IMG/VR virus record: IMGVR_UViG_3300045988_120282 | Span: 70,940-134,939 of that record | DNA from: a virus | Strand: one strand, 5' to 3' | DNA: 64,000 bases | Shown: piece by piece, positions 1 to 64,000 of the stretch | How positions within the stretch are numbered: position 1 is the stretch's first letter | Layout of the letters: each line of letters opens with the position of its first letter | The notes under the pieces: generated by a model | What the model saw: only the letters and a program-made list of their open reading frames with translations | Database searches by the model: none | What the model was told of the DNA's origin: nothing | Translations under genes and position numbers: made by a program

Positions 1-2
1 TT

Positions 3-254
3 ATGACAAAATATAAAGTGATTTTTGGTTATTTCAGCGAACTTGTAACAGTTGACGAACCTACAACGAATTATGGTGCAATCTTAGATCTTGCGATCGA
101 TCAACTAGAATCTAATGGAAATATGGGCGTATTTGTTTCAGATGAAGATATAGAACGTGATGGGATCACTGATGATATGTATATCACTGGTGGAAATCAC
201 GGACTGAACTTATATCACGGTGGTAATTTTATGATAGAAAGAGTTGACGAGTAG
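3..254 (+). CDS. hypothetical protein (may be 5'-truncated at window edge)
   Basis: ORF track; first ATG at window start so true start unknown; acidic small protein typical of phage early genes. Confidence 0.4.
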   Translation: MTKYKVIFGYFSELVTVDEPTTNYGAILDLAIDQLESNGNMGVFVSDEDIERDGITDDMYITGGNHGLNLYHGGNFMIERVDE

Positions 255-269
255 GAGGAGGAAAGAACA

Positions 270-461
270 ATGGAAAAAATACAATTACATAAACCACAAC
301 CGATAGATATAGCCGTTGCGATTGTAGGAATTGCAATGGCTATTATTGCGTTTATAAAGATCCCGCAAGCCTTTATATTAGAAGCGTTGTTGGTAATGAT
401 TACCGCTGTCTATATGCTTGCTTGCGTTGGATTTTTTGATGATGATACAGATACAGAATAA
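270..461 (+). CDS. small membrane protein (two hydrophobic helices)
   Basis: ORF with strong RBS GGAGGAGG upstream; hydrophobic segments IAVAIVGIAMAIIAFI and ALLVMITAVYMLACVGF. Confidence 0.5.
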   Translation: MEKIQLHKPQPIDIAVAIVGIAMAIIAFIKIPQAFILEALLVMITAVYMLACVGFFDDDTDTE

Positions 462-473
462 GAAAGAAGGTAA

Positions 474-875
474 ATGATTATGAATTTTGAAAAATATAGA
501 GAACTTGACACAATTAAATTGCATGGGATTTCTGCCGACATATTTCAAGAGAATGAACATGGAGAACTTATTGATCCTTTACGTGGAAAAGATGCAGACT
601 GGTTAACGGGAAAATCCACATTAGCAAAAGCGGAAAATTTCAATTTTGAACAATTCGTTCTTAATGAAATCAATCAGCATTTTATTAACAATTTAGAAGC
701 AAAAGATATTTGTATTTGTGGTAGTTGCTTTTCTTTTTGGAAACAAGAAGATGATGATGGTTTAGAAGATGATAATGGAAAATATTTTGTATCCTATGCC
801 GTTAGTATCACAATTAATGGAAAATACATAGATGAAGAAGATTTATACGAACTATTTCCGAATTTTGAATATTAA
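474..875 (+). CDS. hypothetical acidic protein
   Basis: ORF after RBS AAGAAGGTAA; start could be 480. Confidence 0.5.
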   Translation: MIMNFEKYRELDTIKLHGISADIFQENEHGELIDPLRGKDADWLTGKSTLAKAENFNFEQFVLNEINQHFINNLEAKDICICGSCFSFWKQEDDDGLEDDNGKYFVSYAVSITINGKYIDEEDLYELFPNFEY

Positions 876-894
876 GAAAGAAGGTAAACACACA

Positions 895-1503
895 ATGAGA
901 ACAAAACAGAACAAAACAATCAAGATCCTATTAGCTGTAGCACTCATGTTTACGGCTTTTTTAATCTTTGGAAATACTGTACACGCAAAGACAAAAAGAA
1001 GCACGTACAGAACGATAAACGGCATTTATAACAGTGACGGTACAATTGATACGGCAGATGGTTATTGCTGGAAAGTTCGCAAGGAATCATATGCCTATCC
1101 AGGGACTACCGTTGTCATTGTAAAATTTAACACTCATAGAACAAAAAACAAGCTCGATGATTCTATTGTAAAGATCAATGCAAAGAATAAAAACATCCAG
1201 CTTGTAAACGATTATATACGCCACGAGTACGACTTAAAAGCCTATAGAGTAAAGTATATCAGCACTGGAAAATTAACCGATAAAATGATTCGTGAACGTG
1301 CTGTAAAGCATACGATTTATGTGGAAATTATTAAAAGTGTTTCTGCCGGAGGTAAACATGGAACGTATGGAAAAGGTTACTACCTTGCGTATAACAAACG
1401 TGTAAGAAAAGGAAAGCACGTAACAAGCTATTGTGTATGGAATCCTTGTAATAGTTACTGTGATGACGTAGAAGCGATCGCAGATAATGGAAAAATCAGA
1501 TAG
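895..1503 (+). CDS. secreted protein with N-terminal signal peptide
   Basis: Start re-placed to ATG at 895 behind RBS AAGAAGGTAA; N-term MRTKQNKTIKILLAVALMFTAFLIFGNTVHA is a classic signal peptide; the upstream part of the track ORF overlaps the previous gene. Confidence 0.55.
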   Translation: MRTKQNKTIKILLAVALMFTAFLIFGNTVHAKTKRSTYRTINGIYNSDGTIDTADGYCWKVRKESYAYPGTTVVIVKFNTHRTKNKLDDSIVKINAKNKNIQLVNDYIRHEYDLKAYRVKYISTGKLTDKMIRERAVKHTIYVEIIKSVSAGGKHGTYGKGYYLAYNKRVRKGKHVTSYCVWNPCNSYCDDVEAIADNGKIR

Positions 1504-1519
1504 AAAGAAGGTTAGAACT

Positions 1520-1804
1520 ATGAGAAAAGAAAATACAATGTACACTGGATTTTATGATATTCCTTGTCTTACTGGAAGAAAGAGTTTTTACGGTAAAGCA
1601 AAAGAAAGAGTTATCGACAATGGTTACGAGCTTAAATCATATGAAACTATTGTCTGTAAGTTAGTCAACGGAAAACTTATCCGATTGTGGAACGATTACA
1701 GCCCAACAACTATGAACCATGTAAACGGCTTCTTAGTGTTCCACGGTATGGAAAAGATCAAGAAAGCTGATTGGATGGCAATGGAAGTTAAGGAAGGAGT
1801 GTAA
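1520..1804 (+). CDS. hypothetical protein
   Basis: ORF; internal ATG behind RBS AGAAAGAAGG chosen as start. Confidence 0.5.
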   Translation: MRKENTMYTGFYDIPCLTGRKSFYGKAKERVIDNGYELKSYETIVCKLVNGKLIRLWNDYSPTTMNHVNGFLVFHGMEKIKKADWMAMEVKEGV

Positions 1805-1808
1805 AACT

Positions 1809-2042
1809 ATGACAACGATTACTATATACAGAAACAAAAGGAATGAGAACAAATACATAGAAGTCCACAACGATGGACATTATCACAATTCAGTTAAACA
1901 ATTTATGCAATGGAAGAAAGATCACAATGGGAATCAGCTTGCCAAACCGATTAGAAATGAAACGGGTGATCGAGTGTTGCATAGATGGAAAAAAGCAAAC
2001 CTGATGGAGCTACTGGAAGATTATGAACTGATTACGGCATAG
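1809..2042 (+). CDS. hypothetical protein
   Basis: ORF with RBS GGAAGGAG. Confidence 0.5.
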   Translation: MTTITIYRNKRNENKYIEVHNDGHYHNSVKQFMQWKKDHNGNQLAKPIRNETGDRVLHRWKKANLMELLEDYELITA

Positions 2043-2056
2043 GAGGATGGAAGATT

Positions 2057-2272
2057 ATGAATCATCGTGCAACGTATCTTATCTATTATGAAGATAAGAA
2101 TGGGTATAGGGATAGCTATGAAGTTTACGGGTATGAACAACTTAGAGAAACTATGAAGTGGTTACATAGTGATGAGATTAAAGCAACTGATATATCAATC
2201 TATAAGCATGGAAAAGATTTTGAAAATAATTCTGATGACATTATAGAAGTATATAAAAATTGGTGGAAATAA
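2057..2272 (+). CDS. hypothetical protein
   Basis: ORF with RBS TAGGAGGATGGA. Confidence 0.5.
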   Translation: MNHRATYLIYYEDKNGYRDSYEVYGYEQLRETMKWLHSDEIKATDISIYKHGKDFENNSDDIIEVYKNWWK

Positions 2273-2289
2273 CCAGGAGGAACGATAGA

Positions 2290-2595
2290 ATGGAAAAGAA
2301 CTTAAAAGATTTATACTTTGTATCTGTTTATTACAGTTTTGATTGTGATTCACCGCTTTATGTTTTTAGTACAGAAGAAGAAGCGGTTGCATTTATTAGA
2401 AAACAATATCAGGATGAATTGAACATAGAATGTAGAGAATTGGAAATTGATATGAGTGTTTCTGAAAAGGATTATAGTGATTATGGATTATTTGTCGATA
2501 TATCCGATGATGGAAGTTTTGCACGTATTGAACAAGTAAACGATGATTCGTCATTTATTGAATGGAATTTAACAACATTAAGAAATGATTTATAA
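2290..2595 (+). CDS. hypothetical acidic protein
   Basis: ORF; start moved to ATG behind RBS CAGGAGGAAC. Confidence 0.5.
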   Translation: MEKNLKDLYFVSVYYSFDCDSPLYVFSTEEEAVAFIRKQYQDELNIECRELEIDMSVSEKDYSDYGLFVDISDDGSFARIEQVNDDSSFIEWNLTTLRNDL

Positions 2596-2612
2596 AAAGG
2601 AAGGTACACAAA

Positions 2613-2849
2613 ATGGAAATTTCAAAGAAACAAACTTATGAACAGTATCAGTTACAATGGATGATTGATCACGGTTTTTCATTAAAAGATTTAATGGAAT
2701 CTATGGACAGATATTTTATGAACGATGGAGATTCTATCCAGGAATTGTTTGAGGATTGGGAGTGTAACTGTGGATTTGGCGGTATATTGTATGCTTGTAA
2801 AGATGAAGCAATAGATTGTGGCGAATGTATAGAAGATGAGGAAGAATAG
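2613..2849 (+). CDS. hypothetical acidic Cys-containing protein
   Basis: ORF with RBS AAAGGAAGG; C-terminal CNCGFGG...CGEC and acidic tail. Confidence 0.5.
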   Translation: MEISKKQTYEQYQLQWMIDHGFSLKDLMESMDRYFMNDGDSIQELFEDWECNCGFGGILYACKDEAIDCGECIEDEEE

Positions 2850-2859
2850 GAGAATAATT

Positions 2860-3132
2860 ATGGAAATTTTAAAGATGACAAGAACAAACATGGTAGTGAT
2901 TCAGACAGTGGAAAAGGAAGAACGTAACACTTTTGACATTGGAAAAATCAGAGTCGCAGCCTTGCCACCGATCGCAAAGAAAGATCTTATCGCAGAACTT
3001 AAAAGCAAGGGCTTCTGCGATGGAATGATCCATACGGTATTACAATGCAAGCTGGAAGATCTAAACGGATATGTGAACGTATGGAAGTATGTAGCGTATA
3101 TCTTAGCCGTAGAACTGATGGAAAGATTATAG
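2860..3132 (+). CDS. hypothetical protein
   Basis: ORF; start at ATG behind RBS AGGAGAATAATT. Confidence 0.5.
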   Translation: MEILKMTRTNMVVIQTVEKEERNTFDIGKIRVAALPPIAKKDLIAELKSKGFCDGMIHTVLQCKLEDLNGYVNVWKYVAYILAVELMERL

Positions 3133-3147
3133 AAGGGCGGTGGAAAC

Positions 3148-3606
3148 ATGGAAAATACAAATACATTAACAGTAAAATTCGTCGGTTTTGGTGGTGGATT
3201 TATGGAATATCCATGCTATAAAGATGAAAACGAAAAGCTATATTTTGACATAAACGATGGGAAAAATGGACTTGACTTATACACTGGTGCTTACATGGAT
3301 GAACTTGGAGATATTTGTGGTGAACCAAATCAGTCAGTAATGCAAGAAATCAAATGCGATAAACCATTTTCAAGGAATCTTAGAGAACGTGATTATCAGT
3401 TTCTAAGTAGATTAAAAGCAGATTGCGAATACTTCTTAAGAAATGGAAACGGTTGTAAGAAATACTTATATAAAGAAAGCATTGAAAAACATTGCGATGA
3501 GATGGAAAAAATATGGAATTCATTTACAGACGAACAAAAACCTAAATGGTTAACGATGGAACAAATAAAAGATTTTAGAAAGAAAATGTTAAATACAAGA
3601 AAGTAG
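3148..3606 (+). CDS. hypothetical Cys-rich protein
   Basis: ORF after GGCGGTGGAAAC. Confidence 0.55.
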   Translation: MENTNTLTVKFVGFGGGFMEYPCYKDENEKLYFDINDGKNGLDLYTGAYMDELGDICGEPNQSVMQEIKCDKPFSRNLRERDYQFLSRLKADCEYFLRNGNGCKKYLYKESIEKHCDEMEKIWNSFTDEQKPKWLTMEQIKDFRKKMLNTRK

Positions 3607-3615
3607 GTGGAAATT

Positions 3616-3804
3616 ATGATCGTAAGAAACACTTATACAGATGGTAGAACAGAAATTTTTTGTAATACGCCCGATGAATACAATGACTTATGTTGTGAGT
3701 ACGATTTAGAAGATTGTGGTATGAGTGGAAAATACGTTGGATCTAGTTGGAGCCACGATGATAAGAACAATGTAGACGTTTATTTTAAATATAAAGAAGA
3801 TTAG
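3616..3804 (+). CDS. hypothetical small acidic protein
   Basis: ORF; start placed at ATG after conserved AGGTGGAAATT RBS context. Confidence 0.5.
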   Translation: MIVRNTYTDGRTEIFCNTPDEYNDLCCEYDLEDCGMSGKYVGSSWSHDDKNNVDVYFKYKED

Positions 3805-3820
3805 AAAGTAGGTGGAAAGA

Positions 3821-4069
3821 ATGAGTCGCAGAACAACTATGGAATCATTAGCGTGTCACGTAGAACGCAAGTATCACACGTTATACTTTACGGAAAATCC
3901 TCCGAACGCTGGAATTGATGATAGCTTACATGGTTACAAATACTTCTTATTATTCAAGAACACGTTCGGAATTTTTCGGAAATACAGAACGCAAGAAGAA
4001 GCAATTAACGGCATGACGGAAATTTTAAAAGAAGATCCGTCAGAATTATTTAGTTACATAGCCAATTAA
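3821..4069 (+). CDS. hypothetical protein
   Basis: ORF; start at ATG after GTAGGTGGAAAGA. Confidence 0.5.
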   Translation: MSRRTTMESLACHVERKYHTLYFTENPPNAGIDDSLHGYKYFLLFKNTFGIFRKYRTQEEAINGMTEILKEDPSELFSYIAN

Positions 4070-4079
4070 AGGCTTTTAC

Positions 4080-4264
4080 TACTCATGATGATATGAGTAT
4101 ACACCATAACGGAAAGACTCGACTATTGAAGCTAATAGTTACTTTATATGAACGGAAAGACTGTACTACTGGTTGATGGTAGTGACGTATTGGAACGGAA
4201 AAACGGTGGCGTATGGTAGATAAAAGAGTGCTTTTATCGGTGGGTTCGATTCCTATCCCGTCAC
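4080..4264. repeat. non-coding region with palindrome, three 43-bp-spaced AACGGAAA(GACT) iterons and a tRNA T-arm-like fragment
   Basis: TACTCAT-N6-ATGAGTA palindrome 4080-4099; AACGGAAAGACT at 4108 and 4151, AACGGAAAAACGG at 4194 (exact 43-nt phasing); GGTGGGTTCGATTCC at 4239-4253 shares the 11-mer GGTTCGATTCC with the T-arm of the tRNA at 33740. Confidence 0.5.
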
Positions 4265-4344
4265 TTTTCACGATGGAAATTATCGTGTATAATAAAGGAA
4301 AACTATTAATATTTAAAGTCCTGATAGGCAGAAAGAAGGAAATT

Positions 4345-4824
4345 ATGTACGAGTTCAAAGAACTGATCTTGCCTGAACATTTTAGACACGCCTCTTACGG
4401 TGGATTTTGTGTAAAACCGGGAATGTTTTATGGCGTAGAAAAAGAAACTGGAAAATTAGTAGCTACAACGGGATTGAATGTAAACGGATTAACAAACATT
4501 TATATCCAGCACGAACCAAAGATCCAATGGAATAATGATTTGTGGGAAGATCTTTACGATGATTATGGAAAACCTTTAATCACGATTGAAGAGAACGACT
4601 TGCAACGGATTAGTGATAAGGTTAAAGATTTTCAGAAAACGGCAATGGATTTTGAAACGTGGGCAGACGAAAACGGATATAATGAAGAATATTGTGAAGA
4701 TCTTACTAGAGAAGAACTAGATCAGATAGAAGAATCTTATGAATGGTATTACTTTATGGGATATCCTGAGTTTGTGATCCAGCTTTTAAAAGAACATTGG
4801 GATTTAGAAAATTATGAAGAATAG
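4345..4824 (+). CDS. hypothetical strongly acidic protein (DNA-mimic-like composition)
   Basis: Start placed at ATG 4345 behind RBS AGAAAGAAGGAAATT; C-terminal half rich in D/E/Y/W; the track's upstream extension overlaps the non-coding repeat region. Confidence 0.55.
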   Translation: MYEFKELILPEHFRHASYGGFCVKPGMFYGVEKETGKLVATTGLNVNGLTNIYIQHEPKIQWNNDLWEDLYDDYGKPLITIEENDLQRISDKVKDFQKTAMDFETWADENGYNEEYCEDLTREELDQIEESYEWYYFMGYPEFVIQLLKEHWDLENYEE

Positions 4825-4837
4825 GAAGGTGGAAATT

Positions 4838-5176
4838 ATGAAATCATATAAAGAATACGATAGAGAATTTATTGGGGATAGTGATATTGCGGCTTTAATT
4901 TTTGTAGGCACAACAAAAGACGGATTGAAGGCGAATATCTTAAATTTTGGTTGTGATGGAAGATATAATGCTTATATTGTGGATGAGAACGCAAAGATCG
5001 GAGATCACTATACCTTAGAGATGGAATTTGAAACATCATCAGGATTCAGGGCATGGCTCAAAATCTATGACGATGTAGGATTGATGGCAGATTATAAGGC
5101 AGACAAAATTAGAGTATATCGTGCTGGAGATTTTGGTTGCATTATTCAGCTTATCGGAAAGAAAGAATGTGAATAA
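4838..5176 (+). CDS. hypothetical protein
   Basis: ORF; start after AGGTGGAAATT context. Confidence 0.5.
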   Translation: MKSYKEYDREFIGDSDIAALIFVGTTKDGLKANILNFGCDGRYNAYIVDENAKIGDHYTLEMEFETSSGFRAWLKIYDDVGLMADYKADKIRVYRAGDFGCIIQLIGKKECE

Positions 5177-5190
5177 GGATGGTGGAAAAT

Positions 5191-5634
5191 ATGCTTAGAT
5201 ATAAAGATTATTACCATGCAATTACAAAAACAGATCACGGATTAGATATTGACGTAAACAAATGTAATAATACTTGCAATCATCATTCTTATATAGATTG
5301 TAGTAGTTGCGATTGCAAAGATGGATGCTTTGGAAAATCGTTTGCCAAAGACACTTTAAATGAATTCAAGAAACATCATTTTACATGGAAAGATATCGTA
5401 CAAGTCAATGGAAAATTATATGAAGAAGAGTTCATGATTAGTGGTTTGATGGATGATAAAAATACATATCAGATTGATGATTTTTTAGAAGCTGTAGCAA
5501 AGAAGTATGATGTTAGTCCGAAGGATATTAAGACATATACAATGGATAATATACCATTAAATCCAACGGAAATTATTCTTGCCGGAGATTGTGGTTGCTA
5601 TATTGACGGAACGCCTGAATGGTGTATAGACTAG
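5191..5634 (+). CDS. hypothetical Cys-rich protein (paralog of 6049-6693)
   Basis: Shares KDYYHAITKT-GLDIDV, NEFKKHHFTW-DIV, K-YTMDNI-NPTE and DCGCYIDG-PEW blocks with the gene at 6049. Confidence 0.55.
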   Translation: MLRYKDYYHAITKTDHGLDIDVNKCNNTCNHHSYIDCSSCDCKDGCFGKSFAKDTLNEFKKHHFTWKDIVQVNGKLYEEEFMISGLMDDKNTYQIDDFLEAVAKKYDVSPKDIKTYTMDNIPLNPTEIILAGDCGCYIDGTPEWCID

Positions 5635-5663
5635 CGGAAAATTAAATAAGAACAAAGTAATCT

Positions 5664-5696
5664 AGGAAGATGCAGAAATGTATCTTCCTTTTTTTA
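5664..5696 (+). terminator. rho-independent terminator
   Basis: AGGAAGAT-N10-ATCTTCCT stem followed by TTTTTTT. Confidence 0.6.
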
Positions 5697-5721
5697 ATGG
5701 AAAGAAACGAGGTAAGAACGA

Positions 5722-6009
5722 ATGAAAGTTAGCAGAGAAGAGTATGAAAGATTAGACTTTGAAGATTTTGTGGAAAAATTAAAACCACAATACAGCACAT
5801 TATGTAGTTTAGAAGATATGAAGAACGCTTGCGTTCAGGCGGTAAACGTAATGGAAGTTAGTCTTGCGATCCATATATTGGAACCGATTGAAGAATACAG
5901 TGTATGGTATTACGACTACGATCGAGAAAAGGGTATGCAGTATGTACCGCAGCCATTATCACAAAAAGAGGATCTTGTGAAGGCTGGATACTTAGAATTA
6001 GTCGGATAA
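5722..6009 (+). CDS. hypothetical protein
   Basis: ORF with RBS ACGAGGTAAGAACGA. Confidence 0.5.
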   Translation: MKVSREEYERLDFEDFVEKLKPQYSTLCSLEDMKNACVQAVNVMEVSLAIHILEPIEEYSVWYYDYDREKGMQYVPQPLSQKEDLVKAGYLELVG

Positions 6010-6048
6010 TAAAATGCAGATTTGGAAGAAAGATATGAGGTGGAAATT

Positions 6049-6693
6049 ATGAACAAATATAGAGATTATTATAGTGCAATCGTAAAAACAGAGAACGGAC
6101 TGGATATTGATGTATTGGAATTAGTTAACTGCGAGCTAGAACGACAGCAATGCGGAAAACAGCCGATTATTGGAATGATTGCAAGTGACATTATTAATGA
6201 ATTTAAGGAACACAAATTCACATGGCGTGACATCGTAGAAATCAACGGAAAATATTATGCAGAAGAATTTAGTATTAGCGGTATCATGGAAAACCCTGAT
6301 GCGTATATACTTGATGATTTTTACACAGCGGTTGCAGAAAAATACAATGTAGATCTTACAAAAAATGAAATTAAAACATACATGATGGATAATATCACTT
6401 TTAACCCTACTGAATTAGAGTTTGGGGCAGAAGATTGCGGATGTTACATTGATGGAGAACCAGAATGGATTGACGTAGAAGAACAGGATGGAAGAATTAT
6501 GAATGCAGAAACAAAACAGGAAATTATCGGAATCGTTATGTGTCACGGAGAGAATGATTATGGATATTGGGGAGGATTTTCTCTAACAGAGGAAGAGGAG
6601 GAACAGATTTACGAGATCCTGATGCGACATGATACAGAAGGATGCTCTATCAGAGGAACAAGAAACGACATTGCAAACGAGATTAAAGAATAG
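6049..6693 (+). CDS. hypothetical protein (paralog of 5191-5634 with C-terminal extension)
   Basis: Start at ATG after GAGGTGGAAATT; shared sequence blocks with 5191-5634. Confidence 0.55.
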   Translation: MNKYRDYYSAIVKTENGLDIDVLELVNCELERQQCGKQPIIGMIASDIINEFKEHKFTWRDIVEINGKYYAEEFSISGIMENPDAYILDDFYTAVAEKYNVDLTKNEIKTYMMDNITFNPTELEFGAEDCGCYIDGEPEWIDVEEQDGRIMNAETKQEIIGIVMCHGENDYGYWGGFSLTEEEEEQIYEILMRHDTEGCSIRGTRNDIANEIKE

Positions 6694-6707
6694 GAGAGTG
6701 ATTAGTT

Positions 6708-6941
6708 ATGGAAAACAAAGAAGCAAAAAGAATCGCAAACATCTTATTTAATATGTCTTTAGGAATGGACTATGACACGTTTGTAGATGATTATAAAGAA
6801 GATATGGAAATGTTAACCGAAAGCGTTGGAAAATTGTCTAAAAAAGATGATCTGCTGTATTATGTGTTACACAATATTGCAGACAACAACGCAGAAATGG
6901 AAAATAAGCTTGTCAATGCAGATGGATCTATTTGCAGATAG
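6708..6941 (+). CDS. hypothetical protein
   Basis: ORF with RBS AGGAGAGTGA. Confidence 0.5.
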   Translation: MENKEAKRIANILFNMSLGMDYDTFVDDYKEDMEMLTESVGKLSKKDDLLYYVLHNIADNNAEMENKLVNADGSICR

Positions 6942-6953
6942 GAGATGGAAATT

Positions 6954-7235
6954 ATGAATGATAAAAAATATGATACAGAAATGATGGTGGCAATATGTCA
7001 AGAGTATGAAGATGCTTCTCAAACTTTATCTAGCCTGACGAAAACATTAGCAATTGTTCATATGAAGTTGGTTCAGGCAGAAAGCTATACGCAAGAAATC
7101 TCACTCAAACAGTATAAAAGACTGAAAGAAGAGGTAAAAGAATTAACAACAGCAGTACATGATGCAACTATTATGCTCAATGTTTGGGATAAAGCACGAG
7201 AAGTTTGTATGGAAGTTATAGATGATGAAAATTAA
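6954..7235 (+). CDS. hypothetical protein
   Basis: ORF; start after AGGAGATGGAAATT. Confidence 0.5.
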   Translation: MNDKKYDTEMMVAICQEYEDASQTLSSLTKTLAIVHMKLVQAESYTQEISLKQYKRLKEEVKELTTAVHDATIMLNVWDKAREVCMEVIDDEN

Positions 7236-7270
7236 ATGTCAATTTTATCGTAGGAAGGATGGAAATAATC

Positions 7271-7612
7271 ATGAGAGTTTTAGTAGAATCAAATTATGGA
7301 ACAACGACCAAACCAGATGGTCTTGGTGTAGTATGTAAATTGGTATGCAGCCCAGACTCAAAAAGAAATTTCTATTGGTATGGAAATGATATGGAATTAA
7401 ATAGTAGCTTAGGTCCCGACATCCGACAATGTGGAACACGAGAAGAATTGTTGGAAAAATTAAATAGACGAAAGAAAAATTATGAAATACGATTACAAAA
7501 TCTTTCTTCTGATTTATTTCTTAATCAAAAAGGCAAAGTGGTCTTTGAGAACTGTCTTAAGCAAGATATTCTTATGTATAAGACTTTTATTGAAGCACTA
7601 GAAAAACAATAG
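7271..7612 (+). CDS. hypothetical protein
   Basis: ORF; start after GGAAGGATGGAAATAATC. Confidence 0.5.
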   Translation: MRVLVESNYGTTTKPDGLGVVCKLVCSPDSKRNFYWYGNDMELNSSLGPDIRQCGTREELLEKLNRRKKNYEIRLQNLSSDLFLNQKGKVVFENCLKQDILMYKTFIEALEKQ

Positions 7613-7629
7613 GAAGGATGGAAATTTAC

Positions 7630-7824
7630 ATGAAAAAATATATAATAGATGTTGTAGAAACATATAAGAGATCAGTTGAAATCAAAGCAGAAACAGAGGA
7701 CGAAGCAAGAAATATTGTAGCGGAAAAGATTAATACAGGAGATATTGATATACCTTGTGATGGCGGTGGTTACGACTATGAGTACAAGTTATTCGCAAGT
7801 GAGGTAGAGGAAAGTGAAGTGTAA
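7630..7824 (+). CDS. hypothetical small protein
   Basis: ORF; start after GGAAGGATGGAAATTTAC. Confidence 0.5.
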   Translation: MKKYIIDVVETYKRSVEIKAETEDEARNIVAEKINTGDIDIPCDGGGYDYEYKLFASEVEESEV

Positions 7825-7932
7825 TTTCTACGGACTGTTTACGATGGTTGAAGAAAATGATAATATATACATATTGGTTGAGATACCAGATGATCAGAGA
7901 AACTTCAAGAACAAAGCAAAGGAGAATAAATT

Positions 7933-8103
7933 ATGCCGTTGGTTTTATTATTAATAATTATATTTATCGTTCCAGAGGATAGTTTGGAATATATGTTAGG
8001 AGCTATCTTAGGTGGTGGCTATGGAATTTTAATGGTTATAGCATTTGTTGCTATTCTGTATGGGATTTATAAGTTTTTTTCCGATCTTTGGAACGGAAGA
8101 TAG
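7933..8103 (+). CDS. small hydrophobic membrane protein (56 aa, below ORF-track cut-off)
   Basis: ATG at 7933 behind RBS AAGGAGAATAAATT; translation MPLVLLLIIIFIVPEDSLEYMLGAILGGGYGILMVIAFVAILYGIYKFFSDLWNGR has two hydrophobic helices; fills an otherwise empty 300-nt gap. Confidence 0.4.
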   Translation: MPLVLLLIIIFIVPEDSLEYMLGAILGGGYGILMVIAFVAILYGIYKFFSDLWNGR

Positions 8104-8155
8104 AATGGAAAATATTATTTGATAAAGCAGATTATATATGGAAGGAGTTATGAAT

Positions 8156-8677
8156 ATGAATAAATTCAAGCATTATGGAAAAGATGTGTGGAGACAAGCA
8201 TCTTCTATAAGAAATTGGGTAAAGGAACTAAAAGAAAGCGGATTAGAATATACGGCACTTCCAGACCTAGAACATGAAGTATACAAATACATTAAGGATG
8301 GAAACGAAAGATATGCTTTAGTTTATTATCCTGATGTACCTGAAGAAGCTTTACAAGAAGTATACATAATAGAAAAGATTCCTGATGATCTTAGCTGGGA
8401 TAACATAATAGAAGATTATAGACAGCAAAGTAGAGGATATGATCCGATGAAGCTGCCAACACGAGCTAGACTACTATATGATGAAGCATTTCACAGAGCT
8501 TATGAATGGGAAAAAGAAGATAATCCAGACTTCGCTAAAAATTTTTGGCATAGACCTGCGGGATATGTTGATCCCGAACAATTCAAATTGGCTATTATGT
8601 CATTAGGAACTAGCATTGAAGAACTAAGGGAAATGGATCATTCCGATACGCCAGAAATTGATGAACTAGAATTATAG
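8156..8677 (+). CDS. hypothetical protein
   Basis: ORF; ATG at 8156 has best spacing to RBS AAGGAG. Confidence 0.5.
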   Translation: MNKFKHYGKDVWRQASSIRNWVKELKESGLEYTALPDLEHEVYKYIKDGNERYALVYYPDVPEEALQEVYIIEKIPDDLSWDNIIEDYRQQSRGYDPMKLPTRARLLYDEAFHRAYEWEKEDNPDFAKNFWHRPAGYVDPEQFKLAIMSLGTSIEELREMDHSDTPEIDELEL

Positions 8678-8773
8678 TGAATACAAATTAATATAGGTAA
8701 CTAGGATACTTATGGAAAATTCCAGAGTGTCTTTTTTTATACAAATTTTTACATAAGAAAGGTGGAATTAATT

Positions 8774-10126
8774 ATGAATCTAAACGAAATGGAAATCCCT
8801 TGCGATCCAATTTTGGATAAGGCAAAGAGAGATGAACTGGTGCAGAACACAGAACTTTTAAAACAAGTTACGATCAAGCCGATTCCGTGGCTCCCTGGAC
8901 GAGATTATATCACTACGGAACAGGTAGCACGATTTTTTGATGGAGATGTTGAGGAAGTCAAACGATTGTGTACGAAGTATCGTAAAGAATTTTTGGAAGA
9001 TGGGATGGAAGTTAAGACAGTGCAGGAGATTATTGATGGTCAGGATGCAACAACGGAAAAACAGAAGGGAAGAATCATGGTAACGTATCCGAACGGATTA
9101 AATATCTCATTCGGTTATAAGGGTGCTAAGGTGTTCACTCTTAAATGCTTAATCAGATTATCTTTACTGATGGAAACTTCAAACCTTGCTGAGAGCGTAA
9201 GATATTATGTTTTTATCAACGATTATATCACGATAGAAGAACAGAGAGAACAAGAACAGGTAGAGGCAGGTGTGCAGCTTGTTGACACAACGGAAATTTT
9301 AGGCAGACGAATTGATCTGTATAGAAGTATTGAAGATCCGTTATTCCTTGCGAGAGATGTTGCAGAATGGATTGATTACAGTAAGAGAGATAATGGAAAA
9401 TATAAGACAGACATGATGTTACAATCTGTTGATTCAGATGAAAAATTTAAGACTAAAATTTTGACTGCCAACAATCTTGGCACTCAGAATTTAGGTCAAT
9501 TAGACACTGATGGAAAAACTAAAGTTCCATTTTGGTTTCTCACAGAAGATGGACTCTATGAAGTGTGTATGCAATCACGTAAGCCGATTGCAAAGCAGAT
9601 GAAGAAACAGATTAAAGAATATCTTAAAAACATCCGTAAGACAGGCGGTGCAGTTGACTTTGGGAAAGAGTCACAGTTCATTGAACACTACTTCCCGTCA
9701 TTTTCTGAGGATGTCAAGCTTGCTATGGTAACCGATCTGCGAACACAAAATAAAGAACTTAAAGAAGAGAATCAGAAGTTGCAGAATGATAACAAGTTAT
9801 TAGCAGCGGAAATTTTAACATGGGATGATCGCAATAAGATGAACGCTGGGATTAGGAAGTTGGCTGCGGTAACAGGAACGCAATTCTCTGTTATGTGGAA
9901 TGAGCTTTATAAGAACTTACAGTATAAATATCAGATTGATGTTAAGAAACGTGGAAAGAAACCATTTCTTCAGTGGATTCAAGAACATGAATGGGATAAG
10001 GTATTGAAAGTCTTTTGTGCAATGTGCGAGGCTAGAAACCTATCTCCAACAGATATGTTCCAACAGACGGCACCTGTGGAAAATTTATATGATAATGAAG
10101 ATGAGGATGATGAAGTATGGAATTAG
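8774..10126 (+). CDS. phage antirepressor-like protein (ORF6N-like N-terminal domain plus KilAC/Ant-like region)
   Basis: N-term TTEQVARFFDGDVEEVKRLCTKYRKEFLEDG resembles ORF6N; middle DGLYEVCMQSRKPIAKQMKKQIKEYLKNIRKTG resembles Bro/KilA-type antirepressor core; start moved to ATG after AGGTGGAATTAATT. Confidence 0.6.
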   Translation: MNLNEMEIPCDPILDKAKRDELVQNTELLKQVTIKPIPWLPGRDYITTEQVARFFDGDVEEVKRLCTKYRKEFLEDGMEVKTVQEIIDGQDATTEKQKGRIMVTYPNGLNISFGYKGAKVFTLKCLIRLSLLMETSNLAESVRYYVFINDYITIEEQREQEQVEAGVQLVDTTEILGRRIDLYRSIEDPLFLARDVAEWIDYSKRDNGKYKTDMMLQSVDSDEKFKTKILTANNLGTQNLGQLDTDGKTKVPFWFLTEDGLYEVCMQSRKPIAKQMKKQIKEYLKNIRKTGGAVDFGKESQFIEHYFPSFSEDVKLAMVTDLRTQNKELKEENQKLQNDNKLLAAEILTWDDRNKMNAGIRKLAAVTGTQFSVMWNELYKNLQYKYQIDVKKRGKKPFLQWIQEHEWDKVLKVFCAMCEARNLSPTDMFQQTAPVENLYDNEDEDDEVWN

Positions 10127-10353
10127 AACAGATTATTCGGTATTCAGATGTATTTGTAGGAGTAATGATTACATTAGAGACTATTGTTTTTATTGTTAAT
10201 GCAGCTCTGAAATTAATTGATGAATATTACAATACAAACTTAAAGAAATATACTGACTTACTAGATGATACAATAGGAGTTATTGATAAACCAACTACTA
10301 TTATTTTATGGACTTGGTTTATTATAAAAATAGGAACGGCATTTATTAAATAA
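10117..10353 (+). CDS. small membrane protein
   Basis: ORF overlapping stop of previous gene; two hydrophobic helices (VFVGVMITLETIVFIV, TTIILWTWFIIKIGTAFI). Confidence 0.45.
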   Translation: MELEQIIRYSDVFVGVMITLETIVFIVNAALKLIDEYYNTNLKKYTDLLDDTIGVIDKPTTIILWTWFIIKIGTAFIK

Positions 10354-10375
10354 TTCCATATAATAATTTTGGCAA

Positions 10376-10404
10376 AGAACCGAACGGAAGGTTCTTTTTA
10401 TTTT
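10376..10404 (+). terminator. rho-independent terminator
   Basis: AGAACC-N8-GGTTCT stem followed by TTTTATTTT. Confidence 0.6.
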
Positions 10405-10420
10405 ACGGAAATATTTGGCA

Positions 10421-10448
10421 GGAACCGATTTGGCAGGTCGGTTCTTTG
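10421..10448 (+). terminator. second hairpin (terminator-like)
   Basis: GGAACCGA-N9-TCGGTTC stem then TTTG; weaker U-tract. Confidence 0.4.
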
Positions 10449-10525
10449 TCAAATTTATTATACACAAATTAATGATTAACTAAGCATAGAATTGTTAATA
10501 GGTAAGGTGTTGATTATATAGAGAA

Positions 10526-10605
10526 CTAATAGGAATAGAATAGGTTTCTATTAGGATTGGCACACTAATAGTTGGAATTAAATGTTGATTTTATTTCTAT
10601 TAGTT
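10526..10605. promoter_or_regulatory. two imperfect inverted repeats built from CTAATAG / CTATTAG half-sites
   Basis: CTAATAGG 10526, CTATTAGG 10548, CTAATAGT 10565, CTATTAGT 10598; arms CTAATAGGAA / TTTCTATTAG; lies upstream of the Bro-N gene. Confidence 0.35.
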
Positions 10606-10675
10606 TACGGAATACAGTTATACAAAAATAATGAGTGTAGAGAAAAATAAGACAGTTTAGAAAGGAAGATGAAGA

Positions 10676-11770
10676 ATGAACCTACAGTTAGTAAAAACGG
10701 AAAATTTTAACGATATAGCGTGTGATTTTTATAGTGCTGAGGATCAGTTGTGGATGAGCAGACAACAGATTGGGTTTGCATTAGAATATAAAGATCCTAG
10801 AGTCGCCATTGCAAAAATTCACGATGCTAATAAAGAAAGACTAGATAGAGATTCAGTTGTTACCAAATTGGAAACAACTGATGGAAAATCTTATTCTAGT
10901 TATATCTATAATGAACGTGGCATTTATGAAATTTGTAGAAGACGTAGACAACCCAAGGCTGATGCCTTTATGGATTGGGTATGGGATGTGATTGGAGCTT
11001 ATCGTCATGGAAATTTAAGAACAGGAACTCCCGTAACAACAGTGGAGCAATTTCTTACAGAACAGACAGAACTTATGAGGCAGATGGAAAGAAACAATGA
11101 ACGCCTATACAATGTTACTATCAAAGGTTTTAATCAGTTGGCGGACATTGTAAAAGAGATGAAAACCGAACGAAAAGAACTATATAAGCAGATCGGTAAA
11201 CCTACGAAAGATATTCCAGTAGTAGATACTGAAAGTGTTATTGCAGAATACAAACTTAACGAATGGAAATCCAACGTATATTCTATCATTAATGATATTC
11301 TAAAAGAATCTGATGAATTAGGAACTACTACGAGAGATATTCTTAAAGAAGTATACAGGTATCTCACTAACACATATGGAATTGTGTGGGAACAGGATCG
11401 GAAAGAATACAAAGAGAAGTATAATATTAGCGAAAGAGGCAATGTACCAACGATTGATCTTTGCTATGACAAGTATCCTGATCTGTTAGTCAATTCATTG
11501 GAAAAACTTCTGCGACAGTTCCGCAAAGAAAATGCACAGCCTGATTGGGAAGAAATGAAGATCAAGATTACCAATTATGCTAATCATATTGGAAATAGGT
11601 CTAAAGGTGGAACGTCTGTGTATCGGAAAATCTACACTAAGATGACAGAGAATGGTGTCAACTGGGATGAATATGCTCATGGATTGTCTAAATCTCAGCT
11701 TATTAAAACAAATACAACTTTGTACAACAGATTTTACGAAGCAGCGGTGGAAATTATTTCAGAAGAGTAG
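10676..11770 (+). CDS. Bro-N domain antirepressor-family protein
   Basis: N-terminal VKTENFNDIACDFYSAEDQLWMSRQQIGFALEY...GIYEICRRRRQPKADAFMDWVWDVIGAYRHGN matches the Bro-N fold signature. Confidence 0.75.
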   Translation: MNLQLVKTENFNDIACDFYSAEDQLWMSRQQIGFALEYKDPRVAIAKIHDANKERLDRDSVVTKLETTDGKSYSSYIYNERGIYEICRRRRQPKADAFMDWVWDVIGAYRHGNLRTGTPVTTVEQFLTEQTELMRQMERNNERLYNVTIKGFNQLADIVKEMKTERKELYKQIGKPTKDIPVVDTESVIAEYKLNEWKSNVYSIINDILKESDELGTTTRDILKEVYRYLTNTYGIVWEQDRKEYKEKYNISERGNVPTIDLCYDKYPDLLVNSLEKLLRQFRKENAQPDWEEMKIKITNYANHIGNRSKGGTSVYRKIYTKMTENGVNWDEYAHGLSKSQLIKTNTTLYNRFYEAAVEIISEE

Positions 11771-11787
11771 GAAGGTGTGATATAATT

Positions 11788-12000
11788 ATGAAAATATATA
11801 ATGTGGCAGATTTGCCAGATGAATTTGGAGCTTGTATTGAGTGTAGAAAATTTTCGGATAAAGATAAGAATATGAAAAAGATTGTGTTTCAATATAAAGA
11901 TGGAAACTATGTAGAGACGTATCCAGTCTTTTTGTGTTCAAAATGCTTTAAAAATCTGTGTCAATCCACAGTAACGGCATTAATAAACACATGTCAGTAA
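11788..12000 (+). CDS. small zinc-ribbon protein
   Basis: CIECRKF ... CSKCFKNLC; RBS GGAAGGTG. Confidence 0.5.
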   Translation: MKIYNVADLPDEFGACIECRKFSDKDKNMKKIVFQYKDGNYVETYPVFLCSKCFKNLCQSTVTALINTCQ

Positions 12001-12041
12001 ATAGTAATGAAACAAATATTTGATAAGAAGGAATGATAGAA

Positions 12042-12413
12042 ATGGAAATATTAACATTAAAGGGTATTGGAAAGTCCAAATTGTTAACACGATTATTAAA
12101 GCAATGCCCACCAGAAAATTGTTTGATTGTATTATATAAAGAAAAAGATCTTTTTGCGAATATGAACTGGATTCCAGAAAATTATTTTTTTACAGAAGTA
12201 GACAGTTTCGATCTGATGGAAAAGGACATTACACAATATATTCAGAAAATGAAGCAGCTTAAATATGAACTCATTGATTATATTGTTATTTATTCTAATG
12301 TAGAAACGGAAAAAGATATGATAAAAGATGGAGTGTACAGAAGGCTGGAATCTTTGTTTAAAAAAATGTATAATTACAATTATCCAACTTGCATTGTAGC
12401 TTGTAAAGAATAA
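12042..12413 (+). CDS. hypothetical protein
   Basis: ORF; start chosen for RBS spacing. Confidence 0.5.
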   Translation: MEILTLKGIGKSKLLTRLLKQCPPENCLIVLYKEKDLFANMNWIPENYFFTEVDSFDLMEKDITQYIQKMKQLKYELIDYIVIYSNVETEKDMIKDGVYRRLESLFKKMYNYNYPTCIVACKE

Positions 12414-12438
12414 TTATGTTAGAAAGGAATGGTATAAA

Positions 12439-12942
12439 ATGGGGATGACAAGAAGAGATGGTGCATCATGTGCTTATGAACCAGCAGAACCTTATATCTG
12501 CATATATGAAACAAAGGAAGGTGAAATTTGTTATGCTTCATTTGATAACGAACAGAGTTTATTAGAATTGTTAAATGAGTGCAGAGAAAACGGAGATAAG
12601 ATTTTAGATGCCTGCAAGGTTGAGGATCGTTATGAATTCAAAGATGGAAAATTTGAGTCTAAATATCAAAGAATGTATGGATATGCAATTATCAAAGCGC
12701 TTAAAGATAAGAATAAGGAATTAGGTAATAAACTAAGAAAAGTAATTGATGAAAGGATCGCCATAGAAGAAAAACTAGCAGATACAAATATGCCGTATCA
12801 AAAATATATGTATTTATTGCGTGATAAAGAGGATATTGAAAAAACAGAAGCAAAGTTAAGTCAAAGGAAACAAATCGTAAGAGATGTGTTAGATGTCTGC
12901 TATGAAGCGGTATGGGAATGTGACGATCATAAGATAAAATGA
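12439..12942 (+). CDS. hypothetical protein
   Basis: ORF with RBS AAAGGAATGG. Confidence 0.5.
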   Translation: MGMTRRDGASCAYEPAEPYICIYETKEGEICYASFDNEQSLLELLNECRENGDKILDACKVEDRYEFKDGKFESKYQRMYGYAIIKALKDKNKELGNKLRKVIDERIAIEEKLADTNMPYQKYMYLLRDKEDIEKTEAKLSQRKQIVRDVLDVCYEAVWECDDHKIK

Positions 12943-12971
12943 AACTTTGATAGAAAGGAAAGGGGGTAAGT

Positions 12972-13961
12972 ATGGCTAAATATGAAGGTACTTACGCTTG
13001 TGGGCATGATGGCGTAGTAAATGTGATCGGAAAAATGAGTGAAAGACAGAGAAAAGCTGACTATGCTTTTTCTCATTTATGTCCGAAATGTGCAAAAGAA
13101 GAAAAAGAAAGAAAAATTGCAGAAGAAAACAAAAAGTCTAAAGAACTATCAGAAGAATACGGATTTCCAAACCTAACAGGAACGGAAAAACAAGTAGCAT
13201 GGGGTAATACCATTCGATTGGGTTTTTACAATGAGTTTGAAAACGACAGAACGGCACAATCTATTATTGAGAATGAAACGACAGCTTCTTTTTGGTTAGA
13301 CTTAGACCGATTTATTAGTAAACAAGATTTTCTGCGAAAATATAAACGAACTAAGAGGGAGAAAGAACGTCGAGAAAGAATCATTAGTATTGATGCTGTG
13401 GCACCAGAAAGATTAGAACATGAAGGTGTTGTGGAAATTGTAAAAAAACTTGATAAAATATGCCTGTTTTACCCGAAAGATCATGACTTCATCAATTTGG
13501 TTAAATCAAAAGATTATAGATGGAATGAAGATGATTGTTGTTGGTGTCGTTGTTTGACCGAGAAAAGCGGAAATTATGCTGATAGAGTAGCAGAAATTGG
13601 GCATGGCTTATTACAGAATGGATTTGCAATTTGTATTCACGATAGCGAAATTACAGAAATGGCAATCAGTGGAAACTATAAAAAAGAAAACACTCGTTGG
13701 ATTAATTACGATTCAGAAGATAAAGTTCTAACGTTGCGTTGGAGCGCAATGAGTAATGAAATTTACAATGCTGCAAGGAAAATTATGAATAATCGGTATA
13801 GTCGGGATAAAGGGTGCGTGGAAGTACCTATAGCCAATTACAGGTCTGTAAATAACTTTGCGAAAAAGTATGATTTTTGTTATACTGAAAATGCACTTGA
13901 TGCTATCGCACAGTATAAAAAAGAAGTCAGAGAAATGAGAAGGGTTAAGGTGGACAAGTAA
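12972..13961 (+). CDS. hypothetical Cys-rich protein
   Basis: RBS AAAGGGGGTAAG; CGHDG...CPKC and CCWCRC motifs. Confidence 0.55.
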   Translation: MAKYEGTYACGHDGVVNVIGKMSERQRKADYAFSHLCPKCAKEEKERKIAEENKKSKELSEEYGFPNLTGTEKQVAWGNTIRLGFYNEFENDRTAQSIIENETTASFWLDLDRFISKQDFLRKYKRTKREKERRERIISIDAVAPERLEHEGVVEIVKKLDKICLFYPKDHDFINLVKSKDYRWNEDDCCWCRCLTEKSGNYADRVAEIGHGLLQNGFAICIHDSEITEMAISGNYKKENTRWINYDSEDKVLTLRWSAMSNEIYNAARKIMNNRYSRDKGCVEVPIANYRSVNNFAKKYDFCYTENALDAIAQYKKEVREMRRVKVDK

Positions 13962-14746
13962 TGGAATATATTAATCATTATACTCTGTTGACAGGGCATA
14001 TGAGAAAATCTTATTCAGAGGAAATCAGTAGTGAAATAAGAACTAGAATGAGAGAGCTTATTGAATTTGATAGGAATGTATCATCTAATTACACAGTACC
14101 GTTTATGGATGGAACTAAATTGCATATTACTGCGGATGGAGCTTTCTATTGTGCGGAAGTTATATTAGAGGCTGAAGGCGAAAATATTGTATTGCTGACA
14201 ACAGTAGGATGCAAAGATAGAAGCGGATTATCCCTTGCAATGAAATCAATAGAGTGCGCTTACAAAGATTTGTTTGGAAAATCCTTGGGTGAATATCATC
14301 CTGAATTGCCATTTATTGTGGATATTCCAACGCCATTTTGTACCATAATTTCAAACTGGTCAGGAGATTTTTGCAGAACCTTAGCATGGTCGGTTTTTGA
14401 TGACAAAGATGATCAGACAGCAGAGGAAGAAGTAGAAACAAATACAATTCGTAGAAGTGTAGCAGATCTTCATGGAGTAAAGAAAGATAATTACGAAGGG
14501 CTTCCAGAGGAATTAAAAGAGTTCAATTATTACTTTGCGGATTGTGGACATTCTATTCTTGCAATTCCAGAATGTAAGTTAGACGAAGCAATTAAAGATG
14601 GAGATTTGGATATGTTTGAATGTCCATTTCCTGTAAAATATGTTCTCGAAAAAGGATATAGAATGTATAAGAATCATGTAGTTTGCGAAGCAAAATATCA
14701 TCCTGCATTTGGGTTAGTAATTGATGAAGAATGGGATGAATTTTAG
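13961..14746 (+). CDS. hypothetical protein
   Basis: ORF, start overlaps previous stop, RBS AAGGTGGA. Confidence 0.55.
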   Translation: MEYINHYTLLTGHMRKSYSEEISSEIRTRMRELIEFDRNVSSNYTVPFMDGTKLHITADGAFYCAEVILEAEGENIVLLTTVGCKDRSGLSLAMKSIECAYKDLFGKSLGEYHPELPFIVDIPTPFCTIISNWSGDFCRTLAWSVFDDKDDQTAEEEVETNTIRRSVADLHGVKKDNYEGLPEELKEFNYYFADCGHSILAIPECKLDEAIKDGDLDMFECPFPVKYVLEKGYRMYKNHVVCEAKYHPAFGLVIDEEWDEF

Positions 14747-14837
14747 AGTAACTTAATAAAATAGAACAGATTAAAGCATATCATTTTTGGTATGCTTTAA
14801 AAATACAAATAAAAATATAGGAAGGAAACGGAAATAA

Positions 14838-15566
14838 ATGGAAGAAAATATCAAAAAAGAAGGAGATTATGAAATCTCAGAAAATGCACTTGGAACATCA
14901 TATAAACACCCATCATTTGGCATGTTGTCATTTAGGCGTACTCATGGTGGGCATAGTAATTTGTTTGGTAGTAGTATTCAACATAATGATACCATCCACA
15001 TGGTATTAAGAGAAGGAAAAGTTACTAGAGGATTAAATGAAGACTGGTATGTTGGTGGACATGAAATTATTGAAGTTGCAATGTCTCAGTCTCAATTTGC
15101 AGAAGTTATTACCTCAATGAATGTAGATGCTGGTGTACCTTGTACTATTAAATATATACAAGGCAAAGGACACATTGATGAAGCGGATTTTATTAATAAA
15201 AGACAGCAGATTACTAATGAATTTAAAGATTCTATGAATGATCATATGAACGACGCACAGGAATTTTATGATGAAGTAAAGGAGCTTTTTAGCACAAAGA
15301 AATCTATTAGTAAGGGTGACAAAGAAATGATTCTTAAAAAATTAGGAAGGATCACTAAATCAATGGAATCTGAATCAAAATTTATTTTCGATCAGTTTCA
15401 AGAACAAATGGATAAAACAATTACAGAAGCTAAAGGCGAAATAGAAGCTTTTGCACAGAATAAAATTAATGCGATTGCTCAACAGGCTTTAGTAGAACAG
15501 AAAGAAGATATTCTCAAATTAGAGAACCCTGTTGATGTAAATCATATGGAGATTAATGAAGAATAA
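14838..15566 (+). CDS. hypothetical protein
   Basis: ORF. Confidence 0.55.
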   Translation: MEENIKKEGDYEISENALGTSYKHPSFGMLSFRRTHGGHSNLFGSSIQHNDTIHMVLREGKVTRGLNEDWYVGGHEIIEVAMSQSQFAEVITSMNVDAGVPCTIKYIQGKGHIDEADFINKRQQITNEFKDSMNDHMNDAQEFYDEVKELFSTKKSISKGDKEMILKKLGRITKSMESESKFIFDQFQEQMDKTITEAKGEIEAFAQNKINAIAQQALVEQKEDILKLENPVDVNHMEINEE

Positions 15567-15728
15567 AACGAAAATTTGATAGGTGGTGGTACGAATGGTG
15601 GATTGGGATCAACATAAATGTATAAAAGAGCGTTCCCTGCACATTTGACTAGGTTGCTAGTGGAAATTTCTAATCGCTGGGTAGAATCTATGTCTGAAAA
15701 ATAATGTATATTATAGGAGATGATAAGA

Positions 15729-15908
15729 ATGGAAAGTATTTATAAAAGAAGGGCAGATAGTGACTTGATTGTGGAATACAAACAATTTGAAAATAAAATG
15801 AAAAATGGTAAATTAACTGTACACGAACAAAGAATGTATGTTACATTACTATCTGAAATTTCTGATCGTTGGATAAAACAGAATGAAATTGAAAGAGGTG
15901 CAAAATGA
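15729..15908 (+). CDS. hypothetical small protein
   Basis: ORF; start after TAGGAGATGATAAGA. Confidence 0.45.
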   Translation: MESIYKRRADSDLIVEYKQFENKMKNGKLTVHEQRMYVTLLSEISDRWIKQNEIERGAK

Positions 15909-16150
15909 AGACTCTAATAACAAAATGTCCGCACTGCGGAAGTGATCGTGGAATGGCTGTTAGGTTTAAAGCTACTGGAACCGATATATATAGTTTTGAT
16001 GGACATTTTCAAGATGAAGAAATTATTGAATGCTGTACATATAATAAATGTATGACATGCTGTGACTGTGGTAAACGTATAATGAGTTATGATGAATTTA
16101 TGACACATTATGCAATTGATGAATTAACAGGTAAGCATTTAAAACAGTGA
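15905..16150 (+). CDS. zinc-finger protein
   Basis: CPHCGS ... CMTCCDCGKR; start overlaps previous stop (ATGA). Confidence 0.5.
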   Translation: MKTLITKCPHCGSDRGMAVRFKATGTDIYSFDGHFQDEEIIECCTYNKCMTCCDCGKRIMSYDEFMTHYAIDELTGKHLKQ

Positions 16151-16190
16151 AAGGAGAATTTTATCTCCACATATAGAGGGGAGCGATGCC

Positions 16191-16910
16191 ATGAGTAACA
16201 CAGGATGGATCAAACTCCATCGGAAAATTACAGATCATTGGCTATGGGAAGACAAACCATTTGCCAGAGGACAAGCAATGATTGACTTACTTATTCTCGC
16301 AGGTTATAATAATCAACCTAAGTATGTTGATGGAAACTTAGAAACAGTCGAGCGAGGATCGATGGTTACTTCGATCAGAAGATTGTGTGATCGATGGGGG
16401 TGGAGTAATTCAAAGGTTATCAAATTTTTAAAGACACTGGAAAACGACAGTATCATACATGTAAAAAGCGACACTAAAAAGACGGTCATAACCATAGTAA
16501 ATTACAGTGTTTATCAAGGTTTTGTAGACGAACAAGCTACACAGAAACGACACCAAAACGACGCAGAAGCGACACATAAAAAGAAAGTAAAGAATAATAA
16601 TAAATATAATAATAATATAAAGCGATTCACACCGCCTGATTGCGAGCAAGTCTCCAGATATTGTCAACAAAGAAACAATGGGATTGATCCAGAAGAGTTT
16701 GTGGATTATTACACAGCCAAAGATTGGATGATGGGCAATAGCAAGATGCAAGACTGGAAGGCAGCAGTACGAAACTGGGAACGAAATCAGGCTAAGAAGA
16801 ACGCTAAACAAAAGCCAAAGGTAACGAACCTTGCACACTTGGAATGTGATCGTGATTATGATTTTGGTGCGTTGGAAAGACAGTTGTTTGAGAAGCAGAT
16901 GACAGGATAA
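16191..16910 (+). CDS. phage replisome organizer / DnaD-like replication protein
   Basis: N-term GWIKLHRKITDHWLWED (replisome-organizer N-domain hallmark); C-term IDPEEFVDYYTAKDWMMGNSKMQDWKAAVRNWERNQ (DnaD-like C-domain). Confidence 0.6.
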   Translation: MSNTGWIKLHRKITDHWLWEDKPFARGQAMIDLLILAGYNNQPKYVDGNLETVERGSMVTSIRRLCDRWGWSNSKVIKFLKTLENDSIIHVKSDTKKTVITIVNYSVYQGFVDEQATQKRHQNDAEATHKKKVKNNNKYNNNIKRFTPPDCEQVSRYCQQRNNGIDPEEFVDYYTAKDWMMGNSKMQDWKAAVRNWERNQAKKNAKQKPKVTNLAHLECDRDYDFGALERQLFEKQMTG

Positions 16911-16931
16911 GTTTGACGAAAGGATGGAAAA

Positions 16932-17396
16932 ATGTCAGAAAATATTTATATTCACTACGGAAGTGATAAGTTTGAGAAAGAGTTGTTTATGTCAATTGTG
17001 AACAGAAACATGATTAACAAACCATTTGGAGGTTTATGGGCATCGGATATAAAGGCGGATCAGCCGTGGGAGAAATGGTGTATTGATAATGATTTTAGAA
17101 TTGATAAACTAGACAAAAACTTTAAATTTACATTGGATGATTCGGCAAATATTGTTGAATGGACAGCGAAAGCCGATTTAAAGCAGGTTCCAACGCAAGA
17201 TCTATCGGGATATCTCCCAGAATATTTATTTGATACAATGGGCGTTGTGCCAGATTTTGAGAAGATGGTCGAAGATGGAGTTGATGCAATTAAGCTTAAT
17301 TTATCCAAAGGTGATTATGAGTTATATTATGAGCTTTACGGTTGGGATTGTGATAGTATTCTGATCATGAATCCTGATATTATTAGACCATTGTAG
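16932..17396 (+). CDS. hypothetical protein
   Basis: ORF with RBS AAAGGATGGAAAA. Confidence 0.5.
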   Translation: MSENIYIHYGSDKFEKELFMSIVNRNMINKPFGGLWASDIKADQPWEKWCIDNDFRIDKLDKNFKFTLDDSANIVEWTAKADLKQVPTQDLSGYLPEYLFDTMGVVPDFEKMVEDGVDAIKLNLSKGDYELYYELYGWDCDSILIMNPDIIRPL

Positions 17397-17420
17397 AAAT
17401 TGAATAACAGAATGAGATTG

Positions 17421-17446
17421 AGAAGCTTATGGCTTCTTTTTATTTT
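17421..17446 (+). terminator. rho-independent terminator
   Basis: AGAAGC-TTATG-GCTTCT followed by TTTTATTTT. Confidence 0.6.
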
Positions 17447-17549
17447 GCCTAAATTTAGAGAATAGGAGTAAGAATTATGGAATTAATCGAAGTAGAAATT
17501 AGACCAGAAGTACGTGAACAGTGCAATAATTAGAGAGGAGATTGGAACA

Positions 17550-17846
17550 ATGAAATTATACGGAACAGTGAATACAGAGGTTGATGTGAGTAAATATAAT
17601 ATATTAATAGCTGCGGCTCAAATACTATACGATGGACATCTATATGATAGTTGGGGAATTCATACAGAGTTATTGGAGTCAGATCATAGAGAAAATAACA
17701 CTGGTAAAAGAGCATTATTTAAGGTTGAAGATATATCATATCATGGTTCCCCAGTATGGAAATATACATTGATTACTGACGATGAAAATGCAATAAATGA
17801 TTTTCTGTTGGCACAGGAAATAGAAAAAGTAATTAAGAGAGTGTAA
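17550..17846 (+). CDS. hypothetical protein
   Basis: ORF; start at ATG behind RBS AGAGAGGAG. Confidence 0.5.
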   Translation: MKLYGTVNTEVDVSKYNILIAAAQILYDGHLYDSWGIHTELLESDHRENNTGKRALFKVEDISYHGSPVWKYTLITDDENAINDFLLAQEIEKVIKRV

Positions 17847-17872
17847 GAATAATTAAGAGAGGAGAGATTATC

Positions 17873-18823
17873 ATGGCAGCAACACAGTTTGAAGTTATTA
17901 AAACAGCAAACAATAATAACGCAGAAGAACCTGAAGCAAAGATCAAAAGACGTAAGGACGGAAATCCTAAATGGACTCGATCTAATAAACAAAAAGGCGT
18001 ATCATCTTTAGTGTATCCAATTAAGAACAAAGAAAAATTTGCAGCCTTTAATGCATATTTTAGAGACCAGATTGATAAATCGTACACAGAGTACAAACGA
18101 TATGTAGCTGCCAGAAACAATCTTTTGGTTGCAGTTGGAAACAATACAGCATATCGTATCTCTGATATCGTCAGACTCAAATGGGGCGATTTATTAAACG
18201 ATAAGACTCGTAAGCAGGAAAAGAAAACAAAGAAATTCAGAACTGTATACTTTAACGATTTGGTAACTGAAGCAGTGGATATTTTCTTTGAAGCTGTTGC
18301 AGGAACTAAATATGATGTCAAGATTGATGGCGAAGTGCCAATGGATGATTATGTTTTTGGAACATGTAAGTCTGGATCAGGACACATGACTGAAGCAAAT
18401 GCTTTGGATTTTGTTAAAAAAGGTGCTAAAGCAGTTGGAATTGAGGACAATATTGGTACGCATACATTACGAAAGAACTTTGTGTATTGGACACTTGTCG
18501 ATCATAAAGATGATCAGAACGTATTGTATACACTTATGAGATTATTGAATCATAGTAGCCCTGCAATGACATTTCTGTATGCAACAATCACAGAGGAAGA
18601 AACTCATGTATTGTTTGATGATATTGCGCAGACATACAAGGAAATTATCAGTGGGGCTTTTAACGGATTGAAGGAAAATGTTGTTAATGTGAGTTATGAT
18701 AGAGTTATGGAGATTATCAAGTTTGCTTATAAGACTGGCAAAGATGATGCAGATCAAGATGATAGAGTACATGAAGATAATATGCAGGCATTAGAAGAGT
18801 TATTGGAAGGAGTAATTGTATGA
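17873..18823 (+). CDS. tyrosine recombinase / phage integrase family protein
   Basis: Catalytic signature present: box I AYRISDIVRLKWGDL (Arg), GTHTLRKNF (His-x-x-Arg), LLNHSSPAMTFLYA (His ... Tyr). Confidence 0.8.
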   Translation: MAATQFEVIKTANNNNAEEPEAKIKRRKDGNPKWTRSNKQKGVSSLVYPIKNKEKFAAFNAYFRDQIDKSYTEYKRYVAARNNLLVAVGNNTAYRISDIVRLKWGDLLNDKTRKQEKKTKKFRTVYFNDLVTEAVDIFFEAVAGTKYDVKIDGEVPMDDYVFGTCKSGSGHMTEANALDFVKKGAKAVGIEDNIGTHTLRKNFVYWTLVDHKDDQNVLYTLMRLLNHSSPAMTFLYATITEEETHVLFDDIAQTYKEIISGAFNGLKENVVNVSYDRVMEIIKFAYKTGKDDADQDDRVHEDNMQALEELLEGVIV

Positions 18824-19566
18824 TATTTGTAACAGGAGATACACATGGGGATTGGATGACTCGATTAAACAGTCGTTCTTTCCCAGAGGGAGTTGAGTTA
18901 ACCAAAGATGATTATGTGATTATCTGCGGAGATTTTGGACTGTGGCATGACACAAAAGAAGAACGATATAATCTGGAATGGTTAGATAACAAGCCATTTA
19001 CTACATTGTTTGTATGTGGGAATCATGAAAATTACGACCGCTTATATCAATATCCTGTAGAGAAATGGTGTGGCGGAAAGATTCACAAGATCAAAGACTC
19101 TGTATTTCATCTTATGCGTGGACAGGTGTTTGAAATTCAAGGAAAGAAATTCTTTACATTTGGCGGTGCCAGTTCCCATGATGTGCAAGATGGAATTTTA
19201 GAGCCAGACGATCCAAGAATTAATGAATGGTACAGAGATTATGACAAAATGTTTAGGATTAATCATGTGAGCTGGTGGAAAGAAGAATTGCCATCTGATA
19301 AAGAGATGGCAGAAGGTGTGATGAATTTAGAGAAAAATGACTTCCAAGTAGATTACGTTATTACACATAGTCCATACACATCTGTTTTAAGACAAATGGA
19401 TCAAGGATCAGGAGTGTACAAATCTGACAAGTTAACGGATTATTTACAGCAAATAAAAGACAAAGTGATTTATCAAAAATGGTTCTTTGGGCATATGCAT
19501 GTGAACCAGAACTTTCCAGGAGATAATGCGATTGCAATTTACGAACAAATTATTAGGATTTTATAG
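18820..19566 (+). CDS. metallophosphoesterase (calcineurin-like phosphoesterase)
   Basis: Motifs GDTHGD, ICGDFGLW, CGNHEN in canonical order. Confidence 0.8.
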   Translation: MIFVTGDTHGDWMTRLNSRSFPEGVELTKDDYVIICGDFGLWHDTKEERYNLEWLDNKPFTTLFVCGNHENYDRLYQYPVEKWCGGKIHKIKDSVFHLMRGQVFEIQGKKFFTFGGASSHDVQDGILEPDDPRINEWYRDYDKMFRINHVSWWKEELPSDKEMAEGVMNLEKNDFQVDYVITHSPYTSVLRQMDQGSGVYKSDKLTDYLQQIKDKVIYQKWFFGHMHVNQNFPGDNAIAIYEQIIRIL

Positions 19567-19577
19567 GAGAATTTTGT

Positions 19578-19898
19578 ATGAAGATAAATACGATTAGACA
19601 AAATAAGGAAGAAAAGAAAGCAAACCAGAATCTTATGTGGATTTCAGCCGAGATTCCGCCACTAAAACCAGATAATGCATCACGTTATATGAGATATAAA
19701 ACATATCCCGTTATTGTGGATTACAAATATAATGATGGATGTGTGGACGAAGTGCTTGATTTTTGTGACTATGATTTTGAAGAAAAGAAATGGAAACTGG
19801 ATAAGCCTCATAAAGTTAGACAGTATTTCCCCCTTCCAAGTAAGCACAAAGTAAAGTGTTCGAACAAAAAGAGAACATCTGTTCGAAAAATATCTTGA
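19578..19898 (+). CDS. hypothetical basic protein
   Basis: ORF with RBS TAGGAGAATTTTGT. Confidence 0.5.
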   Translation: MKINTIRQNKEEKKANQNLMWISAEIPPLKPDNASRYMRYKTYPVIVDYKYNDGCVDEVLDFCDYDFEEKKWKLDKPHKVRQYFPLPSKHKVKCSNKKRTSVRKIS

Positions 19899-19969
19899 TT
19901 TTGTTCTATGGTAGCATTATAATAAGAAATGTAGAGATTCTTTGTTCACAATAAAAATTAACTTTCTTT

Positions 19970-20007
19970 CTTGCACCTATTGACAGGGTGCAAAAAGTAT
20001 GGTATAT
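19970..20007 (+). promoter_or_regulatory. promoter with palindromic operator (copy 1 of 3): TTGCACC-TATTGACAG-GGTGCAA ... TGgTATATT
   Basis: -35 TTGACA 19979-19984, 17-nt spacer, extended -10 TGgTATATT 19999-20007; inverted repeat TTGCACC / GGTGCAA brackets the -35; about 55 nt nearly identical to 62425-62480. Confidence 0.6.
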
Positions 20008-20057
20008 TTAATTCATGAAAATAAAAAATGCAACTGGGGAAAGTTGAGGGACGTAAA

Positions 20058-20507
20058 ATGAACGGATATACTAACAAAGAAAGAAAAGGAAACGATAACA
20101 GAAAAAGAAAAGAATATGTATATGGCAAATATCAAAATCCTCAAGTTTGGGGAATATATTTTGCAGATTTGCCGAAAATTGAAGGTAGTCACATCTTGCA
20201 TGGGAAAAGACCAGTCATCGTATATTCTAATAATATTTGTAATAATACAAGCACTGAGATTAACGTGTATCCAATTACAAAAAAATTAAGGAACTGGATA
20301 CCGACACATGTGACCATTTATCCAAATACCAGTAATGGATTAAAAATGGTATCACAGGTGTATTTAGAGCAAGGAAGAACAATTCCAAAGAATAATCTTT
20401 TAGAGTATTGGGGAAGAATATCTGATCTATCTTTAATGTTAAAAATAGGGCATGGCATTTTAATACAAAACGGCATGTTATCGTACATGAATGCAATGGC
20501 ATCCTAG
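20058..20507 (+). CDS. PemK/MazF-fold protein (putative toxin-like endoribonuclease fold)
   Basis: VWGIYFADLPKIEGSHILHGKRPVIVYSNNICNNTSTEINVYPITKK...HVTI...MVSQVYLEQGRTIPKNNL follows the PemK/MazF consensus (G-i-v-f-g-sE-gk-RP-lV-snd---tv-v-PiT); start placed at ATG 20058 behind RBS GAGGGA. Confidence 0.6.
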   Translation: MNGYTNKERKGNDNRKRKEYVYGKYQNPQVWGIYFADLPKIEGSHILHGKRPVIVYSNNICNNTSTEINVYPITKKLRNWIPTHVTIYPNTSNGLKMVSQVYLEQGRTIPKNNLLEYWGRISDLSLMLKIGHGILIQNGMLSYMNAMAS

Positions 20508-20521
20508 AAATGGAGAATGTT

Positions 20522-21538
20522 ATGAATAATAAAGAATTGATACAAAATTATATAGATTCTCACGTATCAGAATCACGTCGCCCAACATGGAATTGGTTAT
20601 TAGATTCTGATATTGCGGACGACAATGAATCTGGGTTAACGTATGCACCAGGCACAATCCAAAAGGCTATATTATCAGATACTAGAGGTAAAAAAACCAA
20701 AAGTATGAATTCTATTAAAAAAAGATATGACCAGCTTGTGAAATTGTATACTTATGCATATGAACAAAATTACATTAAATATAATCCATTTGTTAATGAT
20801 AAATTTATAAACTTGCAATTAGCAGTTGATATATATTTTTCAAATAGAGTTAATGTTAATTATGTTACGCCAGATAAAATAAATGCGTTTATTTCGAATC
20901 TGATGTCGTGCAATGCATCAGCCGATACCAAATTGAATACTAGATTTCACATTGTGAGTTTATATAATGGGATAAATGGAAAGGAGTTAAGAAATCTAAA
21001 ATTCTCGGATATTAATCAAAATGATTTAACAATTTTTGGGAAACCAGTCTCCAAAGATTTTATCGAGACATTGAATGAATATAAATTGAAAATGGGAGAT
21101 ACGAATATATATGATGATTTTGTATTAATACCACGAAAAAAATGTAATAATATAGAAGAATATAAAGCAGAGCAAAAGAGGATATATAATAATGTGCAGT
21201 CTCAATTAGAATTAACAGGCAATACTTTATCTTATGAAAAATTGACAACCATTGATGTTATTAATTCTGGTTTTATACAATATTTAAAATCTAAAATGGA
21301 TATCAAGGCAATTGCAGATTTATATTATATTAAATCAAAAGAAGGAATTGCACGATCTGTAATCGCACGTCAATTTAGTGATATTGCAATTGATTTTTAT
21401 TATAATTATTATATATCATATAGAATAAAGAAGAAACAATTTAGTGATCGTCAAACGGTAATCGGTAAAAGTATTGGTTACCTATATAAAGATGAGGACT
21501 ATAAGAATTATCGTGTACATCAAATCATGGCAGAATAA
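20522..21538 (+). CDS. hypothetical protein with tyrosine-recombinase-like N-terminal/core-binding features but degenerate catalytic motifs
   Basis: AYEQNYIKYNPFVN resembles the core-binding domain end and GINGKELRNLKFSDI resembles box I; no H-x-x-R or His/Tyr box recognisable, so functional call is weak. Confidence 0.3.
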   Translation: MNNKELIQNYIDSHVSESRRPTWNWLLDSDIADDNESGLTYAPGTIQKAILSDTRGKKTKSMNSIKKRYDQLVKLYTYAYEQNYIKYNPFVNDKFINLQLAVDIYFSNRVNVNYVTPDKINAFISNLMSCNASADTKLNTRFHIVSLYNGINGKELRNLKFSDINQNDLTIFGKPVSKDFIETLNEYKLKMGDTNIYDDFVLIPRKKCNNIEEYKAEQKRIYNNVQSQLELTGNTLSYEKLTTIDVINSGFIQYLKSKMDIKAIADLYYIKSKEGIARSVIARQFSDIAIDFYYNYYISYRIKKKQFSDRQTVIGKSIGYLYKDEDYKNYRVHQIMAE

Positions 21539-21552
21539 AGGAAGGTATATGT

Positions 21553-21918
21553 ATGGACAATCAAATATTAGAAATGTTAGCAGCGAATCAATCAAATCAA
21601 ATGCATATTGATGTACTTGATTTACACTCATCAGAAATGTCATCGTGGTTTCTGAGTGAATATAAGATTCGAGCAGATGATAGAAAGATGAAGATCTATG
21701 GCAAAGATAAAGATCTTTCATATCATTGGATCGAATTTATTCAAGATGAGAATTTGTTCTCTCATATTAGGCAGGACGACATATTTGACATAATCAAATG
21801 CCTGCAATTTACATACAAAGAGAGATACAATGTTGGAATAAAAATACAGACAATAAAAAAGAAAGCAGAAGTCTTTGGTAAAACTTCTACTTTCACACAA
21901 ACTAAAAATTTCAACTAA
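21553..21918 (+). CDS. hypothetical protein
   Basis: ORF with RBS AAGGAAGG. Confidence 0.5.
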   Translation: MDNQILEMLAANQSNQMHIDVLDLHSSEMSSWFLSEYKIRADDRKMKIYGKDKDLSYHWIEFIQDENLFSHIRQDDIFDIIKCLQFTYKERYNVGIKIQTIKKKAEVFGKTSTFTQTKNFN

Positions 21919-21994
21919 ACAAATCATAGATAACAAAAAAAGATTTTTTGAATCTACCGTGTTGGCAGCACGATAGAAAATCGAATTTGATATT

Positions 21995-22070
21995 TAGAAT
22001 TGTTTAATCTGAAAGGATAATAATATCCTTAAAATCATTATAACAATTCTAAACATGTTCGTCAACATGA
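21995..22070. repeat. cluster of nested palindromes
   Basis: TAGAATTGTT 21995-22004 and AACAATTCTA 22042-22051 (perfect 10-nt IR); inner AGGATA-ATAA-TATCCT 22014-22029; CATGTT-CGTC-AACATG 22053-22068. Confidence 0.45.
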
Positions 22071-22111
22071 AAATTTTTCCAAAAAACTACAATTAAATAC
22101 AGGAGTGATGT

Positions 22112-22762
22112 ATGAAATACATAATTACGAATGAAGAGTTCTATGTGAAAAGAGATCATGCAAGAAATAGATACGTTCGTGATAACCGTAAGTCTGAAGC
22201 TACTCAATTTACCTCCAAACAAGCAAAGCACATTTTAGGTTTGAAGCATAAATATACGTGGATGAAAGACGGATTTCATGCCAGAGAAATTGAGCTAGGT
22301 AAAGTTGGAAAACCTATGGAATCTAGTGAAATAATGCGTAAGGGTAATGGAAATTGCTTTATGGATTGGGAATGTGATAATACATTGATCGACAATATAG
22401 AGACTGAGGAAAGAGCTATAGTAGGACTTCTAGCATATGACTCAGATCAATTAGGAGAAAAGAAGTTTGAATTAGAGCAGGCATTATCATATGCCGATTC
22501 TGCCAGAAGTGATATTCTTCATGCGATTGAGTTTAAAAAGATTGATGCTGCGAAACGTGCAGTGATTGTTGGGTATCTTAAAACCTTACAAGAATTACAC
22601 AGAAAAATCAAGAATTGTATTCGATACATAGAAGTGATGCAGAATTGTATGGATAATCAGAAAGATATATGTACTTTGAAGAAAGAATTAAAAGATGCAG
22701 AACATAAGTCGTATGTCGGCAGGACAAAGTATTATGAGCTGATCCAGAATATAATTGGGTAG
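22112..22762 (+). CDS. hypothetical protein
   Basis: ORF with RBS ACAGGAGTGATG. Confidence 0.5.
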   Translation: MKYIITNEEFYVKRDHARNRYVRDNRKSEATQFTSKQAKHILGLKHKYTWMKDGFHAREIELGKVGKPMESSEIMRKGNGNCFMDWECDNTLIDNIETEERAIVGLLAYDSDQLGEKKFELEQALSYADSARSDILHAIEFKKIDAAKRAVIVGYLKTLQELHRKIKNCIRYIEVMQNCMDNQKDICTLKKELKDAEHKSYVGRTKYYELIQNIIG

Positions 22763-22845
22763 AGTTTCTTCCTTATTATATATGATGACTCGCACAGGCA
22801 TTTGTGCAAAATTAAAATGTAAATATTATGTTAGAAAGGAGAAAT

Positions 22846-23283
22846 ATGGGTATTTACATACAAAAGTTTGGGGAATTAGGACAAAGATATTTTAAACCAG
22901 ATGAAATAGAATATAGTCCACACTCAGGAGACTGCATTAAAGTATTAAATAAGCAAAATGGAAAAGAAAAAACATATGTAGTGATTAATGAAGATGTAGG
23001 TGATCTACGATTACACACAAGAGAGTTAATGCCAAGAGTTCATTATACAATCTGCGATGAAAAACATTTGGATAATATTTATATGTTTAGTGTTTCAGCT
23101 TTGCTTGATAAAGAAAGGTGGATATTGCGTATATATGATTCGTTTGGTATTGAAAGAAAACGAAATGGAATATATTCGTTTGTCGATACGTTAGATTCAG
23201 ATGTCATTATTACCATTTTGATAGGAAAATACAAGCGTGAAGATACATTTAATGTAAAAGTACCTTGTGAATTAAGAAATTAA
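22846..23283 (+). CDS. hypothetical protein
   Basis: ORF; start after AAAGGAGAAAT. Confidence 0.5.
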   Translation: MGIYIQKFGELGQRYFKPDEIEYSPHSGDCIKVLNKQNGKEKTYVVINEDVGDLRLHTRELMPRVHYTICDEKHLDNIYMFSVSALLDKERWILRIYDSFGIERKRNGIYSFVDTLDSDVIITILIGKYKREDTFNVKVPCELRN

Positions 23284-23297
23284 AAAAGGAGAATCGT

Positions 23298-24611
23298 ATG
23301 GAAGAAAATAAAACGGGCGTTTGGATACGCTGTATGAATGGCAAAGAAGTTAAATATAATCATAATCAGATTTCATCATTTAATGTAGGAGAGATTGTCG
23401 AAGTAGATAACGATGATGTGTATGTAAAGTTTAAAATTGAGACAGTTGAATTAAAGTTTGGTTCAGCGATAATAGCTACCTACACGATAAAACCTCAAGG
23501 TATAATTACTAAAACATTACATCCTTATCAATATAAGGCGTTTGATGATGCGGAGTCAATTGTAATGGATGTTTATAAAAATGATGTAGTAAATATTATT
23601 GTGCCATATTGGCACGAAAAACTGCGATATAGATTACAAAGTATAAATTCGACAGAAGCTGCTATTAGAATCACAAGACAAGAAACAATGAACGAGGATC
23701 TTGAGATTCATACAGGTACGATTTTAGCTGACGAAATAAAAATTGGAACATTAGCCCCACCACCACTTTCAGAAAGAAGAGTGTCTGCTCTGCCACACTA
23801 TCAGCAAAAACCAATTACTGCAACGTCAGAAGCAGAAAAGAATTGGTGGAAAGAATGTTATGGAGGATCCGAAACTGAACGTGGATTACGAGCAGACGCA
23901 CCAACACTTGATGATTGGAATGGTGAAATGAGTGCAACTTTAACATTTGCGTCAGAAAAATTGGATGAAATCATGAGTGAACTTACAGGAAACGAAGAGG
24001 AGAAAGATATGAATACGAAGAATTTAAAAGAAATGATCAAAAAACCAATCTATGTTGATAAGGAAATTACAGTAAAAGAACCAATGTTAGACAATAACGG
24101 TAAACAGATTGAAAAAGATGGCGAACCAGTGTTTAAAGTCAAACATTATCATGGAATGGTTAAAATCTTATGGACTTCTGGAGCGGAAACTGTTGCGTAT
24201 GTAGAAGGAAATGATGTGTATGACAGAGAAAATGGCTTCAAAACCTGTGTATTAAAATACCTTTGCGGCAACGCAGGGGCTTATGATGCAGTTGACTTCT
24301 GGACAAACAAATATGTGAAATATCCAAGCAGCTGTATTGAAGTAACAGAAAATTTATGCAAATTAGAAAAAATTCTTGAGAATGACAAGCAGAGAGAAGA
24401 AGAAAGAAAAGGTTTGCCTCATGCAAAATTCTTTGTCGTAAAGAAAGAAGAATTAATGTTTGATCCACTTAAAGAATCATATGAGGACGAGAATGGTCAA
24501 AAGATTAAGGAATTTAAGAAACTTGCTAAGAAGTATTTCCCAGAACTCAAGGGCAAAGAAATTTATATCAATGACAATAAGAGTTATGAAATCTTCGTAG
24601 CAATTAAATAA
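23298..24611 (+). CDS. hypothetical protein
   Basis: ORF with RBS AAAAGGAGAATCGT. Confidence 0.55.
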   Translation: MEENKTGVWIRCMNGKEVKYNHNQISSFNVGEIVEVDNDDVYVKFKIETVELKFGSAIIATYTIKPQGIITKTLHPYQYKAFDDAESIVMDVYKNDVVNIIVPYWHEKLRYRLQSINSTEAAIRITRQETMNEDLEIHTGTILADEIKIGTLAPPPLSERRVSALPHYQQKPITATSEAEKNWWKECYGGSETERGLRADAPTLDDWNGEMSATLTFASEKLDEIMSELTGNEEEKDMNTKNLKEMIKKPIYVDKEITVKEPMLDNNGKQIEKDGEPVFKVKHYHGMVKILWTSGAETVAYVEGNDVYDRENGFKTCVLKYLCGNAGAYDAVDFWTNKYVKYPSSCIEVTENLCKLEKILENDKQREEERKGLPHAKFFVVKKEELMFDPLKESYEDENGQKIKEFKKLAKKYFPELKGKEIYINDNKSYEIFVAIK

Positions 24612-24632
24612 TACATGAAAAGGAGATAAATT

Positions 24633-26702
24633 ATGTGTACGCCAATGAATGAAAACTGGAGCAATTTTTTAAACAAATTGTCAGAGCGTTTAAATAAAAT
24701 GCTCGACTATGTAGAGAAAAACAATTCTACATTGTATGAAACTGATATTGATAAAGATGTGCTGTGGGAAGTATATCTGAGTAGTTTTCCTGAAGGAACA
24801 AACAAAATGTATCGCAAACGACGAGAATATGACTGTGGTCATTGCCGAAACTTTATTAAAACAATCGGTGGAGCTGTGGCAATTGTTGACGGCAAGATTC
24901 ATACAATCTGGGAGATCGACACAGATGATGTAGTATTTCAGCCAGTAGTTGATGCCTTAAGAACATATGTCGAATCAAAGCCGATCAAAGATATTTGGAG
25001 ACATTTTACAAATACAATTGGTACAAAAACCACAAATGAGTATACAGAAGATAAGCAGATTATCAAATGGACTCATATGTATACACCGATTCCAGAGAGG
25101 TTATTGGAAAGGAAATCTGATATTCCTACAATTAAAGCAAAAGTGAGAGATCGAAAGAATGTGTTTAAAAGATCACTTGATGAAATTACAGAAGAAGCTG
25201 TTGATACAGTATTAGAACTGATTGCTTCAAATACTCTTTATAGAGGACAGGAATGGGAAAGAGTATTAAAAGATTTTAGAAAATATCAGCGAGAATACAA
25301 CGGTTTGTCAGATGAAGAAAAAGATACATACACATGGACAAAAGCCATGACGATCGGAGATGTAATTGGTCGTATTAGAAACCATAGTATCGGTACATTA
25401 CTTGTGAATATCAGCGAAGGTATGGATTTAGATAATGCAGTAAAAGCTTATGAAAATGTTGTAGCTCCTGCGAATTACAAACGACCAAAGGCAATTTTTA
25501 CGAAGAAAATGCTTGAGGATGCAAAGAAAACTGTAACCGATTTAGGATATATGGATTCATTGCAGCGTAGATTTGCAAGACTTGACGATATTACGGTAAA
25601 CAATATTCTGTTTTGTAATCGTGATGCAGCACCACGTATCCAGGGCGGCTTAGATATTTTTGATGAGATGAGTAAGGAAGTCGCTGTAAATCCTAAGAAA
25701 TTCTCTAAAGTAGAAGAGATCAGTGCAGAGAAATTTGTATCAGATGTTCTTCCAACCGCAAAAGAATTAGAAGTCTTGTTTGAAAATCGACATAAGAAGA
25801 ACATGGTTTCACTGATCGCACCTGTAAACAAAGATGCCAAGAACATGATGAAGTGGAGCAATCCTTTCAGTTGGGCGTACTCAGGAAATATGACAGATAG
25901 CGAGATGAAAGAAAGAGTTAAGAACGCAGGCGGAGCAGTTGATGGTGTCCTAAGATTTTCAATTCAGTGGAACGCAGGAAAAGATTGGAATAGAGATGAT
26001 TTTGATGCACATTGTAAAACACCTTGTCAGCATATTTTCTTTAACCATATGGTTGATCATAAAACACGAGGTAGACTTGATGTTGATGTGATTAATCCAG
26101 TAAAAGGCGAACCTGCCGTAGAGAATATCACATGGGCAGATAAATCCAAGATGGTTGATGGAGATTATGAATTTTTCGTACACAATTATTGTCATAGCAA
26201 CGGTACATCAGGATTTACAGCAGAGATTGAATTTGATGGTCAGATTTATGAATTTGAATACGATCAACCTTTAAGACAGGGGCAGAACGTGCCAGTGGCT
26301 ACAGTTACATTAAAAGATGGAGTATTCACAATCAAAGAGAAACTTCCATCAACAACATCTTCAAGAGAAATCTGGGGAATCAATACAAATCAGTTTGTGT
26401 CAGTCACAGTAATGTGTTATTCACCTAACTATTGGGATGAACAGACAGGTATTGGACACAAACATTATCTGTTCATGTTAAACGGATGTGTAAATGAAGA
26501 TACTCCAAATGGATTCTTCAATGAGTTCTTGAAACAGGAATTGGTACAGCACAAGAGAGTATTCGAGGCTTTAGGAAGTAAGATGCATGTCGCAGATGAT
26601 CCGAACCAGTTATCAGGAATTGGTTTCAGTTCTACAAAGCGAGATGATGTGATCATCAAAGTTAAGGGTGCAACTGAAAGAGTTCTTAAAATTAAATTTT
26701 AA
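24633..26702 (+). CDS. large hypothetical protein (689 aa) immediately upstream of NAD cluster
   Basis: RBS AAAAGGAGATAAATT; no motif I can confidently assign. Confidence 0.6.
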   Translation: MCTPMNENWSNFLNKLSERLNKMLDYVEKNNSTLYETDIDKDVLWEVYLSSFPEGTNKMYRKRREYDCGHCRNFIKTIGGAVAIVDGKIHTIWEIDTDDVVFQPVVDALRTYVESKPIKDIWRHFTNTIGTKTTNEYTEDKQIIKWTHMYTPIPERLLERKSDIPTIKAKVRDRKNVFKRSLDEITEEAVDTVLELIASNTLYRGQEWERVLKDFRKYQREYNGLSDEEKDTYTWTKAMTIGDVIGRIRNHSIGTLLVNISEGMDLDNAVKAYENVVAPANYKRPKAIFTKKMLEDAKKTVTDLGYMDSLQRRFARLDDITVNNILFCNRDAAPRIQGGLDIFDEMSKEVAVNPKKFSKVEEISAEKFVSDVLPTAKELEVLFENRHKKNMVSLIAPVNKDAKNMMKWSNPFSWAYSGNMTDSEMKERVKNAGGAVDGVLRFSIQWNAGKDWNRDDFDAHCKTPCQHIFFNHMVDHKTRGRLDVDVINPVKGEPAVENITWADKSKMVDGDYEFFVHNYCHSNGTSGFTAEIEFDGQIYEFEYDQPLRQGQNVPVATVTLKDGVFTIKEKLPSTTSSREIWGINTNQFVSVTVMCYSPNYWDEQTGIGHKHYLFMLNGCVNEDTPNGFFNEFLKQELVQHKRVFEALGSKMHVADDPNQLSGIGFSSTKRDDVIIKVKGATERVLKIKF

Positions 26703-26720
26703 TATAAAGGAGATTGAATT

Positions 26721-27110
26721 ATGACAACAGAAAATTTATTCGAAATGGCAACAAGAAGCAAATTGAGATTCCCATCAACAAAGGGAGAATTATCCGTAGA
26801 AGATTTATGGGATTTATCTGATAAAGATTTAGACGTGGTTTATAAAAATCTGAAAGATCAGGAAGTTAAATCGTCAGAAGAAAGCCTGTTGGATGATGCA
26901 AATGTTGATCCAAAATTAACGGCTGCAATTGGTATTGTAAGATACATCTTTACAACAAAACGTAAAGAGAAACTTGCCGAGAAGGAACGTATTAATAAGA
27001 AATTGAAACAGAAAAAGTATATTGATGCTCTTTCCAAGAAACAGGATGAGGCTATTGAGAAGATGTCAGAAGCGGAATTACGTGCAATGATTGATTCTTT
27101 CGAAGATTAA
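26721..27110 (+). CDS. hypothetical protein
   Basis: ORF with RBS AAAGGAGATTGAATT. Confidence 0.5.
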   Translation: MTTENLFEMATRSKLRFPSTKGELSVEDLWDLSDKDLDVVYKNLKDQEVKSSEESLLDDANVDPKLTAAIGIVRYIFTTKRKEKLAEKERINKKLKQKKYIDALSKKQDEAIEKMSEAELRAMIDSFED

Positions 27111-27183
27111 GATGATATGCCTACTCGTCATATTTGACGGGTGGGTGTTACATAAAACAGTAATTTAATGGAAGGAGAAAACA

Positions 27184-27780
27184 ATGGACGTTAATAAATT
27201 ATTGGTTGTCGTCGATATGCAGAATGATTTCATCGACGGAAGCCTTGGAACCAAAGAAGCACAGGAAATTGTTCCCAAAGTAATTGAGAAAATTAAAAAT
27301 TTTGATGGCATTATTGTAGCAACAATAGATACACATCACGAAGATTATTTTTCTACACAGGAAGGAAAGAAACTTCCAGTAAAACATTGCATTAAAGGAG
27401 AAGATGGTTGGCGATTCAATAAAAAAATTGCAAAGGAGTTATTATCATCTGAAATGTTTACAGAATATCATAAGCAAGAAAAAGGAATATATCTTTTAGA
27501 CACATATCGTAAAGAAACATTTGGGTCATTAGATCTTGCATGTGATTGTGAAGCTGAGTTTGGAGAAGGTAATAGATCTCACCCAGAAGATGTTGAAATT
27601 ACACTCATTGGTCTTTGTACAGATATTTGTGTAATCTCCAACGCAATGTTGTTAAAAACAACGTTACCAGAGGCAAAGCTTATTGTAGATGCATCGTGTT
27701 GCGCAGGTGTAACGCCAGAGAGTCACAAGAACGCACTTGAAGCTATGAAAATGTGCCAGATTGAAGTAATCAATGAGTAA
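27184..27780 (+). CDS. isochorismatase-family hydrolase, nicotinamidase (PncA)-like
   Basis: LLVVVDMQNDFIDG (catalytic Asp region) and LIGLCTDICVISNA (catalytic Cys) typical of PncA/isochorismatase fold. Confidence 0.75.
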   Translation: MDVNKLLVVVDMQNDFIDGSLGTKEAQEIVPKVIEKIKNFDGIIVATIDTHHEDYFSTQEGKKLPVKHCIKGEDGWRFNKKIAKELLSSEMFTEYHKQEKGIYLLDTYRKETFGSLDLACDCEAEFGEGNRSHPEDVEITLIGLCTDICVISNAMLLKTTLPEAKLIVDASCCAGVTPESHKNALEAMKMCQIEVINE

Positions 27781-27794
27781 AGGAGTGATGAAGG

Positions 27795-28631
27795 ATGATT
27801 ACTATTGGTGGAGTACCAGTTGTTCCAGAATCTTTTCCAGATGGAACACAGAAAATTGATTTACCGTTAGGAGCAATGAGATCACGGATTGCAGTAAATA
27901 AATTTGTATCAATTGAATGGCTGTATGAATCAGATAAAGAATTATTTTCGCTATATTGTATTTCAAAAAGTATTCGAGAATATTTCCCACATTTATCACA
28001 GTGTTTAGTGATGCCGTATATTCCGAATGCAAGATTTGACAGGGTTAAAGATCATAACGAATGTTTTACATTAAAATATTTTGCAGAAATCATCAATGAA
28101 TTAAATTTCAGAAAGGTCATCGTAGCAGATCCTCACTCAGATGTTTCTAAAGCATTGATTGATCACCTACAATATATACCAATTAAACTATATATTTCTA
28201 AGGTTTGCAATAAAGTCCTTAAAGCAGAACCATCAAGAAATCTTGTAATCTATTTCCCAGATAGCGGATCACTAAAAAGATATTCTGAATTTGTATCAGA
28301 TGATTATCCGATTGTCTATGGAATTAAAAATCGTGATTGGAAGACAGGCAAAATTCTTGGTATTGAGATTCATGGAGATACAGATAAATTAGATGAGAAT
28401 ACAGCAATTTTAATGATTGATGATATTTGTAGTAAGGGTGGCACATTCTACTACGGATCAAAAGAATTAAACAAATACGGTTGTAAAGATATGTATTTAT
28501 ATGTTAGTCACTGTGAAAATACAATTCTTGATGGAGAATTATTAAAGGAAGATAGTTTGTTTAAAAAAGTGTATACGACACGTAGTATTTTTACAAAAGA
28601 GCATGAGAAGGTTGAGGTGTTAGATTTATGA
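27795..28631 (+). CDS. ribose-phosphate pyrophosphokinase (Prs) homolog; candidate ADP-ribose pyrophosphokinase (Adps-like)
   Basis: Prs-family blocks VMPYIPNARFDR (vs PYYGYARQDR), VIVADPHS (vs IALDLHA), AILMIDDICSKGGT (vs AILIDDIIDTAGT); shorter and divergent relative to housekeeping Prs. Confidence 0.75.
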   Translation: MITIGGVPVVPESFPDGTQKIDLPLGAMRSRIAVNKFVSIEWLYESDKELFSLYCISKSIREYFPHLSQCLVMPYIPNARFDRVKDHNECFTLKYFAEIINELNFRKVIVADPHSDVSKALIDHLQYIPIKLYISKVCNKVLKAEPSRNLVIYFPDSGSLKRYSEFVSDDYPIVYGIKNRDWKTGKILGIEIHGDTDKLDENTAILMIDDICSKGGTFYYGSKELNKYGCKDMYLYVSHCENTILDGELLKEDSLFKKVYTTRSIFTKEHEKVEVLDL

Positions 28632-30097
28632 AACAGACAAATCCAATGTTATTAATTGATTTTTACAAAGCAGTCCATGCTGAAATGTTACCAAAAGGTA
28701 TTACAAAATCTGTTTCTTATTTTACTCCACGTATGAGCAGAGTAAAACGATGGAATGAAGTAGCCATGTTTGGATTACAAGGATTCATTAAAGAGTATTT
28801 GGTCGATTATTTTAATGAGTATTTTTTCTTTGAATATAGAAACAAAGCAATTGGTACTTATAAGACAGTAATGGATGCAGCTCTTGGAGAAGGTACATAT
28901 GGATTACAGAAAATCGAAGATTTATATGATCTTGGCTATCTTCCAATTGAGATTAAGGCTCTTCCTGAAGGAACTTTAGTACCAATGCATGTGCCGATGT
29001 TTAGTATTGAGAATACTCACAAAGATTTTGCATGGTTACCACAGGCATTAGAAAGTTTAATTTCAGCAGAAATGTGGCATCCGATGATAGCTGCGACTGT
29101 CGGGCATACATATAGACAGATCGTTAATAAGTTTTATGAAATGACTTGCGATGATGATATCCCAAAATCTAAGGCATTAGGGGCTTTCGATTTTCGTGGC
29201 GAAGAATGTTTACAGTCTGCGGTTAAAGCAGGGGCAGGATGGTGTTTATCATTCTTGAATACAGCAACAGTTCCAACAATTCCGTATTTAGAGAGAAATT
29301 ATAACTGTGATTGTACGAAAGAGCCAGTTGCTTTTGGTAGTCCGTCTACTGAGCATTCGGTTATGTGTAGTAATTATGCGATTGACGGAGATGAAGAGAC
29401 ACTGATTAAAAGATTGCTAACAGAGATTTACCCAAATACAAGCTTCTCCGCAGTGTTAGATTCTTATGATTATTGGAATGTTGTAGAGAATATTCTTCCA
29501 AAACTCAAGAATGAGATCATGAATCACAATGGATGTTTTCTTGTAAGAGGGGATTCAGGAGATTGTGTAGATGTAGTAACCAGAACAGTATTCAAGTTAT
29601 GGGAAGAATTTGGCGGAACTACGAATAGTAAAGGATACAAAGTATTAGATCCTCATGTAAAAGCAATTTATGGAGATTCAATTACAGTGCAGAGATGTGA
29701 GCAGATTTATGACATCTTAGAGAAAAATGGATTCGCAGCAAGCAATGTTGCACTTGGCGTTGGATCATTCTCATTTCAGTGTATCGAAGAAGATGGAGTT
29801 TTGAAACCATTTACAAGAGATACGTTTAGTAGTTGCATCAAAGCAACATATTGTGAGATTGATGGCAGACCATATCCGATTTTTAAGAATCCAAAAGATG
29901 GCGGATTTAAGAAATCTCAGAGAGGTTTATGTCATGTCTATAAAGGATCAGACGGCAAACTGACATTTAAAGATGAATATACTTCAGAAAATCTTCCAAT
30001 GAATAATTTGCTTGAGACGGTATTTAGAGACGGTAAATTGGTCAAAGAACAGTCATTACAGGAGATTAGAAGAGTGTTAAACGAAGGAGAATTTTAA
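28628..30097 (+). CDS. NAMPT-family phosphoribosyltransferase (NadV / Namat-like)
   Basis: Collinear with NAMPT over full length: LLIDFYKAVH, LPIEIKALPEG, FDFRGEE, PSTEHSV, VLDSYD, VRGDSGD, NSKGYKVLDPHVKAIYGDSI. Confidence 0.85.
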   Translation: MKQTNPMLLIDFYKAVHAEMLPKGITKSVSYFTPRMSRVKRWNEVAMFGLQGFIKEYLVDYFNEYFFFEYRNKAIGTYKTVMDAALGEGTYGLQKIEDLYDLGYLPIEIKALPEGTLVPMHVPMFSIENTHKDFAWLPQALESLISAEMWHPMIAATVGHTYRQIVNKFYEMTCDDDIPKSKALGAFDFRGEECLQSAVKAGAGWCLSFLNTATVPTIPYLERNYNCDCTKEPVAFGSPSTEHSVMCSNYAIDGDEETLIKRLLTEIYPNTSFSAVLDSYDYWNVVENILPKLKNEIMNHNGCFLVRGDSGDCVDVVTRTVFKLWEEFGGTTNSKGYKVLDPHVKAIYGDSITVQRCEQIYDILEKNGFAASNVALGVGSFSFQCIEEDGVLKPFTRDTFSSCIKATYCEIDGRPYPIFKNPKDGGFKKSQRGLCHVYKGSDGKLTFKDEYTSENLPMNNLLETVFRDGKLVKEQSLQEIRRVLNEGEF

Positions 30098-30114
30098 GAG
30101 AGGAGATATAAAAC

Positions 30115-30885
30115 ATGAGTTTTAATGCAGCAGAAACCAAAGACAGATTAGTACAGTGGATTAGAGATTGGTTTAAAGTTAATGGAAGATGGTGTAATGC
30201 CGTTGTAGGAATTTCAGGCGGTAAAGATTCATCAGTTGTCGCTGCCTTATGTGTCGAAGCACTAGGTAAAGATCGAGTTATTGGAATTATGATGCCACAG
30301 GGTGTGCAGAGTGATATTGAGTATTCTCAGATGCTATGTGATCATCTAGGAATTGAACATTACACAGTTAATATTTTTAATGCTTGCAGAGATATTAAAC
30401 ATGAAATCAGAGATGAATTAGGCGGTAAATGGAGTAAACAGAGTGCCACAAATTTACCTGCTCGTATCCGAATGGCTACATTGTATGCTTTTGCACAGAG
30501 TATGAATGGAAGAGTAGCAAATACATGTAATTTATCTGAAGATTGGGTCGGATATGCAACAAGATATGGAGATTCAGCCGGAGATTTTAGTCCATTAAGT
30601 GATCTGACTGTGACAGAAGTTAAAGCAATTGGTAGAGTTCTGGGACTTCCAACAGAGTTAATCGAAAAAACACCTACTGATGGATTATGCGGTAAGACAG
30701 ATGAAGATAATCTTGGATTTACATATGATATGTTAGACGAATATCTGAGAACTGGAGTATGTAAAGATGAAGCAGTGAGACAGATCATTGACGAGATGCA
30801 TGAGAAGAATGTATTTAAACTTGCTCCAATGCCTAAATTTATATCTGGCATGTGGATCGAGGCAGGAATGGAGTTGGATGATTAA
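30115..30885 (+). CDS. nadE: NH3-dependent NAD+ synthetase
   Basis: PP-loop VVGISGGKDSSVVAALC and overall NadE length/architecture. Confidence 0.85.
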   Translation: MSFNAAETKDRLVQWIRDWFKVNGRWCNAVVGISGGKDSSVVAALCVEALGKDRVIGIMMPQGVQSDIEYSQMLCDHLGIEHYTVNIFNACRDIKHEIRDELGGKWSKQSATNLPARIRMATLYAFAQSMNGRVANTCNLSEDWVGYATRYGDSAGDFSPLSDLTVTEVKAIGRVLGLPTELIEKTPTDGLCGKTDEDNLGFTYDMLDEYLRTGVCKDEAVRQIIDEMHEKNVFKLAPMPKFISGMWIEAGMELDD

Positions 30886-30887
30886 AT

Positions 30888-31220
30888 ATGGAAGTTAAAG
30901 CAAAATGGACAGGTCGTGGTTTTGCACTCTGTATTGGAGAATGGAAGCTTGATGTTGATGGCAAAGATGTTACCGATAAGATTCCAGAAGACTTACGCAC
31001 AGAACCTATGAATACATATAAAAGATATGAGCGATGGTATTTTAAGGACTGGGTTGAAGAATGGGAATCATATTATGACGGACTGAAACAAGATGAGTGG
31101 ATTGAGGCTAATAAGTATTGGTTAGATAAAATTACAAAAGATATTGATGTTCAGCGCCAGATCTTCAAAGCAATCAATGAAGAGGATTTTCGCACTAATT
31201 CTTGTGGCGGATGTATTTAG
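30888..31220 (+). CDS. hypothetical protein
   Basis: ORF. Confidence 0.5.
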   Translation: MEVKAKWTGRGFALCIGEWKLDVDGKDVTDKIPEDLRTEPMNTYKRYERWYFKDWVEEWESYYDGLKQDEWIEANKYWLDKITKDIDVQRQIFKAINEEDFRTNSCGGCI

Positions 31221-31285
31221 TAACAAGATTATGACATCTATATATGGTGTTGTGATAAATAAATTTTATAACAAAGGAGATATTT

Positions 31286-32746
31286 ATGATTGAAGTAATT
31301 GGAACAGTGGTACCAGTGGTTATTGCGGTAGGTGGCGTAGGAGCTATTATCGGTAGCGGTTATGTCAAAGCAAGTCCAGATAAAGCTTATATTATTTCTG
31401 GACTTAGAAAGACACCTAAGACATTAATTGGTAAGGCAGGGTTAAAAATCCCATTCTTTGAAAAAGCAGATCATCTTAATCTTGAGTTAATTCCAATTGA
31501 TGTTAAGACATCAAGTTCTGTGCCTACAGCAGATTATATCAATATCAATGTAGATGCAGCGGTCAATGTAAAGGTTAGCAGTAATCCAGAAAGATTAAAA
31601 CTTGCAGCAGAAAACTTCTTAAATAAGCCAGTAGGCGATATTGGACAGGTCGCAAGAGAAGTCCTTGAAGGTAATATGCGAGAGATCGTTGGAAAGATGA
31701 GCCTCGAAGAAATGGTTTCTGATCGTCAGAAATTTGCACAGCTTGTTACAGAAAATGCGAAGCCAGACCTTGCTGCAATGGGATTAGATATCATCAGTTT
31801 TAATGTGCAGAATTTTATGGATGATAATGATGTTATTGAAAATCTTGGTGTAGATAATGTTGTTAAAATTCAGAAGAAGGCTGCAATTTCCAGAGCTGAA
31901 AGCGAAAGAGATATTGAAAAAGCAAAAGCAATGGCTGAAAAAGAAGCGAATGATGCAAGGGTTGAGTCAGAAACAGCGATCGCAGAAAAGAATAACAATC
32001 TGGAAATTAAAAAATCTGAACTTGAGAAGATTTCAAAAGCAAAGAAGGCTGAGGCAGATGCAGCATACAAGATTCAGGAAGAAAAATCACGTAAAGAAAT
32101 TGAAATTGTAACTGCGGATGCTAATATTATGCGTCAGGAAAAAGAAATTGAACTGAAACGTAAAGACGTTGAGGTAACAGAGCAGACATTAGATGCACAG
32201 ATCAAGAAACAGGCAGAGGCTGAAAGATATGCCTCTCAGCAGAAAGCAGATGCAGATTTATATAAGAGACAGAAAGAGTCAGAAGCTAATAAATATGCTA
32301 AAGAAAAAGAAGCTGAATCTACAAAATATGCTATGGAACAGGAAGCTGAAGGTATCCGTGCGAAAGGTGTAGCAGAAGCTGAGGCGATTAAAGCAAAAGG
32401 TATTGCTGAAGCAGAAGCGATCGAAAAGAAAGCCGAAGCTATGAAGCAGATGGGTAAAGCTTCTATCGTCGAAATGATGTGCCAGATGTTCCCAGAAGCA
32501 GTTAAAAATGCAGCTGCGCCATTAGGAAACGTAGGAAGTATCACTATGTATGGAGAAGGCAATACAACAAAATTAACAAAAGATATTATGAATGTTGTGA
32601 ATCAGGTATCAGATGGTGTTAAAGGATCTACAGGTGTTGATCTTGCAAAGATGTTGAAAGATTTTGTTTCTGAAGATAAAGAAGTAGAGTTTACAGATAA
32701 TGAAAATCTTGGAACACCAGAGCCAGCAGATTACCGTGAGTTCTAA
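31286..32746 (+). CDS. floT: flotillin (SPFH/band-7 domain, FloT/YuaG-like)
   Basis: N-terminal TM helix, SPFH core (REVLEGNMREIVGKMSLEEMVSDRQKFAQLV...MGLDIISFNV), Glu/Ala-repeat coiled coil (AEAEAIKAKGIAEAEAIEKKAEAM), C-term IVEMMCQMFPEAVKNAAAPLGNV as in B. subtilis FloT. Confidence 0.9.
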   Translation: MIEVIGTVVPVVIAVGGVGAIIGSGYVKASPDKAYIISGLRKTPKTLIGKAGLKIPFFEKADHLNLELIPIDVKTSSSVPTADYININVDAAVNVKVSSNPERLKLAAENFLNKPVGDIGQVAREVLEGNMREIVGKMSLEEMVSDRQKFAQLVTENAKPDLAAMGLDIISFNVQNFMDDNDVIENLGVDNVVKIQKKAAISRAESERDIEKAKAMAEKEANDARVESETAIAEKNNNLEIKKSELEKISKAKKAEADAAYKIQEEKSRKEIEIVTADANIMRQEKEIELKRKDVEVTEQTLDAQIKKQAEAERYASQQKADADLYKRQKESEANKYAKEKEAESTKYAMEQEAEGIRAKGVAEAEAIKAKGIAEAEAIEKKAEAMKQMGKASIVEMMCQMFPEAVKNAAAPLGNVGSITMYGEGNTTKLTKDIMNVVNQVSDGVKGSTGVDLAKMLKDFVSEDKEVEFTDNENLGTPEPADYREF

Positions 32747-32760
32747 TAGGAGAAATTATT

Positions 32761-33495
32761 ATGGCAATTATTATTATTTGTGTAATTGTAGCAATTATCG
32801 CATATTTACAATTTACTAAAAACGGAAAGCAGATTAAAAATGTGGCATCTGGAACAGTTGCAGAAAAGATCAAAGAAAATGCAATGACTCCAGAGGGAGC
32901 AAGAGCCAGATATAATACTGCAATTAAAGAGAAACAGGACTTTTATAAGAAAACAATGGGTACATACACAACGGTAGCTGGTAGATTGGCAACAATGGAA
33001 GATGATCTCAAAGAAACAAAAGAAGAAATTTCTAAAACCGAGGCAATGATCAACCAGTACATTGATAATCATGATGATAAAAAAGCAATGTATTATGCTC
33101 AAAAATTAGCCACGCTAAAGGCACAGAAATCAGTGTACGAAAAGAAAATCCCAGAGTTGCAATCCACAAAAGATAAACAAGAAGAAATTAAAAACCAAGC
33201 GTATGATCAGCTCATTAAGCTAAAAAGCGAAAAAGATACTGTGGTTCTTCAGATGGAGGCAGATCAGCAGATTGCAGAATTGCAGAAAAATTTAGATCAA
33301 TACAATAGTTCAAATGCTGCTCAGGAAGGTTTGGAAGAGGTTCGAGAAGGAGCAAAGAAACTTAGCGAACAAGCCAAAGGCGTTGCTATTGCGTATGAAT
33401 CTAGTGCAGAAACATTGGATTATCATATGGAGCAAGAAGAGCGACAGCAAGAAGCTAAAGCCATATTAGATCAGATGAAAAATGCTCGCAAATAA
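32761..33495 (+). CDS. membrane-anchored coiled-coil protein, PspA/IM30-like
   Basis: N-terminal TM helix then long heptad-repeat region; MEDDLKETKEEISKTEAMI and later segments resemble PspA helices; assignment is tentative. Confidence 0.4.
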   Translation: MAIIIICVIVAIIAYLQFTKNGKQIKNVASGTVAEKIKENAMTPEGARARYNTAIKEKQDFYKKTMGTYTTVAGRLATMEDDLKETKEEISKTEAMINQYIDNHDDKKAMYYAQKLATLKAQKSVYEKKIPELQSTKDKQEEIKNQAYDQLIKLKSEKDTVVLQMEADQQIAELQKNLDQYNSSNAAQEGLEEVREGAKKLSEQAKGVAIAYESSAETLDYHMEQEERQQEAKAILDQMKNARK

Positions 33496-33536
33496 CGAAT
33501 AAATTCATCTACAAAAATTAATTTCACAAACATAAA

Positions 33537-33630
33537 ACTGGCATTTTATGACTCTATAAAACACAATATATAGTGATTATCCAATTATTGAACCACTATA
33601 TATAGTTGTATAAAGTGCCAGTCATGGAAA
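33537..33630. repeat. large nested inverted repeat upstream of tRNA
   Basis: Outer arms AACTGGCATTTTATGAC / ATAAAGTGCCAGTCAT; inner arms CACAATATATAGTG / CACTATATATAGTTGT. Confidence 0.45.
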
Positions 33631-33763
33631 CATAGCTCAGTTGGTAGAGCAGGCAATACATAAACATTCATTTTTCTACCTCCATATAAGTATTTTTATT
33701 TATTTACATTTAATTTTCATCACATATAAATTGCCGACACAGGTTCGATTCCTGTTGTTTCCA
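33626..33763 (+). tRNA. tRNA gene interrupted by an ~67-nt AT-rich insertion in the anticodon loop (anticodon region CAT?)
   Basis: 5' half GGAAACA-TA-GCTC-AGTTGGTA-GAGC-A-GGCAA (33626-33656) and 3' half TTGCC-GAC-ACAGG-TTCGATT-CCTGT-TGTTTCC-A (33731-33763) form perfect acceptor, D, anticodon and T stems; loop begins TACATAA; no encoded CCA. Confidence 0.5.
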
Positions 33764-33765
33764 CT

Positions 33766-33802
33766 AAAAAAGACCTCAACCTAAATGGTTAAAGTCTTTT
33801 TG
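33766..33802. terminator. bidirectional rho-independent terminator
   Basis: AAAAAAGAC ... GTCTTTTTT two-segment hairpin with U-tracts on both strands, between convergent tRNA and repressor gene. Confidence 0.55.
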
Positions 33803-33803
33803 G

Positions 33804-34007
33804 TTAATCGTTTGGTATGACCTCGATAACATCTTCAACTTTGCAATCAAGATATAAGCAAATTTTGTCAATGTTTTCGAGACTGATATACTGATTCTTT
33901 GCCATCTTGGCAATTGTACCAGACCCCATATTTAAAGCGGTTCGTAAATCAGATTTTGTCATACCCTTTTTCGCTAAAGTTACGAAAAGCGGTTTATAAC
34001 TTATCAT
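33804..34007 (-). CDS. XRE-family helix-turn-helix transcriptional repressor (Cro/CI-like)
   Basis: MTKSDLRTALNMGSGTIAKMAKNQYISLENIDKICLYLDCKVEDVIEV is a canonical XRE HTH; RBS GGAGGT 7 nt before ATG 34007; only minus-strand gene, divergent from an operator-bearing promoter. Confidence 0.8.
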   Translation of the reverse strand: MISYKPLFVTLAKKGMTKSDLRTALNMGSGTIAKMAKNQYISLENIDKICLYLDCKVEDVIEVIPND

Positions 34008-34083
34008 ATGATATACCTCCACATCTATATTGTAACATATTATATACAGGATGTAAAATAAAATATTCAAGAAGTTGAAGATT

Positions 34084-34117
34084 TTGCATTGACACTATGT
34101 GCAAGAAGTGGTATATT
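34084..34117 (+). promoter_or_regulatory. promoter/operator copy 3: TTGCA-TTGACA-ctatg-TGCAA ... TGgTATATT
   Basis: -35 TTGACA 34089-34094, 17-nt spacer, extended -10 TGgTATATT; TTGCA / TGCAA inverted repeat around the -35; divergent to the XRE gene. Confidence 0.55.
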
Positions 34118-34173
34118 ATATTCAACAAATGAAAGGTAAACTTCAAGAAAATGAAATATGAAGGAGTGAGAAA

Positions 34174-34581
34174 ATGTCAAATAAAATTTACAGATATTAT
34201 CAACCAAACGATAAAGATACAAAAGACAATCATTCAGATTGCGTGATCAGAGCATTAACAAAAGTGCTTGATAAAGAATGGTTAACAACATTTGATGATT
34301 TGTTACCATACGCAAGGGATATGCAGTGTATGCCATCAGAGCGAAAATGTTACGAAGAATATTTATTCGATAATGGGTTTGCTTATCAAGGTATTAGCAA
34401 CCGAAAAGGATCTAAACGACCAACAGTTGAAAGTTTTGCAAAAGATCATAAACAAGGCAATTACTTGGTAAATGTTGCGAATCATGTAGTTGCAATTTCA
34501 GACGGTTGTTATTACGACACATGGGATTCTGGAGATTGTTGCTTGTATGGATATTACTATAAGGAAGAAGGAGAGAAATAA
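34174..34581 (+). CDS. papain-like (C39-like) cysteine peptidase candidate
   Basis: Cys in NHSDCVIRAL, His in NHVVAISDG and Asp in YYDTWDSGD in the order expected for C39-type triad. Confidence 0.45.
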   Translation: MSNKIYRYYQPNDKDTKDNHSDCVIRALTKVLDKEWLTTFDDLLPYARDMQCMPSERKCYEEYLFDNGFAYQGISNRKGSKRPTVESFAKDHKQGNYLVNVANHVVAISDGCYYDTWDSGDCCLYGYYYKEEGEK

Positions 34582-34869
34582 ATGAGAAAGAAAATTTTGG
34601 CAACGGTTCTAGGAACAACGATTTGCTTAGGATCAATGACAGGATGTACCGCAGGATTCAAAAGAGGAGTTGTTGATATGAAAAGCAATTGGAATGGTGG
34701 TATGAATAGAGTCATTACAGTATACACGGCAGACGGTAAGAAGATTGCTGAATATAAAGGAAAAATTGATATTGATACAAATGATGGTGGATATGTCAAG
34801 TTTGACTACAAAGGTAAGAGATATATTTATTATAACTGTTTTGTAGAGAGTATCGCAGATATTGATTAG
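34582..34869 (+). CDS. lipoprotein
   Basis: MRKKILATVLGTTICLGSMTGC signal peptide with lipobox Cys. Confidence 0.6.
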   Translation: MRKKILATVLGTTICLGSMTGCTAGFKRGVVDMKSNWNGGMNRVITVYTADGKKIAEYKGKIDIDTNDGGYVKFDYKGKRYIYYNCFVESIADID

Positions 34870-34884
34870 AGAGGAGAGAAACAA

Positions 34885-35169
34885 ATGAATTTAGAAGAAA
34901 CTATCAAATGCGCAAATGATATGGCAACAAAGAAATACACAGAAGCCATGTTGTGTCATGCGAATCCAGACGATGAAGAACTTGATGGATTGATTGACTG
35001 TGCCTTAAATCATGAGCAACTTGCGAAGTGGCTGGGAGAATTGAAAGAGTTAAAAGAATATAAAGAAAAGTATAGATGGCATGACTTAAGAAAGAATCCT
35101 GATGATCTGCCAGAAGATATTAAGTACGTTTGGGTTTTTATAAAAGGTGAATGCACTCATAGGTCATAG
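34885..35169 (+). CDS. hypothetical protein
   Basis: ORF with RBS GAGAGGAGAGAAAC. Confidence 0.5.
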   Translation: MNLEETIKCANDMATKKYTEAMLCHANPDDEELDGLIDCALNHEQLAKWLGELKELKEYKEKYRWHDLRKNPDDLPEDIKYVWVFIKGECTHRS

Positions 35170-35277
35170 CACGATTCTCATGGATGGAGAAGGCGTAACA
35201 GTAACATTTTATACTATAACGACGAAAGTGTTTTGGCGTGGAGAGAGATTGAAGAGTTTAAAAGTGAGGGGAAATAA

Positions 35278-35790
35278 ATGAGTACAACAAAAACAATTGA
35301 TATTTCAGTGCTGCCAGAGGCAGAACAGGATCTAATAAAAGCATTATTTGATAAATGTTGTGAAAGAGCGAAACCAAAAGAAAAAACTAATTCAGGGTCT
35401 AAAGTTTGGAAACCAAAATACGGTGAAAGATATCATTACATTGATGGTAGCGGATCTATTTATAGTGCAATATGGTTTAATAGCATTGTCGATAACGGTA
35501 GATGGGTATTAGGCAACGTATTTAAAACACAAGAAGAAGCAGTATTTGCAAGAAAGAAAAGAAAAGTAGAAGTTGAACTTGAGCGGTATGCAAAGGAACA
35601 CAATGGCACAGAATTTGCCAATCGTTGTTATTGTATTCGATGTGAAGAAGACGGAAAAAGACTTCTTTGCGATACATGGGCTACAACAAAAATACAGGGT
35701 ACAGTTATGTTTACATCAAAAGATGTTTTAGTTGATGCAATTGAAGCAATCGGAAGAGACAGAATCATTAAATACATCTTTGGAGCATAA
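35278..35790 (+). CDS. hypothetical protein (tandem paralog 1)
   Basis: Shares TIDIS-L-EA-Q-L-K-LF---CER and GNVFKT blocks with 35807-36340. Confidence 0.55.
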   Translation: MSTTKTIDISVLPEAEQDLIKALFDKCCERAKPKEKTNSGSKVWKPKYGERYHYIDGSGSIYSAIWFNSIVDNGRWVLGNVFKTQEEAVFARKKRKVEVELERYAKEHNGTEFANRCYCIRCEEDGKRLLCDTWATTKIQGTVMFTSKDVLVDAIEAIGRDRIIKYIFGA

Positions 35791-35806
35791 AGTGAGGTGA
35801 AAGAAA

Positions 35807-36340
35807 ATGGGTACAGAAAAGACAATTGATATTTCAAAATTATCTGAAGCACAACAGAATTTATTCAAATCATTATTTGAGCAATTTTGTGAAAGATCAG
35901 AAAAAGAAGAAAAAGCTAATTCATGTGGTTTAAAGAATGGGGATACGTATTATTTCATCACTGATGATGGGCATATCTGTATGGCAAAATGGCAAGGTAG
36001 AGCATCAGATTTTAGAAGATTAGCTTTAGGTAATGTATTTAAGACTGAAAAGGATACAGAGTTTGCTATTGAAAAGCAGAAGGTTAGGGTTGAATTGCAA
36101 ATATATGCTGATGAACATAATGATCCTGATCAAGAAGAATGGGATGGAGCGAATTTTCATTATTATATTGGATATGATGTGACTGAGGATGATTTGGCAA
36201 AAATCCCTGCCGTACAACTTAGACGCCTAAATGAGGTATATTTTTCTTCTAAAGAAATCGCTGAGGATGCCGCCAACAAGGTTGGAGCAAAACGCATCAT
36301 AAAATATCTATTTGATGTTGATTGTGAGTTGGATGAATAG
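35807..36340 (+). CDS. hypothetical protein (tandem paralog 2)
   Basis: See 35278-35790. Confidence 0.55.
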   Translation: MGTEKTIDISKLSEAQQNLFKSLFEQFCERSEKEEKANSCGLKNGDTYYFITDDGHICMAKWQGRASDFRRLALGNVFKTEKDTEFAIEKQKVRVELQIYADEHNDPDQEEWDGANFHYYIGYDVTEDDLAKIPAVQLRRLNEVYFSSKEIAEDAANKVGAKRIIKYLFDVDCELDE

Positions 36341-36341
36341 T

Positions 36342-36536
36342 ATGAAAGTTTTATATAAAGGTAAGCCATACAAAGTGTATGGAGTAAGCCCTAGCCCATA
36401 CACACAAGGTTATTACTATGAAAAGGGTGCAGATTTCTTAATCTATATAAAAAATAGTTGGGTATGGGTATCTTCTGATTATTGTGTACCATACAAAAAG
36501 AAAAAACATAAGAAGGAAGAGGGTAAACGATATTAG
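36342..36536 (+). CDS. hypothetical small basic protein
   Basis: ORF; start moved to ATG 36342; weak RBS. Confidence 0.4.
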   Translation: MKVLYKGKPYKVYGVSPSPYTQGYYYEKGADFLIYIKNSWVWVSSDYCVPYKKKKHKKEEGKRY

Positions 36537-36636
36537 ATACAGATACGCACTTAGAGATGTTTCGCTATTTGCACTTACTGACGATACAACCGATGAAGAA
36601 AAAATAATATTTACAATTCAAGGGAGCAAGGCTGAT

Positions 36637-36957
36637 ATGAATTACAATCTAACATTTCCTGTCGTAGTTCTAAAAGATGAGAATGACTCGGTTCCATATA
36701 TGGCATATATCCCATATTTTGACGTAATGACACAGGGATATGATGAAGAAGAATTGCAGATGATGGTCAAAGATTTGTTGAATCTTTGCTTAGAAGATAA
36801 GGAATCTTACACAATTCCTGCATGGGCATATAGTTATTTTAATGAAGACGATGTTAAGGAACGAGGCAGAAAATATTTCACAGAACTTGATGACGGAGAC
36901 GATACATATTTTCAGAAGAATTTTTACACAGTATGGTGGTTTGATTTTAGGAGATAG
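36637..36957 (+). CDS. HicB-like (UPF0150) antitoxin-fold protein
   Basis: MNYNLTFPVVVLKDENDSVPYMAYIPYFDVMTQGYDEEELQMMVKDLL fits the HicB N-domain pattern (Y-y-v-e-dedg-y-a-vP-l-gc-t-G-t-eEa); RBS GGGAGCAAGG; no HicA partner seen. Confidence 0.45.
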   Translation: MNYNLTFPVVVLKDENDSVPYMAYIPYFDVMTQGYDEEELQMMVKDLLNLCLEDKESYTIPAWAYSYFNEDDVKERGRKYFTELDDGDDTYFQKNFYTVWWFDFRR

Positions 36958-36982
36958 TAGTAGACAGAAAGGAGTTGTTGAT

Positions 36983-37249
36983 ATGCAGATTTTAAATCTT
37001 TCCAAAGAAGATAGTGAGGCGATCATTAGATTGGATGCAACAGAGCTAACAACATTATGTAACGCATTGTATTATTGCAGAAAAGAAATGGTCAAAAACG
37101 AAACATATCATAAGATTTATGGAGATTTGACAATGGCACGAAACTTTGCATCGTATGGACACATAGATGATTTTGCATTTAATGTGGTCGAAAAACAAAG
37201 AAGGTATCTCAGAAAAATAGAAAGAGATCGAAGAAAAGGAGAAAGATAA
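36983..37249 (+). CDS. hypothetical protein
   Basis: Start at ATG behind RBS AAAGGAG. Confidence 0.45.
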   Translation: MQILNLSKEDSEAIIRLDATELTTLCNALYYCRKEMVKNETYHKIYGDLTMARNFASYGHIDDFAFNVVEKQRRYLRKIERDRRKGER

Positions 37250-37250
37250 A

Positions 37251-37433
37251 ATGGACGTTTTATTTTACATAATTTGGATATTGGCGTTTATGGTGATCAT
37301 AGCAATTGGTGTTGGAGTACCATATATGACCTATTACAATTACAAAAGAATTAAGGCAATGGACAAGAAACTTACTGGAATGTGTACGGGTCTTGGTATT
37401 ATGTTAAGACCAGAAGAGGATGATAATGAATGA
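37251..37433 (+). CDS. small membrane protein
   Basis: FYIIWILAFMVIIAIGVGVPYMTYY hydrophobic helix. Confidence 0.45.
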   Translation: MDVLFYIIWILAFMVIIAIGVGVPYMTYYNYKRIKAMDKKLTGMCTGLGIMLRPEEDDNE

Positions 37434-37597
37434 GAAAATTAATTTGGTATATAAGATCTTGTTTCTGCAAACATGAGTGGGAACAGATATTTGATTCAGA
37501 TATATATTGGAGCAATAAATCAACTAAGCCTTATAAGTGTGAAAAAGTTTATCGCTGCAAGAAATGTGGTTGTGAGAAAAGATATGTAATAGAGTAA
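37430..37597 (+). CDS. small zinc-ribbon protein (55 aa, below track cut-off)
   Basis: ATG overlapping previous stop, RBS AGAGGATGATA; CFCKHEW ... CEKVYRCKKCGCEK. Confidence 0.4.
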   Translation: MRKLIWYIRSCFCKHEWEQIFDSDIYWSNKSTKPYKCEKVYRCKKCGCEKRYVIE

Positions 37598-37632
37598 AAT
37601 CTGAGTTTTATGTAAAGAGAGGATGATGAGAA

Positions 37633-38217
37633 ATGAGTTGGTGGACATATGTAAAGGGATTTGTTGAAGTTATACCATTTGGAAGAACACAGGCAGAGGA
37701 AAGATACATACTTGAAACTGCATTGAATCATTTGCCTAGAGTAACAGGGTCTGAAAGCGATATGAATATACATATAGTTCAAAAAGCAGGATATGATATG
37801 AGCGATTCATGTAATGAATTTGAACAACGAACTTATTTGGGAAATGGTAGAAGAGGAAATTTCGAAACACAGGGAACATATTATTTGTTAGTCGAAGGCA
37901 GTTTGCGAGACAGAGAATTTCAAGAAACATATAGAGAATTACAAAAATGGCTATGTCGGCTTGCTAAAAGAGTTAGTGTCCAAGATGTAATGATTGAGGT
38001 CAAAGCATGGAACAGAAATAAACTTATTAGAAATGATAAAGGAATTTATACTCAAATGCTCGAAGATGTTAGTTGGATAAACAAGAATAGCATTAATTGG
38101 TGCGAATATCTAATGTGGAAACCTTATGGAACACATAGAATGGTTGGTTATCCTGAGAAGCTTGTAGAAAAATATTATCCAGAGATATACAAGAAAGAAA
38201 AGGAGTATGAGGAATGA
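37633..38217 (+). CDS. hypothetical protein
   Basis: ORF with RBS AGAGAGGATGATGAG. Confidence 0.5.
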   Translation: MSWWTYVKGFVEVIPFGRTQAEERYILETALNHLPRVTGSESDMNIHIVQKAGYDMSDSCNEFEQRTYLGNGRRGNFETQGTYYLLVEGSLRDREFQETYRELQKWLCRLAKRVSVQDVMIEVKAWNRNKLIRNDKGIYTQMLEDVSWINKNSINWCEYLMWKPYGTHRMVGYPEKLVEKYYPEIYKKEKEYEE

Positions 38218-38552
38218 TAAATATAGTTGCGATTATATTGGGAACGATTGTTGGTAACATTATTGGTAACGAAATATTTGATAGTTTGTGTCGAAAAGAT
38301 AAACGTGTTAGTGATTTTCACAAGGATAATGATGTATCACTGCGTACTCGGACAGAAAATGATATGAAGCAATTAGATATGATGTTTGATGATCAGGTTA
38401 TTAGGATATTAAGAGATATTCAAAACCATTGGTTACCTGAAAGACCAATAATATACGGAGATGATCGTATGTATACAGAGTCACAATACCAGGCAGAAAA
38501 GATGCATCAGGCTATTGACGATGCCGTTACTGTGTTATTAGAAAAAATGTAA
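38214..38552 (+). CDS. hypothetical protein
   Basis: ORF overlapping previous stop, RBS AAGGAGTATGAGG. Confidence 0.5.
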   Translation: MINIVAIILGTIVGNIIGNEIFDSLCRKDKRVSDFHKDNDVSLRTRTENDMKQLDMMFDDQVIRILRDIQNHWLPERPIIYGDDRMYTESQYQAEKMHQAIDDAVTVLLEKM

Positions 38553-38567
38553 AGTGAGGTAATTAAT

Positions 38568-38888
38568 ATGGGAGCCAATATTGAGTTTGCCATTGGCTAT
38601 GCGATCGGGTTTTGTATCGTTGGAGCGATTGTATTCCTGAGATACGAAAGAAAGATGGATCGGATGAGGCAGACAAATGTAAGTTTGATCTTAGATAAGA
38701 TGTCATTCATGGCTGATGCGAACGACAAAGAAAATGGTACATATAATAAGGAAGAAACTCGTTCAGATGTTAAGGACGCAGTGAAGTATGCAATGAAGAA
38801 AAGTCATCCAGATAATGGTGGCAGTGCAGATGATTTTAGAAAATTTAGAGAGCTTTATGAAGAAATGGAAGGTAAGACTCATGAGTAA
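38568..38888 (+). CDS. membrane-anchored J-domain-like protein (HPD motif)
   Basis: N-terminal TM helix IEFAIGYAIGFCIVGAIVFL; C-terminal AVKYAMKKSHPDNGGSADDFRKFRELYEEM resembles J-domain helix II-III with the invariant HPD tripeptide. Confidence 0.45.
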   Translation: MGANIEFAIGYAIGFCIVGAIVFLRYERKMDRMRQTNVSLILDKMSFMADANDKENGTYNKEETRSDVKDAVKYAMKKSHPDNGGSADDFRKFRELYEEMEGKTHE

Positions 38889-38957
38889 GCAAGACTCATT
38901 AAAGTTCCTGCAAGGTTTGATTGACGAAGTAGAAAATTGGACAAAAGAATTTGAGGC

Positions 38958-39239
38958 TTGATGCCTATTGAATTTTACATAGGTACAAAACCTGAACATG
39001 GCTATATGATTTATGAAGATAGTTTGGTAACTATAAAAATAACAAAATCAAAAGGAATTGAAATAAAAATGAAAACAAGACAAGAACGTAAACAGGAAAT
39101 AAAACGATTCTTTGATCAGTTGAGCCCAGACGAATTGGACAGGCTATTAGAAAGAAATGGAATTAATGACAAAGAGTCTGATGAGGCTCTTGCATATAGA
39201 ATTATTAAAGAAGAAATTGAGAAAGGAGAGATAACATGA
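38958..39239 (+). CDS. hypothetical protein
   Basis: ORF. Confidence 0.45.
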   Translation: MMPIEFYIGTKPEHGYMIYEDSLVTIKITKSKGIEIKMKTRQERKQEIKRFFDQLSPDELDRLLERNGINDKESDEALAYRIIKEEIEKGEIT

Positions 39240-39547
39240 ACCACTTTTTATATATTGAATCACGAGAAGAAGAGGATTCATCGCTTGACTCTAAGCGTGT
39301 TTTATTGAATGAAGAAAACTACAAACATATTATTGCATCATTAGATCATTATCCACCGACAGCACAAGAAGTTAAGAAAGCAATTTGTATTTTGGTAGGA
39401 AGATTGATTTACAGAAGTGTTTGGAATATGGAAACTGATATTGATAGTTTGAATATGAGTTATTCTCCGCCAAAAGAAATGACGATTGAAGAAATTGAAA
39501 AGGAACTTGGTTATAAAGTTAAGCTTGTAAAGGAGGAAAAAGAATAA
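39236..39547 (+). CDS. hypothetical protein
   Basis: ORF overlapping previous stop, RBS AAAGGAGAG. Confidence 0.5.
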   Translation: MNHFLYIESREEEDSSLDSKRVLLNEENYKHIIASLDHYPPTAQEVKKAICILVGRLIYRSVWNMETDIDSLNMSYSPPKEMTIEEIEKELGYKVKLVKEEKE

Positions 39548-39621
39548 AAACTAAGAAGGGCTATGAAAACAACAGTATTGAAAACTGTCTAAATCATTAT
39601 AAATCAGCACAACAATTATTT

Positions 39622-40251
39622 ATGGAACTGTATAATACAGGGGATCTTTACTTGATAGGCGGAGCCCCAAGAGAATTTTTAGAAACAGGCAACATTAAAG
39701 ATGCAAAAGATATTGACGTTGTGATTGATACAAAAGAAACAGATAAGTTTGATGCAGTTTGTAAAAAATATCATGCCAGAAAGAACTTTTTTGATGGATA
39801 TAAAATTACCTACCATGACATTGTTGTTGATGTATGGAGAATAGAGCAAACATGGGCATATAGAGAGAATATCATTAACTGTTCTGAAGAAGATTATCTA
39901 AAGAATTTACCTTTTACTGTATTTTTCAACTTAGATTCTTTAGTGTACGACATAAAAAGAAACGTATGGTATGATGAGCTTTATATAAAGGCAAAGGAAA
40001 GCAATACATTAGATATTGTATTAGAAGAAAATCCACATATTGATCTAAATATTTTGAGGGGAATGATTTTTCAAAACAGATATCATATGAAATATTCTAT
40101 TCGTCTTAAAGAGTTGATCTTGGATCACTATAAGAAAGAGAGAGAATATGAAAAGATACTGCATGACATTCAATTTAAACGATATAAGAAAGAAATTTTG
40201 TCTTTGAATGATATTAAAAATCAATTGGATTATATCTTTTCAAAAAGATAG
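39622..40251 (+). CDS. nucleotidyltransferase with polyA-polymerase/CCA-enzyme head-domain motif
   Basis: YLIGGAPREFLETGNIKDAKDIDVVIDT aligns with the GGaVRD...DiD head motif of CCA-adding/polyA polymerases; only ~209 aa; no obvious RBS so start uncertain. Confidence 0.6.
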   Translation: MELYNTGDLYLIGGAPREFLETGNIKDAKDIDVVIDTKETDKFDAVCKKYHARKNFFDGYKITYHDIVVDVWRIEQTWAYRENIINCSEEDYLKNLPFTVFFNLDSLVYDIKRNVWYDELYIKAKESNTLDIVLEENPHIDLNILRGMIFQNRYHMKYSIRLKELILDHYKKEREYEKILHDIQFKRYKKEILSLNDIKNQLDYIFSKR

Positions 40252-40301
40252 ATTAGTAGATGTTTGTATATAAACAGAGAAATGAGAAGGAGGACTAAAG
40301 A

Positions 40302-41255
40302 ATGAAATGTTTTTATCATGTGGATCAAGACGGAATCGTGTCTGGATTCTACGTCAGAAAAGCTTGCGAACAGCGAGGCTTGGCATTTGAACCAGAGGAC
40401 TTTCGAAAAATTAATTACGGTATGAAATTCCCGTTTCATGACATTGAGCAGGATGAATTTGTGTTTATTGTAGACTACAGTATTGAGCCAGAAGAGATGT
40501 GGCAGTTGCTCAGTATTACAAAGAATGTATTTTGGATCGACCATCATCAGTCTACGATTGAAGCGTATAAAGATTTCAAGTGTGATGTAAAAGGAATCAG
40601 AATTACTGGAGCGGGTATTTCAGGAGCGAATTTGACATGGTTATATTTTAAATATATGTGTGATGAAAATTGGGAGCAAATTGAGAGGACGGATGAGAAA
40701 AATGTAAAAAGATTACTCAATATATATAAATATAAAGCAGATTATCCAAAACTGGTAGAATATACAGCCATGTGGGATACATTTTATTTTGGTGAAACGT
40801 CAAAACAATTCGTAAAAGCATTTCACTATGCATTTGAATCGTATGATTTTGATGCGTTAAGTCCTTTGCTAAACACGTTAAATAAAGATCAAGGAATTTA
40901 TGAAGCAGCAAAAATTATTGGTGATATGATAGCAGATGGCTTATCAATTATTGAGTATTTAGCAGCAAATGCAGAACAATATCTTAGAGCATATGGTTTT
41001 GAAACCATATTTGAAGGGCATAAAGTCTATGCAATCAATCGAGCATTAATCAATTCTGATTTCTTCGAATCTATTGACGCTTCTAAATACGATATGTTCA
41101 TCGGTTTTTCATTCAATGGAAGTATGTGGGAATACCAGCTACGATCCGCAGAACAGGATAAAGTAAATGTGTATGAGCTTGCTGTGAAATATGGTGGTGG
41201 CGGTCATCCAAATGCAGCTGGGTTCAGAAGTGATAAATATGTGTTAGGAGTGTGA
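40302..41255 (+). CDS. DHH/DHHA1 phosphoesterase (NrnA-like nanoRNase / pAp / cyclic-oligonucleotide phosphodiesterase family)
   Basis: HVDQDGIVSG (H-x-D-x-DG-x-S), IDHHQS (DHH) and C-terminal GGGGHPNAAGF (DHHA1 GGGH). Confidence 0.8.
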   Translation: MKCFYHVDQDGIVSGFYVRKACEQRGLAFEPEDFRKINYGMKFPFHDIEQDEFVFIVDYSIEPEEMWQLLSITKNVFWIDHHQSTIEAYKDFKCDVKGIRITGAGISGANLTWLYFKYMCDENWEQIERTDEKNVKRLLNIYKYKADYPKLVEYTAMWDTFYFGETSKQFVKAFHYAFESYDFDALSPLLNTLNKDQGIYEAAKIIGDMIADGLSIIEYLAANAEQYLRAYGFETIFEGHKVYAINRALINSDFFESIDASKYDMFIGFSFNGSMWEYQLRSAEQDKVNVYELAVKYGGGGHPNAAGFRSDKYVLGV

Positions 41256-41258
41256 TGT

Positions 41259-42044
41259 ATGTCAAGGAAAAATACAAGAGAAATTGAACTTGCTTTTAGT
41301 AAACACAGAGATCCAGATTGGGAAGCCGATGTTGAAATTTATGGTAAAAGAGTTTTAAAAACAGTTCGTGGTATTTGTCTTGGAGATGAATGGACGGAAA
41401 TTGATTCATTGAAAAATAAAGATTGGATTGAGCTGTCAGATATGTTTGGTAATTTTGACAATCATAATCCCTATTTCAATCATAACCCACAATATGTTTT
41501 ATTGGATAAATTCTCTATAACATCTCCTGCGATATTGTGTAGCAATGAAATAGTTATGAAAAATGGCAAAGTTTTGAGTGTTAATAATATATCAGCAAAT
41601 CTATCAGGCGAAAAGGAGGTATACAAGATTTATTCAAATACGAAATATGATGATTATACATATTATGATGAATCAAAAAATTTAGTATTTGAATTAGCAT
41701 CAAAAGATGTTGATAAGATAATCCGATTTATGAGAGATTTTATGGATGTATTGCGTGACAGTAAGTTAACAAAGTATAGAAATAGTAGTTTTTTATGGAG
41801 ACTATTTAACACTCTTGATATGCCATATTTTAAACAAACATATTCCATGAATGATTTGAAAAAATATACAAACACATTTAGATCCGAGGTTTGTGGTCAA
41901 CTAAAAGAAACTATTCCTAATTTTAAATATACTGGAGTTCCAATGGGCGGGTATATTGAAAGATATTTTGAATTAAGCTATGTAGAGGAAGTACAAAAAT
42001 TCATTAAAGAACAGGAGGATAAAAAATGTGAAGAAATTAAATGA
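41259..42044 (+). CDS. hypothetical protein
   Basis: ORF with RBS TAGGAGTG. Confidence 0.5.
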   Translation: MSRKNTREIELAFSKHRDPDWEADVEIYGKRVLKTVRGICLGDEWTEIDSLKNKDWIELSDMFGNFDNHNPYFNHNPQYVLLDKFSITSPAILCSNEIVMKNGKVLSVNNISANLSGEKEVYKIYSNTKYDDYTYYDESKNLVFELASKDVDKIIRFMRDFMDVLRDSKLTKYRNSSFLWRLFNTLDMPYFKQTYSMNDLKKYTNTFRSEVCGQLKETIPNFKYTGVPMGGYIERYFELSYVEEVQKFIKEQEDKKCEEIK

Positions 42045-42561
42045 TGAACAGCGAAAGCTGATTGAAGATAATTATTCTTTAATTTGGCATTTACATGAAA
42101 AATATTTTACAAAGTTTACAGATTTTGATACATATATGGATCTTGGTCGTATGGCAATTTGTAAAGCAGCATTAAAATGGGACGAGTCTAAAGGAACTTT
42201 TGGTACATATCTCTTCTGGGTATTACGTTCAGAAGTGAATCAATATTATACAAAATGGCACAGACCAACAGAAAAAATGAATAGGAATGCTGAATCGTTA
42301 GATACGCCATTGGCAGGATATGAACCAGAAGATGATATTACAATCGGAACAACACTGATGAGTGGGGATAACGTAGAAGATGAGGTGCTTACAAAGGTAC
42401 ATTTTCAAAATGAGTTTGATAAATTGGCACCGAGAAATAAAAAGATTATCACGTTAAAGCAGAAAGGTTTAACACAAAGACAAATTGCAAGTCAGCTTGG
42501 AATCACTCATCAGTGGGTTAGTCAAAATATTGTACAGTTTAAGAAAGCATTATGTGGATAA
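42028..42561 (+). CDS. sigma-70-family RNA polymerase sigma factor (region 2 + region 4)
   Basis: GTG start behind AGGAGG; LIWHLHEKYF..YMDLGRMAICKAALKWDESKGTFGTYLFWVLRSEV (region 2) and LTQRQIASQLGITHQWVSQNIVQFKKAL (region 4 HTH). Confidence 0.8.
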   Translation: MKKLNDEQRKLIEDNYSLIWHLHEKYFTKFTDFDTYMDLGRMAICKAALKWDESKGTFGTYLFWVLRSEVNQYYTKWHRPTEKMNRNAESLDTPLAGYEPEDDITIGTTLMSGDNVEDEVLTKVHFQNEFDKLAPRNKKIITLKQKGLTQRQIASQLGITHQWVSQNIVQFKKALCG

Positions 42562-42574
42562 AAGAGGTGAGACC

Positions 42575-43408
42575 ATGACAATTGAAGAAGTAAAGAATTA
42601 CATAAACTCGTCTACAGAGTATGACTTTTTGCGAGATTATCCGCACAAAATCGCTTTTCTCACGTTAGGTGGAAGTTATGCCTACGGAACAAACACAGAG
42701 GATTCTGACATTGATTTACGTGGTGTTTTTCTTAGTGATAAAAGAGAGATTTTGTTGAATAATAACCAGAACAATCTTGAGAAGACCGATAATCATAAAG
42801 ACATTGATACCGTGTTACATTCGCATATTAAGATGATTAATATGCTTGCCAAGGGCAATCCTACATTTTTAGAGTTGCTATACTTTGCGCCAGACCGCTA
42901 TTTGTATGTATCCGATATTGGTATGGAGTTGATCAAAAATAGAGACATGTTCTTATCTAAGAGAGTTTATCATGCATATAAAGGATATATATGCGATTGT
43001 CTGACTCGAACGAGTTTTAAGTATTATAAAAATAAAGATTCAGAGAAAGAAAAGCAAAAGGCAGAACGATACGCTAATAAATCAATGATGCATGCAGTTC
43101 GATTATTGTTGCAGGGCATTGAATTATTACATAACGGAACAATGTTTGGGTCTATGGACGACATAGGAAAAGATCTTGTAAAGATCAAAGAAGGGTATAA
43201 TAGTACGCATAAAACATATAGATTTAGCAAACACAATGAGCATACAGAATATTTCCCAAATCAGTCATACGATGTTTTTATTGAAGGATTACTTTATCAA
43301 TTTGATTATGATTATATGAATACTGATTTGCCAGACGAACCAGACTGGGATCGTATCAATAACTTCTTGATGACAACAAATGAACGAATTGTGAGAGGAA
43401 TGGTGTAA
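42575..43408 (+). CDS. predicted nucleotidyltransferase (minimal NTase-fold, GS-x-D-x-D)
   Basis: LTLGGSYAYGTNTEDSDIDLRGVF is the NTase-fold G[SG]...D.D signature; start at ATG 42575 behind RBS AAGAGGTGA. Confidence 0.55.
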   Translation: MTIEEVKNYINSSTEYDFLRDYPHKIAFLTLGGSYAYGTNTEDSDIDLRGVFLSDKREILLNNNQNNLEKTDNHKDIDTVLHSHIKMINMLAKGNPTFLELLYFAPDRYLYVSDIGMELIKNRDMFLSKRVYHAYKGYICDCLTRTSFKYYKNKDSEKEKQKAERYANKSMMHAVRLLLQGIELLHNGTMFGSMDDIGKDLVKIKEGYNSTHKTYRFSKHNEHTEYFPNQSYDVFIEGLLYQFDYDYMNTDLPDEPDWDRINNFLMTTNERIVRGMV

Positions 43409-43410
43409 AA

Positions 43411-43680
43411 ATGTATGTAAAGATTGGAGACGAAATTGCTTTTCATCCTGGCGAATGCTTAGAAGAATTTGTTGAATCTTGCAGGATGACTCCTTATCAG
43501 CTTGCGAGTAAAATTGGCATGGATGTTGATTATGTTCAAGGGTTGATTGACGGATCACAAAGTGTTACAAAAGAATTTGCGAAAACAATGGCAGACCATT
43601 ATGGGTTTGCTGATGATGGGCAGTTCTGGTTAAATTTGCAAGAAACATTTGATAAGAAAGTAGGTGATAGGGATGTTTAA
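43411..43680 (+). CDS. HigA-family HTH antitoxin-like protein
   Basis: HPGECLEEFVESCRMTPYQLASKIGMDVDYVQGLIDGSQSVTKEFAKTMADHYGFADDGQFWLNLQETFD matches the HigA/antidote consensus (HPGE-L-E ... WlNLQ--yD). Confidence 0.65.
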   Translation: MYVKIGDEIAFHPGECLEEFVESCRMTPYQLASKIGMDVDYVQGLIDGSQSVTKEFAKTMADHYGFADDGQFWLNLQETFDKKVGDRDV

Positions 43681-44209
43681 ATTAATAAAACGCCCACGTT
43701 CTGATAACGATAAATATACTAAATATGATGTTGTGCTTGATAAAGAATATACTGTAGAAGAATTTATTGATGCGATTGCAGATGGAAGAAATGGAACGCA
43801 TGGTCAAATTACAATAAAAAATGATAAAGAAGCCATTGAATCACTTGTCTATAATATCGAGAGTATTGATTATAGACATTGTGTACTTCAAAATGCTGAA
43901 GAAAAAATTAAACAAGTATGGGCATATGGTAGCTGGTTAAAAATCAATTATACTATTTTACTTGAAAATAAAAAGGAAACACAAAAAGGTGCGCTCAGAT
44001 TTATTGTTAAGAAACCAGATGGAGAAGAATCAGTGGTTGTTATTTTTAGGAACAAGTCAGATGGCACATATTCATTTGTTAATTTGACCAAAGAGCATAT
44101 TTGTTCATGTAAATTTAAGACAATTGAGGAAGCGATTCAGGATATGAATGATCGACTAAGAAAAGGATTGATTGAGTCCTATGTTGTGAAAGGAGAAATG
44201 AAACAGTGA
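43673..44209 (+). CDS. hypothetical protein
   Basis: ORF; start at ATG behind GTAGGTGA. Confidence 0.5.
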   Translation: MFKLIKRPRSDNDKYTKYDVVLDKEYTVEEFIDAIADGRNGTHGQITIKNDKEAIESLVYNIESIDYRHCVLQNAEEKIKQVWAYGSWLKINYTILLENKKETQKGALRFIVKKPDGEESVVVIFRNKSDGTYSFVNLTKEHICSCKFKTIEEAIQDMNDRLRKGLIESYVVKGEMKQ

Positions 44210-44676
44210 GTAATGTATTTCAGATTTATTTAGCAGGCGGTATGCAGGATTTATCGTTTGAAGAGCAGAATGCTTGGAGAGAAAGAATTTGCAATCAAAT
44301 TATTGCTATGCGTAGGATTCTTAATGTTAATATGAAAGAAGTTAATATTATTAACCCTGTTGATTATTACAATTTTCAAACAGAGTTGCATGATACAGAA
44401 AAAGAAGTAATGAGATTTGATACAAATTTTGTTAGAAATAGTGATCTTGTTGTAGTAAATGCGAATGATCCGAAAAGCATTGGTACATCTATGGAGATTG
44501 CAATTGCATATGAACGTCATATTCCTGTACTGGTTTTGAATACAGAAAAGAAAAGATTACATGCTTGGTGGGTGCAAATGTCTGACAAGATATTTGACGA
44601 TGAGAAAAAATTATGTACATATATATATGATTTTTATCTTAAGATGGGTCATTGTAGTATTCGAGCATGGGTGTAA
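44206..44676 (+). CDS. nucleoside 2-deoxyribosyltransferase / Rcl (DNPH1)-like protein
   Basis: N-terminal IYLAGGMQDL and later acidic MEIAIAYERHIPVLVL fit the Rossmann-like deoxyribosyltransferase/Rcl pattern (YLAGp ... E..A); tentative. Confidence 0.5.
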   Translation: MSNVFQIYLAGGMQDLSFEEQNAWRERICNQIIAMRRILNVNMKEVNIINPVDYYNFQTELHDTEKEVMRFDTNFVRNSDLVVVNANDPKSIGTSMEIAIAYERHIPVLVLNTEKKRLHAWWVQMSDKIFDDEKKLCTYIYDFYLKMGHCSIRAWV

Positions 44677-44837
44677 ATGCAATGATATAAAATAGGAATT
44701 TGAGGCAAAATGAAAGGAGTTGAAGCACTATCACAGCAGAAAAACAAGGCAAGTTTATTATTTTCCATCTGGATGATGGTAAAACTTGCAAATATGATTT
44801 ATCAAATGGTGATTGTTATGGCAAAAGTGGTAAGAAA

Positions 44838-45869
44838 GTGAAAGCTTTAAATAATATTCTGTCTGGACATTCAGCTGATGAATTGGATAAATTGTTTGTG
44901 TCCGATCCACATTATGCAGAGTTTCTAAAATATGTAAATTGGCGAAGAAATTGTGAAATGGGAAGAACTACATGTGGCTTCATTGATTATAATTTGGGAA
45001 CTTTGTTTGAATATGCAAGTCAATATTCAGTATGTGAGCAGTTCTTCGCTATAGGGTTTACGCACAAACAAATTGCAGAAGATTTCAGATATTCAATTAA
45101 TGAAGTACCAAAATGGTTAAGAAATTATTGTATTGGTGTGAAGATGAACCGCTTATTAAATAACAAGTTTGTTGATTTTTACAAAAAATATCCAGATTAT
45201 GTTCAAACAATTCTTCAAACACAATATATGACAGTGACTCAATCCGACTTAATGTTCTTTTTTGCTAATCGTAGCACAGATTATTATATGGAAATATTAA
45301 CGTCTTTAAATAAGGATTATGGATATAATCTCGCAGATGTATTTGTTTATATGGATAAGATAATGACGTTTGAAGCAATTGTTGCTATAAATTGGTTGCT
45401 CAGAGAATTGCGTGATTATGCCCGTATGATGGACGCAATCAGTCATAAATTTGATAGATATCCAAGACATTTCAAAACAACAATGGATATTGTCACAAGA
45501 AATTACAAAAGATTACAAAAAGAATTTTCGGAAGAAGTCTTTAAGAGCCGTATTAATAAAGAATACGAATTTACATATAAAGGACTGAGATTCTTTTATC
45601 CAGACTCCACTCAAGACATTAAAGACGAAGCGGTACAGCAGAATAATTGTGTGGCAAGTTACATAGATCGAGTCATTGATGGCGAATGCCATATTATGTT
45701 CTTGAGAAGAGTAAAAGAACCAGAAAAATCGTTAGTGACGATTGAAATACAAAATGGACGAATCGTACAAGCACTGCAAAGATTCAATGATCCTCTAACC
45801 GCTGATCAGCAAGAAGCGGTCGATGCATGGAATGAACATTTTAGCAAGAAAGGTAAGGTGGCAGTATGA
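44838..45869 (+). CDS. PcfJ-like protein (tentative)
   Basis: GTG start; C-terminal QQNNCVASYIDRVIDGECHIMFLRRVKEPEKSLVTIEIQNGRIVQALQRFND resembles the PcfJ-like domain end. Confidence 0.45.
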   Translation: MKALNNILSGHSADELDKLFVSDPHYAEFLKYVNWRRNCEMGRTTCGFIDYNLGTLFEYASQYSVCEQFFAIGFTHKQIAEDFRYSINEVPKWLRNYCIGVKMNRLLNNKFVDFYKKYPDYVQTILQTQYMTVTQSDLMFFFANRSTDYYMEILTSLNKDYGYNLADVFVYMDKIMTFEAIVAINWLLRELRDYARMMDAISHKFDRYPRHFKTTMDIVTRNYKRLQKEFSEEVFKSRINKEYEFTYKGLRFFYPDSTQDIKDEAVQQNNCVASYIDRVIDGECHIMFLRRVKEPEKSLVTIEIQNGRIVQALQRFNDPLTADQQEAVDAWNEHFSKKGKVAV

Positions 45870-46405
45870 TTAATATTAATGAATTGACAACAGACCATAA
45901 GATTAAATTAAAGAAACCAATGGGATGCTTCGATAATCTTGGCGAGGTATGCGAGATTGTTAAGATTGATACAGATGAAAATGTTATCAATTTTAGATTT
46001 GGTGCGAATGGAGTGCATCTTGGTGTGATGTCTGGAGATGAATTAGAGAAATATTTTGATGTTATTGAACCAACTGTTATTCCTGATGATTATGAGTGGC
46101 ATCCATATGGGTTTATTGAAGATAATCAGGTTATGTATCATGCTCTTAAGAATGGTAGTATTTCGATGGAGACTACATATGATGGAGATGGAACAATTTC
46201 TGTTGTGTATGAGCACCCTGAAAATCCTTATCGGCAAATTAAAAATGGGCAAAGAGGTAGGTTTTATTGTGAAGATTTGAAAGTAGCATTTTTTAAATTA
46301 AAGAAAACATACTATGACAAATTATATGAAGATATACAAGAAGAAGTCATGTTGGATTTTGTTAAAAATAAAGACACATTAGAGCCAGTTGAAGTCAATG
46401 AATAG
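45866..46405 (+). CDS. hypothetical protein
   Basis: ORF overlapping previous stop. Confidence 0.5.
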   Translation: MININELTTDHKIKLKKPMGCFDNLGEVCEIVKIDTDENVINFRFGANGVHLGVMSGDELEKYFDVIEPTVIPDDYEWHPYGFIEDNQVMYHALKNGSISMETTYDGDGTISVVYEHPENPYRQIKNGQRGRFYCEDLKVAFFKLKKTYYDKLYEDIQEEVMLDFVKNKDTLEPVEVNE

Positions 46406-46414
46406 TAGGATGCA

Positions 46415-46618
46415 ATGATAGATAATGTTAAATTAACAATCAGAATATTTTCAATTGCTGTGTGCGTATTGTTGTATGTAGCTGCTTGGGTTTGGTTCAT
46501 AATTACTGGTTGTGATGATTCATATAATTGGGATTTAACTGAATGTAGGATATTTTTCTTATGGGTTATGTTCCATGTATCATGCTTAATTGGAGTAATT
46601 TTGTGGGCTTGGTGTTAG
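46415..46618 (+). CDS. small membrane protein
   Basis: Two hydrophobic helices, Trp-rich. Confidence 0.45.
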   Translation: MIDNVKLTIRIFSIAVCVLLYVAAWVWFIITGCDDSYNWDLTECRIFFLWVMFHVSCLIGVILWAWC

Positions 46619-46633
46619 AAAGAGGTGATAAAG

Positions 46634-47020
46634 ATGGGCGATTTCAAAGTTGGAAACGAAGTGTATTTTGCTTGGTACGATGAACCATATACTGTTAAGT
46701 CTGGAATCATTACGGAGATTAAATGTCTTGGCGATCTAATATATGTAATGATACAAGACAGTATAACGCATGGTTTATATATGGTTCTTTTAGAAGAGAT
46801 ATATCGCACTGAATCAGAAATAAAAGCGGTTCTAAAACGAGAGTTTTATGCCAAGGTAAATGAAGTCAAAAAAGATATTCATACCTTAGAAGAGTTACTA
46901 AAATTCATGTACAATAATGATCTTACAATTGATGAAGATGATGGATATTGTGTTTGTGAAGAACGTGTTGCGGTAAGAGAACTGGCGAAAGAAATTTGTG
47001 GGATTGAGTTAGGAGAGTAA
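46634..47020 (+). CDS. hypothetical protein
   Basis: Start after AAGAGGTGATAAAG. Confidence 0.5.
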   Translation: MGDFKVGNEVYFAWYDEPYTVKSGIITEIKCLGDLIYVMIQDSITHGLYMVLLEEIYRTESEIKAVLKREFYAKVNEVKKDIHTLEELLKFMYNNDLTIDEDDGYCVCEERVAVRELAKEICGIELGE

Positions 47021-47025
47021 TGTAG

Positions 47026-47667
47026 ATGGAGAAGAAACTTTTGTGCGCATATTGTCGAAAGCTAGTTGATTATGAACTTGAAACAAGGTTTACAATTGTT
47101 CCAATGATAGGTGAAAGAATTTCGTTTGCAGAGACATATGGTATTTGTAAGATTTGTGGAAGGGAAATTTTTATTCCAGAGGTACATGATCATAACATGG
47201 AAGCTATGGACAGAGTATATCGGATTACAAAAGAGCGAAAGGGGAATTTAGCAATGAATCAAACCTATCAAAATTGTGGTATATACTGCAAGGCACAGAA
47301 TTATGATACTAATAAGTGGATTACTGGGACATACATCGGTAAAGGATGGTTATTATTCCCAAGATGTGAACCAGCAGACCATAGTGGTATGTATGGGTGT
47401 CAAGTAAAAGAAGATACCATTTGTCAATCAACTGGCAGAGAAAATGAATTCGAATATGATGTTGTACAATTGGTTGATGATGACGAAGACGTATATTTGA
47501 TTATTTATAATGATGAAGATTTGGCGTGGCAGATGTTATCTGTTTATGGTTCTGATATGATTGATTTAGGAGAAATTAAACCAGATCAATATGTGAAACT
47601 TGGCAATATCAAAGAAGATGATTATTGGAGAAAGGAATGGGAAAGACAGAGTGAAAAAAGAAAATAA
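47026..47667 (+). CDS. zinc-ribbon protein
   Basis: CAYCRK ... CKICGRE. Confidence 0.5.
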   Translation: MEKKLLCAYCRKLVDYELETRFTIVPMIGERISFAETYGICKICGREIFIPEVHDHNMEAMDRVYRITKERKGNLAMNQTYQNCGIYCKAQNYDTNKWITGTYIGKGWLLFPRCEPADHSGMYGCQVKEDTICQSTGRENEFEYDVVQLVDDDEDVYLIIYNDEDLAWQMLSVYGSDMIDLGEIKPDQYVKLGNIKEDDYWRKEWERQSEKRK

Positions 47668-48109
47668 TAAAGTATTTACATACGGGCAGTTAGAAGAATT
47701 AAGAAATAGTTTAGCACTTTCAATAGGCGAGGTTGAATCATCAAATAAGCAAGATCATATACTTCGAAAATATTATAATATATGTAGTTTTCTTGATACG
47801 TTTCAACTGACGAAACCGCTAGTTGATGAACTAAAACGTCATCCGATTGCAGCGAGATATTTTGTTTTGTCGTTATGGAACGAATTGGTGGATTCGTGTC
47901 TTAATGCGTGCGATACATTGACTGTGAATGATATAGAGAATCGAGATTCCGAAAAGCTACTATCTACTAAAACCAATGCGGCACAGTACATCCATGTATT
48001 AAATGATATGATTTCCATAAATGATTATACAACAATTCAAGATGAGGCGTTGCAGTTTGCAATTGATACAATTAAGGAGAAATATAATGGAGAAAGAAAA
48101 GAAAAGTAA
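47618..48109 (+). CDS. hypothetical protein
   Basis: ORF; overlaps previous gene by ~50 nt, start uncertain. Confidence 0.45.
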   Translation: MIIGERNGKDRVKKENNKVFTYGQLEELRNSLALSIGEVESSNKQDHILRKYYNICSFLDTFQLTKPLVDELKRHPIAARYFVLSLWNELVDSCLNACDTLTVNDIENRDSEKLLSTKTNAAQYIHVLNDMISINDYTTIQDEALQFAIDTIKEKYNGERKEK

Positions 48110-48320
48110 ATTACATACGCCAAAAGAAATTTTAAATGCACTGCATGTGATTCAGGATACGTGCGAATACCATCTTGATGGAGCAGACGAAGATTGTAAA
48201 GCCTGTCCTTTATGCACGATGATGGGCGAAGCCCCGACTTGTACACCTAGAGACCTTGACCCTTGTAATTGGGAAATTGATGATGATCCAGATACTATAT
48301 GGCGAGCATTCAAGAAGTAG
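48087..48320 (+). CDS. small Cys-rich protein (tandem paralog 1)
   Basis: Start at ATG behind AGGAGAAATATA; PKEILNALHVIQDTCE...CKACPLC. Confidence 0.45.
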   Translation: MEKEKKSKLHTPKEILNALHVIQDTCEYHLDGADEDCKACPLCTMMGEAPTCTPRDLDPCNWEIDDDPDTIWRAFKK

Positions 48321-48331
48321 GAGGTGATATT

Positions 48332-48574
48332 GTGAGCGAGAAAAATTATAAAGAGTATACACCTGATGAGATATATGATGCTTTAAGCGTAGTTCAAAAT
48401 ATCTGTAAGGCAAACAGAGTTCATGATATGGGAAGTAGAAGTGTCGATTATGAGAATTGCTTAAATTGTGATTTTTATAATGTAGTTAGAGGTTGCAGGG
48501 TAAGAGTTTCATTACCGAAATATTGGAAGCTAAATGCTCCACCCAGAGAATGGGAACCATTTGTTCATGATTAA
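48332..48574 (+). CDS. small Cys-rich protein (tandem paralog 2)
   Basis: GTG behind GGAGGTGATATT; PDEIYDALSVVQNICK...CLNCDFY parallels the previous gene. Confidence 0.45.
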   Translation: MSEKNYKEYTPDEIYDALSVVQNICKANRVHDMGSRSVDYENCLNCDFYNVVRGCRVRVSLPKYWKLNAPPREWEPFVHD

Positions 48575-48603
48575 CACATAAACACAAGTAAATAAAGGAG
48601 AAA

Positions 48604-49143
48604 ATGTCGTTGAAATTAAATGACGAACAGAGAAAATTGGTAGAACAAAATCATAATTTGATTTACTCTGCTATGACAAAATGCGGTATCCGCAGACAAG
48701 ATTTTGATGACTATTATGGATTCGCTGCTATTGGGTTGTGTAAGGCAGCAATTGATTATGATGAATCCAAAGCTAAATCATTCTCTACATATGCATATAA
48801 ATGTATGCAAAAAGAAATTATAGCATATACTCGATGGAGATTTGCAGATAAAAGAGATGAACGACTTACCTTATCGTACAATCAGTTAATGAATGATTTA
48901 GATGAAGACGAAAAAGAATATTCTTTTTTGCTAGCTGATAAAAAAAATAATGAAAAAAAATTAATTTTCTTTTTGTGTTTTGATGAGCAAATGCGAATAC
49001 TAAATAATAAGGACAGGTTAATTATTAATTTAAAGGCAAAAGGGTATACGAACGAAGAAATAGGAAATACCCTTGGTGTTACATATCAAGCAATTCAATA
49101 TCAATTGAAAAAAATTAAAAATAAATTAATCCCATCCTTATAA
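48604..49143 (+). CDS. sigma-70-family sigma factor (paralog of 42028-42561)
   Basis: N-term MSLKLNDEQRKLVEQNHNLIY parallels MKKLNDEQRKLIEDNYSLIW; region 4 HTH YTNEEIGNTLGVTYQAIQYQLKKIKNKL. Confidence 0.75.
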   Translation: MSLKLNDEQRKLVEQNHNLIYSAMTKCGIRRQDFDDYYGFAAIGLCKAAIDYDESKAKSFSTYAYKCMQKEIIAYTRWRFADKRDERLTLSYNQLMNDLDEDEKEYSFLLADKKNNEKKLIFFLCFDEQMRILNNKDRLIINLKAKGYTNEEIGNTLGVTYQAIQYQLKKIKNKLIPSL

Positions 49144-49148
49144 TTTCA

Positions 49149-49178
49149 AAAAAGCTTTTTGCTTTTATTATTTTTTTT
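49149..49178 (+). terminator. rho-independent terminator (AT-rich stem)
   Basis: AAAAGC-TTTTT-GCTTTT then ATTATTTTTTTT. Confidence 0.45.
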
Positions 49179-49351
49179 GACGCATTTGTTATAAACGTAA
49201 TAGAACGATTATAACAATATAAGCCGATCAGATAAAATTATTTTTTGTTCCTGTTGACTTTGGCAGAGTTGACAGTGGATATAAATTGATGACTTATTTA
49301 CAAACTAAAAACTAACTAAACAAATTTAATAACAGAAAGAGGTAAATTTAT

Positions 49352-50473
49352 TTGGCAGAAAACACAAAATCTAAAAGACTTTTCAACTTACCAGAAACTA
49401 AAGGTACATTTCAGTTAGAAGGATTAATCACTGATTGTGCAAAAGACGACTTTTATAAGGAAGGTAAAACGCAGAAAGGCAAAGGTAAACGAACGTTATC
49501 TTTCGGAGTTAAAGTAGAACCTGACGTAAAAGTTAGATGTAAAATCCAGGCATTTGAAAAACCAAAAGTTTATTTCCTTAAAAGAGAAAAGAACGGTAAA
49601 AAAACTACATACAAAACTAAGGATATTCCTTGGGCTGACCGTTTTAAATCTGTTAAGGAGCTTGGGCTTGGAGATGATTGGTCATTGATTGGTTCAAGGG
49701 TTGGTCTTGAGAAAGAGACTAATGATAAAGGACAGGTCGTTAACAAAAAACTGGTATTAGATCCATTTGATTTAACAAAATATGCTTCAGAACACATGGC
49801 AGATAACCAGAGTGTATTCATTAAAGGAGATATTGAATATGGAAGTTTTACTGGGGAAAACGGAACTAAACGCCAGTGGTCAAGAATGTCTCCAACACAA
49901 ATTAGTTTAACAAGTAAAGAAATTGATCTTGATAATGAGGAGCATAAGGTAAGATCTGATTTTAAACAGACAATGGTTTTTACAAATATTGAACAGGAAA
50001 AAGAAGATGATGTGCCAACAGGACGTTTTATCGTTTATGGAAAGATTATTGGTTATTCATCTGTTGATGATGCTGAATTCTATATGACAAATAAGAAATT
50101 AGCAAAAACTTTTAAGAAGAATGTTAAGCCATATTCATCTATCGAAGTTTGGGGACATATTAAGACAGAAATTCAGACAGAAGAAGTTGAAGTAGAAGAT
50201 GATGGATGGGGAGAAGCAGATCCTACAAAGAGAGTCGTAGATTCTGCAAGAAAAGAACTTATTATCACTGGCGCAAGCAAAGATAGTATTGATTCAGAAA
50301 CATACACCAGAGAAGCAATTGATGCAGCGATTGAAGCTATTAAAAAGGCAGAAGCAGCAAGAAGTGATTTCGGTGAGTCTGATGACGAACAGACAAGTAG
50401 CTCTTCTACAGATGATGAATGGGGATCTGGTTTTGATGATTCTTCAGATGATACTGAAGGCGATGTTTGGTAA
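49352..50473 (+). CDS. hypothetical protein with acidic C-terminal tail ending in W (SSB-like candidate)
   Basis: TTG start behind AAAGAGGTAAATTTA; tail SDDEQTSSSSTDDEWGSGFDDSSDDTEGDVW resembles SSB-type acidic tails; sits at head of replication module; functional call speculative. Confidence 0.35.
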   Translation: MAENTKSKRLFNLPETKGTFQLEGLITDCAKDDFYKEGKTQKGKGKRTLSFGVKVEPDVKVRCKIQAFEKPKVYFLKREKNGKKTTYKTKDIPWADRFKSVKELGLGDDWSLIGSRVGLEKETNDKGQVVNKKLVLDPFDLTKYASEHMADNQSVFIKGDIEYGSFTGENGTKRQWSRMSPTQISLTSKEIDLDNEEHKVRSDFKQTMVFTNIEQEKEDDVPTGRFIVYGKIIGYSSVDDAEFYMTNKKLAKTFKKNVKPYSSIEVWGHIKTEIQTEEVEVEDDGWGEADPTKRVVDSARKELIITGASKDSIDSETYTREAIDAAIEAIKKAEAARSDFGESDDEQTSSSSTDDEWGSGFDDSSDDTEGDVW

Positions 50474-50537
50474 GAACAATTCTAAATCATTTCACAAATA
50501 AATAACAAAACAATATATACATAAAGGAGTTTTACAT

Positions 50538-51752
50538 TTGGCAAAAGCAAGAAAAGCAGCAAAAACACAGAGTAAATTGATGACTATTATTTATGGAGAA
50601 CCTTTTACTGGTAAAAGTACACTGGCAATGCAGTTAGCGTATTTTAAACGCCCAGATGGGAAGCCTTTCAGAGTCTTATACCTAGACTCTGAATCAGGAA
50701 GTATTGATGATTATTTACCAGAATTAGAGGAAAATGGTGTAAATCTCGAAAACATTTACATTGTTTACACTCAGAGCTTAGGAGAAGTAAGACATTATAT
50801 TGATACAGTTAAAACAAACGGTGACTTCTACGAGCTTGATGACGATGGAGAAGAAACTGATGATGTAGTTTTAGACGCAGATGGTCTTCCATTTAGAGCT
50901 GACGCAATTGTTGTGGATGGATCAACAATCTTAAATCTGACTACAAAACAGGGATTGATTGAGTTCTCTAAGAAAAGAAATCGTGTAAAAGCGGATGCTG
51001 CAAATATGACAGGTGAAGCCAGACTTGTCAAGATTGAAGGTGCAGGTATGGAATTAAAAGATTACCAGACTGTAAACTTTAAAGGTCAGGATTTAATCCT
51101 TGATTTATTAGCTTCTGGAGCACATTGTGTTGTAACAGCAAGAGAAAAAGATGAAACAGAATCTAAGATGATTGACGGTAAAAGAGAAACTGTTACGACA
51201 GGTCGTAAGATTATTGATGGATTTAAAGGTATGGATTATAACGCAAAAACAGTAATTCGTACATTCGTTGATAATGAAACTGACATGGTTTGTGCTCAGA
51301 TTGTAAAAGATAGAACGCATACATATAAAAAGAATGAGATTGTAGAAGATCCACAGATGTTAGCTTGGCAGAAAGTTATTGATAATTCTGTTGGAAACAA
51401 AGAGTTTACACTTGGTAATGCTCTTACAAAAGCAGTAGATGTTGAACAGAAAATCTATAAGAGAGAAATTCTTGGAGAAGCAGGTAAGCCAGTTTCCGAA
51501 GAGGAAGCAGAAAAAGAAGAATCTGGTGCGTCATCCAGTGAATCATCTAGTAAAAAAGATTCTGTTCAGGATGTAAAAAAACGAATTTCTGACAGAATCA
51601 AAAAATTAGCTCCTCCAAAACGACAGGAAATGAAAGATAAGCTCGCCAAAGAAGGATTACCTACCGCCTTTAGTCGTCTTAATGATCTTGATCAGCTAAA
51701 GAAGATTGAAGAAATCTTAGTGAAAAAAATCAAAGAAGATCAGGAAGGATAA
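50538..51752 (+). CDS. RecA-fold AAA ATPase, Sak4-like phage nucleotide-binding protein
   Basis: TTG start behind AAAGGAG; Walker A IIYGEPFTGKSTLAMQLA; Walker-B-like IVVDGSTILNL; long acidic/Ser-rich C-terminal extension. Confidence 0.65.
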   Translation: MAKARKAAKTQSKLMTIIYGEPFTGKSTLAMQLAYFKRPDGKPFRVLYLDSESGSIDDYLPELEENGVNLENIYIVYTQSLGEVRHYIDTVKTNGDFYELDDDGEETDDVVLDADGLPFRADAIVVDGSTILNLTTKQGLIEFSKKRNRVKADAANMTGEARLVKIEGAGMELKDYQTVNFKGQDLILDLLASGAHCVVTAREKDETESKMIDGKRETVTTGRKIIDGFKGMDYNAKTVIRTFVDNETDMVCAQIVKDRTHTYKKNEIVEDPQMLAWQKVIDNSVGNKEFTLGNALTKAVDVEQKIYKREILGEAGKPVSEEEAEKEESGASSSESSSKKDSVQDVKKRISDRIKKLAPPKRQEMKDKLAKEGLPTAFSRLNDLDQLKKIEEILVKKIKEDQEG

Positions 51753-51778
51753 GGTGAAATTACAAAAGGGTTTATGTG

Positions 51779-51796
51779 GTAGCCATTTTGGCTACC
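51779..51796 (+). terminator. GC-rich hairpin (weak terminator)
   Basis: GGTAGCC-ATTTT-GGCTACC perfect 7-bp stem; poor U-tract. Confidence 0.35.
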
Positions 51797-51831
51797 TAAT
51801 CCTTTGATATTGGACGAGGAGTAACTGTAGC

Positions 51832-52527
51832 ATGGCAGATGTTTTAACAGTAAAATGCGCTTATTGTAAAGAAGTAATTGAACTTGATTTAGATAAAGTG
51901 CAAGAGATTGTTAAATATGACAATAGTTATTATCACAAAGAATGTTTCCGCAAAATGTGTAAAGCAAAATTATTATCCAAAAATACTAAACATGACAAAT
52001 GGTTATCTGCATTGTCTAAGATTGATGAATATAATCAGAAAGCACGAGTGTTACTTGAACCAAGATTGTTAGAAGACAAAGTATATCGGTTTATTCTTGA
52101 TAATTATAACTACATTGGTTCTGTACCAGCATATGTTTTTACAAAATTGAAAAGTATTTATAAAGGTACATATCGTGGTCTGGCGAAACCAATTCCACCA
52201 AGTGATCTTTTAGATATGTGGAAGCGTCAAATGAAATATCTTAAGAAAAATCGAACATTTTTGATACAAAAAGGAACGATGGATAAAGATAATCCAACGC
52301 ACCAGGTTAATTATGATTTGGCAGTTTTAGTAGGAAAGTATGATAGTTATTTACGATGGAAAGAGAAACAGAAATTAAATGAAGTAGACAAAAAGAATAA
52401 TGAAAAATTTGCAAAATCTTTTGTTGAAACAAATAATATCACAACTCAGAAAACTGTAGTAACAGCCACACAAGACGATAACATGGACGACATTTTAAGT
52501 GATATTTTTGGTGAGGGACTTGATTGA
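51832..52527 (+). CDS. hypothetical protein (zinc-ribbon N-terminus)
   Basis: CAYCKE...YYHKECFRKMC. Confidence 0.5.
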   Translation: MADVLTVKCAYCKEVIELDLDKVQEIVKYDNSYYHKECFRKMCKAKLLSKNTKHDKWLSALSKIDEYNQKARVLLEPRLLEDKVYRFILDNYNYIGSVPAYVFTKLKSIYKGTYRGLAKPIPPSDLLDMWKRQMKYLKKNRTFLIQKGTMDKDNPTHQVNYDLAVLVGKYDSYLRWKEKQKLNEVDKKNNEKFAKSFVETNNITTQKTVVTATQDDNMDDILSDIFGEGLD

Positions 52528-54077
52528 CAGAAGAAGCAGTAGAACGTAAAAGTGTAACTAACATTCAGAGTGAAATGATGTTTATCGGTGCTTTGTATAA
52601 ACAGCCAGATTTATATGTTTCTTATGGTGGATATATGAGAAGTCAGTATGATTTCAGCGATGAGGCATGTAAATTCTTCTATGATATGTTTGAGATTATG
52701 TATAAAACATTTACTCAGACGATTGAGGAGGATAAGGTAAATATGTTCATGAGTCAATCAGATGAAAGACTTAGGACATACAAAAGATACAAAGGGTGGA
52801 AGACGATTTCATCATGGATGCAGGTTGCAGATTGTGATGATTTTAAAAAATATTATAATCTCGTTAAGAAATATTCTCTTGTAAGAGAGTATGACAGAAA
52901 TGGATATCCTGTTCAACGAATTTTAAACCATAGGTTATTTGAAAAATGGGAAGCAAAAGATATTTATAGAGTGATTCGATCTCAGGCAGACAAAATTAAT
53001 ACTGTTATTAGCGCAGGCGAAGATTCTGTCTTATTGAATAGTGGTGTTGAATCACAGGTTGAATCATTTTTATCAAAACCAGATTTAGGGATTCCGTTAC
53101 CTTGGGGGATTCTCAATAAGATGTTCAGAGGGTGTCGACTTGGAAAGGTAATTTTTAATGGATTCTTAAGTAATGAAGGAAAATCAAGAAATATGATGTT
53201 GTTGATCGCATATATCGTATTGGCAATGGATGAGAAATTTTTATTACTCAGTAACGAAATGGATGAAGACGATTTGCGAAATTGCTTAGTCGTTACAGTG
53301 ATCAACAACAAATGTTTTAAAGAGCTTCATGGGGTTGATATTGAAAAGCCAGAAGAAGAAATAGTTCTTGGTATTTACAGAGACAACAATGGCAATGTGA
53401 TTGAAAGAAAAACAAATGAAAATGGCGACTTTATTGAAACAGAAGAGGAGTACAGACATAGAGTAGCTACGACGTCAGATGAGTTTCAAAAAGTTATGCA
53501 AGTTGCAAAATGGGTAGATCAGAAACGTCAAGGAAAATTATATTTCAAAGATGTTGGCTCTGATTACTCAGATTCGGCATTAGAGTTTGAATTTAGAAAA
53601 CATCGTATGTTATATGATGTGAAATATTGTGGTTATGACACGTTAAAAGGTTATCGTATTGATGATTGGCAAACGGTGAAACAGACAGCCACAAAAATTA
53701 AAGAGCTTATGAAAGAGATCCATATGTTTTGTTTTTCTGTATTCCAGTTAACAGATGACACAGTGTATACAGATATATTCCAACTAAGTAGTAATAATAT
53801 TGCCAATGCAAAACAGATTAAGCACGTTGCTGATATCTTAATGCTTGGTAAAAGATTACATCCTGACGAATATTACAAATATCAGTATATATCAATTAGT
53901 GATTGGGGAGAGCCACAGGCGCACGATCTAAAAAAGGACAAGACATATTTCTGTATTAAGGTTGATAAAAACCGAGGCGGTAACAAAAATGTTATTCCAA
54001 TTTTTGAAATCAATTTGGATTTAAATACTTGGGACGAAATAGGATATGTCATAAAACGAGAGAAAAACGGAGCGTAG
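52524..54077 (+). CDS. DnaB-like replicative helicase
   Basis: TTG start; N-domain IQSEMMFIGALYKQPDLY as DnaB; degenerate Walker A GFLSNEGKS. Confidence 0.6.
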   Translation: MTEEAVERKSVTNIQSEMMFIGALYKQPDLYVSYGGYMRSQYDFSDEACKFFYDMFEIMYKTFTQTIEEDKVNMFMSQSDERLRTYKRYKGWKTISSWMQVADCDDFKKYYNLVKKYSLVREYDRNGYPVQRILNHRLFEKWEAKDIYRVIRSQADKINTVISAGEDSVLLNSGVESQVESFLSKPDLGIPLPWGILNKMFRGCRLGKVIFNGFLSNEGKSRNMMLLIAYIVLAMDEKFLLLSNEMDEDDLRNCLVVTVINNKCFKELHGVDIEKPEEEIVLGIYRDNNGNVIERKTNENGDFIETEEEYRHRVATTSDEFQKVMQVAKWVDQKRQGKLYFKDVGSDYSDSALEFEFRKHRMLYDVKYCGYDTLKGYRIDDWQTVKQTATKIKELMKEIHMFCFSVFQLTDDTVYTDIFQLSSNNIANAKQIKHVADILMLGKRLHPDEYYKYQYISISDWGEPQAHDLKKDKTYFCIKVDKNRGGNKNVIPIFEINLDLNTWDEIGYVIKREKNGA

Positions 54078-54080
54078 GTT

Positions 54081-55109
54081 ATGGATGTAGCACAGCTAAA
54101 AGAATATATATACGACAATAATTATGTAGAAAATATTCTGAAAGATATAGGCTGTCATCATATTAAATATCATTCGTCTGGATATTGGAGCTGTGCAAAT
54201 AAAGATGGGGATAATGAATCCGCAGTTATTACATATAACAACGAAAACCTAAATTGCACAAATTATACAAGAAAAATGACAGCAAAAGAAAGACAGACAG
54301 ATTTAATTGACTTGGTATGCTTTACAAAAAGTCTGTCTTTCCCAGACGGTTTAAAATATCTAGCCAATTTGATCGGCATAGATTATTATCATGATTTTAA
54401 TGAGCAACTGCCAGAAAGTTTGCAGATCACTCAATTGATTCATGATATGAAAGAAAATATAGAAACCGAAGAAGATAAACCAGTCAAACCAATTTCAAAA
54501 CGAATTCTTTCTTATTATAAGGACTATGTTAATGATCTGTTTTATGAAGATCATATTACTTATTTAACACAGAAAGAATTTAATATTGGCTATGACGAAG
54601 ATACAAACAGAATTACAATACCTATTTTTTCTGAAATTGGTGATTTGGTAGGTGTTAAAGGACGATTGTTCAAGAAAGAGTTAGATAAACATGATTTGAA
54701 ATATTTATATATTGAGCCATGCGCTAGACAAAGAATCTTATACGGATTGAATAAAACTCTACCTTATATAGAAAGGGTTGGAAGAGTATATGTTGCAGAA
54801 GCAGAAAAAGCTGTCATGCAGCTATGGTCATATGGATATCAAAATGTTGTAGCAACTGGCGGCAAGCAAGTTTCAAGACAGCAAATTGATATGTTAACAA
54901 GACTCGGAGTTGAAGTAGTATTTATTTTTGACAAAGATGTTGAGTTAGAAGAGATTCAAAAGCTTGGCGATCGTTTTATTGATGGAGTTCCGATTTCATA
55001 CATCATGGATAACTCAAAAGAAGGAATCCTTGATGAAAAAGAATCACCTACTGATGATCCTAAAAAATGGGAACTATTGTTAAATAACTATTTGTATACA
55101 CTTAAATAA
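54081..55109 (+). CDS. DnaG-like primase (zinc-binding + TOPRIM)
   Basis: Cys/His-rich N-domain; TOPRIM-like VYVAEAEKAVMQLWSYGYQNVVATGG ... VVFIFDKD. Confidence 0.6.
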   Translation: MDVAQLKEYIYDNNYVENILKDIGCHHIKYHSSGYWSCANKDGDNESAVITYNNENLNCTNYTRKMTAKERQTDLIDLVCFTKSLSFPDGLKYLANLIGIDYYHDFNEQLPESLQITQLIHDMKENIETEEDKPVKPISKRILSYYKDYVNDLFYEDHITYLTQKEFNIGYDEDTNRITIPIFSEIGDLVGVKGRLFKKELDKHDLKYLYIEPCARQRILYGLNKTLPYIERVGRVYVAEAEKAVMQLWSYGYQNVVATGGKQVSRQQIDMLTRLGVEVVFIFDKDVELEEIQKLGDRFIDGVPISYIMDNSKEGILDEKESPTDDPKKWELLLNNYLYTLK

Positions 55110-55176
55110 GAACAGGCAGGTTATACATATAAAATACAAATTATATGAAGGTGGCACAAATGATACCTCTAATGTT

Positions 55177-56925
55177 GTGCCAGAAATTTTAAGAAATAGA
55201 GGGATTGATGATTATGAAACGTATTTGAACCTCGATGATAGCGTAATTCAAGATTATGCTGATTTAGAGGGTATCAAAAATGCAGTAAATACAACGATTT
55301 TTGCACTTGAAAATGGACATAAAATCGGTATTTTAATTGACGAGGACGTAGACGGATTTTGCTCGGCTTCGATGGCATATATGTACTTAAATCGCATTAA
55401 TAATGAACTTTATGATGGTAAGAGTAACATTTGTTACTTATTACATAAAAAAGCAAAAGCTCATGGATTAAGTGAAGATATTACTATACCTGAAGACGTG
55501 AAACTTCTAATAATTCCAGATGCAGGCACCAATGATGTAGCACAATGTACAGAACTTGTAAATCGTGGCGTACAGATTGTAATTCTTGATCACCATGAAA
55601 AAGAAGAATCTGAAATTAAAATGCCAGAGGAAGTTGTAATTGTAAATAACCAGTGCAGTCCACGCTATAAGAACAAAGACTTATGTGGGGCAGGCGTTGT
55701 TTATAGATTTTTGCAAGCAATGGATGACGAATTATGGATCAATTATGCTGATGATTATTTAGATTTATGTGCATTAGCGAATATCGGTGATGTCATGGAT
55801 ATGAGATCATTTGAGACACGTCGATTAGTGGATAAAGGGCTTCAGAATATTCAGAATAAATGCTTTAAAGCACTAATTCAGGCACAAGATTATTCAATGC
55901 ATAGTATTGTTAATATCCATAATGTTCAGTGGTATATCGTTCCAATTATCAATGGTATGGTACGATTTGGTTCTTTGAAAGATAAAGAATTAGTTTTTAG
56001 AGCATTTATTGAAGACTATGAGGTATTTGACTATAAGAAAAGAGCAACAAAAAACAACCCTGCGGAAGTAATCAAAGAGAATATTTACGATCGTGCCGCT
56101 CGATTATGCAAAAATGCTAAAGGCAAACAGGATCGTCAAAAGAAAAAGATGGTTCCGATTATTATGAAAGAGGCAGAAAAAGATAAAGATAGTAAGATTA
56201 CTATTCTTGATGTTACAGAAACATTAGATAGCAGTTTGACAGGATTGGTTGCTATTAAGATTGCTGAAGATATGAACAGACCATGTTTGTTATTACGAAA
56301 ACATATTAATCCAGAAACAGGATTAGTAGAAATGAGTGGTAGTGCAAGAAATGTAGACCATAGCCCGATTGATAGTTTGAAAGATGTGATATCCGAAACA
56401 AATTCATTTTTATGGGCAAAAGGTCACGCCAATGCATTTGGATGTTCGACAGATAATATCTCTGGAGCACTCACAGAATTAAACGACAAGCTGAAAGATA
56501 TTAAATATGATTCAACTTATAGAGTTGATTTCATTGTAGATGCTTGTAGATTAGATTTTGAACTACTACAGGAAATGTCTAAATTGGATGATATTCGCGG
56601 GCAGGGCATTGATGATCCGATGATTGCTGTCGAGAATATCACATTAAATAAGGAAGAAATTAATGTTGTTGGTAAGAAAATGGATACAATGCAATTCAAG
56701 ATTAATGATATTCCATGCGTGATGTTTAGATGTAATGAAAAAAATAAGATTTATGATTGGATTATGAATGATTTTTCTGACGAAGGCACAGTTACATTTG
56801 AATTAGTAGGAACTGCACAGACTAATATCTTTAACGGAATTAGACAATATCAAATTGCGGTTGATGATATTAATGTTCTGAGCATCACAACAGATGAAGA
56901 ATTAGACGAAGATATTTGGGATTGA
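55177..56925 (+). CDS. RecJ-like DHH-family ssDNA exonuclease
   Basis: IGILIDEDVDGFCS (DxD) and VILDHHEKE (DHH); start is GTG without RBS, while a strong RBS+ATG at 55160 opens a 10-codon ORF in another frame. Confidence 0.7.
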   Translation: MPEILRNRGIDDYETYLNLDDSVIQDYADLEGIKNAVNTTIFALENGHKIGILIDEDVDGFCSASMAYMYLNRINNELYDGKSNICYLLHKKAKAHGLSEDITIPEDVKLLIIPDAGTNDVAQCTELVNRGVQIVILDHHEKEESEIKMPEEVVIVNNQCSPRYKNKDLCGAGVVYRFLQAMDDELWINYADDYLDLCALANIGDVMDMRSFETRRLVDKGLQNIQNKCFKALIQAQDYSMHSIVNIHNVQWYIVPIINGMVRFGSLKDKELVFRAFIEDYEVFDYKKRATKNNPAEVIKENIYDRAARLCKNAKGKQDRQKKKMVPIIMKEAEKDKDSKITILDVTETLDSSLTGLVAIKIAEDMNRPCLLLRKHINPETGLVEMSGSARNVDHSPIDSLKDVISETNSFLWAKGHANAFGCSTDNISGALTELNDKLKDIKYDSTYRVDFIVDACRLDFELLQEMSKLDDIRGQGIDDPMIAVENITLNKEEINVVGKKMDTMQFKINDIPCVMFRCNEKNKIYDWIMNDFSDEGTVTFELVGTAQTNIFNGIRQYQIAVDDINVLSITTDEELDEDIWD

Positions 56926-56936
56926 GGTGAAAGTTA

Positions 56937-59900
56937 GTGAGCAGTTCATTACATACACATTCGCATTATTCATTGTTAGATGGATATGCATTACCTGAAG
57001 AAAACTTACAAAGAGCAGAAGAGATAGGACTAAAAGCCCTGGCTATCACAGAACATGGCAATGAGTATAGTTGGTGCTATTATGATAAGCTTCATGAGAA
57101 ATATCCAAGTGTTAAATTGATTTTTGGAGTTGAATTTTATGAATGCTTTGATATGACAGAACAGAATAAGGATAGCAAATATTTCCATTTAATTGTATTA
57201 GCAAAGAATGAGAATGGTAGAAAAGCAATTAATCAATTGGTAACTGATTCAAATTTTCATGGATTTTACTATAAGCCACGAATTGATCTGAATGCGTTGA
57301 AACCATATGCTAAGGATCTGGTTGTGAGTAGTGCTTGTTTAGCATCTAAACTTGCCAGAGAGCCAGATTATCAGAAATGTGTTAAATATGTTCGTGAATA
57401 CAAAGAGATTTTTCCACATTTTTATTTAGAAATGCAGTCACATTCACATCAGGATCAAATGGTATATAATCAGAAAATCTTACAGCTTTCAGTAGACACT
57501 AATACACCATACATTATCACAACTGATAGTCACGCTGCTAGAAAAGAAGATCTGTATTATCAGAACTGGCATGTAAAGCTTGCTCACGATACTGAAACCG
57601 CAGCAGAAATTTATGAAGGATGTTATTTACAATCTGACGATGAAATTCATGCAATTATGGATAACCAAATTGGAGAAGACGCAGTAACTAAAGGACTTGA
57701 AGAAACTGATAGGATTGCAGATTTAATTGATGAAATTCACATGCCATTTCAGGCACCTCAGTTACCATCTTTCCCATTACCAGAAGGATTTGAAGATAAT
57801 TATTCTTATTTAAAGTATCTGATTGATACAGGGTGGGTAAAACGAGGATTCGATAAATTACCAGAAGATGAGCAGAAACTCAGAAAAGAAAGAATTGATT
57901 ATGAGTTAGATATTATTCATTCAATGGGATTCGATGGATACTTCTTGATTGTTTGGGATTTTATCAATTTTGCAAGAGAAAATGGTATTCCAATTGGTGC
58001 TGGTCGAGGTAGTTGTGCAGGTAGTTTGGTGTGTTACACGATTACAATTACAGACTTAGATCCTATCAAATATGGACTGATTTTTGAAAGATTTTTAAAT
58101 CCAGAACGAATTTCAATGCCAGATACAGATACAGATGTTGGTACACGAGATGAGATTATCCAATATTTGATCGATAAGTATGGCGAAAACAGAGTATGCC
58201 AGATTATCAATTTCAGTTTTATTACTCCAATTGTGGCAATCAAAGATGTTGGCAAGGTTTTAGGGTTCAATTATCACGAGATGGACAAACTAAGTAAAAA
58301 ATTTGTATATGACACGATTGAAGAATCTTTATGGAATAACAGAGATTTAGCAGAGAATCCAAGATATGAAGAGCTTTTTGACGTTGCATCTCATCTTGCA
58401 GGTAGAGTAAAAACAGTATCTTCTCATGCAGGTGGTGTTGGAATTGTAGATACAGATATTAGCGATTATATGGCAATGAAACTTGGAACTGATGGAGAAC
58501 ACGTCATCCAAGTAGATAAACGTATCGTTGAAGAGATTGGGATTATTAAATTTGATATTTTGGGTGTTGCTACATTGAACACTGTAAAAGAAGCCGAAAT
58601 TGACGCAGGGTTAACTGAGTTTGATGTAAATATTAACAATCCAAAGTTTGAAATGGATAAAGGATCATATGAATTATTGCGTAGTGCAATGACGAATGGT
58701 GTTTTCCAGGTCGAAAGTGCTGGTATGAAGGATTTGCTGGTTAGGTTACAAGTCTCAAACATGGAAGAGTTGGCAGCTGTATTAGCACTGTATAGACCAG
58801 ATGCAATGGATGTTTTAGAAGAATTCATTGAGTATAAACATCATCCAGAGAAAATTGCATATATCCATCCAGATATGGAGCCAATCTTAAAGGAAACGTA
58901 TGGATGTATGATTTATCAGGAGCAATTACTTGATATTGTTCGTAAATTTGGTGGTCGAAGTTATGGAGGAGCTGACTTATTCCGTAAGGCGATTGGTAAG
59001 AAGAATATTGAACTTGTAAAGTCTGAATCTAAAAAGCTTTATTACGAGATTATTGAGAATGGATACCCCGAAGAAATTGCAAAACAGATTAGCGAGACAT
59101 TATCCCAAAAAGGGGGATACTTATTCAACAAAAGTCATGCGTACTCCTACGCTGTATTATGCTTACAAACAGCGTTTTTAAAGAAACATTATGCGTTGTG
59201 TTTTTTTAAGGCATTATTGAATCGCAATAAAGATAAGGCAGGAATGGTAAATAAATATATTCTTGATGCTAAGGCGTTTAAGATTCAAGTGTTACCACCA
59301 AACTTAAACAAATCAATGATGAATTTCAGTATTGACGATGTGTATATATTGTTTGGATTATCGGCTATCAGTGGCATTGGAGAAAAAATTGCAAAGGTAA
59401 TTCTTGAAGACCGTGATAAAAATGGTAAATTCATAGGATTTGAAAACTTTTGCGAACGTATTAATCCAAGTAAATCACAGGTTATTCAGTTGATCAAAGC
59501 AGGTGCAATTCCAACAAAGAATAAGCGTAAAACTTTAATTCAGTATTTGAAATCTATGTATCAGCCAACAACATTCAAGCCAGTTGCAAAAGCACCGAGT
59601 TACAAACAATTACTTATTAAATGGGATATTGACGCTGAAGATTACCGTATAGGTGAGAAGAAATATGATTACGACAAAGATGCAATATTGAAAGTTTATA
59701 ACGATAAAAAGTATGAATTGTACAAAGATAAGGAAAAAGAACGATTTCAGAAATTTATCGCACAGAATCAAAAATATCTTGAGAATGAAGATTTTTGGGA
59801 ATTTGAAGCATTGCAAATCTTTATCAACGATAACCCATTTGATCAGGCATACAAGTATATGTCAAAACAATTTCAAGATGTTGAAAATGGAGATGATTGT

Positions 59901-60170
59901 ACTGTGGTTGCAGTGATCGCTAAAGTTGATAAAAAGAAAGACAAAAATAAAAAGACATTTGCGTATGTGAATTTATATTCTAGTTTTGGATTGACTGAGG
60001 CAATCGTCTGGCATTCGCAATTAAAAGAATATGAAGATATGATTACCAAAGGAAATCAGATTGCGATGTTATGCAGAAAAGATTCAGAAGAGAAGGTTAT
60101 CGCAAAGAAAATTAAACCATATAAACAATGGCTAGAAGATATTAAGAAAGTGAAGGGGGTTGTCGCCTAA
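56937..60170 (+). CDS. dnaE: DNA polymerase III alpha subunit (DnaE-type)
   Basis: PHP N-terminus LHTHSHYSLLDGYALPEE; length and collinear Pol III alpha architecture. Confidence 0.9.
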   Translation: MSSSLHTHSHYSLLDGYALPEENLQRAEEIGLKALAITEHGNEYSWCYYDKLHEKYPSVKLIFGVEFYECFDMTEQNKDSKYFHLIVLAKNENGRKAINQLVTDSNFHGFYYKPRIDLNALKPYAKDLVVSSACLASKLAREPDYQKCVKYVREYKEIFPHFYLEMQSHSHQDQMVYNQKILQLSVDTNTPYIITTDSHAARKEDLYYQNWHVKLAHDTETAAEIYEGCYLQSDDEIHAIMDNQIGEDAVTKGLEETDRIADLIDEIHMPFQAPQLPSFPLPEGFEDNYSYLKYLIDTGWVKRGFDKLPEDEQKLRKERIDYELDIIHSMGFDGYFLIVWDFINFARENGIPIGAGRGSCAGSLVCYTITITDLDPIKYGLIFERFLNPERISMPDTDTDVGTRDEIIQYLIDKYGENRVCQIINFSFITPIVAIKDVGKVLGFNYHEMDKLSKKFVYDTIEESLWNNRDLAENPRYEELFDVASHLAGRVKTVSSHAGGVGIVDTDISDYMAMKLGTDGEHVIQVDKRIVEEIGIIKFDILGVATLNTVKEAEIDAGLTEFDVNINNPKFEMDKGSYELLRSAMTNGVFQVESAGMKDLLVRLQVSNMEELAAVLALYRPDAMDVLEEFIEYKHHPEKIAYIHPDMEPILKETYGCMIYQEQLLDIVRKFGGRSYGGADLFRKAIGKKNIELVKSESKKLYYEIIENGYPEEIAKQISETLSQKGGYLFNKSHAYSYAVLCLQTAFLKKHYALCFFKALLNRNKDKAGMVNKYILDAKAFKIQVLPPNLNKSMMNFSIDDVYILFGLSAISGIGEKIAKVILEDRDKNGKFIGFENFCERINPSKSQVIQLIKAGAIPTKNKRKTLIQYLKSMYQPTTFKPVAKAPSYKQLLIKWDIDAEDYRIGEKKYDYDKDAILKVYNDKKYELYKDKEKERFQKFIAQNQKYLENEDFWEFEALQIFINDNPFDQAYKYMSKQFQDVENGDDCTVVAVIAKVDKKKDKNKKTFAYVNLYSSFGLTEAIVWHSQLKEYEDMITKGNQIAMLCRKDSEEKVIAKKIKPYKQWLEDIKKVKGVVA

Positions 60171-62433
60171 AGTGGTGGATAGTACAAAAGAATATGAGTT
60201 TGAGATTGTCCCATTATATCAGATTTATTATAATGAAGAATCTTTATTTGGGATTTACACATTCTGTACAGCAGAAGATTTACCAGAATGTAAACCATAT
60301 AATAATAATGATTTTGATGACTTATCCGATAAAAAAATGAATAAATGTGGCAAATTGGTTGGTAATATGCAGGAGTTGTATTTAGGAACGAAATATAAGG
60401 TTAAAGCCAATATGACATATTCTAAGAAATACAATGAATACCAATATAAACCACTTTCTATAGTTGCTGAAGTTCCTAAAACTTTTGAAGCACAAAAGGT
60501 ATTTTTAAAAACACAGACGAACGCAGTGATCGCAGATCAGTTAATTGCGAAATATCCTAATGTTGTTGAAGATGTAATGAATGGTCAGTTAGAGATGATT
60601 GACCATTCAGAAATCAAAGGACTAGGAGATAAAACTTGGAAGAAGCTTAGAGATAAAATTATTAAAAACTATGTGATTTCTGATATTGTTGTAATGTTGC
60701 AACCATATGGGGTTACGTTACCAACGATTGAAAGATTATTGAAATCCGAACCTAATCCAAGTGTTTTAAAAAAACAGATTGAACAAAATCCATATATACT
60801 AACTAGGGTAAAGGGCATGGGCTTTAAACGAGTTGATGATATTGCGCTCAAATTAAAACCAGAATTGCGATGCTCAAATCAACGGTTAAACGCATTTATT
60901 TCTTACGACTTGCATCAAGTTGGTGATAATGATGGACATACATATGTGTATATCAAAAATTTAAGAAGCAATATTAGTAATGCAGCGTCTGAATGCTTAC
61001 CTATATTTGACGAATGGTTTGATGAAGAATCAGATAAAAAATTACCAAATTATTTATATACATCTGGAGATAAAATTGGTCTGAAATCGTATTATAAAAT
61101 TGAAATGGATATTTACGAATTTATTAAAGATATGGAGAAATATTCATTTGGAAATACAACAGATTACGAACCAATAACAGATAGTGAGATTAGTCAGACG
61201 ATTTCTGAAGTTGAAGATGAAGAAGGGTTTATGTTTTCAGAAGAACAAATTACAGGAGTTAACAAAGCATTAAATTGCCAAGTTGTGTTTATTTCTGGAG
61301 AAGCTGGAACTGGTAAAACAACAATTCTGAAACCAATTATTAAATGCTACCAAAAAAGAAATAATAGCATTGTTGCGTGTGCTTTATCTGCAAAAGCAGC
61401 CCAAAGAATTAAAGAAGCAACAGGCTTAGACTCACGGACTATTCATAGGTTACTTGTAGCAGAAGGTATTGATAGTTTTTGTTATAACCAAGATAACCCA
61501 TTACCTGCTGATGTAGTAATCATGGATGAAAGTAGCATGACAAATGCGAGCCTTTTCTATAATTTTTTATTGGCAATTCGACCAGGAACACGATTAATTT
61601 TTTGTGGTGACTATATGCAGTTGCCACCGATTGGATTTGGTAATATTTTCTCGGATCTGTTGAAAAAGAAAGGTTTAAATAGTGTACAGCTTACCAAACC
61701 GATGAGACAAGCAGAAAAATCTGGTATTTTAACGGATGCAAGAAAGATTCGCAGAGGGATTAATCCATTGGATAGCCCACAATTAAAAATTGTTCATGGT
61801 GAACTAAATGATATGTTTTATTTGTTCAGGAAGAATAGAGAATCATTGTTCAATATGGCAGTAAAGCAGTATATCAAATCTGTCAAAGAGGAAGGGCTTG
61901 ACAATGTTGTGATTATTTCTCCACGAAGAAGTAATTGTACGAACAGCACAGATGAATTGAACAAAGCAGTACAGAAAGAATTATTTGCTAGTAGTAACAA
62001 ACCATTTGTTGAATTCAAAGATCGTAAATACTATTTAGGAGATAAGGTATTACAGACTTCAAATGATTACGAGCGAGATGTATTCAATGGTGATATTGGA
62101 TACATTACAGAGATTGACAAAGAAAAAGAAATATGTTTGGTGTCTATGAATGCAAATATTGAAGAAAAGCTGATTGAATATTCTTTCGCTCAGTTAGGAC
62201 AACTGCAATTAGCATATGCATTAACCACGCATAAACTTCAAGGATCAGCTGCGCAAACTGTGATCGGTATTATTGACAATACACATTACAAATTGCTTGA
62301 TAACTGTATGTTATATACAATGTTGACACGAGCTAAGAAAAGATTTGCACTCCTTGCAGAGCCAGAAGCGTTTAAGAGATGTATTATGACAAATCATAAT
62401 AAGAGGCGCACTTGGTTAAGCCTAAAAAATTAA
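60160..62433 (+). CDS. RecD-like (SF1) DNA helicase
   Basis: Walker A VFISGEAGTGKTT, Walker B VVIMDESSM, motif VI YALTTHKLQGSAAQ; start uncertain (TTG 60160 or GTG 60172). Confidence 0.8.
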   Translation: MSPKVVDSTKEYEFEIVPLYQIYYNEESLFGIYTFCTAEDLPECKPYNNNDFDDLSDKKMNKCGKLVGNMQELYLGTKYKVKANMTYSKKYNEYQYKPLSIVAEVPKTFEAQKVFLKTQTNAVIADQLIAKYPNVVEDVMNGQLEMIDHSEIKGLGDKTWKKLRDKIIKNYVISDIVVMLQPYGVTLPTIERLLKSEPNPSVLKKQIEQNPYILTRVKGMGFKRVDDIALKLKPELRCSNQRLNAFISYDLHQVGDNDGHTYVYIKNLRSNISNAASECLPIFDEWFDEESDKKLPNYLYTSGDKIGLKSYYKIEMDIYEFIKDMEKYSFGNTTDYEPITDSEISQTISEVEDEEGFMFSEEQITGVNKALNCQVVFISGEAGTGKTTILKPIIKCYQKRNNSIVACALSAKAAQRIKEATGLDSRTIHRLLVAEGIDSFCYNQDNPLPADVVIMDESSMTNASLFYNFLLAIRPGTRLIFCGDYMQLPPIGFGNIFSDLLKKKGLNSVQLTKPMRQAEKSGILTDARKIRRGINPLDSPQLKIVHGELNDMFYLFRKNRESLFNMAVKQYIKSVKEEGLDNVVIISPRRSNCTNSTDELNKAVQKELFASSNKPFVEFKDRKYYLGDKVLQTSNDYERDVFNGDIGYITEIDKEKEICLVSMNANIEEKLIEYSFAQLGQLQLAYALTTHKLQGSAAQTVIGIIDNTHYKLLDNCMLYTMLTRAKKRFALLAEPEAFKRCIMTNHNKRRTWLSLKN

Positions 62434-62442
62434 CTTTATTCT

Positions 62443-62480
62443 TTGCACCTATTGACAGGGTGCAAGAAGTATGATAAGAT
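62443..62480 (+). promoter_or_regulatory. promoter/operator copy 2: TTGCACC-TATTGACAG-GGTGCAA ... TGaTAAGAT
   Basis: Near-identical to 19960-20000 over ~55 nt; -35 TTGACA 62452-62457. Confidence 0.55.
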
Positions 62481-62510
62481 ACCAATATGCTAAGGAAAGG
62501 AAATGTGAAA

Positions 62511-63149
62511 ATGAGAAAAAGATTTTTAATGAAAGTTGTCTCGTTTAGTTTTTTAGCAATGTGTTCGGGCTTTATGACTCACACGGTTAAAGCAGAGGAG
62601 CGACCCTCGGTAGAGGCTTCAACCTTATCAACAGAGACAACTGTTGCAGAAAATAAGCAAGGCAATGTGATTTCAGACAATCCAATCAGCCAAAGCGTTG
62701 CATTAAAAGATGTTCATGAGCATTATCAGAAATGTAAGAAAGCTGATGAAGAGCAAGCAAGACAGATTCGATTAGAAAAACTTCGAAAGAAACGATTGCG
62801 AATTAAACGACAGCGGCTGAAGCGAAAGCGAGAACTTGAAAAGAGTTCACTTGGAACATTTTTGATCACGGCATATTGTCCATGTTATGAATGTTCTGAA
62901 GGATATGGATCTAAGATTGCTTGGAATCATGCAGGGCATAAATTTGCTCGACCATATCATACGATTGCGGTTGATAAAAACATTATCCCTTATGGAACAA
63001 GAGTTAAGATTGAGGGATACGGTGACACAATCTTTGTGGCAGAAGATTGCGGAGGCAAAGTAAAAGGAATGCATGTAGACGTGTTCAAATCAACACATTC
63101 CGAAACAATAAATGTGCAACAGCACAGAAAAATATATGTAGTGAAGTAA
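62511..63149 (+). CDS. secreted 3D-domain (MltA/YuiC-like) cell-wall-binding/hydrolase protein
   Basis: Signal peptide MRKRFLMKVVSFSFLAMCSGFMTHTVKA; C-terminal ITAYCPCYECSEGYG...IAVDKNIIPYGTRVKIEGYGDTIFVAEDCGGKVKGMHVDVF is the 3D-domain signature. Confidence 0.7.
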   Translation: MRKRFLMKVVSFSFLAMCSGFMTHTVKAEERPSVEASTLSTETTVAENKQGNVISDNPISQSVALKDVHEHYQKCKKADEEQARQIRLEKLRKKRLRIKRQRLKRKRELEKSSLGTFLITAYCPCYECSEGYGSKIAWNHAGHKFARPYHTIAVDKNIIPYGTRVKIEGYGDTIFVAEDCGGKVKGMHVDVFKSTHSETINVQQHRKIYVVK

Positions 63150-63233
63150 TTGGCAGTTACTGAAAGACATAGAAAACACAAATTAAAATAATTAACTAAA
63201 CAATATAAACAAGAAAAGGAAAATCCAAAAATT

Positions 63234-64000
63234 ATGAAAACTGAATATGTGAAAGAAATGAATGTCTTGATCGACAGAATCAATGATGCTTCATATGCGT
63301 ACTACGCAGAGGATAATCCGCTCATTTCAGATAAAGAATTTGACGATTTATGCGCTGCTTTAGAACGACTTGAGAGAGATTCTGGCGTTGTTTTGAATAA
63401 TTCACCCATCCACCACGTTCAAGGATTTATAATTGATTCTTTGGCTAAAGTAAAGCATACACGCCCAATGTTATCAGCTCAGAAGACGAAGGATGTCAAT
63501 GAGGTCAAAAAATTTCTTGCGGATAAAATTGGTGTTTTATCGTGGAAGGAAGACGGTCTCAGTATTGTTCTCAGATACGAAAACGGACGCTTAAAACAAG
63601 CAATTACAAGGGGAAATGGCGAAATCGGTGAGGATGTCACTCACACGATGAAAATGGTACGGAATGTTCCACAGTCAATCCCTGAAAAGCGTTATCTTGA
63701 AATTCGTGGTGAAGCAGTTATTGGATATGATGATTTTGCTAAGATTAATGAAAAATTACATGGCAAATACAAAAATGCAAGAAATTTAGCAGCAGGTACT
63801 GTTAGACAGTTAGACTCCAATGTGGCAAAAGAAAGGAAGTTGGCTTACAAAGTATTTGAATTAGTCAAACTTGGAGACACACCTGAATCAGAAATGCCAA
63901 GCATTGCAGATAGTTTTAAATATCTTGCAGAACAAGGGTTTGACGTAGTAGAGCATCAGGTCGTTAACCGAGATAATGTTGAAGAGTATATGGCAACATT
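63234..64000 (+). CDS. ligA: NAD+-dependent DNA ligase, 3'-truncated by window end
   Basis: Adenylation motif LSWKEDGLSI (KxDG) and ITRGNGEIGEDVT; N-terminal Ia-like segment SYAYYAEDNPLISDKEFD. Confidence 0.8.
   Translation, partial: MKTEYVKEMNVLIDRINDASYAYYAEDNPLISDKEFDDLCAALERLERDSGVVLNNSPIHHVQGFIIDSLAKVKHTRPMLSAQKTKDVNEVKKFLADKIGVLSWKEDGLSIVLRYENGRLKQAITRGNGEIGEDVTHTMKMVRNVPQSIPEKRYLEIRGEAVIGYDDFAKINEKLHGKYKNARNLAAGTVRQLDSNVAKERKLAYKVFELVKLGDTPESEMPSIADSFKYLAEQGFDVVEHQVVNRDNVEEYMAT

What the first reader, a model, noticed from the sequence alone, without database searches (positions are those of the whole stretch)
4070..4344. 275-nt non-coding island with phased iterons, palindromes and a tRNA T-arm fragment
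Between two early genes lies a coding-free stretch containing a perfect TACTCAT-N6-ATGAGTA palindrome and three AACGGAAA(GACT) repeats with exact 43-nt spacing (4108, 4151, 4194). Each inter-repeat spacer carries its own small palindrome. At 4239-4264 a GGTGGGTTCGATTCCTATCCCG segment shares the T-loop 11-mer with the split tRNA 29 kb away. The track ORFs covering it (4083-4358 minus strand; the 5' part of 4213-4824) are almost certainly spurious. Candidate functions are a replication origin or iteron site, a structured ncRNA, or a recombination site derived from a tRNA, pointing to a secondary att or a fossil integration core.
Basis: seen in the sequence. Interest (0 to 1): 0.55.

Follow-up and report, generated by a model that had tools for sequence, protein, structure and literature searches.

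The report
tRNA-like RNA element before phage promoter
The coding-free island is a conserved, folded stretch of RNA in an uncultivated ~160-kb phage: three stem-loops followed by a 62-nt tRNA look-alike that has no anticodon and sits directly against an internal promoter. It most likely serves as a cutting and boundary signal for early transcripts, not as a replication origin or an integration site.

Summary
The "T-arm fragment" is in fact a complete 62-nt tRNA-like domain (4205-4266). It has a 7-bp acceptor stem, U8-A9, a D-loop-like GG, an 8-bp hairpin where the anticodon arm would be, a T arm and a U discriminator. It overlaps the -35 box of a sigma-70-type promoter (4265-4293) that carries a palindrome in its spacer.

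Across 28 distinct variants from about 60 related contigs, 452 of 496 pair cells are Watson-Crick, 36 are G·U and only 6 are A·C, with compensatory changes in the T stem. This points to a plus-strand RNA. It is absent from Rfam and is not called by ARAGORN.

All 52 IMG/VR loci that carry a member of the downstream gene family have the element. Nine of them have two copies flanking an optional gene, and the window's copy is a chimera of the two types.

I found no matching host tRNA, no split (integrated) form and no GC-skew inflection.

Best reading (about 0.5): an RNase P/Z-type "t-element" plus a promoter cassette that also acts as a recombination hotspot. It is a new variant of a known kind, of moderate interest.

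The parts
4054..4079 (+). Invariant block TTACATAGCCAATTAAAGGCTTTTAC. It spans the stop codon of the upstream gene (TAA 4067-4069) and contains a small AGCC-N7-GGCT hairpin followed by TTTT.
   Evidence: It is identical in both haplotypes of the upstream gene's 3' end. Because it never varies, there is no covariation evidence. Any terminator role is inference only.
4080..4099 (+). hp1: a 7-bp stem-loop, TACTCAT-GATGAT-ATGAGTA.
   Evidence: A second haplotype (GTCTGT-N6-GCAGAC) keeps the same register, with 5 of 7 pairs changed on both sides and 100% of cells paired. Single substitutions in u30 and u22 give U·G pairs.
4108..4150 (+). Repeat unit 1: single-stranded head AACGGAAAGAC (4108-4118) plus hp2, ACTATT-GAAGCT-AATAGT (4122-4139).
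   Evidence: hp2 is invariant in 29 sequences.
4151..4193 (+). Repeat unit 2: head AACGGAAAGAC (4151-4161), hp3 CTACT-GGTTGAT-GGTAG (4166-4182; 5 bp, 7-nt loop), and tail GACGTATTGG. With the preceding GT the tail reads GTGACGTATTGG, which resembles the 5' end of the tRNA-like domain (GTGGCGTATGG).
   Evidence: The closing pair occurs as U·G, U-A or C-G. Single substitutions in u24 and u31 give G·U pairs.
4194..4204 (+). Repeat unit 3, head only: AACGGAAAAAC.
   Evidence: It is invariant apart from two variants.
4205..4266 (+). tRNA-like domain, laid out as follows:
- acceptor 5' strand 4205-4211
- U8 A9 at 4212-4213
- D-loop-like GG at 4215-4216
- hp4, GATAAAAG-AGTG-CTTTTATC, at 4219-4238
- T arm GTGGG-TTCGATT-CCTAT at 4240-4256
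- 2-nt linker at 4257-4258
- acceptor 3' strand 4259-4265
- discriminator U at 4266

It has no anticodon loop and no D stem.
   Evidence: - RNAalifold finds this fold on its own.
- Pair counts support it.
- The covariance model scores it 86 bits, and it is the only hit in the window.
- The minimum-free-energy fold is -19.5 kcal/mol for the plus strand and -10 for the reverse complement.
- The best Rfam match is tRNA-Sec at 18 bits, far below its threshold.
- ARAGORN finds nothing.
4265..4293 (+). Sigma-70-type promoter: TTTTCA (TTCACA in many relatives), 17-nt spacer, TATAAT. The inferred transcription start is near 4300. The -35 box overlaps the 3' end of the tRNA-like domain.
   Evidence: 10 of 12 consensus positions. 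Diversity is 0.01. It is conserved upstream of all three alleles of the downstream gene.
4269..4287 (.). Perfect palindrome CACGAT-N7-ATCGTG inside the promoter spacer. It is a candidate operator.
   Evidence: the only exact copy in the window. It is invariant apart from one G·U-type change. That a protein binds it is inference.
4315..4344 (+). Leader: AAAGTCC, a small hairpin (CCT-GAT-AGG, 4320-4328), and the ribosome-binding site GAAGGA (4335-4340).
   Evidence: A similar leader (AAAGTCCCGTAAAGGGCAGAAGGAAGGA) follows an intrinsic terminator elsewhere in related genomes. In L099 it is the junction of a 4.4-kb deletion.
4345..4824 (+). Downstream gene ('gene B', 159 aa), of unknown function. 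In relatives it is replaced by alleles that are only 23-38% identical.
   Evidence: There is no Pfam or PHROG hit. The AlphaFold2 model reached pLDDT 61 and gave no fold match. All 52 IMG/VR loci with this family carry the tRNA-like element upstream.
3812..4069 (+). Upstream gene ('gene A', 85 aa), the last small early gene before the island.
   Evidence: It has only a weak DUF2188 hit and no PHROG hit.

Best explanation
Positions 4054-4344 form a composite regulatory cassette inside a long early operon of an uncultivated, roughly 160-kb, low-GC phage.

Shown:
- The plus-strand transcript of 4080-4266 folds into three stem-loops (hp1-hp3), separated by conserved single-stranded AACGGAA segments.
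- It ends in a 62-nt tRNA-like domain with a 7-bp acceptor helix, U8-A9, a D-loop-like GG, a hairpin where the anticodon arm would be, a canonical T arm, a U discriminator and no encoded CCA.
- The domain abuts, and overlaps by 2 nt, the -35 box of a conserved sigma-70-type promoter whose spacer holds a palindrome.
- The domain and promoter always precede a member of one fast-diverging gene family.
- The domain occurs in two paralogous types (H, a minimal acceptor/T-arm minihelix; V, with the extra hairpin). These can flank an optional gene, and they recombine with each other. The window's copy is a V-5'/H-3' chimera joined in the T loop.

Inferred:
- Read-through early transcripts start at consensus promoters about 6.8 kb upstream. 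Host RNase P cuts them just 5' of the acceptor stem (at 4204/4205 or 4205/4206), and RNase Z cuts them after the discriminator (4266/4267).
- This works like a plant-mitochondrial 't-element'. It ends and stabilises the upstream message, with the hairpins at its new 3' end, and it insulates the downstream gene. That gene's expression then depends on the operator-controlled internal promoter.
- Because it is a highly conserved repeat, the cassette also serves as a substrate for homologous recombination that swaps, inserts and deletes neighbouring genes, as PeSL cassettes do in T4-type phages.
For: RNA structure:
- 43 pairs in 7 helices are 99.5% paired over 29 distinct sequences, against 30-63% when the partners are slid by 1-3 columns. 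Nine pairs carry double changes.
- RNAalifold independently returns the acceptor, hp4 and T-arm junction.
- In 28 distinct elements the pair cells are 452 Watson-Crick, 36 G·U, 6 A·C and 2 other.
- Four further single-side stem substitutions in hp1 and hp3 all give G·U on the plus strand.
- The plus strand folds to -19.5 to -22.7 kcal/mol (z -2.0 to -3.3). The reverse complement folds to -10 (z -0.8).

tRNA likeness:
- The T loop TTCRATT is kept, with G53/C61 and A58 conserved, and U8 A9 and GG are invariant.
- The best Rfam hit is a tRNA model, tRNA-Sec.
- There is no CCA, and a U follows the discriminator. From established knowledge of B. subtilis RNase Z, that is the context it prefers.

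Context:
- The promoter matches 10 of 12 consensus positions.
- Perfect TTGACA-17-TATAAT early promoters lie upstream in relatives.
- All genes are on the plus strand.

Association:
- 52 of 52 IMG/VR loci with the gene-B family have the element 80-140 nt upstream of the gene start.
- There is one copy per genome, or two when the optional gene is present.

Functional replacement:
- In L099, and after another early gene in L095, the same leader is preceded by a canonical intrinsic terminator instead.

Recombination role:
- The optional gene is flanked by H and V copies, and there are chimeric elements, a truncated element (L094) and a 4.4-kb deletion.

Precedents:
- t-elements containing GGTTCRANYCC direct RNase P/Z cleavage of mRNAs (PMC1920247).
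- Promoter-plus-stem-loop cassettes mediate modular shuffling (PMC2839356).
Against: - There is no transcript data. Transcription through the island, the cleavage sites and any stable 62-nt product are all inferred.
- The acceptor/T-arm stack is not canonical. A 2-nt linker (or a 6th T-stem pair plus a bulge) sits between the T stem and the acceptor 3' strand, giving about 13 layers rather than 12, and the first pair is G·U or A-U. RNase P or RNase Z might not accept it.
- A pure processing signal should need only structure, yet the 5' half and hp4 are almost invariant in sequence (diversity 0.007-0.017). That implies an extra sequence-specific role at either the RNA or the DNA level.
- hp4 is a perfect DNA palindrome centred about 71.5 bp upstream of the inferred start, so it could be a protein-binding site instead.
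- The conserved AACGGAA heads are left unexplained.
- The element is dispensable in at least two natural variants (L099 deleted; L094 truncated after hp4).
Confidence: 0.5

Rival explanations
1. The tRNA-like domain is made for its own sake. It is excised (with or without CCA addition) as a stable small RNA that acts in trans, for example as a decoy or sponge for a host protein that recognises the tRNA acceptor/T-arm elbow (a tRNA-targeting defence nuclease or toxin, a modification or CCA-adding enzyme, or EF-Tu after charging). The upstream hairpin RNA could be a second product.
For: - The RNA-structure evidence is the same as for the best explanation.
- The locus lies in an early region rich in counter-defence-type genes in relatives: ArdA, DpnD-PcfM, HicAB and MazF.
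- The near-invariant 5' half and hp4 suggest a specific binding partner.
- G3·U70-like wobble pairs occur in about half of the variants.
- Phage and bacterial Y RNAs with tRNA-like modules are cut by RNase P and receive CCA (PMC4201824).
Against: - No partner protein can be identified. The flanking genes have no family hits and no Ro60 homologue was seen.
- The parts a protein would be expected to read, the T stem and acceptor 3' strand, are the most variable (diversity 0.13-0.24).
- The G·U positions are not conserved, so a fixed aminoacylation identity is unlikely.
- H-type copies lack hp4 altogether.
- A literature search found no precedent for an anticodon-less phage decoy.
Confidence: 0.15
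2. The conserved sequences work mainly as DNA. The three AACGGAA direct repeats (4 helical turns apart), the hp4 palindrome (about -71.5) and the spacer palindrome (about -22) would be binding sites for phage regulators of the internal promoter. The tRNA likeness would be an inherited scaffold of little present use.
For: - hp2, hp4, the repeat heads and the spacer palindrome are invariant, so they give no covariation evidence.
- Diversity there is 0.007-0.06, below that of the coding DNA.
- The 43-bp phasing fits binding on one face of the helix.
- Relatives encode XRE-type regulators and BRO-N proteins nearby.
Against: - hp1, hp3, the T stem and the acceptor stem change in ways that preserve RNA pairing, with G·U on the plus strand only. 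DNA sites would not behave like this.
- hp1 is replaced wholesale by a different hairpin in the same register.
- The repeats and hp4 are absent from some functional promoter contexts: V copies after the optional gene lack the repeats, and H-only loci lack hp4.
- The spacing is 44 rather than 43 in several relatives.
Confidence: 0.12
3. It is a site-specific recombination site. Either it is an attP core copied from the 3' end of a host tRNA gene, with the AACGGAA repeats as arm-type integrase sites, or it is a folded cassette site used by the phage's tyrosine recombinase.
For: - A tyrosine recombinase gene lies at 17873-18823 (PF00589, E 1e-13).
- A T stem-loop offers an inverted repeat with a 7-nt spacer.
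- Variation is concentrated in a block running from the T stem to the 3' end.
- An optional gene is flanked by two copies.
- tRNA gene fragments commonly mark integration events (PMC9897764).
Against: - GGTTCGATTCCTATCCCGTC occurs in no tRNA gene of 185,579 species genomes. The single hit is coding DNA.
- The block is not a canonical tRNA 3' end, because 8 nt rather than 7 plus the discriminator follow the T stem. The element also has its own pairing 5' strand.
- The recombinase is 13.6 kb away and only 316 aa, with no arm-binding domain detected.
- Breakpoints among variants differ: in the shared 5' part, in the T loop, after the T stem and at the 3' end. That is what homologous exchange produces, not a fixed crossover.
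- No contig shows the locus split.
Confidence: 0.05
4. It is an iteron-type origin of replication.
For: There are three phased direct repeats and several palindromes in an AT-rich, coding-free stretch.
Against: - There is no GC-skew inflection at the site in the window or in L099.
- The helicase, RecJ and Pol III alpha genes lie 48-56 kb away.
- The locus is deleted in L099.
- The substitution pattern is strand-specific and RNA-like.
Confidence: 0.03
5. It is a decaying tRNA pseudogene with no function, carried along with the adjacent promoter.
For: - ARAGORN and the Rfam tRNA models reject it.
- The D arm and anticodon loop are missing.
- A few variants have a mismatch in the T stem.
- The phage carries another disrupted tRNA.
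Against: - Only 8 of 496 pair cells are non-pairing across 28 distinct variants, despite high sequence turnover in the T stem, including four pair types at one position.
- It is present in 52 of 52 loci.
- Two structural types are both maintained.
Confidence: 0.07

Closest known systems
Plant-mitochondrial t-elements (tRNA-like processing signals in mRNAs; PMC1920247)
   Same: Both are non-decoding tRNA-like folds built around a conserved GGTTCRANYCC T loop with an acceptor-like stem. Both are embedded between genes in polycistronic transcripts. t-elements are proposed or shown to direct RNase P and RNase Z cuts that create mRNA ends.
   Different: This one is in a bacteriophage of a low-GC host. 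It is a three-way junction with a tetraloop hairpin in place of the D and anticodon arms (or a bare minihelix in the H type). It has a 2-nt linker between the T stem and the acceptor strand. It is fused to a promoter and preceded by three repeat-hairpin modules. Cleavage has not been tested here.
PeSL cassettes of T4-type phages (early promoter + stem-loop; PMC2839356, PMC4122927)
   Same: Both are conserved regulatory cassettes (an RNA structure next to a sigma-70-type promoter) in a region of small, variable early genes. In both, insertion, deletion and replacement breakpoints fall at the cassettes.
   Different: The order is reversed, with the structure before the promoter. The structure is tRNA-like rather than a terminator hairpin. 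There are only one or two copies per genome rather than dozens. The phage lineage and host phylum are unrelated. Circular intermediates were not examined.
tRNA-like modules of bacterial and phage Y RNAs (YrlA; PMC4201824), and the tmRNA tRNA-like domain
   Same: Both are non-decoding RNAs that keep a T arm, an acceptor-like stem and the elbow. YrlA of M. smegmatis is cut by RNase P and receives CCA.
   Different: There is no Rfam YrlA or tmRNA hit and ARAGORN finds no tmRNA. No Ro60 or SmpB partner gene was seen. The architecture differs and the element sits between cistrons.
attP cores derived from tRNA gene 3' ends
   Same: Both contain a T arm plus an acceptor 3' strand, and both show sequence variation concentrated in that block.
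   Different: This element also contains the pairing 5' strand. No host tRNA matches it, it is not adjacent to an integrase, and it has never been seen split.
Iteron-type replication origins
   Same: Both have direct repeats at a regular spacing close to a whole number of helical turns.
   Different: There are only three repeats. They are separated by hairpins that evolve as RNA. There is no Rep gene, no skew change, and the locus is dispensable.

Membership tests
Canonical tRNA gene | Cloverleaf with a D arm and an anticodon arm carrying a 7-nt loop, detectable by tRNA finders | tested here: not met
   ARAGORN finds no genes in the window. No Rfam tRNA hit reaches the gathering score at this site. 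The best match is tRNA-Sec at 18.2 bits against a threshold of 47. hp4 has a 4-nt loop and there is no D stem.
Canonical tRNA gene | 7-bp acceptor stem, 5-bp T stem, and a T loop TTCRANY with G53-C61 | tested here: met
   The acceptor stem is 4205-4211 paired with 4259-4265, and the T arm is 4240-4256. Pairing is kept in 28 variants. One deviation is a 2-nt linker between the T stem and the acceptor 3' strand.
t-element (tRNA-like mRNA processing signal) | GGTTCRANYCC motif within a non-canonical tRNA-like fold, inside a transcript that is not a tRNA gene | tested here: met
   GGTTCGATTCC lies at 4243-4253. The fold is supported by covariation. The position is intercistronic, with all genes on the same strand.
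t-element (tRNA-like mRNA processing signal) | mRNA 5'/3' ends that coincide with the ends of the element, and cleavage by RNase P/RNase Z | not testable with these tools
   No transcript data or enzymology are available. Only indirect hints exist: no CCA, a U after the discriminator, and a terminator at the equivalent place in L099/L095.
PeSL-like mobile regulatory cassette | A strong sigma-70-type promoter joined to an RNA stem-loop structure in a region of small variable genes | tested here: met
   Promoter at 4265-4293. The adjacent structure is supported. The surrounding small genes have no known function and their content varies between relatives. The structure is tRNA-like rather than a terminator.
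PeSL-like mobile regulatory cassette | Insertion, deletion and replacement breakpoints between related genomes fall in the cassettes | tested here: met
   An optional 219-aa gene is flanked by H and V copies. There are chimeric elements, a truncation with replacement in L094, a 4.4-kb deletion between repeated leaders in L099, and three divergent alleles downstream.
PeSL-like mobile regulatory cassette | Many copies per genome | tested here: not met
   The covariance model finds one copy in 64 kb of the window and one or two per related locus.
tRNA-derived attP / integration core | Sequence identity with the 3' part of a host tRNA gene | tested here: not met
   The 20-mer GGTTCGATTCCTATCCCGTC gives one hit in 185,579 species genomes, in coding DNA and not in a tRNA.
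tRNA-derived attP / integration core | An integrase next to the site, and integrated forms in which the site is split into attL and attR | tested here: not met
   The nearest tyrosine recombinase is 13.6 kb away and has no arm-binding domain. Every contig examined keeps phage genes on both sides of the locus.
Iteron-type replication origin | An array of direct repeats bound by an initiator, next to a rep gene or an unwinding element, with a skew inflection | tested here: not met
   Three repeats are present. However, there is no skew change, no initiator gene nearby, and the locus is deleted in L099. Initiator binding itself cannot be tested here.
Y RNA (YrlA) / tmRNA | A match to the family model, and a partner gene (Ro60 / SmpB) or a tag reading frame | tested here: not met
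   There is no such Rfam match even at E up to 10. ARAGORN finds no tmRNA. The flanking proteins have no family hits.

The most novel reading that the evidence does not exclude
The tRNA-like domain is released by the host's own tRNA-processing enzymes and acts in trans as an anticodon-less tRNA mimic. It would titrate or mislead a host factor that reads the acceptor/T-arm elbow, for example a tRNA-targeting anti-phage nuclease or toxin. The mosaic turnover of its T stem and acceptor 3' strand, and the very divergent alleles of the gene it precedes, would then be traces of an arms race. This would be the first RNA decoy of its kind in a phage early (counter-defence) region.
Probability: 0.12. 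Interest if true: 0.8.

Novelty: new variant of a known kind. Interest (0 to 1): 0.5.

Why it matters
tRNA-like signals that recruit RNase P/Z to cut messenger RNAs are well documented in organelles and a few cellular RNAs. They are essentially undescribed as building blocks of phage operons.

Here a well-supported, Rfam-absent RNA motif is welded to a promoter in a widespread lineage of uncultivated ~160-kb human-associated phages. It marks the exact points where genes are swapped in and out.

If the processing model holds, it shows how a phage can borrow the host's tRNA maturation machinery to punctuate and insulate early transcripts. It would also be a low-GC-host counterpart to the PeSL cassettes that drive modular shuffling in T4-type phages. 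If the trans-acting reading holds instead, it would be a new class of RNA counter-defence.

The immediate practical value is for annotation. Two ORFs called over the island are spurious, and the site should not be annotated as a tRNA, an att site or an origin.

Tried and rejected
- **Nucleotide searches against isolate phages.** Searches of INPHARED phages (distant mode on 3600-5000; megablast on 1-25000) gave no match. The Pol III alpha protein is at most 36% identical to any isolate phage, so no annotated relative is available.
- **Rfam.** The gathering-threshold scan of the whole window, and an E up to 10 scan of 3900-4500, returned only chance-level hits at the site.
- **Tandem repeats.** TRF does not detect the 43-nt array.
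- **Single-sequence fold.** Folding the whole island alone is not significant (z -1.17). The signal comes only from comparison with relatives.
- **Alternative acceptor pairing.** The pairing suggested by the Rfam tRNA-Sec alignment (GTGACG at 4182-4187 with CGTCAC) was rejected, because the 3' strand variants of relatives do not pair with it. They do pair with GTGGCG at 4206.
- **Host tRNA / attB search.** It found nothing.
- **Other copies.** I looked for further copies of the T loop, the repeat motif, the spacer palindrome and the hp4 palindrome in the window. None was convincing. The covariance model also found no second copy.
- **Flanking genes.** Pfam, PHROGs and NCBIfam gave no function for them. 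The AlphaFold2 model of gene B (pLDDT 61) and a Foldseek search of the PDB gave nothing usable.
- **Donor tRNAs.** ARAGORN on 40 related loci found no canonical tRNA that could act as a donor for the variable block.
- **Integron-like cassette reading.** This was considered and judged unlikely, because the breakpoints vary.
- **CsrA/Hfq-type binding.** Binding of such proteins to the AACGGAA heads was considered but could not be tested.
- **Literature.** Searches found analogies but no description of this element.
Full report
**Setting.** The window is 34% GC and has a strong positive GC skew, and essentially all genes are on the plus strand. It has no nucleotide match to any isolate phage. Its Pol III alpha protein is at most 36% identical to any sequenced phage. 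Close relatives are abundant among uncultivated viral contigs of 80-170 kb (IMG/VR, Logan, ENA), some of them labelled 'Caudoviricetes sp.'. In those contigs the locus lies 6-8 kb to the right of a divergent control region. That region holds a minus-strand XRE-type gene and two perfect TTGACA-17-TATAAT promoters. After it comes a run of tiny plus-strand genes, including ArdA, HicAB and DpnD-PcfM-like genes. The island therefore sits inside a long early, counter-defence-type operon.

**Observation.** The palindrome is at 4080-4099. The three AACGGAAA(G/A)AC heads are at 4108, 4151 and 4194, with 43-nt spacing. Each spacer has a hairpin. The T-loop 11-mer is at 4243, shared with 33742. The two ORFs over the island cannot be genes. 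Relatives carry 1-nt indels and a 14-nt deletion inside them, and the downstream gene starts at ATG 4345 behind a GAAGGA ribosome-binding site.

**What the 'T-arm fragment' really is.** I aligned the interval from 29 distinct relatives (A1). The T stem covaries: GTGGG/CCTAT, GGCGG/CCGCC, GTGGG/CCCAC, GTAGG/CCTAC and GATAGG/CCTATC. The strand 3' of the T arm (CGTCAC, CGCTAC, CGCCAC, CGTTAC and others) always pairs with an invariant GTGGCG at 4206-4211, through G-C to G·U changes only. Counting a structure I specified gave 99.5% paired cells over 43 pairs, against 30-63% when the partners were slid. Nine pairs carried double changes. RNAalifold found the same junction without guidance.

With the base at 4205 (G or A in 27 of 28 variants) pairing with U 4265, the layout is: a 7-bp acceptor stem, U8 A9, UGGUA, an 8-bp hairpin with a tetraloop (hp4), one nucleotide, a 5-bp T stem with a TTCRATT loop, a 2-nt linker, the acceptor 3' strand, and a U discriminator. 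This is a tRNA-shaped three-way junction with no D stem and no anticodon loop, which explains why ARAGORN and the Rfam tRNA models reject it.

**RNA rather than DNA, and on the plus strand.** In 28 distinct elements the pair cells are 452 Watson-Crick, 36 G·U, 6 A·C and 2 other. The plus strand folds to -19.5 to -22.7 kcal/mol (z -2.0 to -3.3). Its reverse complement folds to -10 (z -0.8). Upstream, hp1 exists as two unrelated sequences in the same register, with 5 of 7 pairs doubly changed. The closing pair of hp3 is U·G, U-A or C-G. Four further single substitutions in hp1 and hp3, found among 35 distinct upstream variants, all create G·U on the plus strand. hp2, hp4, the AACGGAA heads and the promoter palindrome never vary, so they give no evidence either way.

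**Conservation profile.** Diversity is 0.10-0.15 in the flanking genes, 0.04-0.09 over the repeat units, 0.007-0.017 over 4192-4231 (repeat head 3, the acceptor 5' strand and the first part of hp4), 0.13-0.24 over the T arm and acceptor 3' strand, and 0.01 over the promoter. So the 5' half and the promoter are constrained in sequence, while the T arm and 3' strand are constrained only in structure.

**Two types and a mosaic history.** In nine IMG/VR contigs an optional 219-aa gene is flanked by two elements. On the left is a 48-nt 'H' type with no hp4 (GTGGCGTATGGTAATTTGYGATAGGTTCGATTCCTATCCCGTCRC). On the right is a 62-nt 'V' type with hp4. Genomes without that gene have V alone, H alone, or chimeras. 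The window's element has the V 5' part (hp4 and GTGGG) joined in the T loop to the H 3' part (TTCGATTCCTATCCCGTCAC). Another variant is H with a V-like 3' strand. Breakpoints therefore vary, as expected for homologous exchange or gene conversion and not for a fixed site-specific crossover. In L094 the element is truncated after hp4 and different genes follow. In L099 a 4.4-kb deletion removes the whole locus. Its junction lies in a leader (AAAGTCC...GGCAGAA.GAAGGA) that is repeated after another early gene, where it follows a canonical intrinsic terminator.

**Association.** The promoter (TTTTCA or TTCACA, 17-nt spacer, TATAAT) overlaps the last two bases of the element, and its spacer is a perfect CACGAT-N7-ATCGTG palindrome. 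Downstream there is always a member of one protein family. Its alleles are only 23-38% identical, and its function could not be determined. A covariance model built from the 28 variants finds exactly one copy in the window (86 bits). It also finds an element upstream of all 52 IMG/VR loci that encode the family.

**Rivals tested.**
- *Integration site.* The 20-mer covering the T loop and 3' strand has one chance hit, in coding DNA, and no tRNA hit in 185,579 species genomes. The block is not a canonical tRNA 3' end. The element has its own 5' strand. The only recombinase is 13.6 kb away, 316 aa long and has no arm-binding domain. No contig shows a split locus.
- *Origin.* There is no skew inflection, the replication genes are distant, and the locus is dispensable.
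- *Pseudogene.* Pairing is too well kept despite high turnover.
- *DNA operators.* This remains possible for the invariant parts (the heads, hp4 centred near -71.5, and the spacer palindrome). It cannot explain the RNA-type substitutions in hp1, hp3, the T stem and the acceptor stem.

**Mechanism proposed.** The fold and its strand, the promoter, the association with gene B and the recombination history are shown. The rest is inferred, as follows. Early read-through transcripts are cut by host RNase P at the 5' end of the acceptor stem and by RNase Z after the U discriminator. The absence of CCA and the U that follows fit what is known of B. subtilis RNase Z. This leaves an upstream mRNA that ends in hairpins. 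It also makes gene-B expression depend on the operator-bearing internal promoter. That is how plant-mitochondrial t-elements are thought to work (PMC1920247). The finding of an ordinary terminator at the equivalent place in other cassettes points the same way. The role as a recombination substrate parallels the PeSL cassettes of T4-type phages (PMC2839356). I put this reading at about 0.5. The near-invariant 5' half, hp4 and AACGGAA heads show that something sequence-specific remains unexplained. A trans-acting tRNA-mimic RNA is the most interesting alternative that the evidence leaves open.

**Verdict.** The element is not in Rfam and I found no description of it. It is best called a new variant of a known kind, a tRNA-like cis element or ncRNA, and it is of moderate interest.

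Noticed in passing
window 33626-33763 (+); L119 1018-1262 (-): The 'split tRNA' has intact acceptor, D and T arms, but about 65 AT-rich nt sit in its anticodon loop. Rfam scores it as tRNA at 46 bits, while ARAGORN rejects it. In one relative (L119) the same site holds a HEARO/omega RNA (RF02033, 98.9 bits) followed by an IscB-type ORF with PLMP, RuvC and HNH motifs. The window's insert therefore looks like a remnant of an IS200/605-family IscB element that targeted this tRNA.
   Followed up: partly
window 33660-33700 (-): On the minus strand the 65-nt insert carries GGAGG-N7-ATG, which opens a 28-codon ORF running back over the tRNA 5' half. A terminator-like hairpin (33766-33800) and a minus-strand XRE-like gene (about 33800-34000) follow the tRNA.
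   Followed up: no
window 17873-18823, 20028-20507, 20510-21538: There is a short (316-aa) tyrosine recombinase with no arm-binding domain, a MazF/PemK toxin, and a second ORF with a weak integrase-SAM hit. Together with HicAB and ArdA in relatives, this gene set resembles that of plasmids or phage-plasmids. The lifestyle is unresolved.
   Followed up: partly
L095 2850-3030 and 3030-3740 (about 6.8 kb upstream of the locus, outside the window): There are two perfect TTGACA-17-TATAAT promoters, each embedded in an ATCAAGT...ACTTGAT palindrome, next to a minus-strand XRE gene. A roughly 700-nt coding-free leader follows them and may hold another structured RNA.
   Followed up: no
window 4345-4824 and alleles in L045, L046, L083: The gene behind the promoter exists as at least three alleles that are 23-38% identical (159, 161 and 250 aa), while the non-coding DNA in front of it is almost identical. 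This pattern suggests diversifying selection or allele exchange. The function is unknown.
   Followed up: partly
L099 9880-10000; L095 5540-5660; window 1-10: A terminator-plus-leader cassette (AGACAAGTC-N7-GACTTGTCT-ATTTT ... AAAGTCCCGTAAAGGGCAGAAGGAAGGA) is repeated in the early region and mediated a 4.4-kb deletion in L099. The window begins immediately after one such cassette. The 120-aa gene in front of it ends with GTGGCGTAT, the same 9-mer that starts the tRNA-like element.
   Followed up: partly
protein clusters of gene B: Some contigs that carry this gene are 310-580 kb long, roughly two to three and a half times the usual 160 kb. They may be concatemer assemblies, or possibly integrated or larger replicons. 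I could not inspect them.
   Followed up: no
window 28628-30097, 31286-32746: The window encodes a NAMPT-type nicotinamide phosphoribosyltransferase and a flotillin/SPFH protein. The first may counter NAD-depleting defences.
   Followed up: no

Follow-up and report, generated by a model that had tools for sequence, protein, structure and literature searches.

Two near-identical operator-promoter cassettes that lie about 42 kb apart in a large uncultured phage carry lox-like dyads, and we consider it probable, with moderate confidence, that these dyads are read by a catalytically inactive repressor of the integrase fold. This repressor, a 342-aa protein termed rec342 here, is encoded in the operon behind the first cassette and would thus be autoregulated. 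Copy 3, a third strong promoter, stands apart from this pair, and the XRE protein encoded next to it does not read copies 1 and 2. The stretch of DNA analysed (the window) is a one-strand stretch of 64 kb with 33% GC. It also carries NAD-salvage genes and the following landmarks:

17873-18823: integrase of 316 aa
42028-42561 and 48604-49143: two phage sigma factors
56937-60170: DnaE-type polymerase
60160-62433: RecD2 helicase

The two cassettes and the genes behind them are located as follows:

19953-20008, + strand: copy 1, operator-promoter cassette (putative operator) of the operon of the PemK-like gene and rec342
19953-19965, + strand: A/T tract of copy 1
19971-19993, + strand: dyad of copy 1, TTGCACC-N9-GGTGCAA, with extended arms at about 19966-19998
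19980-19985, 20000-20001 and 20003-20008, + strand: -35 TTGACA, TG and -10 TATATT of copy 1
20058-20507, + strand: PemK/MazF-like gene, 149 aa, first in the copy-1 operon (Pfam PemK_toxin PF02452, E 1.7e-15)
20510-21538, + strand: rec342, 342 aa, predicted tyrosine-recombinase-fold protein
62425-62480, + strand: copy 2, cassette (putative operator) before the secreted 3D-domain gene
62443-62465, 62452-62457, 62472-62473 and 62475-62480, + strand: dyad, -35, TG and -10 TAAGAT of copy 2
62511-63149, + strand: gene of a secreted, cell-wall-binding-like 3D-domain protein behind copy 2 (Pfam 3D, E 4.4e-12)

The original prediction of a near-identical element at two sites was borne out: positions 19953-20004 and 62425-62476 form a direct repeat of 52 nt with 90% identity. 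Its 23-nt core, TTGCACCTATTGACAGGGTGCAA, occurs exactly and only twice in the window (19971-19993 and 62443-62465), and no match to it within three mismatches was obtained in 100 shuffles. The half-site TTGCACC is found nine times in the window against 5.3 expected, and four of these nine half-sites fall within the two operators. The core dyad is centred on the G of the consensus -35 hexamer, with 11 of 18 positions symmetric about this G in both copies (control mean for copy 1: 4.7). The genes placed behind the cassettes were also recognized correctly. The MazF-fold gene behind copy 1 is indeed PemK/MazF-like and additionally matches phrog_1936 (E 2.8e-15), and the 3D-domain protein behind copy 2 has a signal-peptide-like N-terminus. 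In relatives, the 3D gene is followed by genes for an NAD-dependent ligase, LemA, a Tad2-like protein and an ADP-ribosyl-glycohydrolase.

All three promoters combine TTGACA with a 17-nt spacer and a TG-extended -10 (TATATT or TAAGAT), as proposed. When the whole window was scanned for TTGACA-N16-18-TATAAT-like sites, copies 1, 2 and 3 came out as the three best sigma-A-type promoters on the + strand. Since the phage encodes two sigma factors of its own, these three are probably the few promoters in the region that are read by unmodified host polymerase.

Relatives of the window were sought at several levels. Megablast against deposited phages and plasmids returned no close relative, and two scans of 185,579 species-representative genomes yielded neither a relative nor a prophage copy. 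IMG/VR holds many near-identical contigs of 140-169 kb. A host assignment based on a 689-aa DUF8224 protein was rejected, as its homologues are too widespread to be informative. The relatives, of about 160 kb each, were compared as fragments of about 6-21 kb per locus. The PemK and 3D promoters were recovered from about 45 IMG/VR contigs by anchoring on the conserved coding starts and not on the operator. Eight related lineage types were distinguished, in which the dyad is always centred on the same -35 G of TTGAC(A) and the arms are unrelated:

Type A: TTGCACC-N9-GGTGCAA
Types B and C: ATTGnCAC-N9-GYGGCAAT
Type D: ATCTGCTA-TTGAC-TAGAAGAT, with an N5 centre
Type E: ATATCTTTAAATGCT-ATTGACA-AGCAyATAAAGrTAT (15-7-15)
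Type F: TAAAAAACCTC-TTGAC-GAGAATTTTTA (11-5-11)
Type G: ATTACCAATCCAA-N11-TTGGATTGGTAAT, with perfect arms (13-11-13)
Type H: imperfect arms of about 16 nt (13/16 match) around TTGAC, at the 3D promoter only

Thirteen PemK and 3D promoters of types A to G have 11-15 of 18 symmetric positions about the -35 G, compared with a mean of about 4.5-5.0 and a maximum of 9-13 for neighbouring centres used as controls. Two more 3D promoters, scored without control, reach 14 (type H) and 11 (G-like, L202). Exact B-type and D-type dyads were searched for in IMG/VR and none was found. Within type A, arm positions are nearly invariant in this operator-unbiased sample: per arm, 0 of 40 sequences are changed at the 3D promoter, compared with 1 of 45 at the PemK promoter. 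Both the flanks and the centre vary, TATTGACAG in the centre changing to CGTTGACAA or TATTGACAA; the arms are intact in, for example, TTGCACC-CGTTGACAA-GGTGCAA.

Wherever the two promoters could be paired, which was the case for types A, B, C and E, their types match. An A-type PemK promoter is accompanied by an A-type 3D promoter in every contig that has one (roughly 40), and all four E-type contigs (132849, 136879, 120021 and 3300029604_000307) are E-type at both. The C-type match comes from one contig (L097 and L098) and the B-type match from separate contigs of one sample (L090 and L095). Each genome has two or three operator copies: in some relatives a third exact copy precedes an unrelated 117-aa gene, and the homology starts exactly at the dyad. 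At the 3D promoter of E-type contig 132849 (L102), the segment corresponding to 62412-62511 is only 58-72% identical to the window, compared with 90-100% in the flanks, so that by its alignment this promoter appears as a clean swap of the cassette alone (~100 nt). The recent duplication or recombination initially read from the near-identity of the two copies is replaced by a reading in which the two cassettes are matched in concert, lineage by lineage.

At the copy-1 locus, the exchanged segment is sharply delimited. Compared with E-type L092, the window shows a sliding identity of 88-98% as far as about 19.89 kb, of 44-82% at about 19.9-21.54 kb and of 92-100% from 21.556 kb onwards. The breakpoints thus delimit a divergent block of exactly operator-promoter, PemK and rec342, which we describe as a specificity module:

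19945-21545, + strand: exchangeable specificity module, comprising the operator-promoter, the PemK-like gene and rec342; conserved on either side

Within it, rec342 is the most divergent protein of the locus, with 55-66% identity between types and 85% for one same-type pair (L088 and L098) in the identity matrices. The PemK-like protein follows the module, at 68-89% identity between lineages. Because PemK co-varies with the module too, covariation does not separate PemK or a PemK-rec342 complex from rec342 as the reader. Neighbouring genes were considered as specificity determinants and rejected, their between-type identities being 93% (p106), 92% (p121), 98% (p216) and 95% (the 316-aa integrase). 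Judged from these alignments, operator type tracks the PemK/rec342 module and not the XRE gene. This comparative evidence upholds one half of the proposed repressor-controlled regulon, a common trans-acting regulator of copies 1 and 2; its other half, XRE as that regulator, is not retained.

Homologues of rec342 (35-66% identity) are encoded in the syntenic loci L088-L094, L098, L198 and L200. The family is tiny, with seven clusters in 5.8 billion proteins and five matches among 1.84 billion representatives, and tblastn against phages gave none. No PDB match by sequence and no NCBIfam or PADLOC family was found. The protein does match the PHROG integrase family phrog_1 (E 1.8e-10). An AF2 model built from nine sequences is of moderate quality (pLDDT 77, pTM 0.66); an earlier model from seven sequences (pLDDT 58) was discarded. 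With the retained model, only tyrosine recombinases top both structure searches, and Foldseek returned Tn1549 Int, XerA and XerH and, at rank 7, YopR. According to this model, rec342 has the tyrosine-recombinase fold (CB plus CAT). It has no sequence similarity to MrpR (BLASTP E 0.13; hhalign probability 0.3%) and no homology to YopP or the window's own integrase by BLASTP or hhalign. In the family alignment, motif inspection places N/S/D/E, D and N at the positions of Arg-I, His-II and Arg-II. Box I reads LYNG-I-(N/S/D)-x-x-(E)L-x-x-LKFS(D/E)I, without the Arg, and the HxxR motif reads D-V-I-N-SGF. As these three residues are replaced, recombinase chemistry has very probably been lost.

Copy 3 and its surroundings comprise:

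34084-34117, + strand: copy 3, a strong promoter of sigma-A type that serves a gene block of unknown function
34089-34094, 34109-34110 and 34112-34117, + strand: -35, TG and -10 of copy 3
34174-34581, + strand: 135-aa gene, first 3' of copy 3 (phrog_3754, unknown function, E 1.2e-24)
33804-34007, - strand: XRE/HTH_26 protein of 67 aa, divergent from copy 3 (E 1.4e-14)
34057-34029, - strand: the XRE gene's own promoter, TTTACA-17-TGtTACAAT

The 135-aa protein had been taken for a C39-like peptidase; it matches phrog_3754 only, without any Pfam, NCBIfam or PADLOC match. The XRE protein was correctly identified as an HTH protein transcribed divergently from copy 3; it is a genuine HTH_26 protein, and the two promoters are divergent. 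This arrangement underlies the proposal that XRE binds TTGCA...TGCAA at all three promoters and thereby controls a regulon of accessory genes. In its favour, copy 3 of the window contains TTGCA-N11-TGCAA and shares the 11-mer GTGCAAGAAGT with copy 2. However, the spacing between these half-sites is 11 nt instead of 13, the dyad centre, measured against the -35, lies 3 nt from that of copies 1 and 2, and symmetry about the -35 G is at control level (6/18). The loose pattern TTGCA-N5-20-TGCAA is no commoner in the window than by chance (5 against 3.0 expected), and IMG/VR contains no exact match to copy 3. In about 50 relatives with an XRE protein that is 91-100% identical, the positions of the copy-3 arms vary independently, TTGTA...TGCAA being the commonest form and TTGTA..TTCAA, TTGCA..TGTAA and TTATA..TGCAA others. 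An apparently compensatory change in L091 (TTGTA...TACAA) seemed promising and failed once the 50 relatives and L098 were seen. As the apparent dyad is not conserved, copy 3 does not belong to the operator family, and we rejected it as a third, shorter copy. The shared GTGCAAGAAGT suggests a common promoter ancestry, but it is present in E-type genomes too and so does not follow operator type.

XRE is excluded from reading copies 1 and 2 by the occurrence of a 100% identical protein together with wholly different dyads: it is unchanged in the window (A-type), L091 (D-type) and contigs 132849 and 120021 (E-type), while the dyads differ at the PemK promoter (A, D, E) and, where seen, at the 3D promoter (A, E). 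We regard the XRE model for copies 1 and 2 as largely refuted, and a regulon of all three promoters under XRE as scarcely credible. XRE may regulate copy 3 through another, putative site. A candidate XRE motif, TATTCAASAA, is not enriched in the window and is thus speculation. Elsewhere in some relatives a second XRE paralogue (55% identity) is encoded; it was found in at least nine contigs, all of them A-type among the matches listed.

The reader could instead be another lineage-specific factor encoded elsewhere or a host factor, with PemK/rec342 merely hitch-hiking with copy 1. The comparison covered about 6-21 kb per locus of these ~160-kb genomes, which leaves room for such a factor, and the XRE paralogue offers one candidate, whose restriction to A-type contigs among the matches listed speaks against it. 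More generally, the segment between the breakpoints consists of just the operator, PemK and rec342, the 3D cassette alone has been exchanged while its surroundings are nearly identical, and a host factor would leave the occurrence of eight operator types in such similar phages unexplained; we therefore consider another reader improbable. An arrangement in which the dyads are lox- or dif-like sites of an active recombinase (rec342 or the 316-aa integrase), serving genome resolution, cassette mobility or segment excision with only a secondary overlap with the promoter, draws on the likeness to recombinase core sites (loxP 13-8-13, dif 11-6-11): inverted arms of 7-15 bp, a short asymmetric centre of 5-11 bp and a protein of recombinase fold. 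The third genomic context in some relatives, with homology from the dyad exactly, and the clean exchange of the cassette at the 3D promoter fit it as well. Against it, inspection of rec342 places other residues at the catalytic Arg-I, His-II and Arg-II positions, the intact integrase is too similar between A-type and B-type genomes to co-vary with the sites, recombination between direct copies separated by 42.5 kb would remove a quarter of the genome, and the fact that the -35 hexamer at the centre always belongs to a near-consensus promoter speaks for a role in transcription. Active recombination sites are accordingly a very improbable account.

A toxin-antitoxin module deserves more weight, although we still judge it rather unlikely. 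Here the PemK-like protein would be the toxin and rec342 a large DNA-binding antitoxin, their complex would sit on the operator with conditional cooperativity, and module maintenance or addiction would be primary, with the second operator co-opting the 3D-gene operon; rec342 would still read the DNA. As in MazEF and PemIK, a gene of the PemK fold (with a PemK_toxin domain) comes first, the genes are tightly coupled (PemK stop 20507, rec342 start 20510) and a palindromic operator lies over the promoter, the classical type II arrangement. PemK and rec342 also co-vary as a pair, and several other toxin-antitoxin pairs lie nearby in relatives. In contrast to these systems, no MazE/PemI-like antitoxin is found: neither neighbour of PemK has an antitoxin-domain match, the neighbour p106 does not vary together with PemK, and the partner, rec342, has 342 aa and a predicted integrase fold. 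The toxin gene being first is a further point against it, as is the lack of a PADLOC match, and second and third operators at unrelated genes are atypical for autoregulation.

We thus return to rec342 as the most likely lineage-specific reader, encoded in a small exchangeable module that starts at copy 1. From the analysis, in which the repeat, promoter geometry, dyad symmetry, covariation and fold are seen, we infer binding, dimer stoichiometry and repression rather than activation. A rec342 dimer would clamp the two inverted arms as a recombinase does on a lox or dif core. The sites measure 21-37 bp here; loxP is 34 bp long. Bound rec342 would exclude sigma region 4, because the 'spacer' of the site contains the -35 hexamer. 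Repression is more plausible than activation since the promoters are near-consensus. By this mechanism, rec342 would limit its own operon (the PemK-like gene, rec342 and downstream genes), repress the distant 3D-gene promoter and, in some relatives, a third, accessory gene.

The closest known counterpart is MrpR (YopR)/SroF with its SPBRE elements in the Bacillus phages SPbeta and Phi3T. In SPbeta, about 10 distant promoters carry repeated elements to which a repressor of the integrase fold binds (PMC10516654), and the motifs are phage-specific (PMC10516654; bioRxiv 10.1101/2025.11.27.690993). Recombinases that repress their own promoters have precedent, such as the phage P4 integrase (bioRxiv 10.1101/2025.11.27.690993), and the co-option of tyrosine recombinases to act as transcription factors has been suggested to be perhaps more widespread than anticipated (PMC10516654). 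Like MrpR/SroF, rec342 would combine an integrase fold with the loss of recombinase chemistry, and both systems have operator copies at distant promoters of a large phage, including that of their own operon, phage-specific motifs (non-cognate repressors do not cross-act in the Bacillus phages), a link to MazF/MazE biology and antirepressor-type genes nearby. They differ in several respects. Homology between rec342 and MrpR/SroF is not detectable, and by fold the integrases of S. aureus and Tn1549, XerA and XerH are equally close. SroF binds an asymmetric box of 24-26 bp, whereas the dyads here are centred on the -35 and imply a dimer; SroF acts on its box as a monomer, so that the model of a dimer on a dyad extrapolates from recombinases. 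Furthermore, there are two or three sites per genome instead of about 10, the partner gene is PemK/MazF-like and the phage encodes its own sigma factors. Given the lack of sequence homology and of an asymmetric box, we rate the rec342 system, by sequence comparison, as a variant near MrpR/SroF and not as a family member.

The organization also recalls lambdoid immunity regions (CI/Cro, OL/OR). In both, repressor and operators form an exchangeable module with sharp mosaic boundaries, the repressor type and the operators of two promoters that lie apart have to agree, and many specificity types occur in otherwise similar genomes. Unlike in lambdoid phages, the putative repressor has an integrase fold instead of an HTH, the sites are 42 kb apart, each promoter has one dyad instead of three tandem operators, and no divergent cro-like partner is seen at the copy-1 locus.

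These phages of roughly 160 kb may encode a second family of dead tyrosine-recombinase-fold transcription factors, without sequence relationship to MrpR/SroF and, in contrast to monomeric SroF, dimeric on lox-like -35 dyads, with a MazF-like partner, carried on a swappable 'immunity cassette' of at least eight types whose remote operator is matched by cassette conversion; we find the considerations for and against this full claim evenly balanced. For annotation, the consequence is a correction, as the obvious XRE neighbour is not the regulator of the copy 1/2 repeat. The system would be an apparently independent, sequence-unrelated case of a recombinase-fold regulator, with a different binding logic: a palindrome, presumably bound by a dimer, versus a monomer on an asymmetric box. 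The series of at least eight operator types and matched protein variants provides material on how recombinase-fold proteins evolve DNA specificity, and it could be used for building orthogonal repressor/operator pairs.

The promoter of the operator-promoter cassette at copy 1, ahead of the PemK-like gene, is not the only one there. A second element lies upstream of it:

19895-19923, plus strand: a weaker, sigma-A-like promoter (TTGATT-17-TATAAT), ~85 nt before copy 1

The sequence around this promoter is kept in all lineages, unlike the adjoining operator. Transcription from it could read through the copy 1 operator, where bound repressor would then act as a roadblock. At the other end of the module, behind rec342 (the gene of the tyrosine-recombinase-fold protein proposed as repressor), two signals face the opposite way:

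22065-22037, minus strand: near-consensus promoter, TTGACG-17-TGtTATAAT
21894-21861, minus strand: strong intrinsic terminator with a 15-bp stem and a T-run

This pair predicts a ~175-nt RNA; it would lie antisense to the gene directly after rec342 (121 aa), over the 3' end of that gene. The predicted RNA folds much better than its shuffles (-49.7 kcal/mol, z -6.75), and the 21855-22065 region is 92-98% identical across lineages. No Rfam family was found for it on the minus strand of 21855-22065.

In the intergenic region of the XRE gene and copy 3, the strong promoter divergent from it, the motif ATATTCAA(G/C)AA recurs at 34063-34080, 34115-34132 and 34138-34154. One instance forms a small dyad, TTCAAGAAGTTGAA, halfway between the divergent -35 boxes, and another lies where transcription from copy 3 is predicted to start. 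The motif, which shows no enrichment over the whole 64-kb window, is a possible XRE operator. In several related genomes (L182-L189 and L196) XRE has a second paralogue, 55% identical to the window's protein and encoded elsewhere in the genome. A further element directly adjoins the window's XRE gene on its 3' side:

33626-33763, plus strand: tRNA match (Rfam, 46 bits, E 5e-9)

Its acceptor, D and T arms are intact, and ~81 nt stand in place of the expected 15-nt anticodon arm. ARAGORN did not call a tRNA at this position; the match may represent an intron-containing or disrupted tRNA gene.

Repeats mark the starts of paralogous genes elsewhere in the window. A 119-nt direct repeat (35276-35394 and 35805-35923, 76% identity) in the gene block that follows copy 3 marks where each of two neighbouring paralogues, 35278-35790 and 35807-36340, begins. 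The similar 5' ends of a second pair make up direct repeats D2 and D8:

42028-42561 and 48604-49143, plus strand: two paralogous phage sigma-factor genes with Sigma70_r2 and r4 matches

The presence of two phage sigma factors suggests that transcription across most of the window starts at phage-specific promoters.

In some relatives (L024, L033 and L066; IMG/VR contigs 117858, 125498 and 3300029316_000125), the A-type operator-promoter occurs a third time, in an exact copy that follows a long non-coding stretch and precedes an unrelated 117-aa gene; the window lacks this region. The homology of this copy with the cassette of the 3D-domain gene begins exactly at the dyad and stops ~10 nt past the -10. 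Directly downstream of the module, relatives L088-L098 carry antirepressor-type genes (Bro-N/ANT and P22_AR_N) where the window, at 22.8-24.6 kb, has unrelated 151-aa and 437-aa genes; upstream, these relatives contain scattered RelE/HTH, Phd/YoeB and HicAB pairs. The region around the module is a hotspot of accessory and regulatory gene exchange.

Follow-up and report, generated by a model that had tools for sequence, protein, structure and literature searches.

What controls a phage-borne MazF/PemK-family gene that stands first in its operon with no gene of a known antitoxin family beside it? The question arises in an uncultured phage with a genome of ~160 kb, of which a stretch of 64 000 nucleotides (the window) was analysed. 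The operon lies on the plus strand in the order mazF (20058–20507), ORF338 (20522–21538) and ORF121 (21553–21918), the synteny of the third gene being conserved in the gene order of relatives. An orphan toxin, a toxin whose antitoxin lies elsewhere or is the downstream protein, and a MazF-fold antitoxin mimic had been put forward in an original prediction. The reading favoured here, with a probability of roughly 0.5, is a self-regulated mazF cassette in which ORF338, a catalytically degenerate tyrosine-recombinase-like protein, would be the putative dyad-binding autoregulator and the likeliest antitoxin. The cassette, with its own σA promoter, was found in all relatives and is therefore not an occasional accessory. 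The GC content is 29.3% for the operon and 27.5% for ORF338, compared with 33.8% for the window, and no convincing terminator was found 3′ of ORF121.

The family assignment of the first gene product (149 residues) can be regarded as firm. The protein had been predicted to have the MazF/PemK fold, subject to reassignment by profile searches; Pfam (PF02452, residues 31–123, E = 1.7e-15, 57.6 bits against a cut-off of 23.1) and PHROG (1936, 'MazF-like growth inhibitor', E = 2.8e-15) both returned MazF. The solved MazF/PemK/EndoA chains 4HKE, 7BXY and 4MDX match over the full length. The top 50 Foldseek hits of the AF2 model were all MazF, with target-normalised TM-scores of ~0.8 and r.m.s.d. values of ~2 Å, and an SH3-like β-barrel core with a C-terminal helix was present in the model (residues 29–148, pLDDT ~70–88). 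Identity over the whole core is 33–34% to the Firmicutes proteins from B. subtilis (4MDX), B. cereus (BC0266; 7BXY), B. anthracis (MoxT; 4HKE) and S. aureus (4MZM). The fold, the catalytic Arg/Thr pair and the PTHV and LEQ motifs are shared with Firmicutes MazF/PemK/EndoA; the phage location, a disordered N-terminal extension of ~28 residues and an altered β1–β2 loop (GSHILHG, against GSEQGG in Bacillus MazF) are not. The catalytic residues of Bacillus MazF are Arg25 and Thr48 (PMC7354611), with which Arg51 and Thr74 of the phage protein align. No allele departs from Arg51 and only one from Thr74, which it replaces by Ser; PTHV and LEQ, motifs of the substrate site, persist in alleles down to 58% identity, and the dN/dS of mazF (0.014) is the lowest in the neighbourhood. 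Most probably the protein is a functional endoribonuclease with sequence specificity.

The start codon at 20058 is preceded by a ribosome-binding site, GAGGGA, at 6–7 nt. An alternative ATG at 20028 is out of frame in many relatives through a 1-nt indel, which favours 20058. The extension that precedes the conserved core had been given as ten residues (MNGYTNKERK); it in fact comprises ~28–30 residues, basic and predicted to be disordered, laid out as MNGYT, a K/R/N-rich linker of variable length and then Y.YGKYxNPQVW.

The statement that no small antitoxin gene precedes mazF holds in part: no gene of an antitoxin family lies there, but ORF106 (19578–19898, 106 residues) does, 160 nt upstream. 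A profile search for a cognate antitoxin, proposed earlier for the rest of the phage, was conducted over the 64-kb window and gave no match among 46 small ORFs and the neighbouring genes. In Pfam, none of the 46 small plus-strand ORFs of the window matched the MazE, PemI, AbrB, RHH or Phd families, and the neighbours of mazF matched no antitoxin or defence system in PADLOC and NCBIfam. The only DNA-binding match in this search was an HTH_31 gene at 43411. For an RNA antitoxin at the locus, neither tandem repeats nor an Rfam match were found. The adjacent small antitoxin of a canonical MazEF or PemIK system is thus lacking; a dyad at the −35 element that co-varies with the operon alleles, and that may serve in autoregulation, is present.

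What does accompany mazF is ORF338, a homologue of which lies directly 3′ of it in seven of the seven allele classes examined, with a gap of 13–21 nt or an overlap of 23 nt where the spacing was measured. ORF338 diverges faster than MazF (42–66% against 58–73% identity). Its family was absent outside mazF pairs, with nine clusters among 5.8e9 proteins and eight matches among 1.84e9 representatives. The partner is unlike MazE and PemI antitoxins in being large, basic (pI 9.0) and encoded 3′ of the toxin.

The best-surviving alternative, possible but in our judgement doubtful, is that MazF is an orphan early RNase for the shut-off of host or early messages, similar to T4 RegB, with no protein antitoxin, its dose being set by timing while ORF338 limits transcription or is unrelated. 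A consensus host-type promoter and two phage sigma-like factors would fit immediate-early expression, and no canonical antitoxin was found in the 64-kb window. Deposited phages, the Herelleviridae phage Lpa804 among them, often carry a MazF-like gene with no annotated antitoxin. Such PHROG 1936 genes (Lpa804, PMBT24 and the NatCom phages) encode proteins 31–44% identical to the phage MazF, usually with no antitoxin annotated; these are shorter (~110–125 residues), and they have neither the N-terminal extension nor a recombinase-like neighbour. No functional characterization of them was found in the literature. Among 185 579 species-representative bacterial genomes there was no close relative of the gene, hence no sign of lysogeny, the best match being a 34%-identical MazF in an Oscillibacter MAG. 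A nucleotide search of deposited phages gave no match, and no DNA polymerase exceeded 36% identity. T4 RegB provides a precedent of a phage RNase with a toxin–antitoxin toxin fold that inactivates messages without an antitoxin (PMC3014915). The likeness is functional only and bears on the orphan reading: RegB has a RelE/YoeB-like rather than a MazF fold, and neither an obligate DNA-binding partner nor a dyad operator.

Against an orphan RNase, weakly, the phage sense strand does not avoid UACAU (115 observed, 101 expected), nor does it show a deficit of ACA, AACU or other known MazF motifs, which would leave transcripts of the phage itself open to cleavage. Among strand-specific outliers AACTC deviated most (z = −4.5) and was judged unconvincing. 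The orphan reading also leaves unexplained why mazF never occurs without ORF338.

The 338-residue neighbour had been described as having degenerate recombinase-like features, and this description is borne out. ORF338 matches the PHROG_1 integrase profile over residues 4–210 (E = 3.3e-10). The Foldseek hits of its model at ranks 1–20 are all tyrosine recombinases (probability 0.5–1.0, best E = 1.6e-3), and the Pfam match to SAM_5 is sub-threshold (18.6 bits against 22.3). Beyond its own family, the ORF338 profile retrieved remote relatives solely among genuine integrases (P0028–30). Comparison of that profile with PDB sequences gave no signal, nor did hhalign with shallow profiles of ORF338 and the neighbouring integrase ORF316. 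A two-domain architecture, with a SAM-like core-binding domain and a catalytic-domain fold, is assigned with moderate confidence; the AF2 model is poor past residue 232. In a MAFFT alignment with integrases, four of the five alignable catalytic positions (the β-hairpin Lys was left out of the comparison) have been lost: Arg I is replaced by N, S, E or D, the HxxR of box II by DxxN (one allele has H), and His III is lost. The catalytic Tyr (Tyr320) is retained, and a conserved C-terminal segment, GYLYKDEDY, may be a relic of the Tyr helix of recombinases. With these four catalytic residues substituted, ORF338 is not expected to carry out recombination. Judged by these residues, ORF338 is a relative of the tyrosine recombinases and not a functional recombinase.

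An operator-bearing promoter had been proposed in front of mazF, and here too the analysis agrees. Promoter P2 (19980–20008, plus strand) is a near-consensus σA promoter (11/12 match) with a −35 element TTGACA, a 17-nt spacer and an extended −10 element TGgTATATT, and it is conserved in all alleles. Its −35 hexamer is overlaid by a 29-bp dyad (19968–19996, unstranded), the putative operator, which reads TTCTTGCACC-TATTGACAG-GGTGCAAAAA, with 11-bp arms and a 7-bp spacer. The centre is G 19982, inside the hexamer, and the perfect part, TTGCACC-N9-GGTGCAA, flanks the −35 element. An inverted-repeat tool missed the dyad, the perfect arms (7 nt) being shorter than the set minimum length; symmetry was scored with a custom script. 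In the main type, nine of 11 positions are complementary at ±4 to ±14 (P = 5.5e-4). The observed score was reached by 10% of cassette shuffles for the main type and by 2% for the variant type, and a single dyad taken alone is modestly significant. Each of seven cassettes nevertheless has one and the same G, that of TTGAC, as its axis of symmetry (8–10 of 11 positions, P from 5e-5 to 6e-3); among the seven allele classes the arms differ and the centre is constant, the variant dyad being ATCTTTAAATGCT-ATTGACA-AGCATATAAAGGT. A control σA promoter at 34089 scored 2/11 and did not co-vary; as it has no dyad, it was rejected as a third member of the regulon. Further upstream lies a second, predicted σA-like promoter, P1 (19895–19923, plus strand; TTGATT-17-TATAAT, 10/12 in the promoter scan), which is conserved throughout the allele classes examined, even in the one without ORF106; a short inverted repeat, likewise conserved, follows at ~19924–19945.

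Overlooked until now was the recurrence of the cassette at 62425–62476 (plus strand; dyad 62440–62468, −35 element 62452–62457). The second cassette lies 5′ of a gene for a secreted 3D-domain protein (62511–63149, plus strand; Pfam 3D domain, E = 4.5e-12; N-terminus signal-peptide-like by eye). As a direct repeat, the two copies are 90% identical over 52 nt, with an exact 23-nt motif, and about 45–52 nt are held in common, extending past the dyad stem; relatives carry two or three copies per genome.

The two loci switch together. Roughly 46 genomes carry the main-type operator and five the variant (IMGVR_UViG_3300029604_000307 and IMGVR_UViG_3300045988_120021, _132849, _133024 and _136879). 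In these same five, which have the variant operon allele (P0019–P0021 type; ORF338 56% and MazF 69% identical to the main type), the mazF promoter and the 3D-gene promoter, 42 kb apart, both bear the alternative dyad, despite 94–97% identity of the 3D protein between the operator groups. The coordinated switch of the 3D promoter probably goes back to a single event in a single sub-lineage. A second case was sought in IMG/VR with the P0017-type dyad, without a match. Among ~98 window genes compared between the groups (the comparison covered the window except 53.7–61 kb), the only ones both universally present and group-separating were mazF and ORF338, the latter being the best separator (95.0% against 55.8% identity); a further co-varying regulator may be encoded in that segment or in the ~100 kb beyond the window. 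Since mazF sits between the dyad and ORF338, its own co-variation may be hitch-hiking. These comparisons suggest that the repressor is probably encoded within the mazF operon.

Other candidates for the dyad-binding factor were rejected. ORF316, ORF106, ORF121, the HTH_31 gene, both sigma-like factors and both Ant/Bro proteins did not separate the groups. The gene at 832–1503 separates them but is an unlikely regulator, as it appears secreted or membrane-bound by eye and is missing from three of four variant genomes.

An unlikely alternative is that the dyad is an RNA or DNA hairpin kept by compensatory change, or the site of another factor, with ORF338 serving, for example, as an accessory of ORF316. 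A structured RNA would likewise leave arms that co-vary while still pairing, and transcripts from the conserved P1, or read-through transcripts, would run through the dyad; a P2 transcript, however, would exclude it, every allele and every locus has the −35 element at the centre of the dyad, and no Rfam family matched. Nor would a hairpin need the joint switch of two loci or the ~45–52 nt common to them past the stem. An accessory role is suggested by the intact recombinase that is always close by. ORF316 (17873–18823, plus strand, 316 residues; Pfam PF00589, E = 1e-13; PHROG 216 integrase) has intact Arg I (YRISD), HTLR and LNH...Y motifs, and lies 5′ of mazF in all allele classes for which upstream sequence was recovered; yet it is up to 99.7% identical in the variant-operator genomes and does not co-vary with the dyad. 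Sampling was confined to the window, and the roughly 100 kb of genome beyond it leave room for another phage factor; a host factor would not explain allele-specific arms within one phage lineage.

Much less probable is a conventional MazEF-like type II system whose small antitoxin lies elsewhere (64 of ~160 kb were searched) or is ORF121 or ORF106. Without exception the third operon gene is ORF121, and ORF106 usually lies 5′ of mazF. ORF106, however, is missing from the L052–L055 relatives, and ORF121 (dN/dS 0.26) is 93% identical in the variant genomes, where MazF is 69% identical, and shows no co-variation with the dyad. Like the 46 small ORFs, ORF121 and ORF106 gave no antitoxin-family match, and indeed no significant match in Pfam, NCBIfam or PADLOC. 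That the protein is an inert decoy or antitoxin mimic, titrating host MazE or some other factor, as its altered β1–β2 loop and unusual long basic extension might suggest, is hardly credible given the conserved Arg51/Thr74 pair, PTHV and LEQ and the very strong purifying selection on mazF.

For the self-regulated cassette, the following mechanism is proposed. Host σA RNA polymerase would transcribe mazF, ORF338 and ORF121 from P2. ORF338, presumably as a dimer, would then bind the lox/dif-like 11-7-11 dyad over its own −35 element, and likewise the matching dyad at the 3D-gene promoter, shutting off both promoters; repression rather than activation is the action we infer. This negative feedback would cap the dose of MazF. 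In the weakest step, ORF338 would also neutralize MazF at the protein level in a toxin-first arrangement, a tentative proposal that we hold at clearly less than even odds. Of the three readings first put forward, an antitoxin role for the downstream protein is nonetheless the best supported, indirectly, by the obligate linkage and by the co-variation of allele and dyad.

The higBA, hicAB and mqsRA systems are toxin-first type II operons, autoregulated through a promoter palindrome. The phage operon is like them in that the toxin gene lies 5′ of a coupled, putatively DNA-binding and faster-evolving partner and that the promoter carries a dyad. It differs in that the partner, a 338-residue pseudo-recombinase rather than a small HTH, RHH or AbrB antitoxin, is only a candidate for neutralization, and in that the dyad is also found at the promoter of a distant, unrelated gene. 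From Firmicutes mazEF it differs in that mazF is first in the operon with no MazE or PemI gene 5′ of it.

Among recombinase sites, dif has an 11-6-11 geometry and loxP a 13-8-13 geometry, and the 11-7-11 phage dyad falls in this range (XerA/XerH, Cre). From XerA/XerH on dif, Cre on loxP and λ Int, ORF338 differs in the substitution of the four catalytic residues named above. Unlike dif and loxP, the phage dyads are located on promoters, in direct orientation and 42 kb apart; a recombination event joining the two would remove the intervening genes, replication genes included.

A more far-reaching version is rather unlikely: a dead tyrosine recombinase would have been domesticated as repressor and antitoxin, with lox/dif-like dyads for operators, and the triplet of toxin, pseudo-recombinase and operator would have split into at least seven mutually non-cognate specificities, also governing a secreted cell-wall protein, the whole forming an exchangeable, immunity-like cassette for competition among related phages or host control.

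Many phages carry MazF-like 'growth inhibitor' genes with no antitoxin or role assigned, and the mazF–ORF338 pair offers a testable architecture for one of them. If the proposal is correct, ORF338 would represent a new fold class of antitoxin or autoregulator in toxin–antitoxin biology. It would also be a case, from a bacterial virus, of a site-specific recombinase domesticated to a transcription factor, with recombination-site-like operators kept. The alleles would then provide at least seven apparently orthogonal protein–operator pairs, potential parts for synthetic biology, and the cassette may reveal how the dose of a potentially suicidal RNase is set in large phages.

The mazF gene encodes 149 residues on the plus strand (window positions 20058–20507). 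A longer frame from an upstream ATG at 20028 is mechanically possible; the start was placed at 20058 because a 1-nt indel (GTAAAATG versus GTAAAAATG) in many relatives puts ATG 20028 out of frame and retains MNGYT..., and because GAGGGA lies 6–7 nt upstream of 20058. The product was matched to Pfam PemK_toxin (57.6 bits, threshold 23.1, E = 1.7e-15) and to PHROG 1936 ('MazF-like growth inhibitor'). Its entire core can be aligned with solved Bacillus and Staphylococcus MazF/PemK/EndoA proteins, and the best 50 structure matches of its AF2 model are all MazF (target TM-score ~0.8, 33–34% identity), so that the PemK/MazF core match of the original prediction is borne out. In Bacillus MazF, Arg25 and Thr48 are catalytic by mutagenesis (PMC7354611); in the alignment their counterparts are R51 and T74. 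A comparison of 12 homologues, with identities as low as 42%, shows no change at R51 or in the PTHV motif, a nearly invariant T74 (one allele has Ser) and a mostly kept LEQ motif. The dN/dS of mazF in the main phage population (0.014) is the lowest among six neighbouring genes. Given these family and fold matches, conserved catalytic residues and low dN/dS, the MazF assignment is solid, and an inert protein repurposed as an antitoxin mimic, as had been suggested, is unlikely. The N-terminal extension, previously put at 10 residues, in fact spans ~28–30 residues before the conserved core and consists of a conserved MNGYT, a variable-length K/R/N-rich linker and, running into strand 1, a conserved Y.YGKYxNPQVW; disorder is predicted for this extension.

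No close relative of this MazF was found among 185,579 species-representative bacterial genomes. Near-identical loci are present in ~50 IMG/VR contigs, many of 140–170 kb; no DNA-level match to deposited phages was found, and the DnaE-type polymerase shares at most 36% identity with any isolate. The genes of the window are all plus-strand (GC 34%). Besides this polymerase they encode a helicase, a RecJ-like exonuclease, an exonuclease V homologue, two Ant/Bro proteins, an NAD-salvage set (27184–30885; isochorismatase-family nicotinamidase, NAMPT and NAD synthase) that may counter NAD-depleting host defences, and two sigma-70-like factors with regions 2 and 4 (42028–42561 and 48604–49143). The genes of these factors have a conserved 5' DNA segment in common (repeat families D2 and D6), and their alleles are highly diverse among genomes (29–99% identity). 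The phage that encodes the RNA-cleaving-toxin homologue also has, at 42485–43408, a gene for an RlaP-family nucleotidyltransferase ('RNA repair pathway', E = 1e-24). The N-terminus (..IAFHPGECLEEF..) of an 89-residue HTH_31 protein (43411–43680) resembles that of HigA-like antitoxins or regulators; a cursory look revealed no obvious toxin gene beside it. A 119-nt direct repeat (35276–35394 and 35805–35923, 76% identity) marks adjacent paralogous genes (35278–35790 and 35807–36340) with alleles 41–100% identical between genomes. Short GC palindromes are strongly depleted over positions 1–64000 (GGCC 0 observed/41 expected, CGCG 1/29, CCGG 4/30), where CTGCAG, TCTAGA and CCATGG do not occur; the palindrome depletion suggests selection against host restriction sites.

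ORF338 (20522–21538) starts 14 nt past the stop codon of mazF and has a GGAG of its own, and ORF121 (21553–21918) follows 14 nt downstream; no convincing terminator was found before the end of ORF121. The GC content is 29.3% for the operon and 27.5% for ORF338, versus 33.8% for the window. The locus runs from an intact tyrosine recombinase (ORF316, 17873–18823) through variable inserts (metallophosphoesterase, IS605 TnpB, ORF106) to mazF, a ~340-residue ORF and a ~106–135-residue ORF. This order is the same in every relative with enough flank recovered, down to 58–63% MazF identity, and the allele that diverges most has a 23-nt overlap between mazF and its partner gene. ORF106 (19578–19898) is missing from one lineage and is therefore not an obligate partner of mazF. 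Several relatives show a clean deletion (junction 18887/19513) of the calcineurin-like metallophosphoesterase gene between the recombinase and ORF106 (18820–19566), which is thus accessory to the module. Other mobile or toxin elements also occur near the locus: relatives carry an IS605-type TnpB between the recombinase and the phosphoesterase (locus L059, 2498–3610) and a Phd/YefM–YoeB pair a few kilobases upstream (locus L052, 1–491).

The downstream protein had been described as having only degenerate recombinase-like features, and this was upheld. Residues 4–210 of ORF338 match the PHROG_1 integrase profile (E = 3.3e-10), with a sub-threshold match to a SAM-like integrase domain. The AF2 model is confident for residues 1–230 and poor for the remainder; its best 20 structure matches are all tyrosine recombinases, for example XerA, Tn1549 Int, XerH, Cre and lambda Int. 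In sequence searches the family is restricted to this phage lineage (9 clusters/5.8 billion proteins; 8 matches/1.84 billion representatives), and its profile has remote relatives only among bona fide integrases. Aligned with these, ORF338 still has LKFSDI and, in GYLY, the final Tyr, the Arg I position is N/S/E/D, box II HxxR has become DxxN and His III is lost, whereas the neighbouring ORF316 has the full motif set. From this relationship and these losses, ORF338 is probably descended from a recombinase and should be able to bind DNA without recombining it.

Two promoter-like elements precede mazF. The conserved, promoter-like P1 (TTGATT-17-TATAAT, 19895–19923) is followed immediately by a small inverted repeat (19895–19945; AAGAAaT...ATTCTT, perfect as AAGAATT-GTA-AATTCTT in locus L056 of a relative). 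Both are kept in most mazF alleles inspected, in contrast to the allele-specific dyad at P2 (TTGACA-17-TGgTATATT, 19980–20008). The −35 of P2 lies within TTGCACC-N9-GGTGCAA, in agreement with the operator-bearing promoter originally claimed upstream of mazF. In the 64 kb only three intergenic sigma-A promoters come near the consensus, P2 among them; those at 19980 and 34089 came from a scan, and the third, at 62452, belongs to the second copy of a 52-nt promoter cassette and was known from repeat analysis. That copy (62425–62476) precedes a secreted 3D-domain protein gene (62511–63149). Relatives have two or three cassette copies per genome; in some main-type genomes (loci L083, reverse strand, and L092) a third, exact copy precedes a ~125-residue gene (MKKERIYTVKNTNDF...) and then a 287-residue ORF. 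Promoter 34089–34117 has no dyad and ends a ~680-nt stretch without a convincing ORF (33495–34174); it serves ORF135 and what, judging from the sequence, is probably a lipoprotein gene (34582–34869).

For dyad scoring, the centre was fixed at the G of TTGAC and complementarity was counted at ±4 to ±14, giving 11-bp arms and a 7-bp spacer. By itself the main dyad stands out only modestly, its score being reached by 10% of shuffles (2% for the variant type); it is convincing through comparison between alleles. Seven allele classes of the mazF promoter have all-distinct arms (TTGCACC, AAATGCT, ATCTGCTA, TTGACACT, AAAACCTC, ACTAAACC and TTACCAATCCAA), each 8–10/11 complementary (P 5e-5 to 6e-3), and the unrelated promoter at 34089, used as a control, scores 2/11. 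At the two loci the spacer bases vary independently, with the arms retained. The 11-7-11 dyad resembles recombinase core sites in geometry (dif 11-6-11, loxP 13-8-13), which fits a recombinase-derived binder.

Five genomes carry a divergent allele (mazF 69%, ORF338 56% identity), and in exactly those five the 3D-gene promoter, 42 kb from mazF, has the alternative dyad; their 3D protein is 94–97% identical and the flanking DNA is ordinary. Of ~98 window genes sampled in both groups (1–53.7 and 61–64 kb), only mazF and ORF338 occur in all genomes and separate the operator groups (mazF, main group minimum 92.3% versus variant group maximum 68.9% identity; ORF338, 95.0% versus 55.8%). No separation was given by the intact recombinase, ORF106, ORF121, the HTH_31 protein, both sigma-like factors or both Ant/Bro proteins, and promoter 34089 does not co-vary. 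Among the genes compared, the only other to track the groups is 832–1503 (223 residues, by reading secreted or membrane-bound), found in every main-type genome, missing from three of four variant genomes and at only 57% identity in the remaining one. What is exchanged is therefore the operator, mazF and ORF338, plus the matching operator at the second locus. Since ORF338 alleles are saturated at synonymous sites (dS ~2.4, versus 0.13–0.5 for flanking genes), these alleles are old and were exchanged as cassettes. Co-variation at two loci is the pattern expected of a repressor–operator specificity swap.

We propose that P2 would be fired by host RNA polymerase and that a single message would yield both MazF and ORF338. 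ORF338 dimers on the dyad (~−47 to −19) would block the −35 both at P2 and at the promoter of the 3D gene; repression is preferred to activation, as the promoter is near consensus already and its −35 is covered by the site. Such negative feedback would cap the MazF dose. We put the probability that ORF338 binds the putative operator at roughly 60–65%. Direct neutralization of MazF by contact with ORF338 is a more tentative proposal, on balance doubtful: a linkage that is obligate and translationally coupled, an autoregulatory layout like that of TA systems, the lack of any other candidate and the faster evolution of the partner speak for it, and the size and basic pI of ORF338 against it; moreover, mazF could co-vary by hitch-hiking, and the conserved ORF338 C-terminus may be a mere ancestral Tyr helix. 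Somewhat less likely still, MazF may be an orphan early RNase resembling RegB (PMC3014915), a reading that fits the host-type promoter, the absence of an antitoxin and the many lone MazF-like genes of deposited phages (including a Herelleviridae member); this leaves the obligate ORF338 partner unexplained, and the phage does not avoid known MazF motifs. Were the dyad an RNA hairpin, arm co-variation would be accounted for, but not why the dyad is always centred on a functional −35, nor why two loci switched in concert. A conventional MazEF-like system is very improbable: ~100 kb of genome beyond the sampled sequence could hold a small antitoxin, but ORF106 and ORF121 fail as candidates (the former by its lineage absence, the latter by not tracking the operator groups), and no RNA antitoxin signature was found in the locus.

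Beyond gene identity, anatomy and co-variation, all points on the locus are inferred. Phage MazF-like genes without an annotated antitoxin are a known, uncharacterized annotation class. In the literature searched, no studies of lone phage MazF-like genes were found, nor was a MazF partner derived from a recombinase, or a dead tyrosine recombinase serving as repressor, described there, an absence that is no proof. New here is the pairing of a MazF with a domesticated pseudo-recombinase and diversifying, lox-like putative operators.
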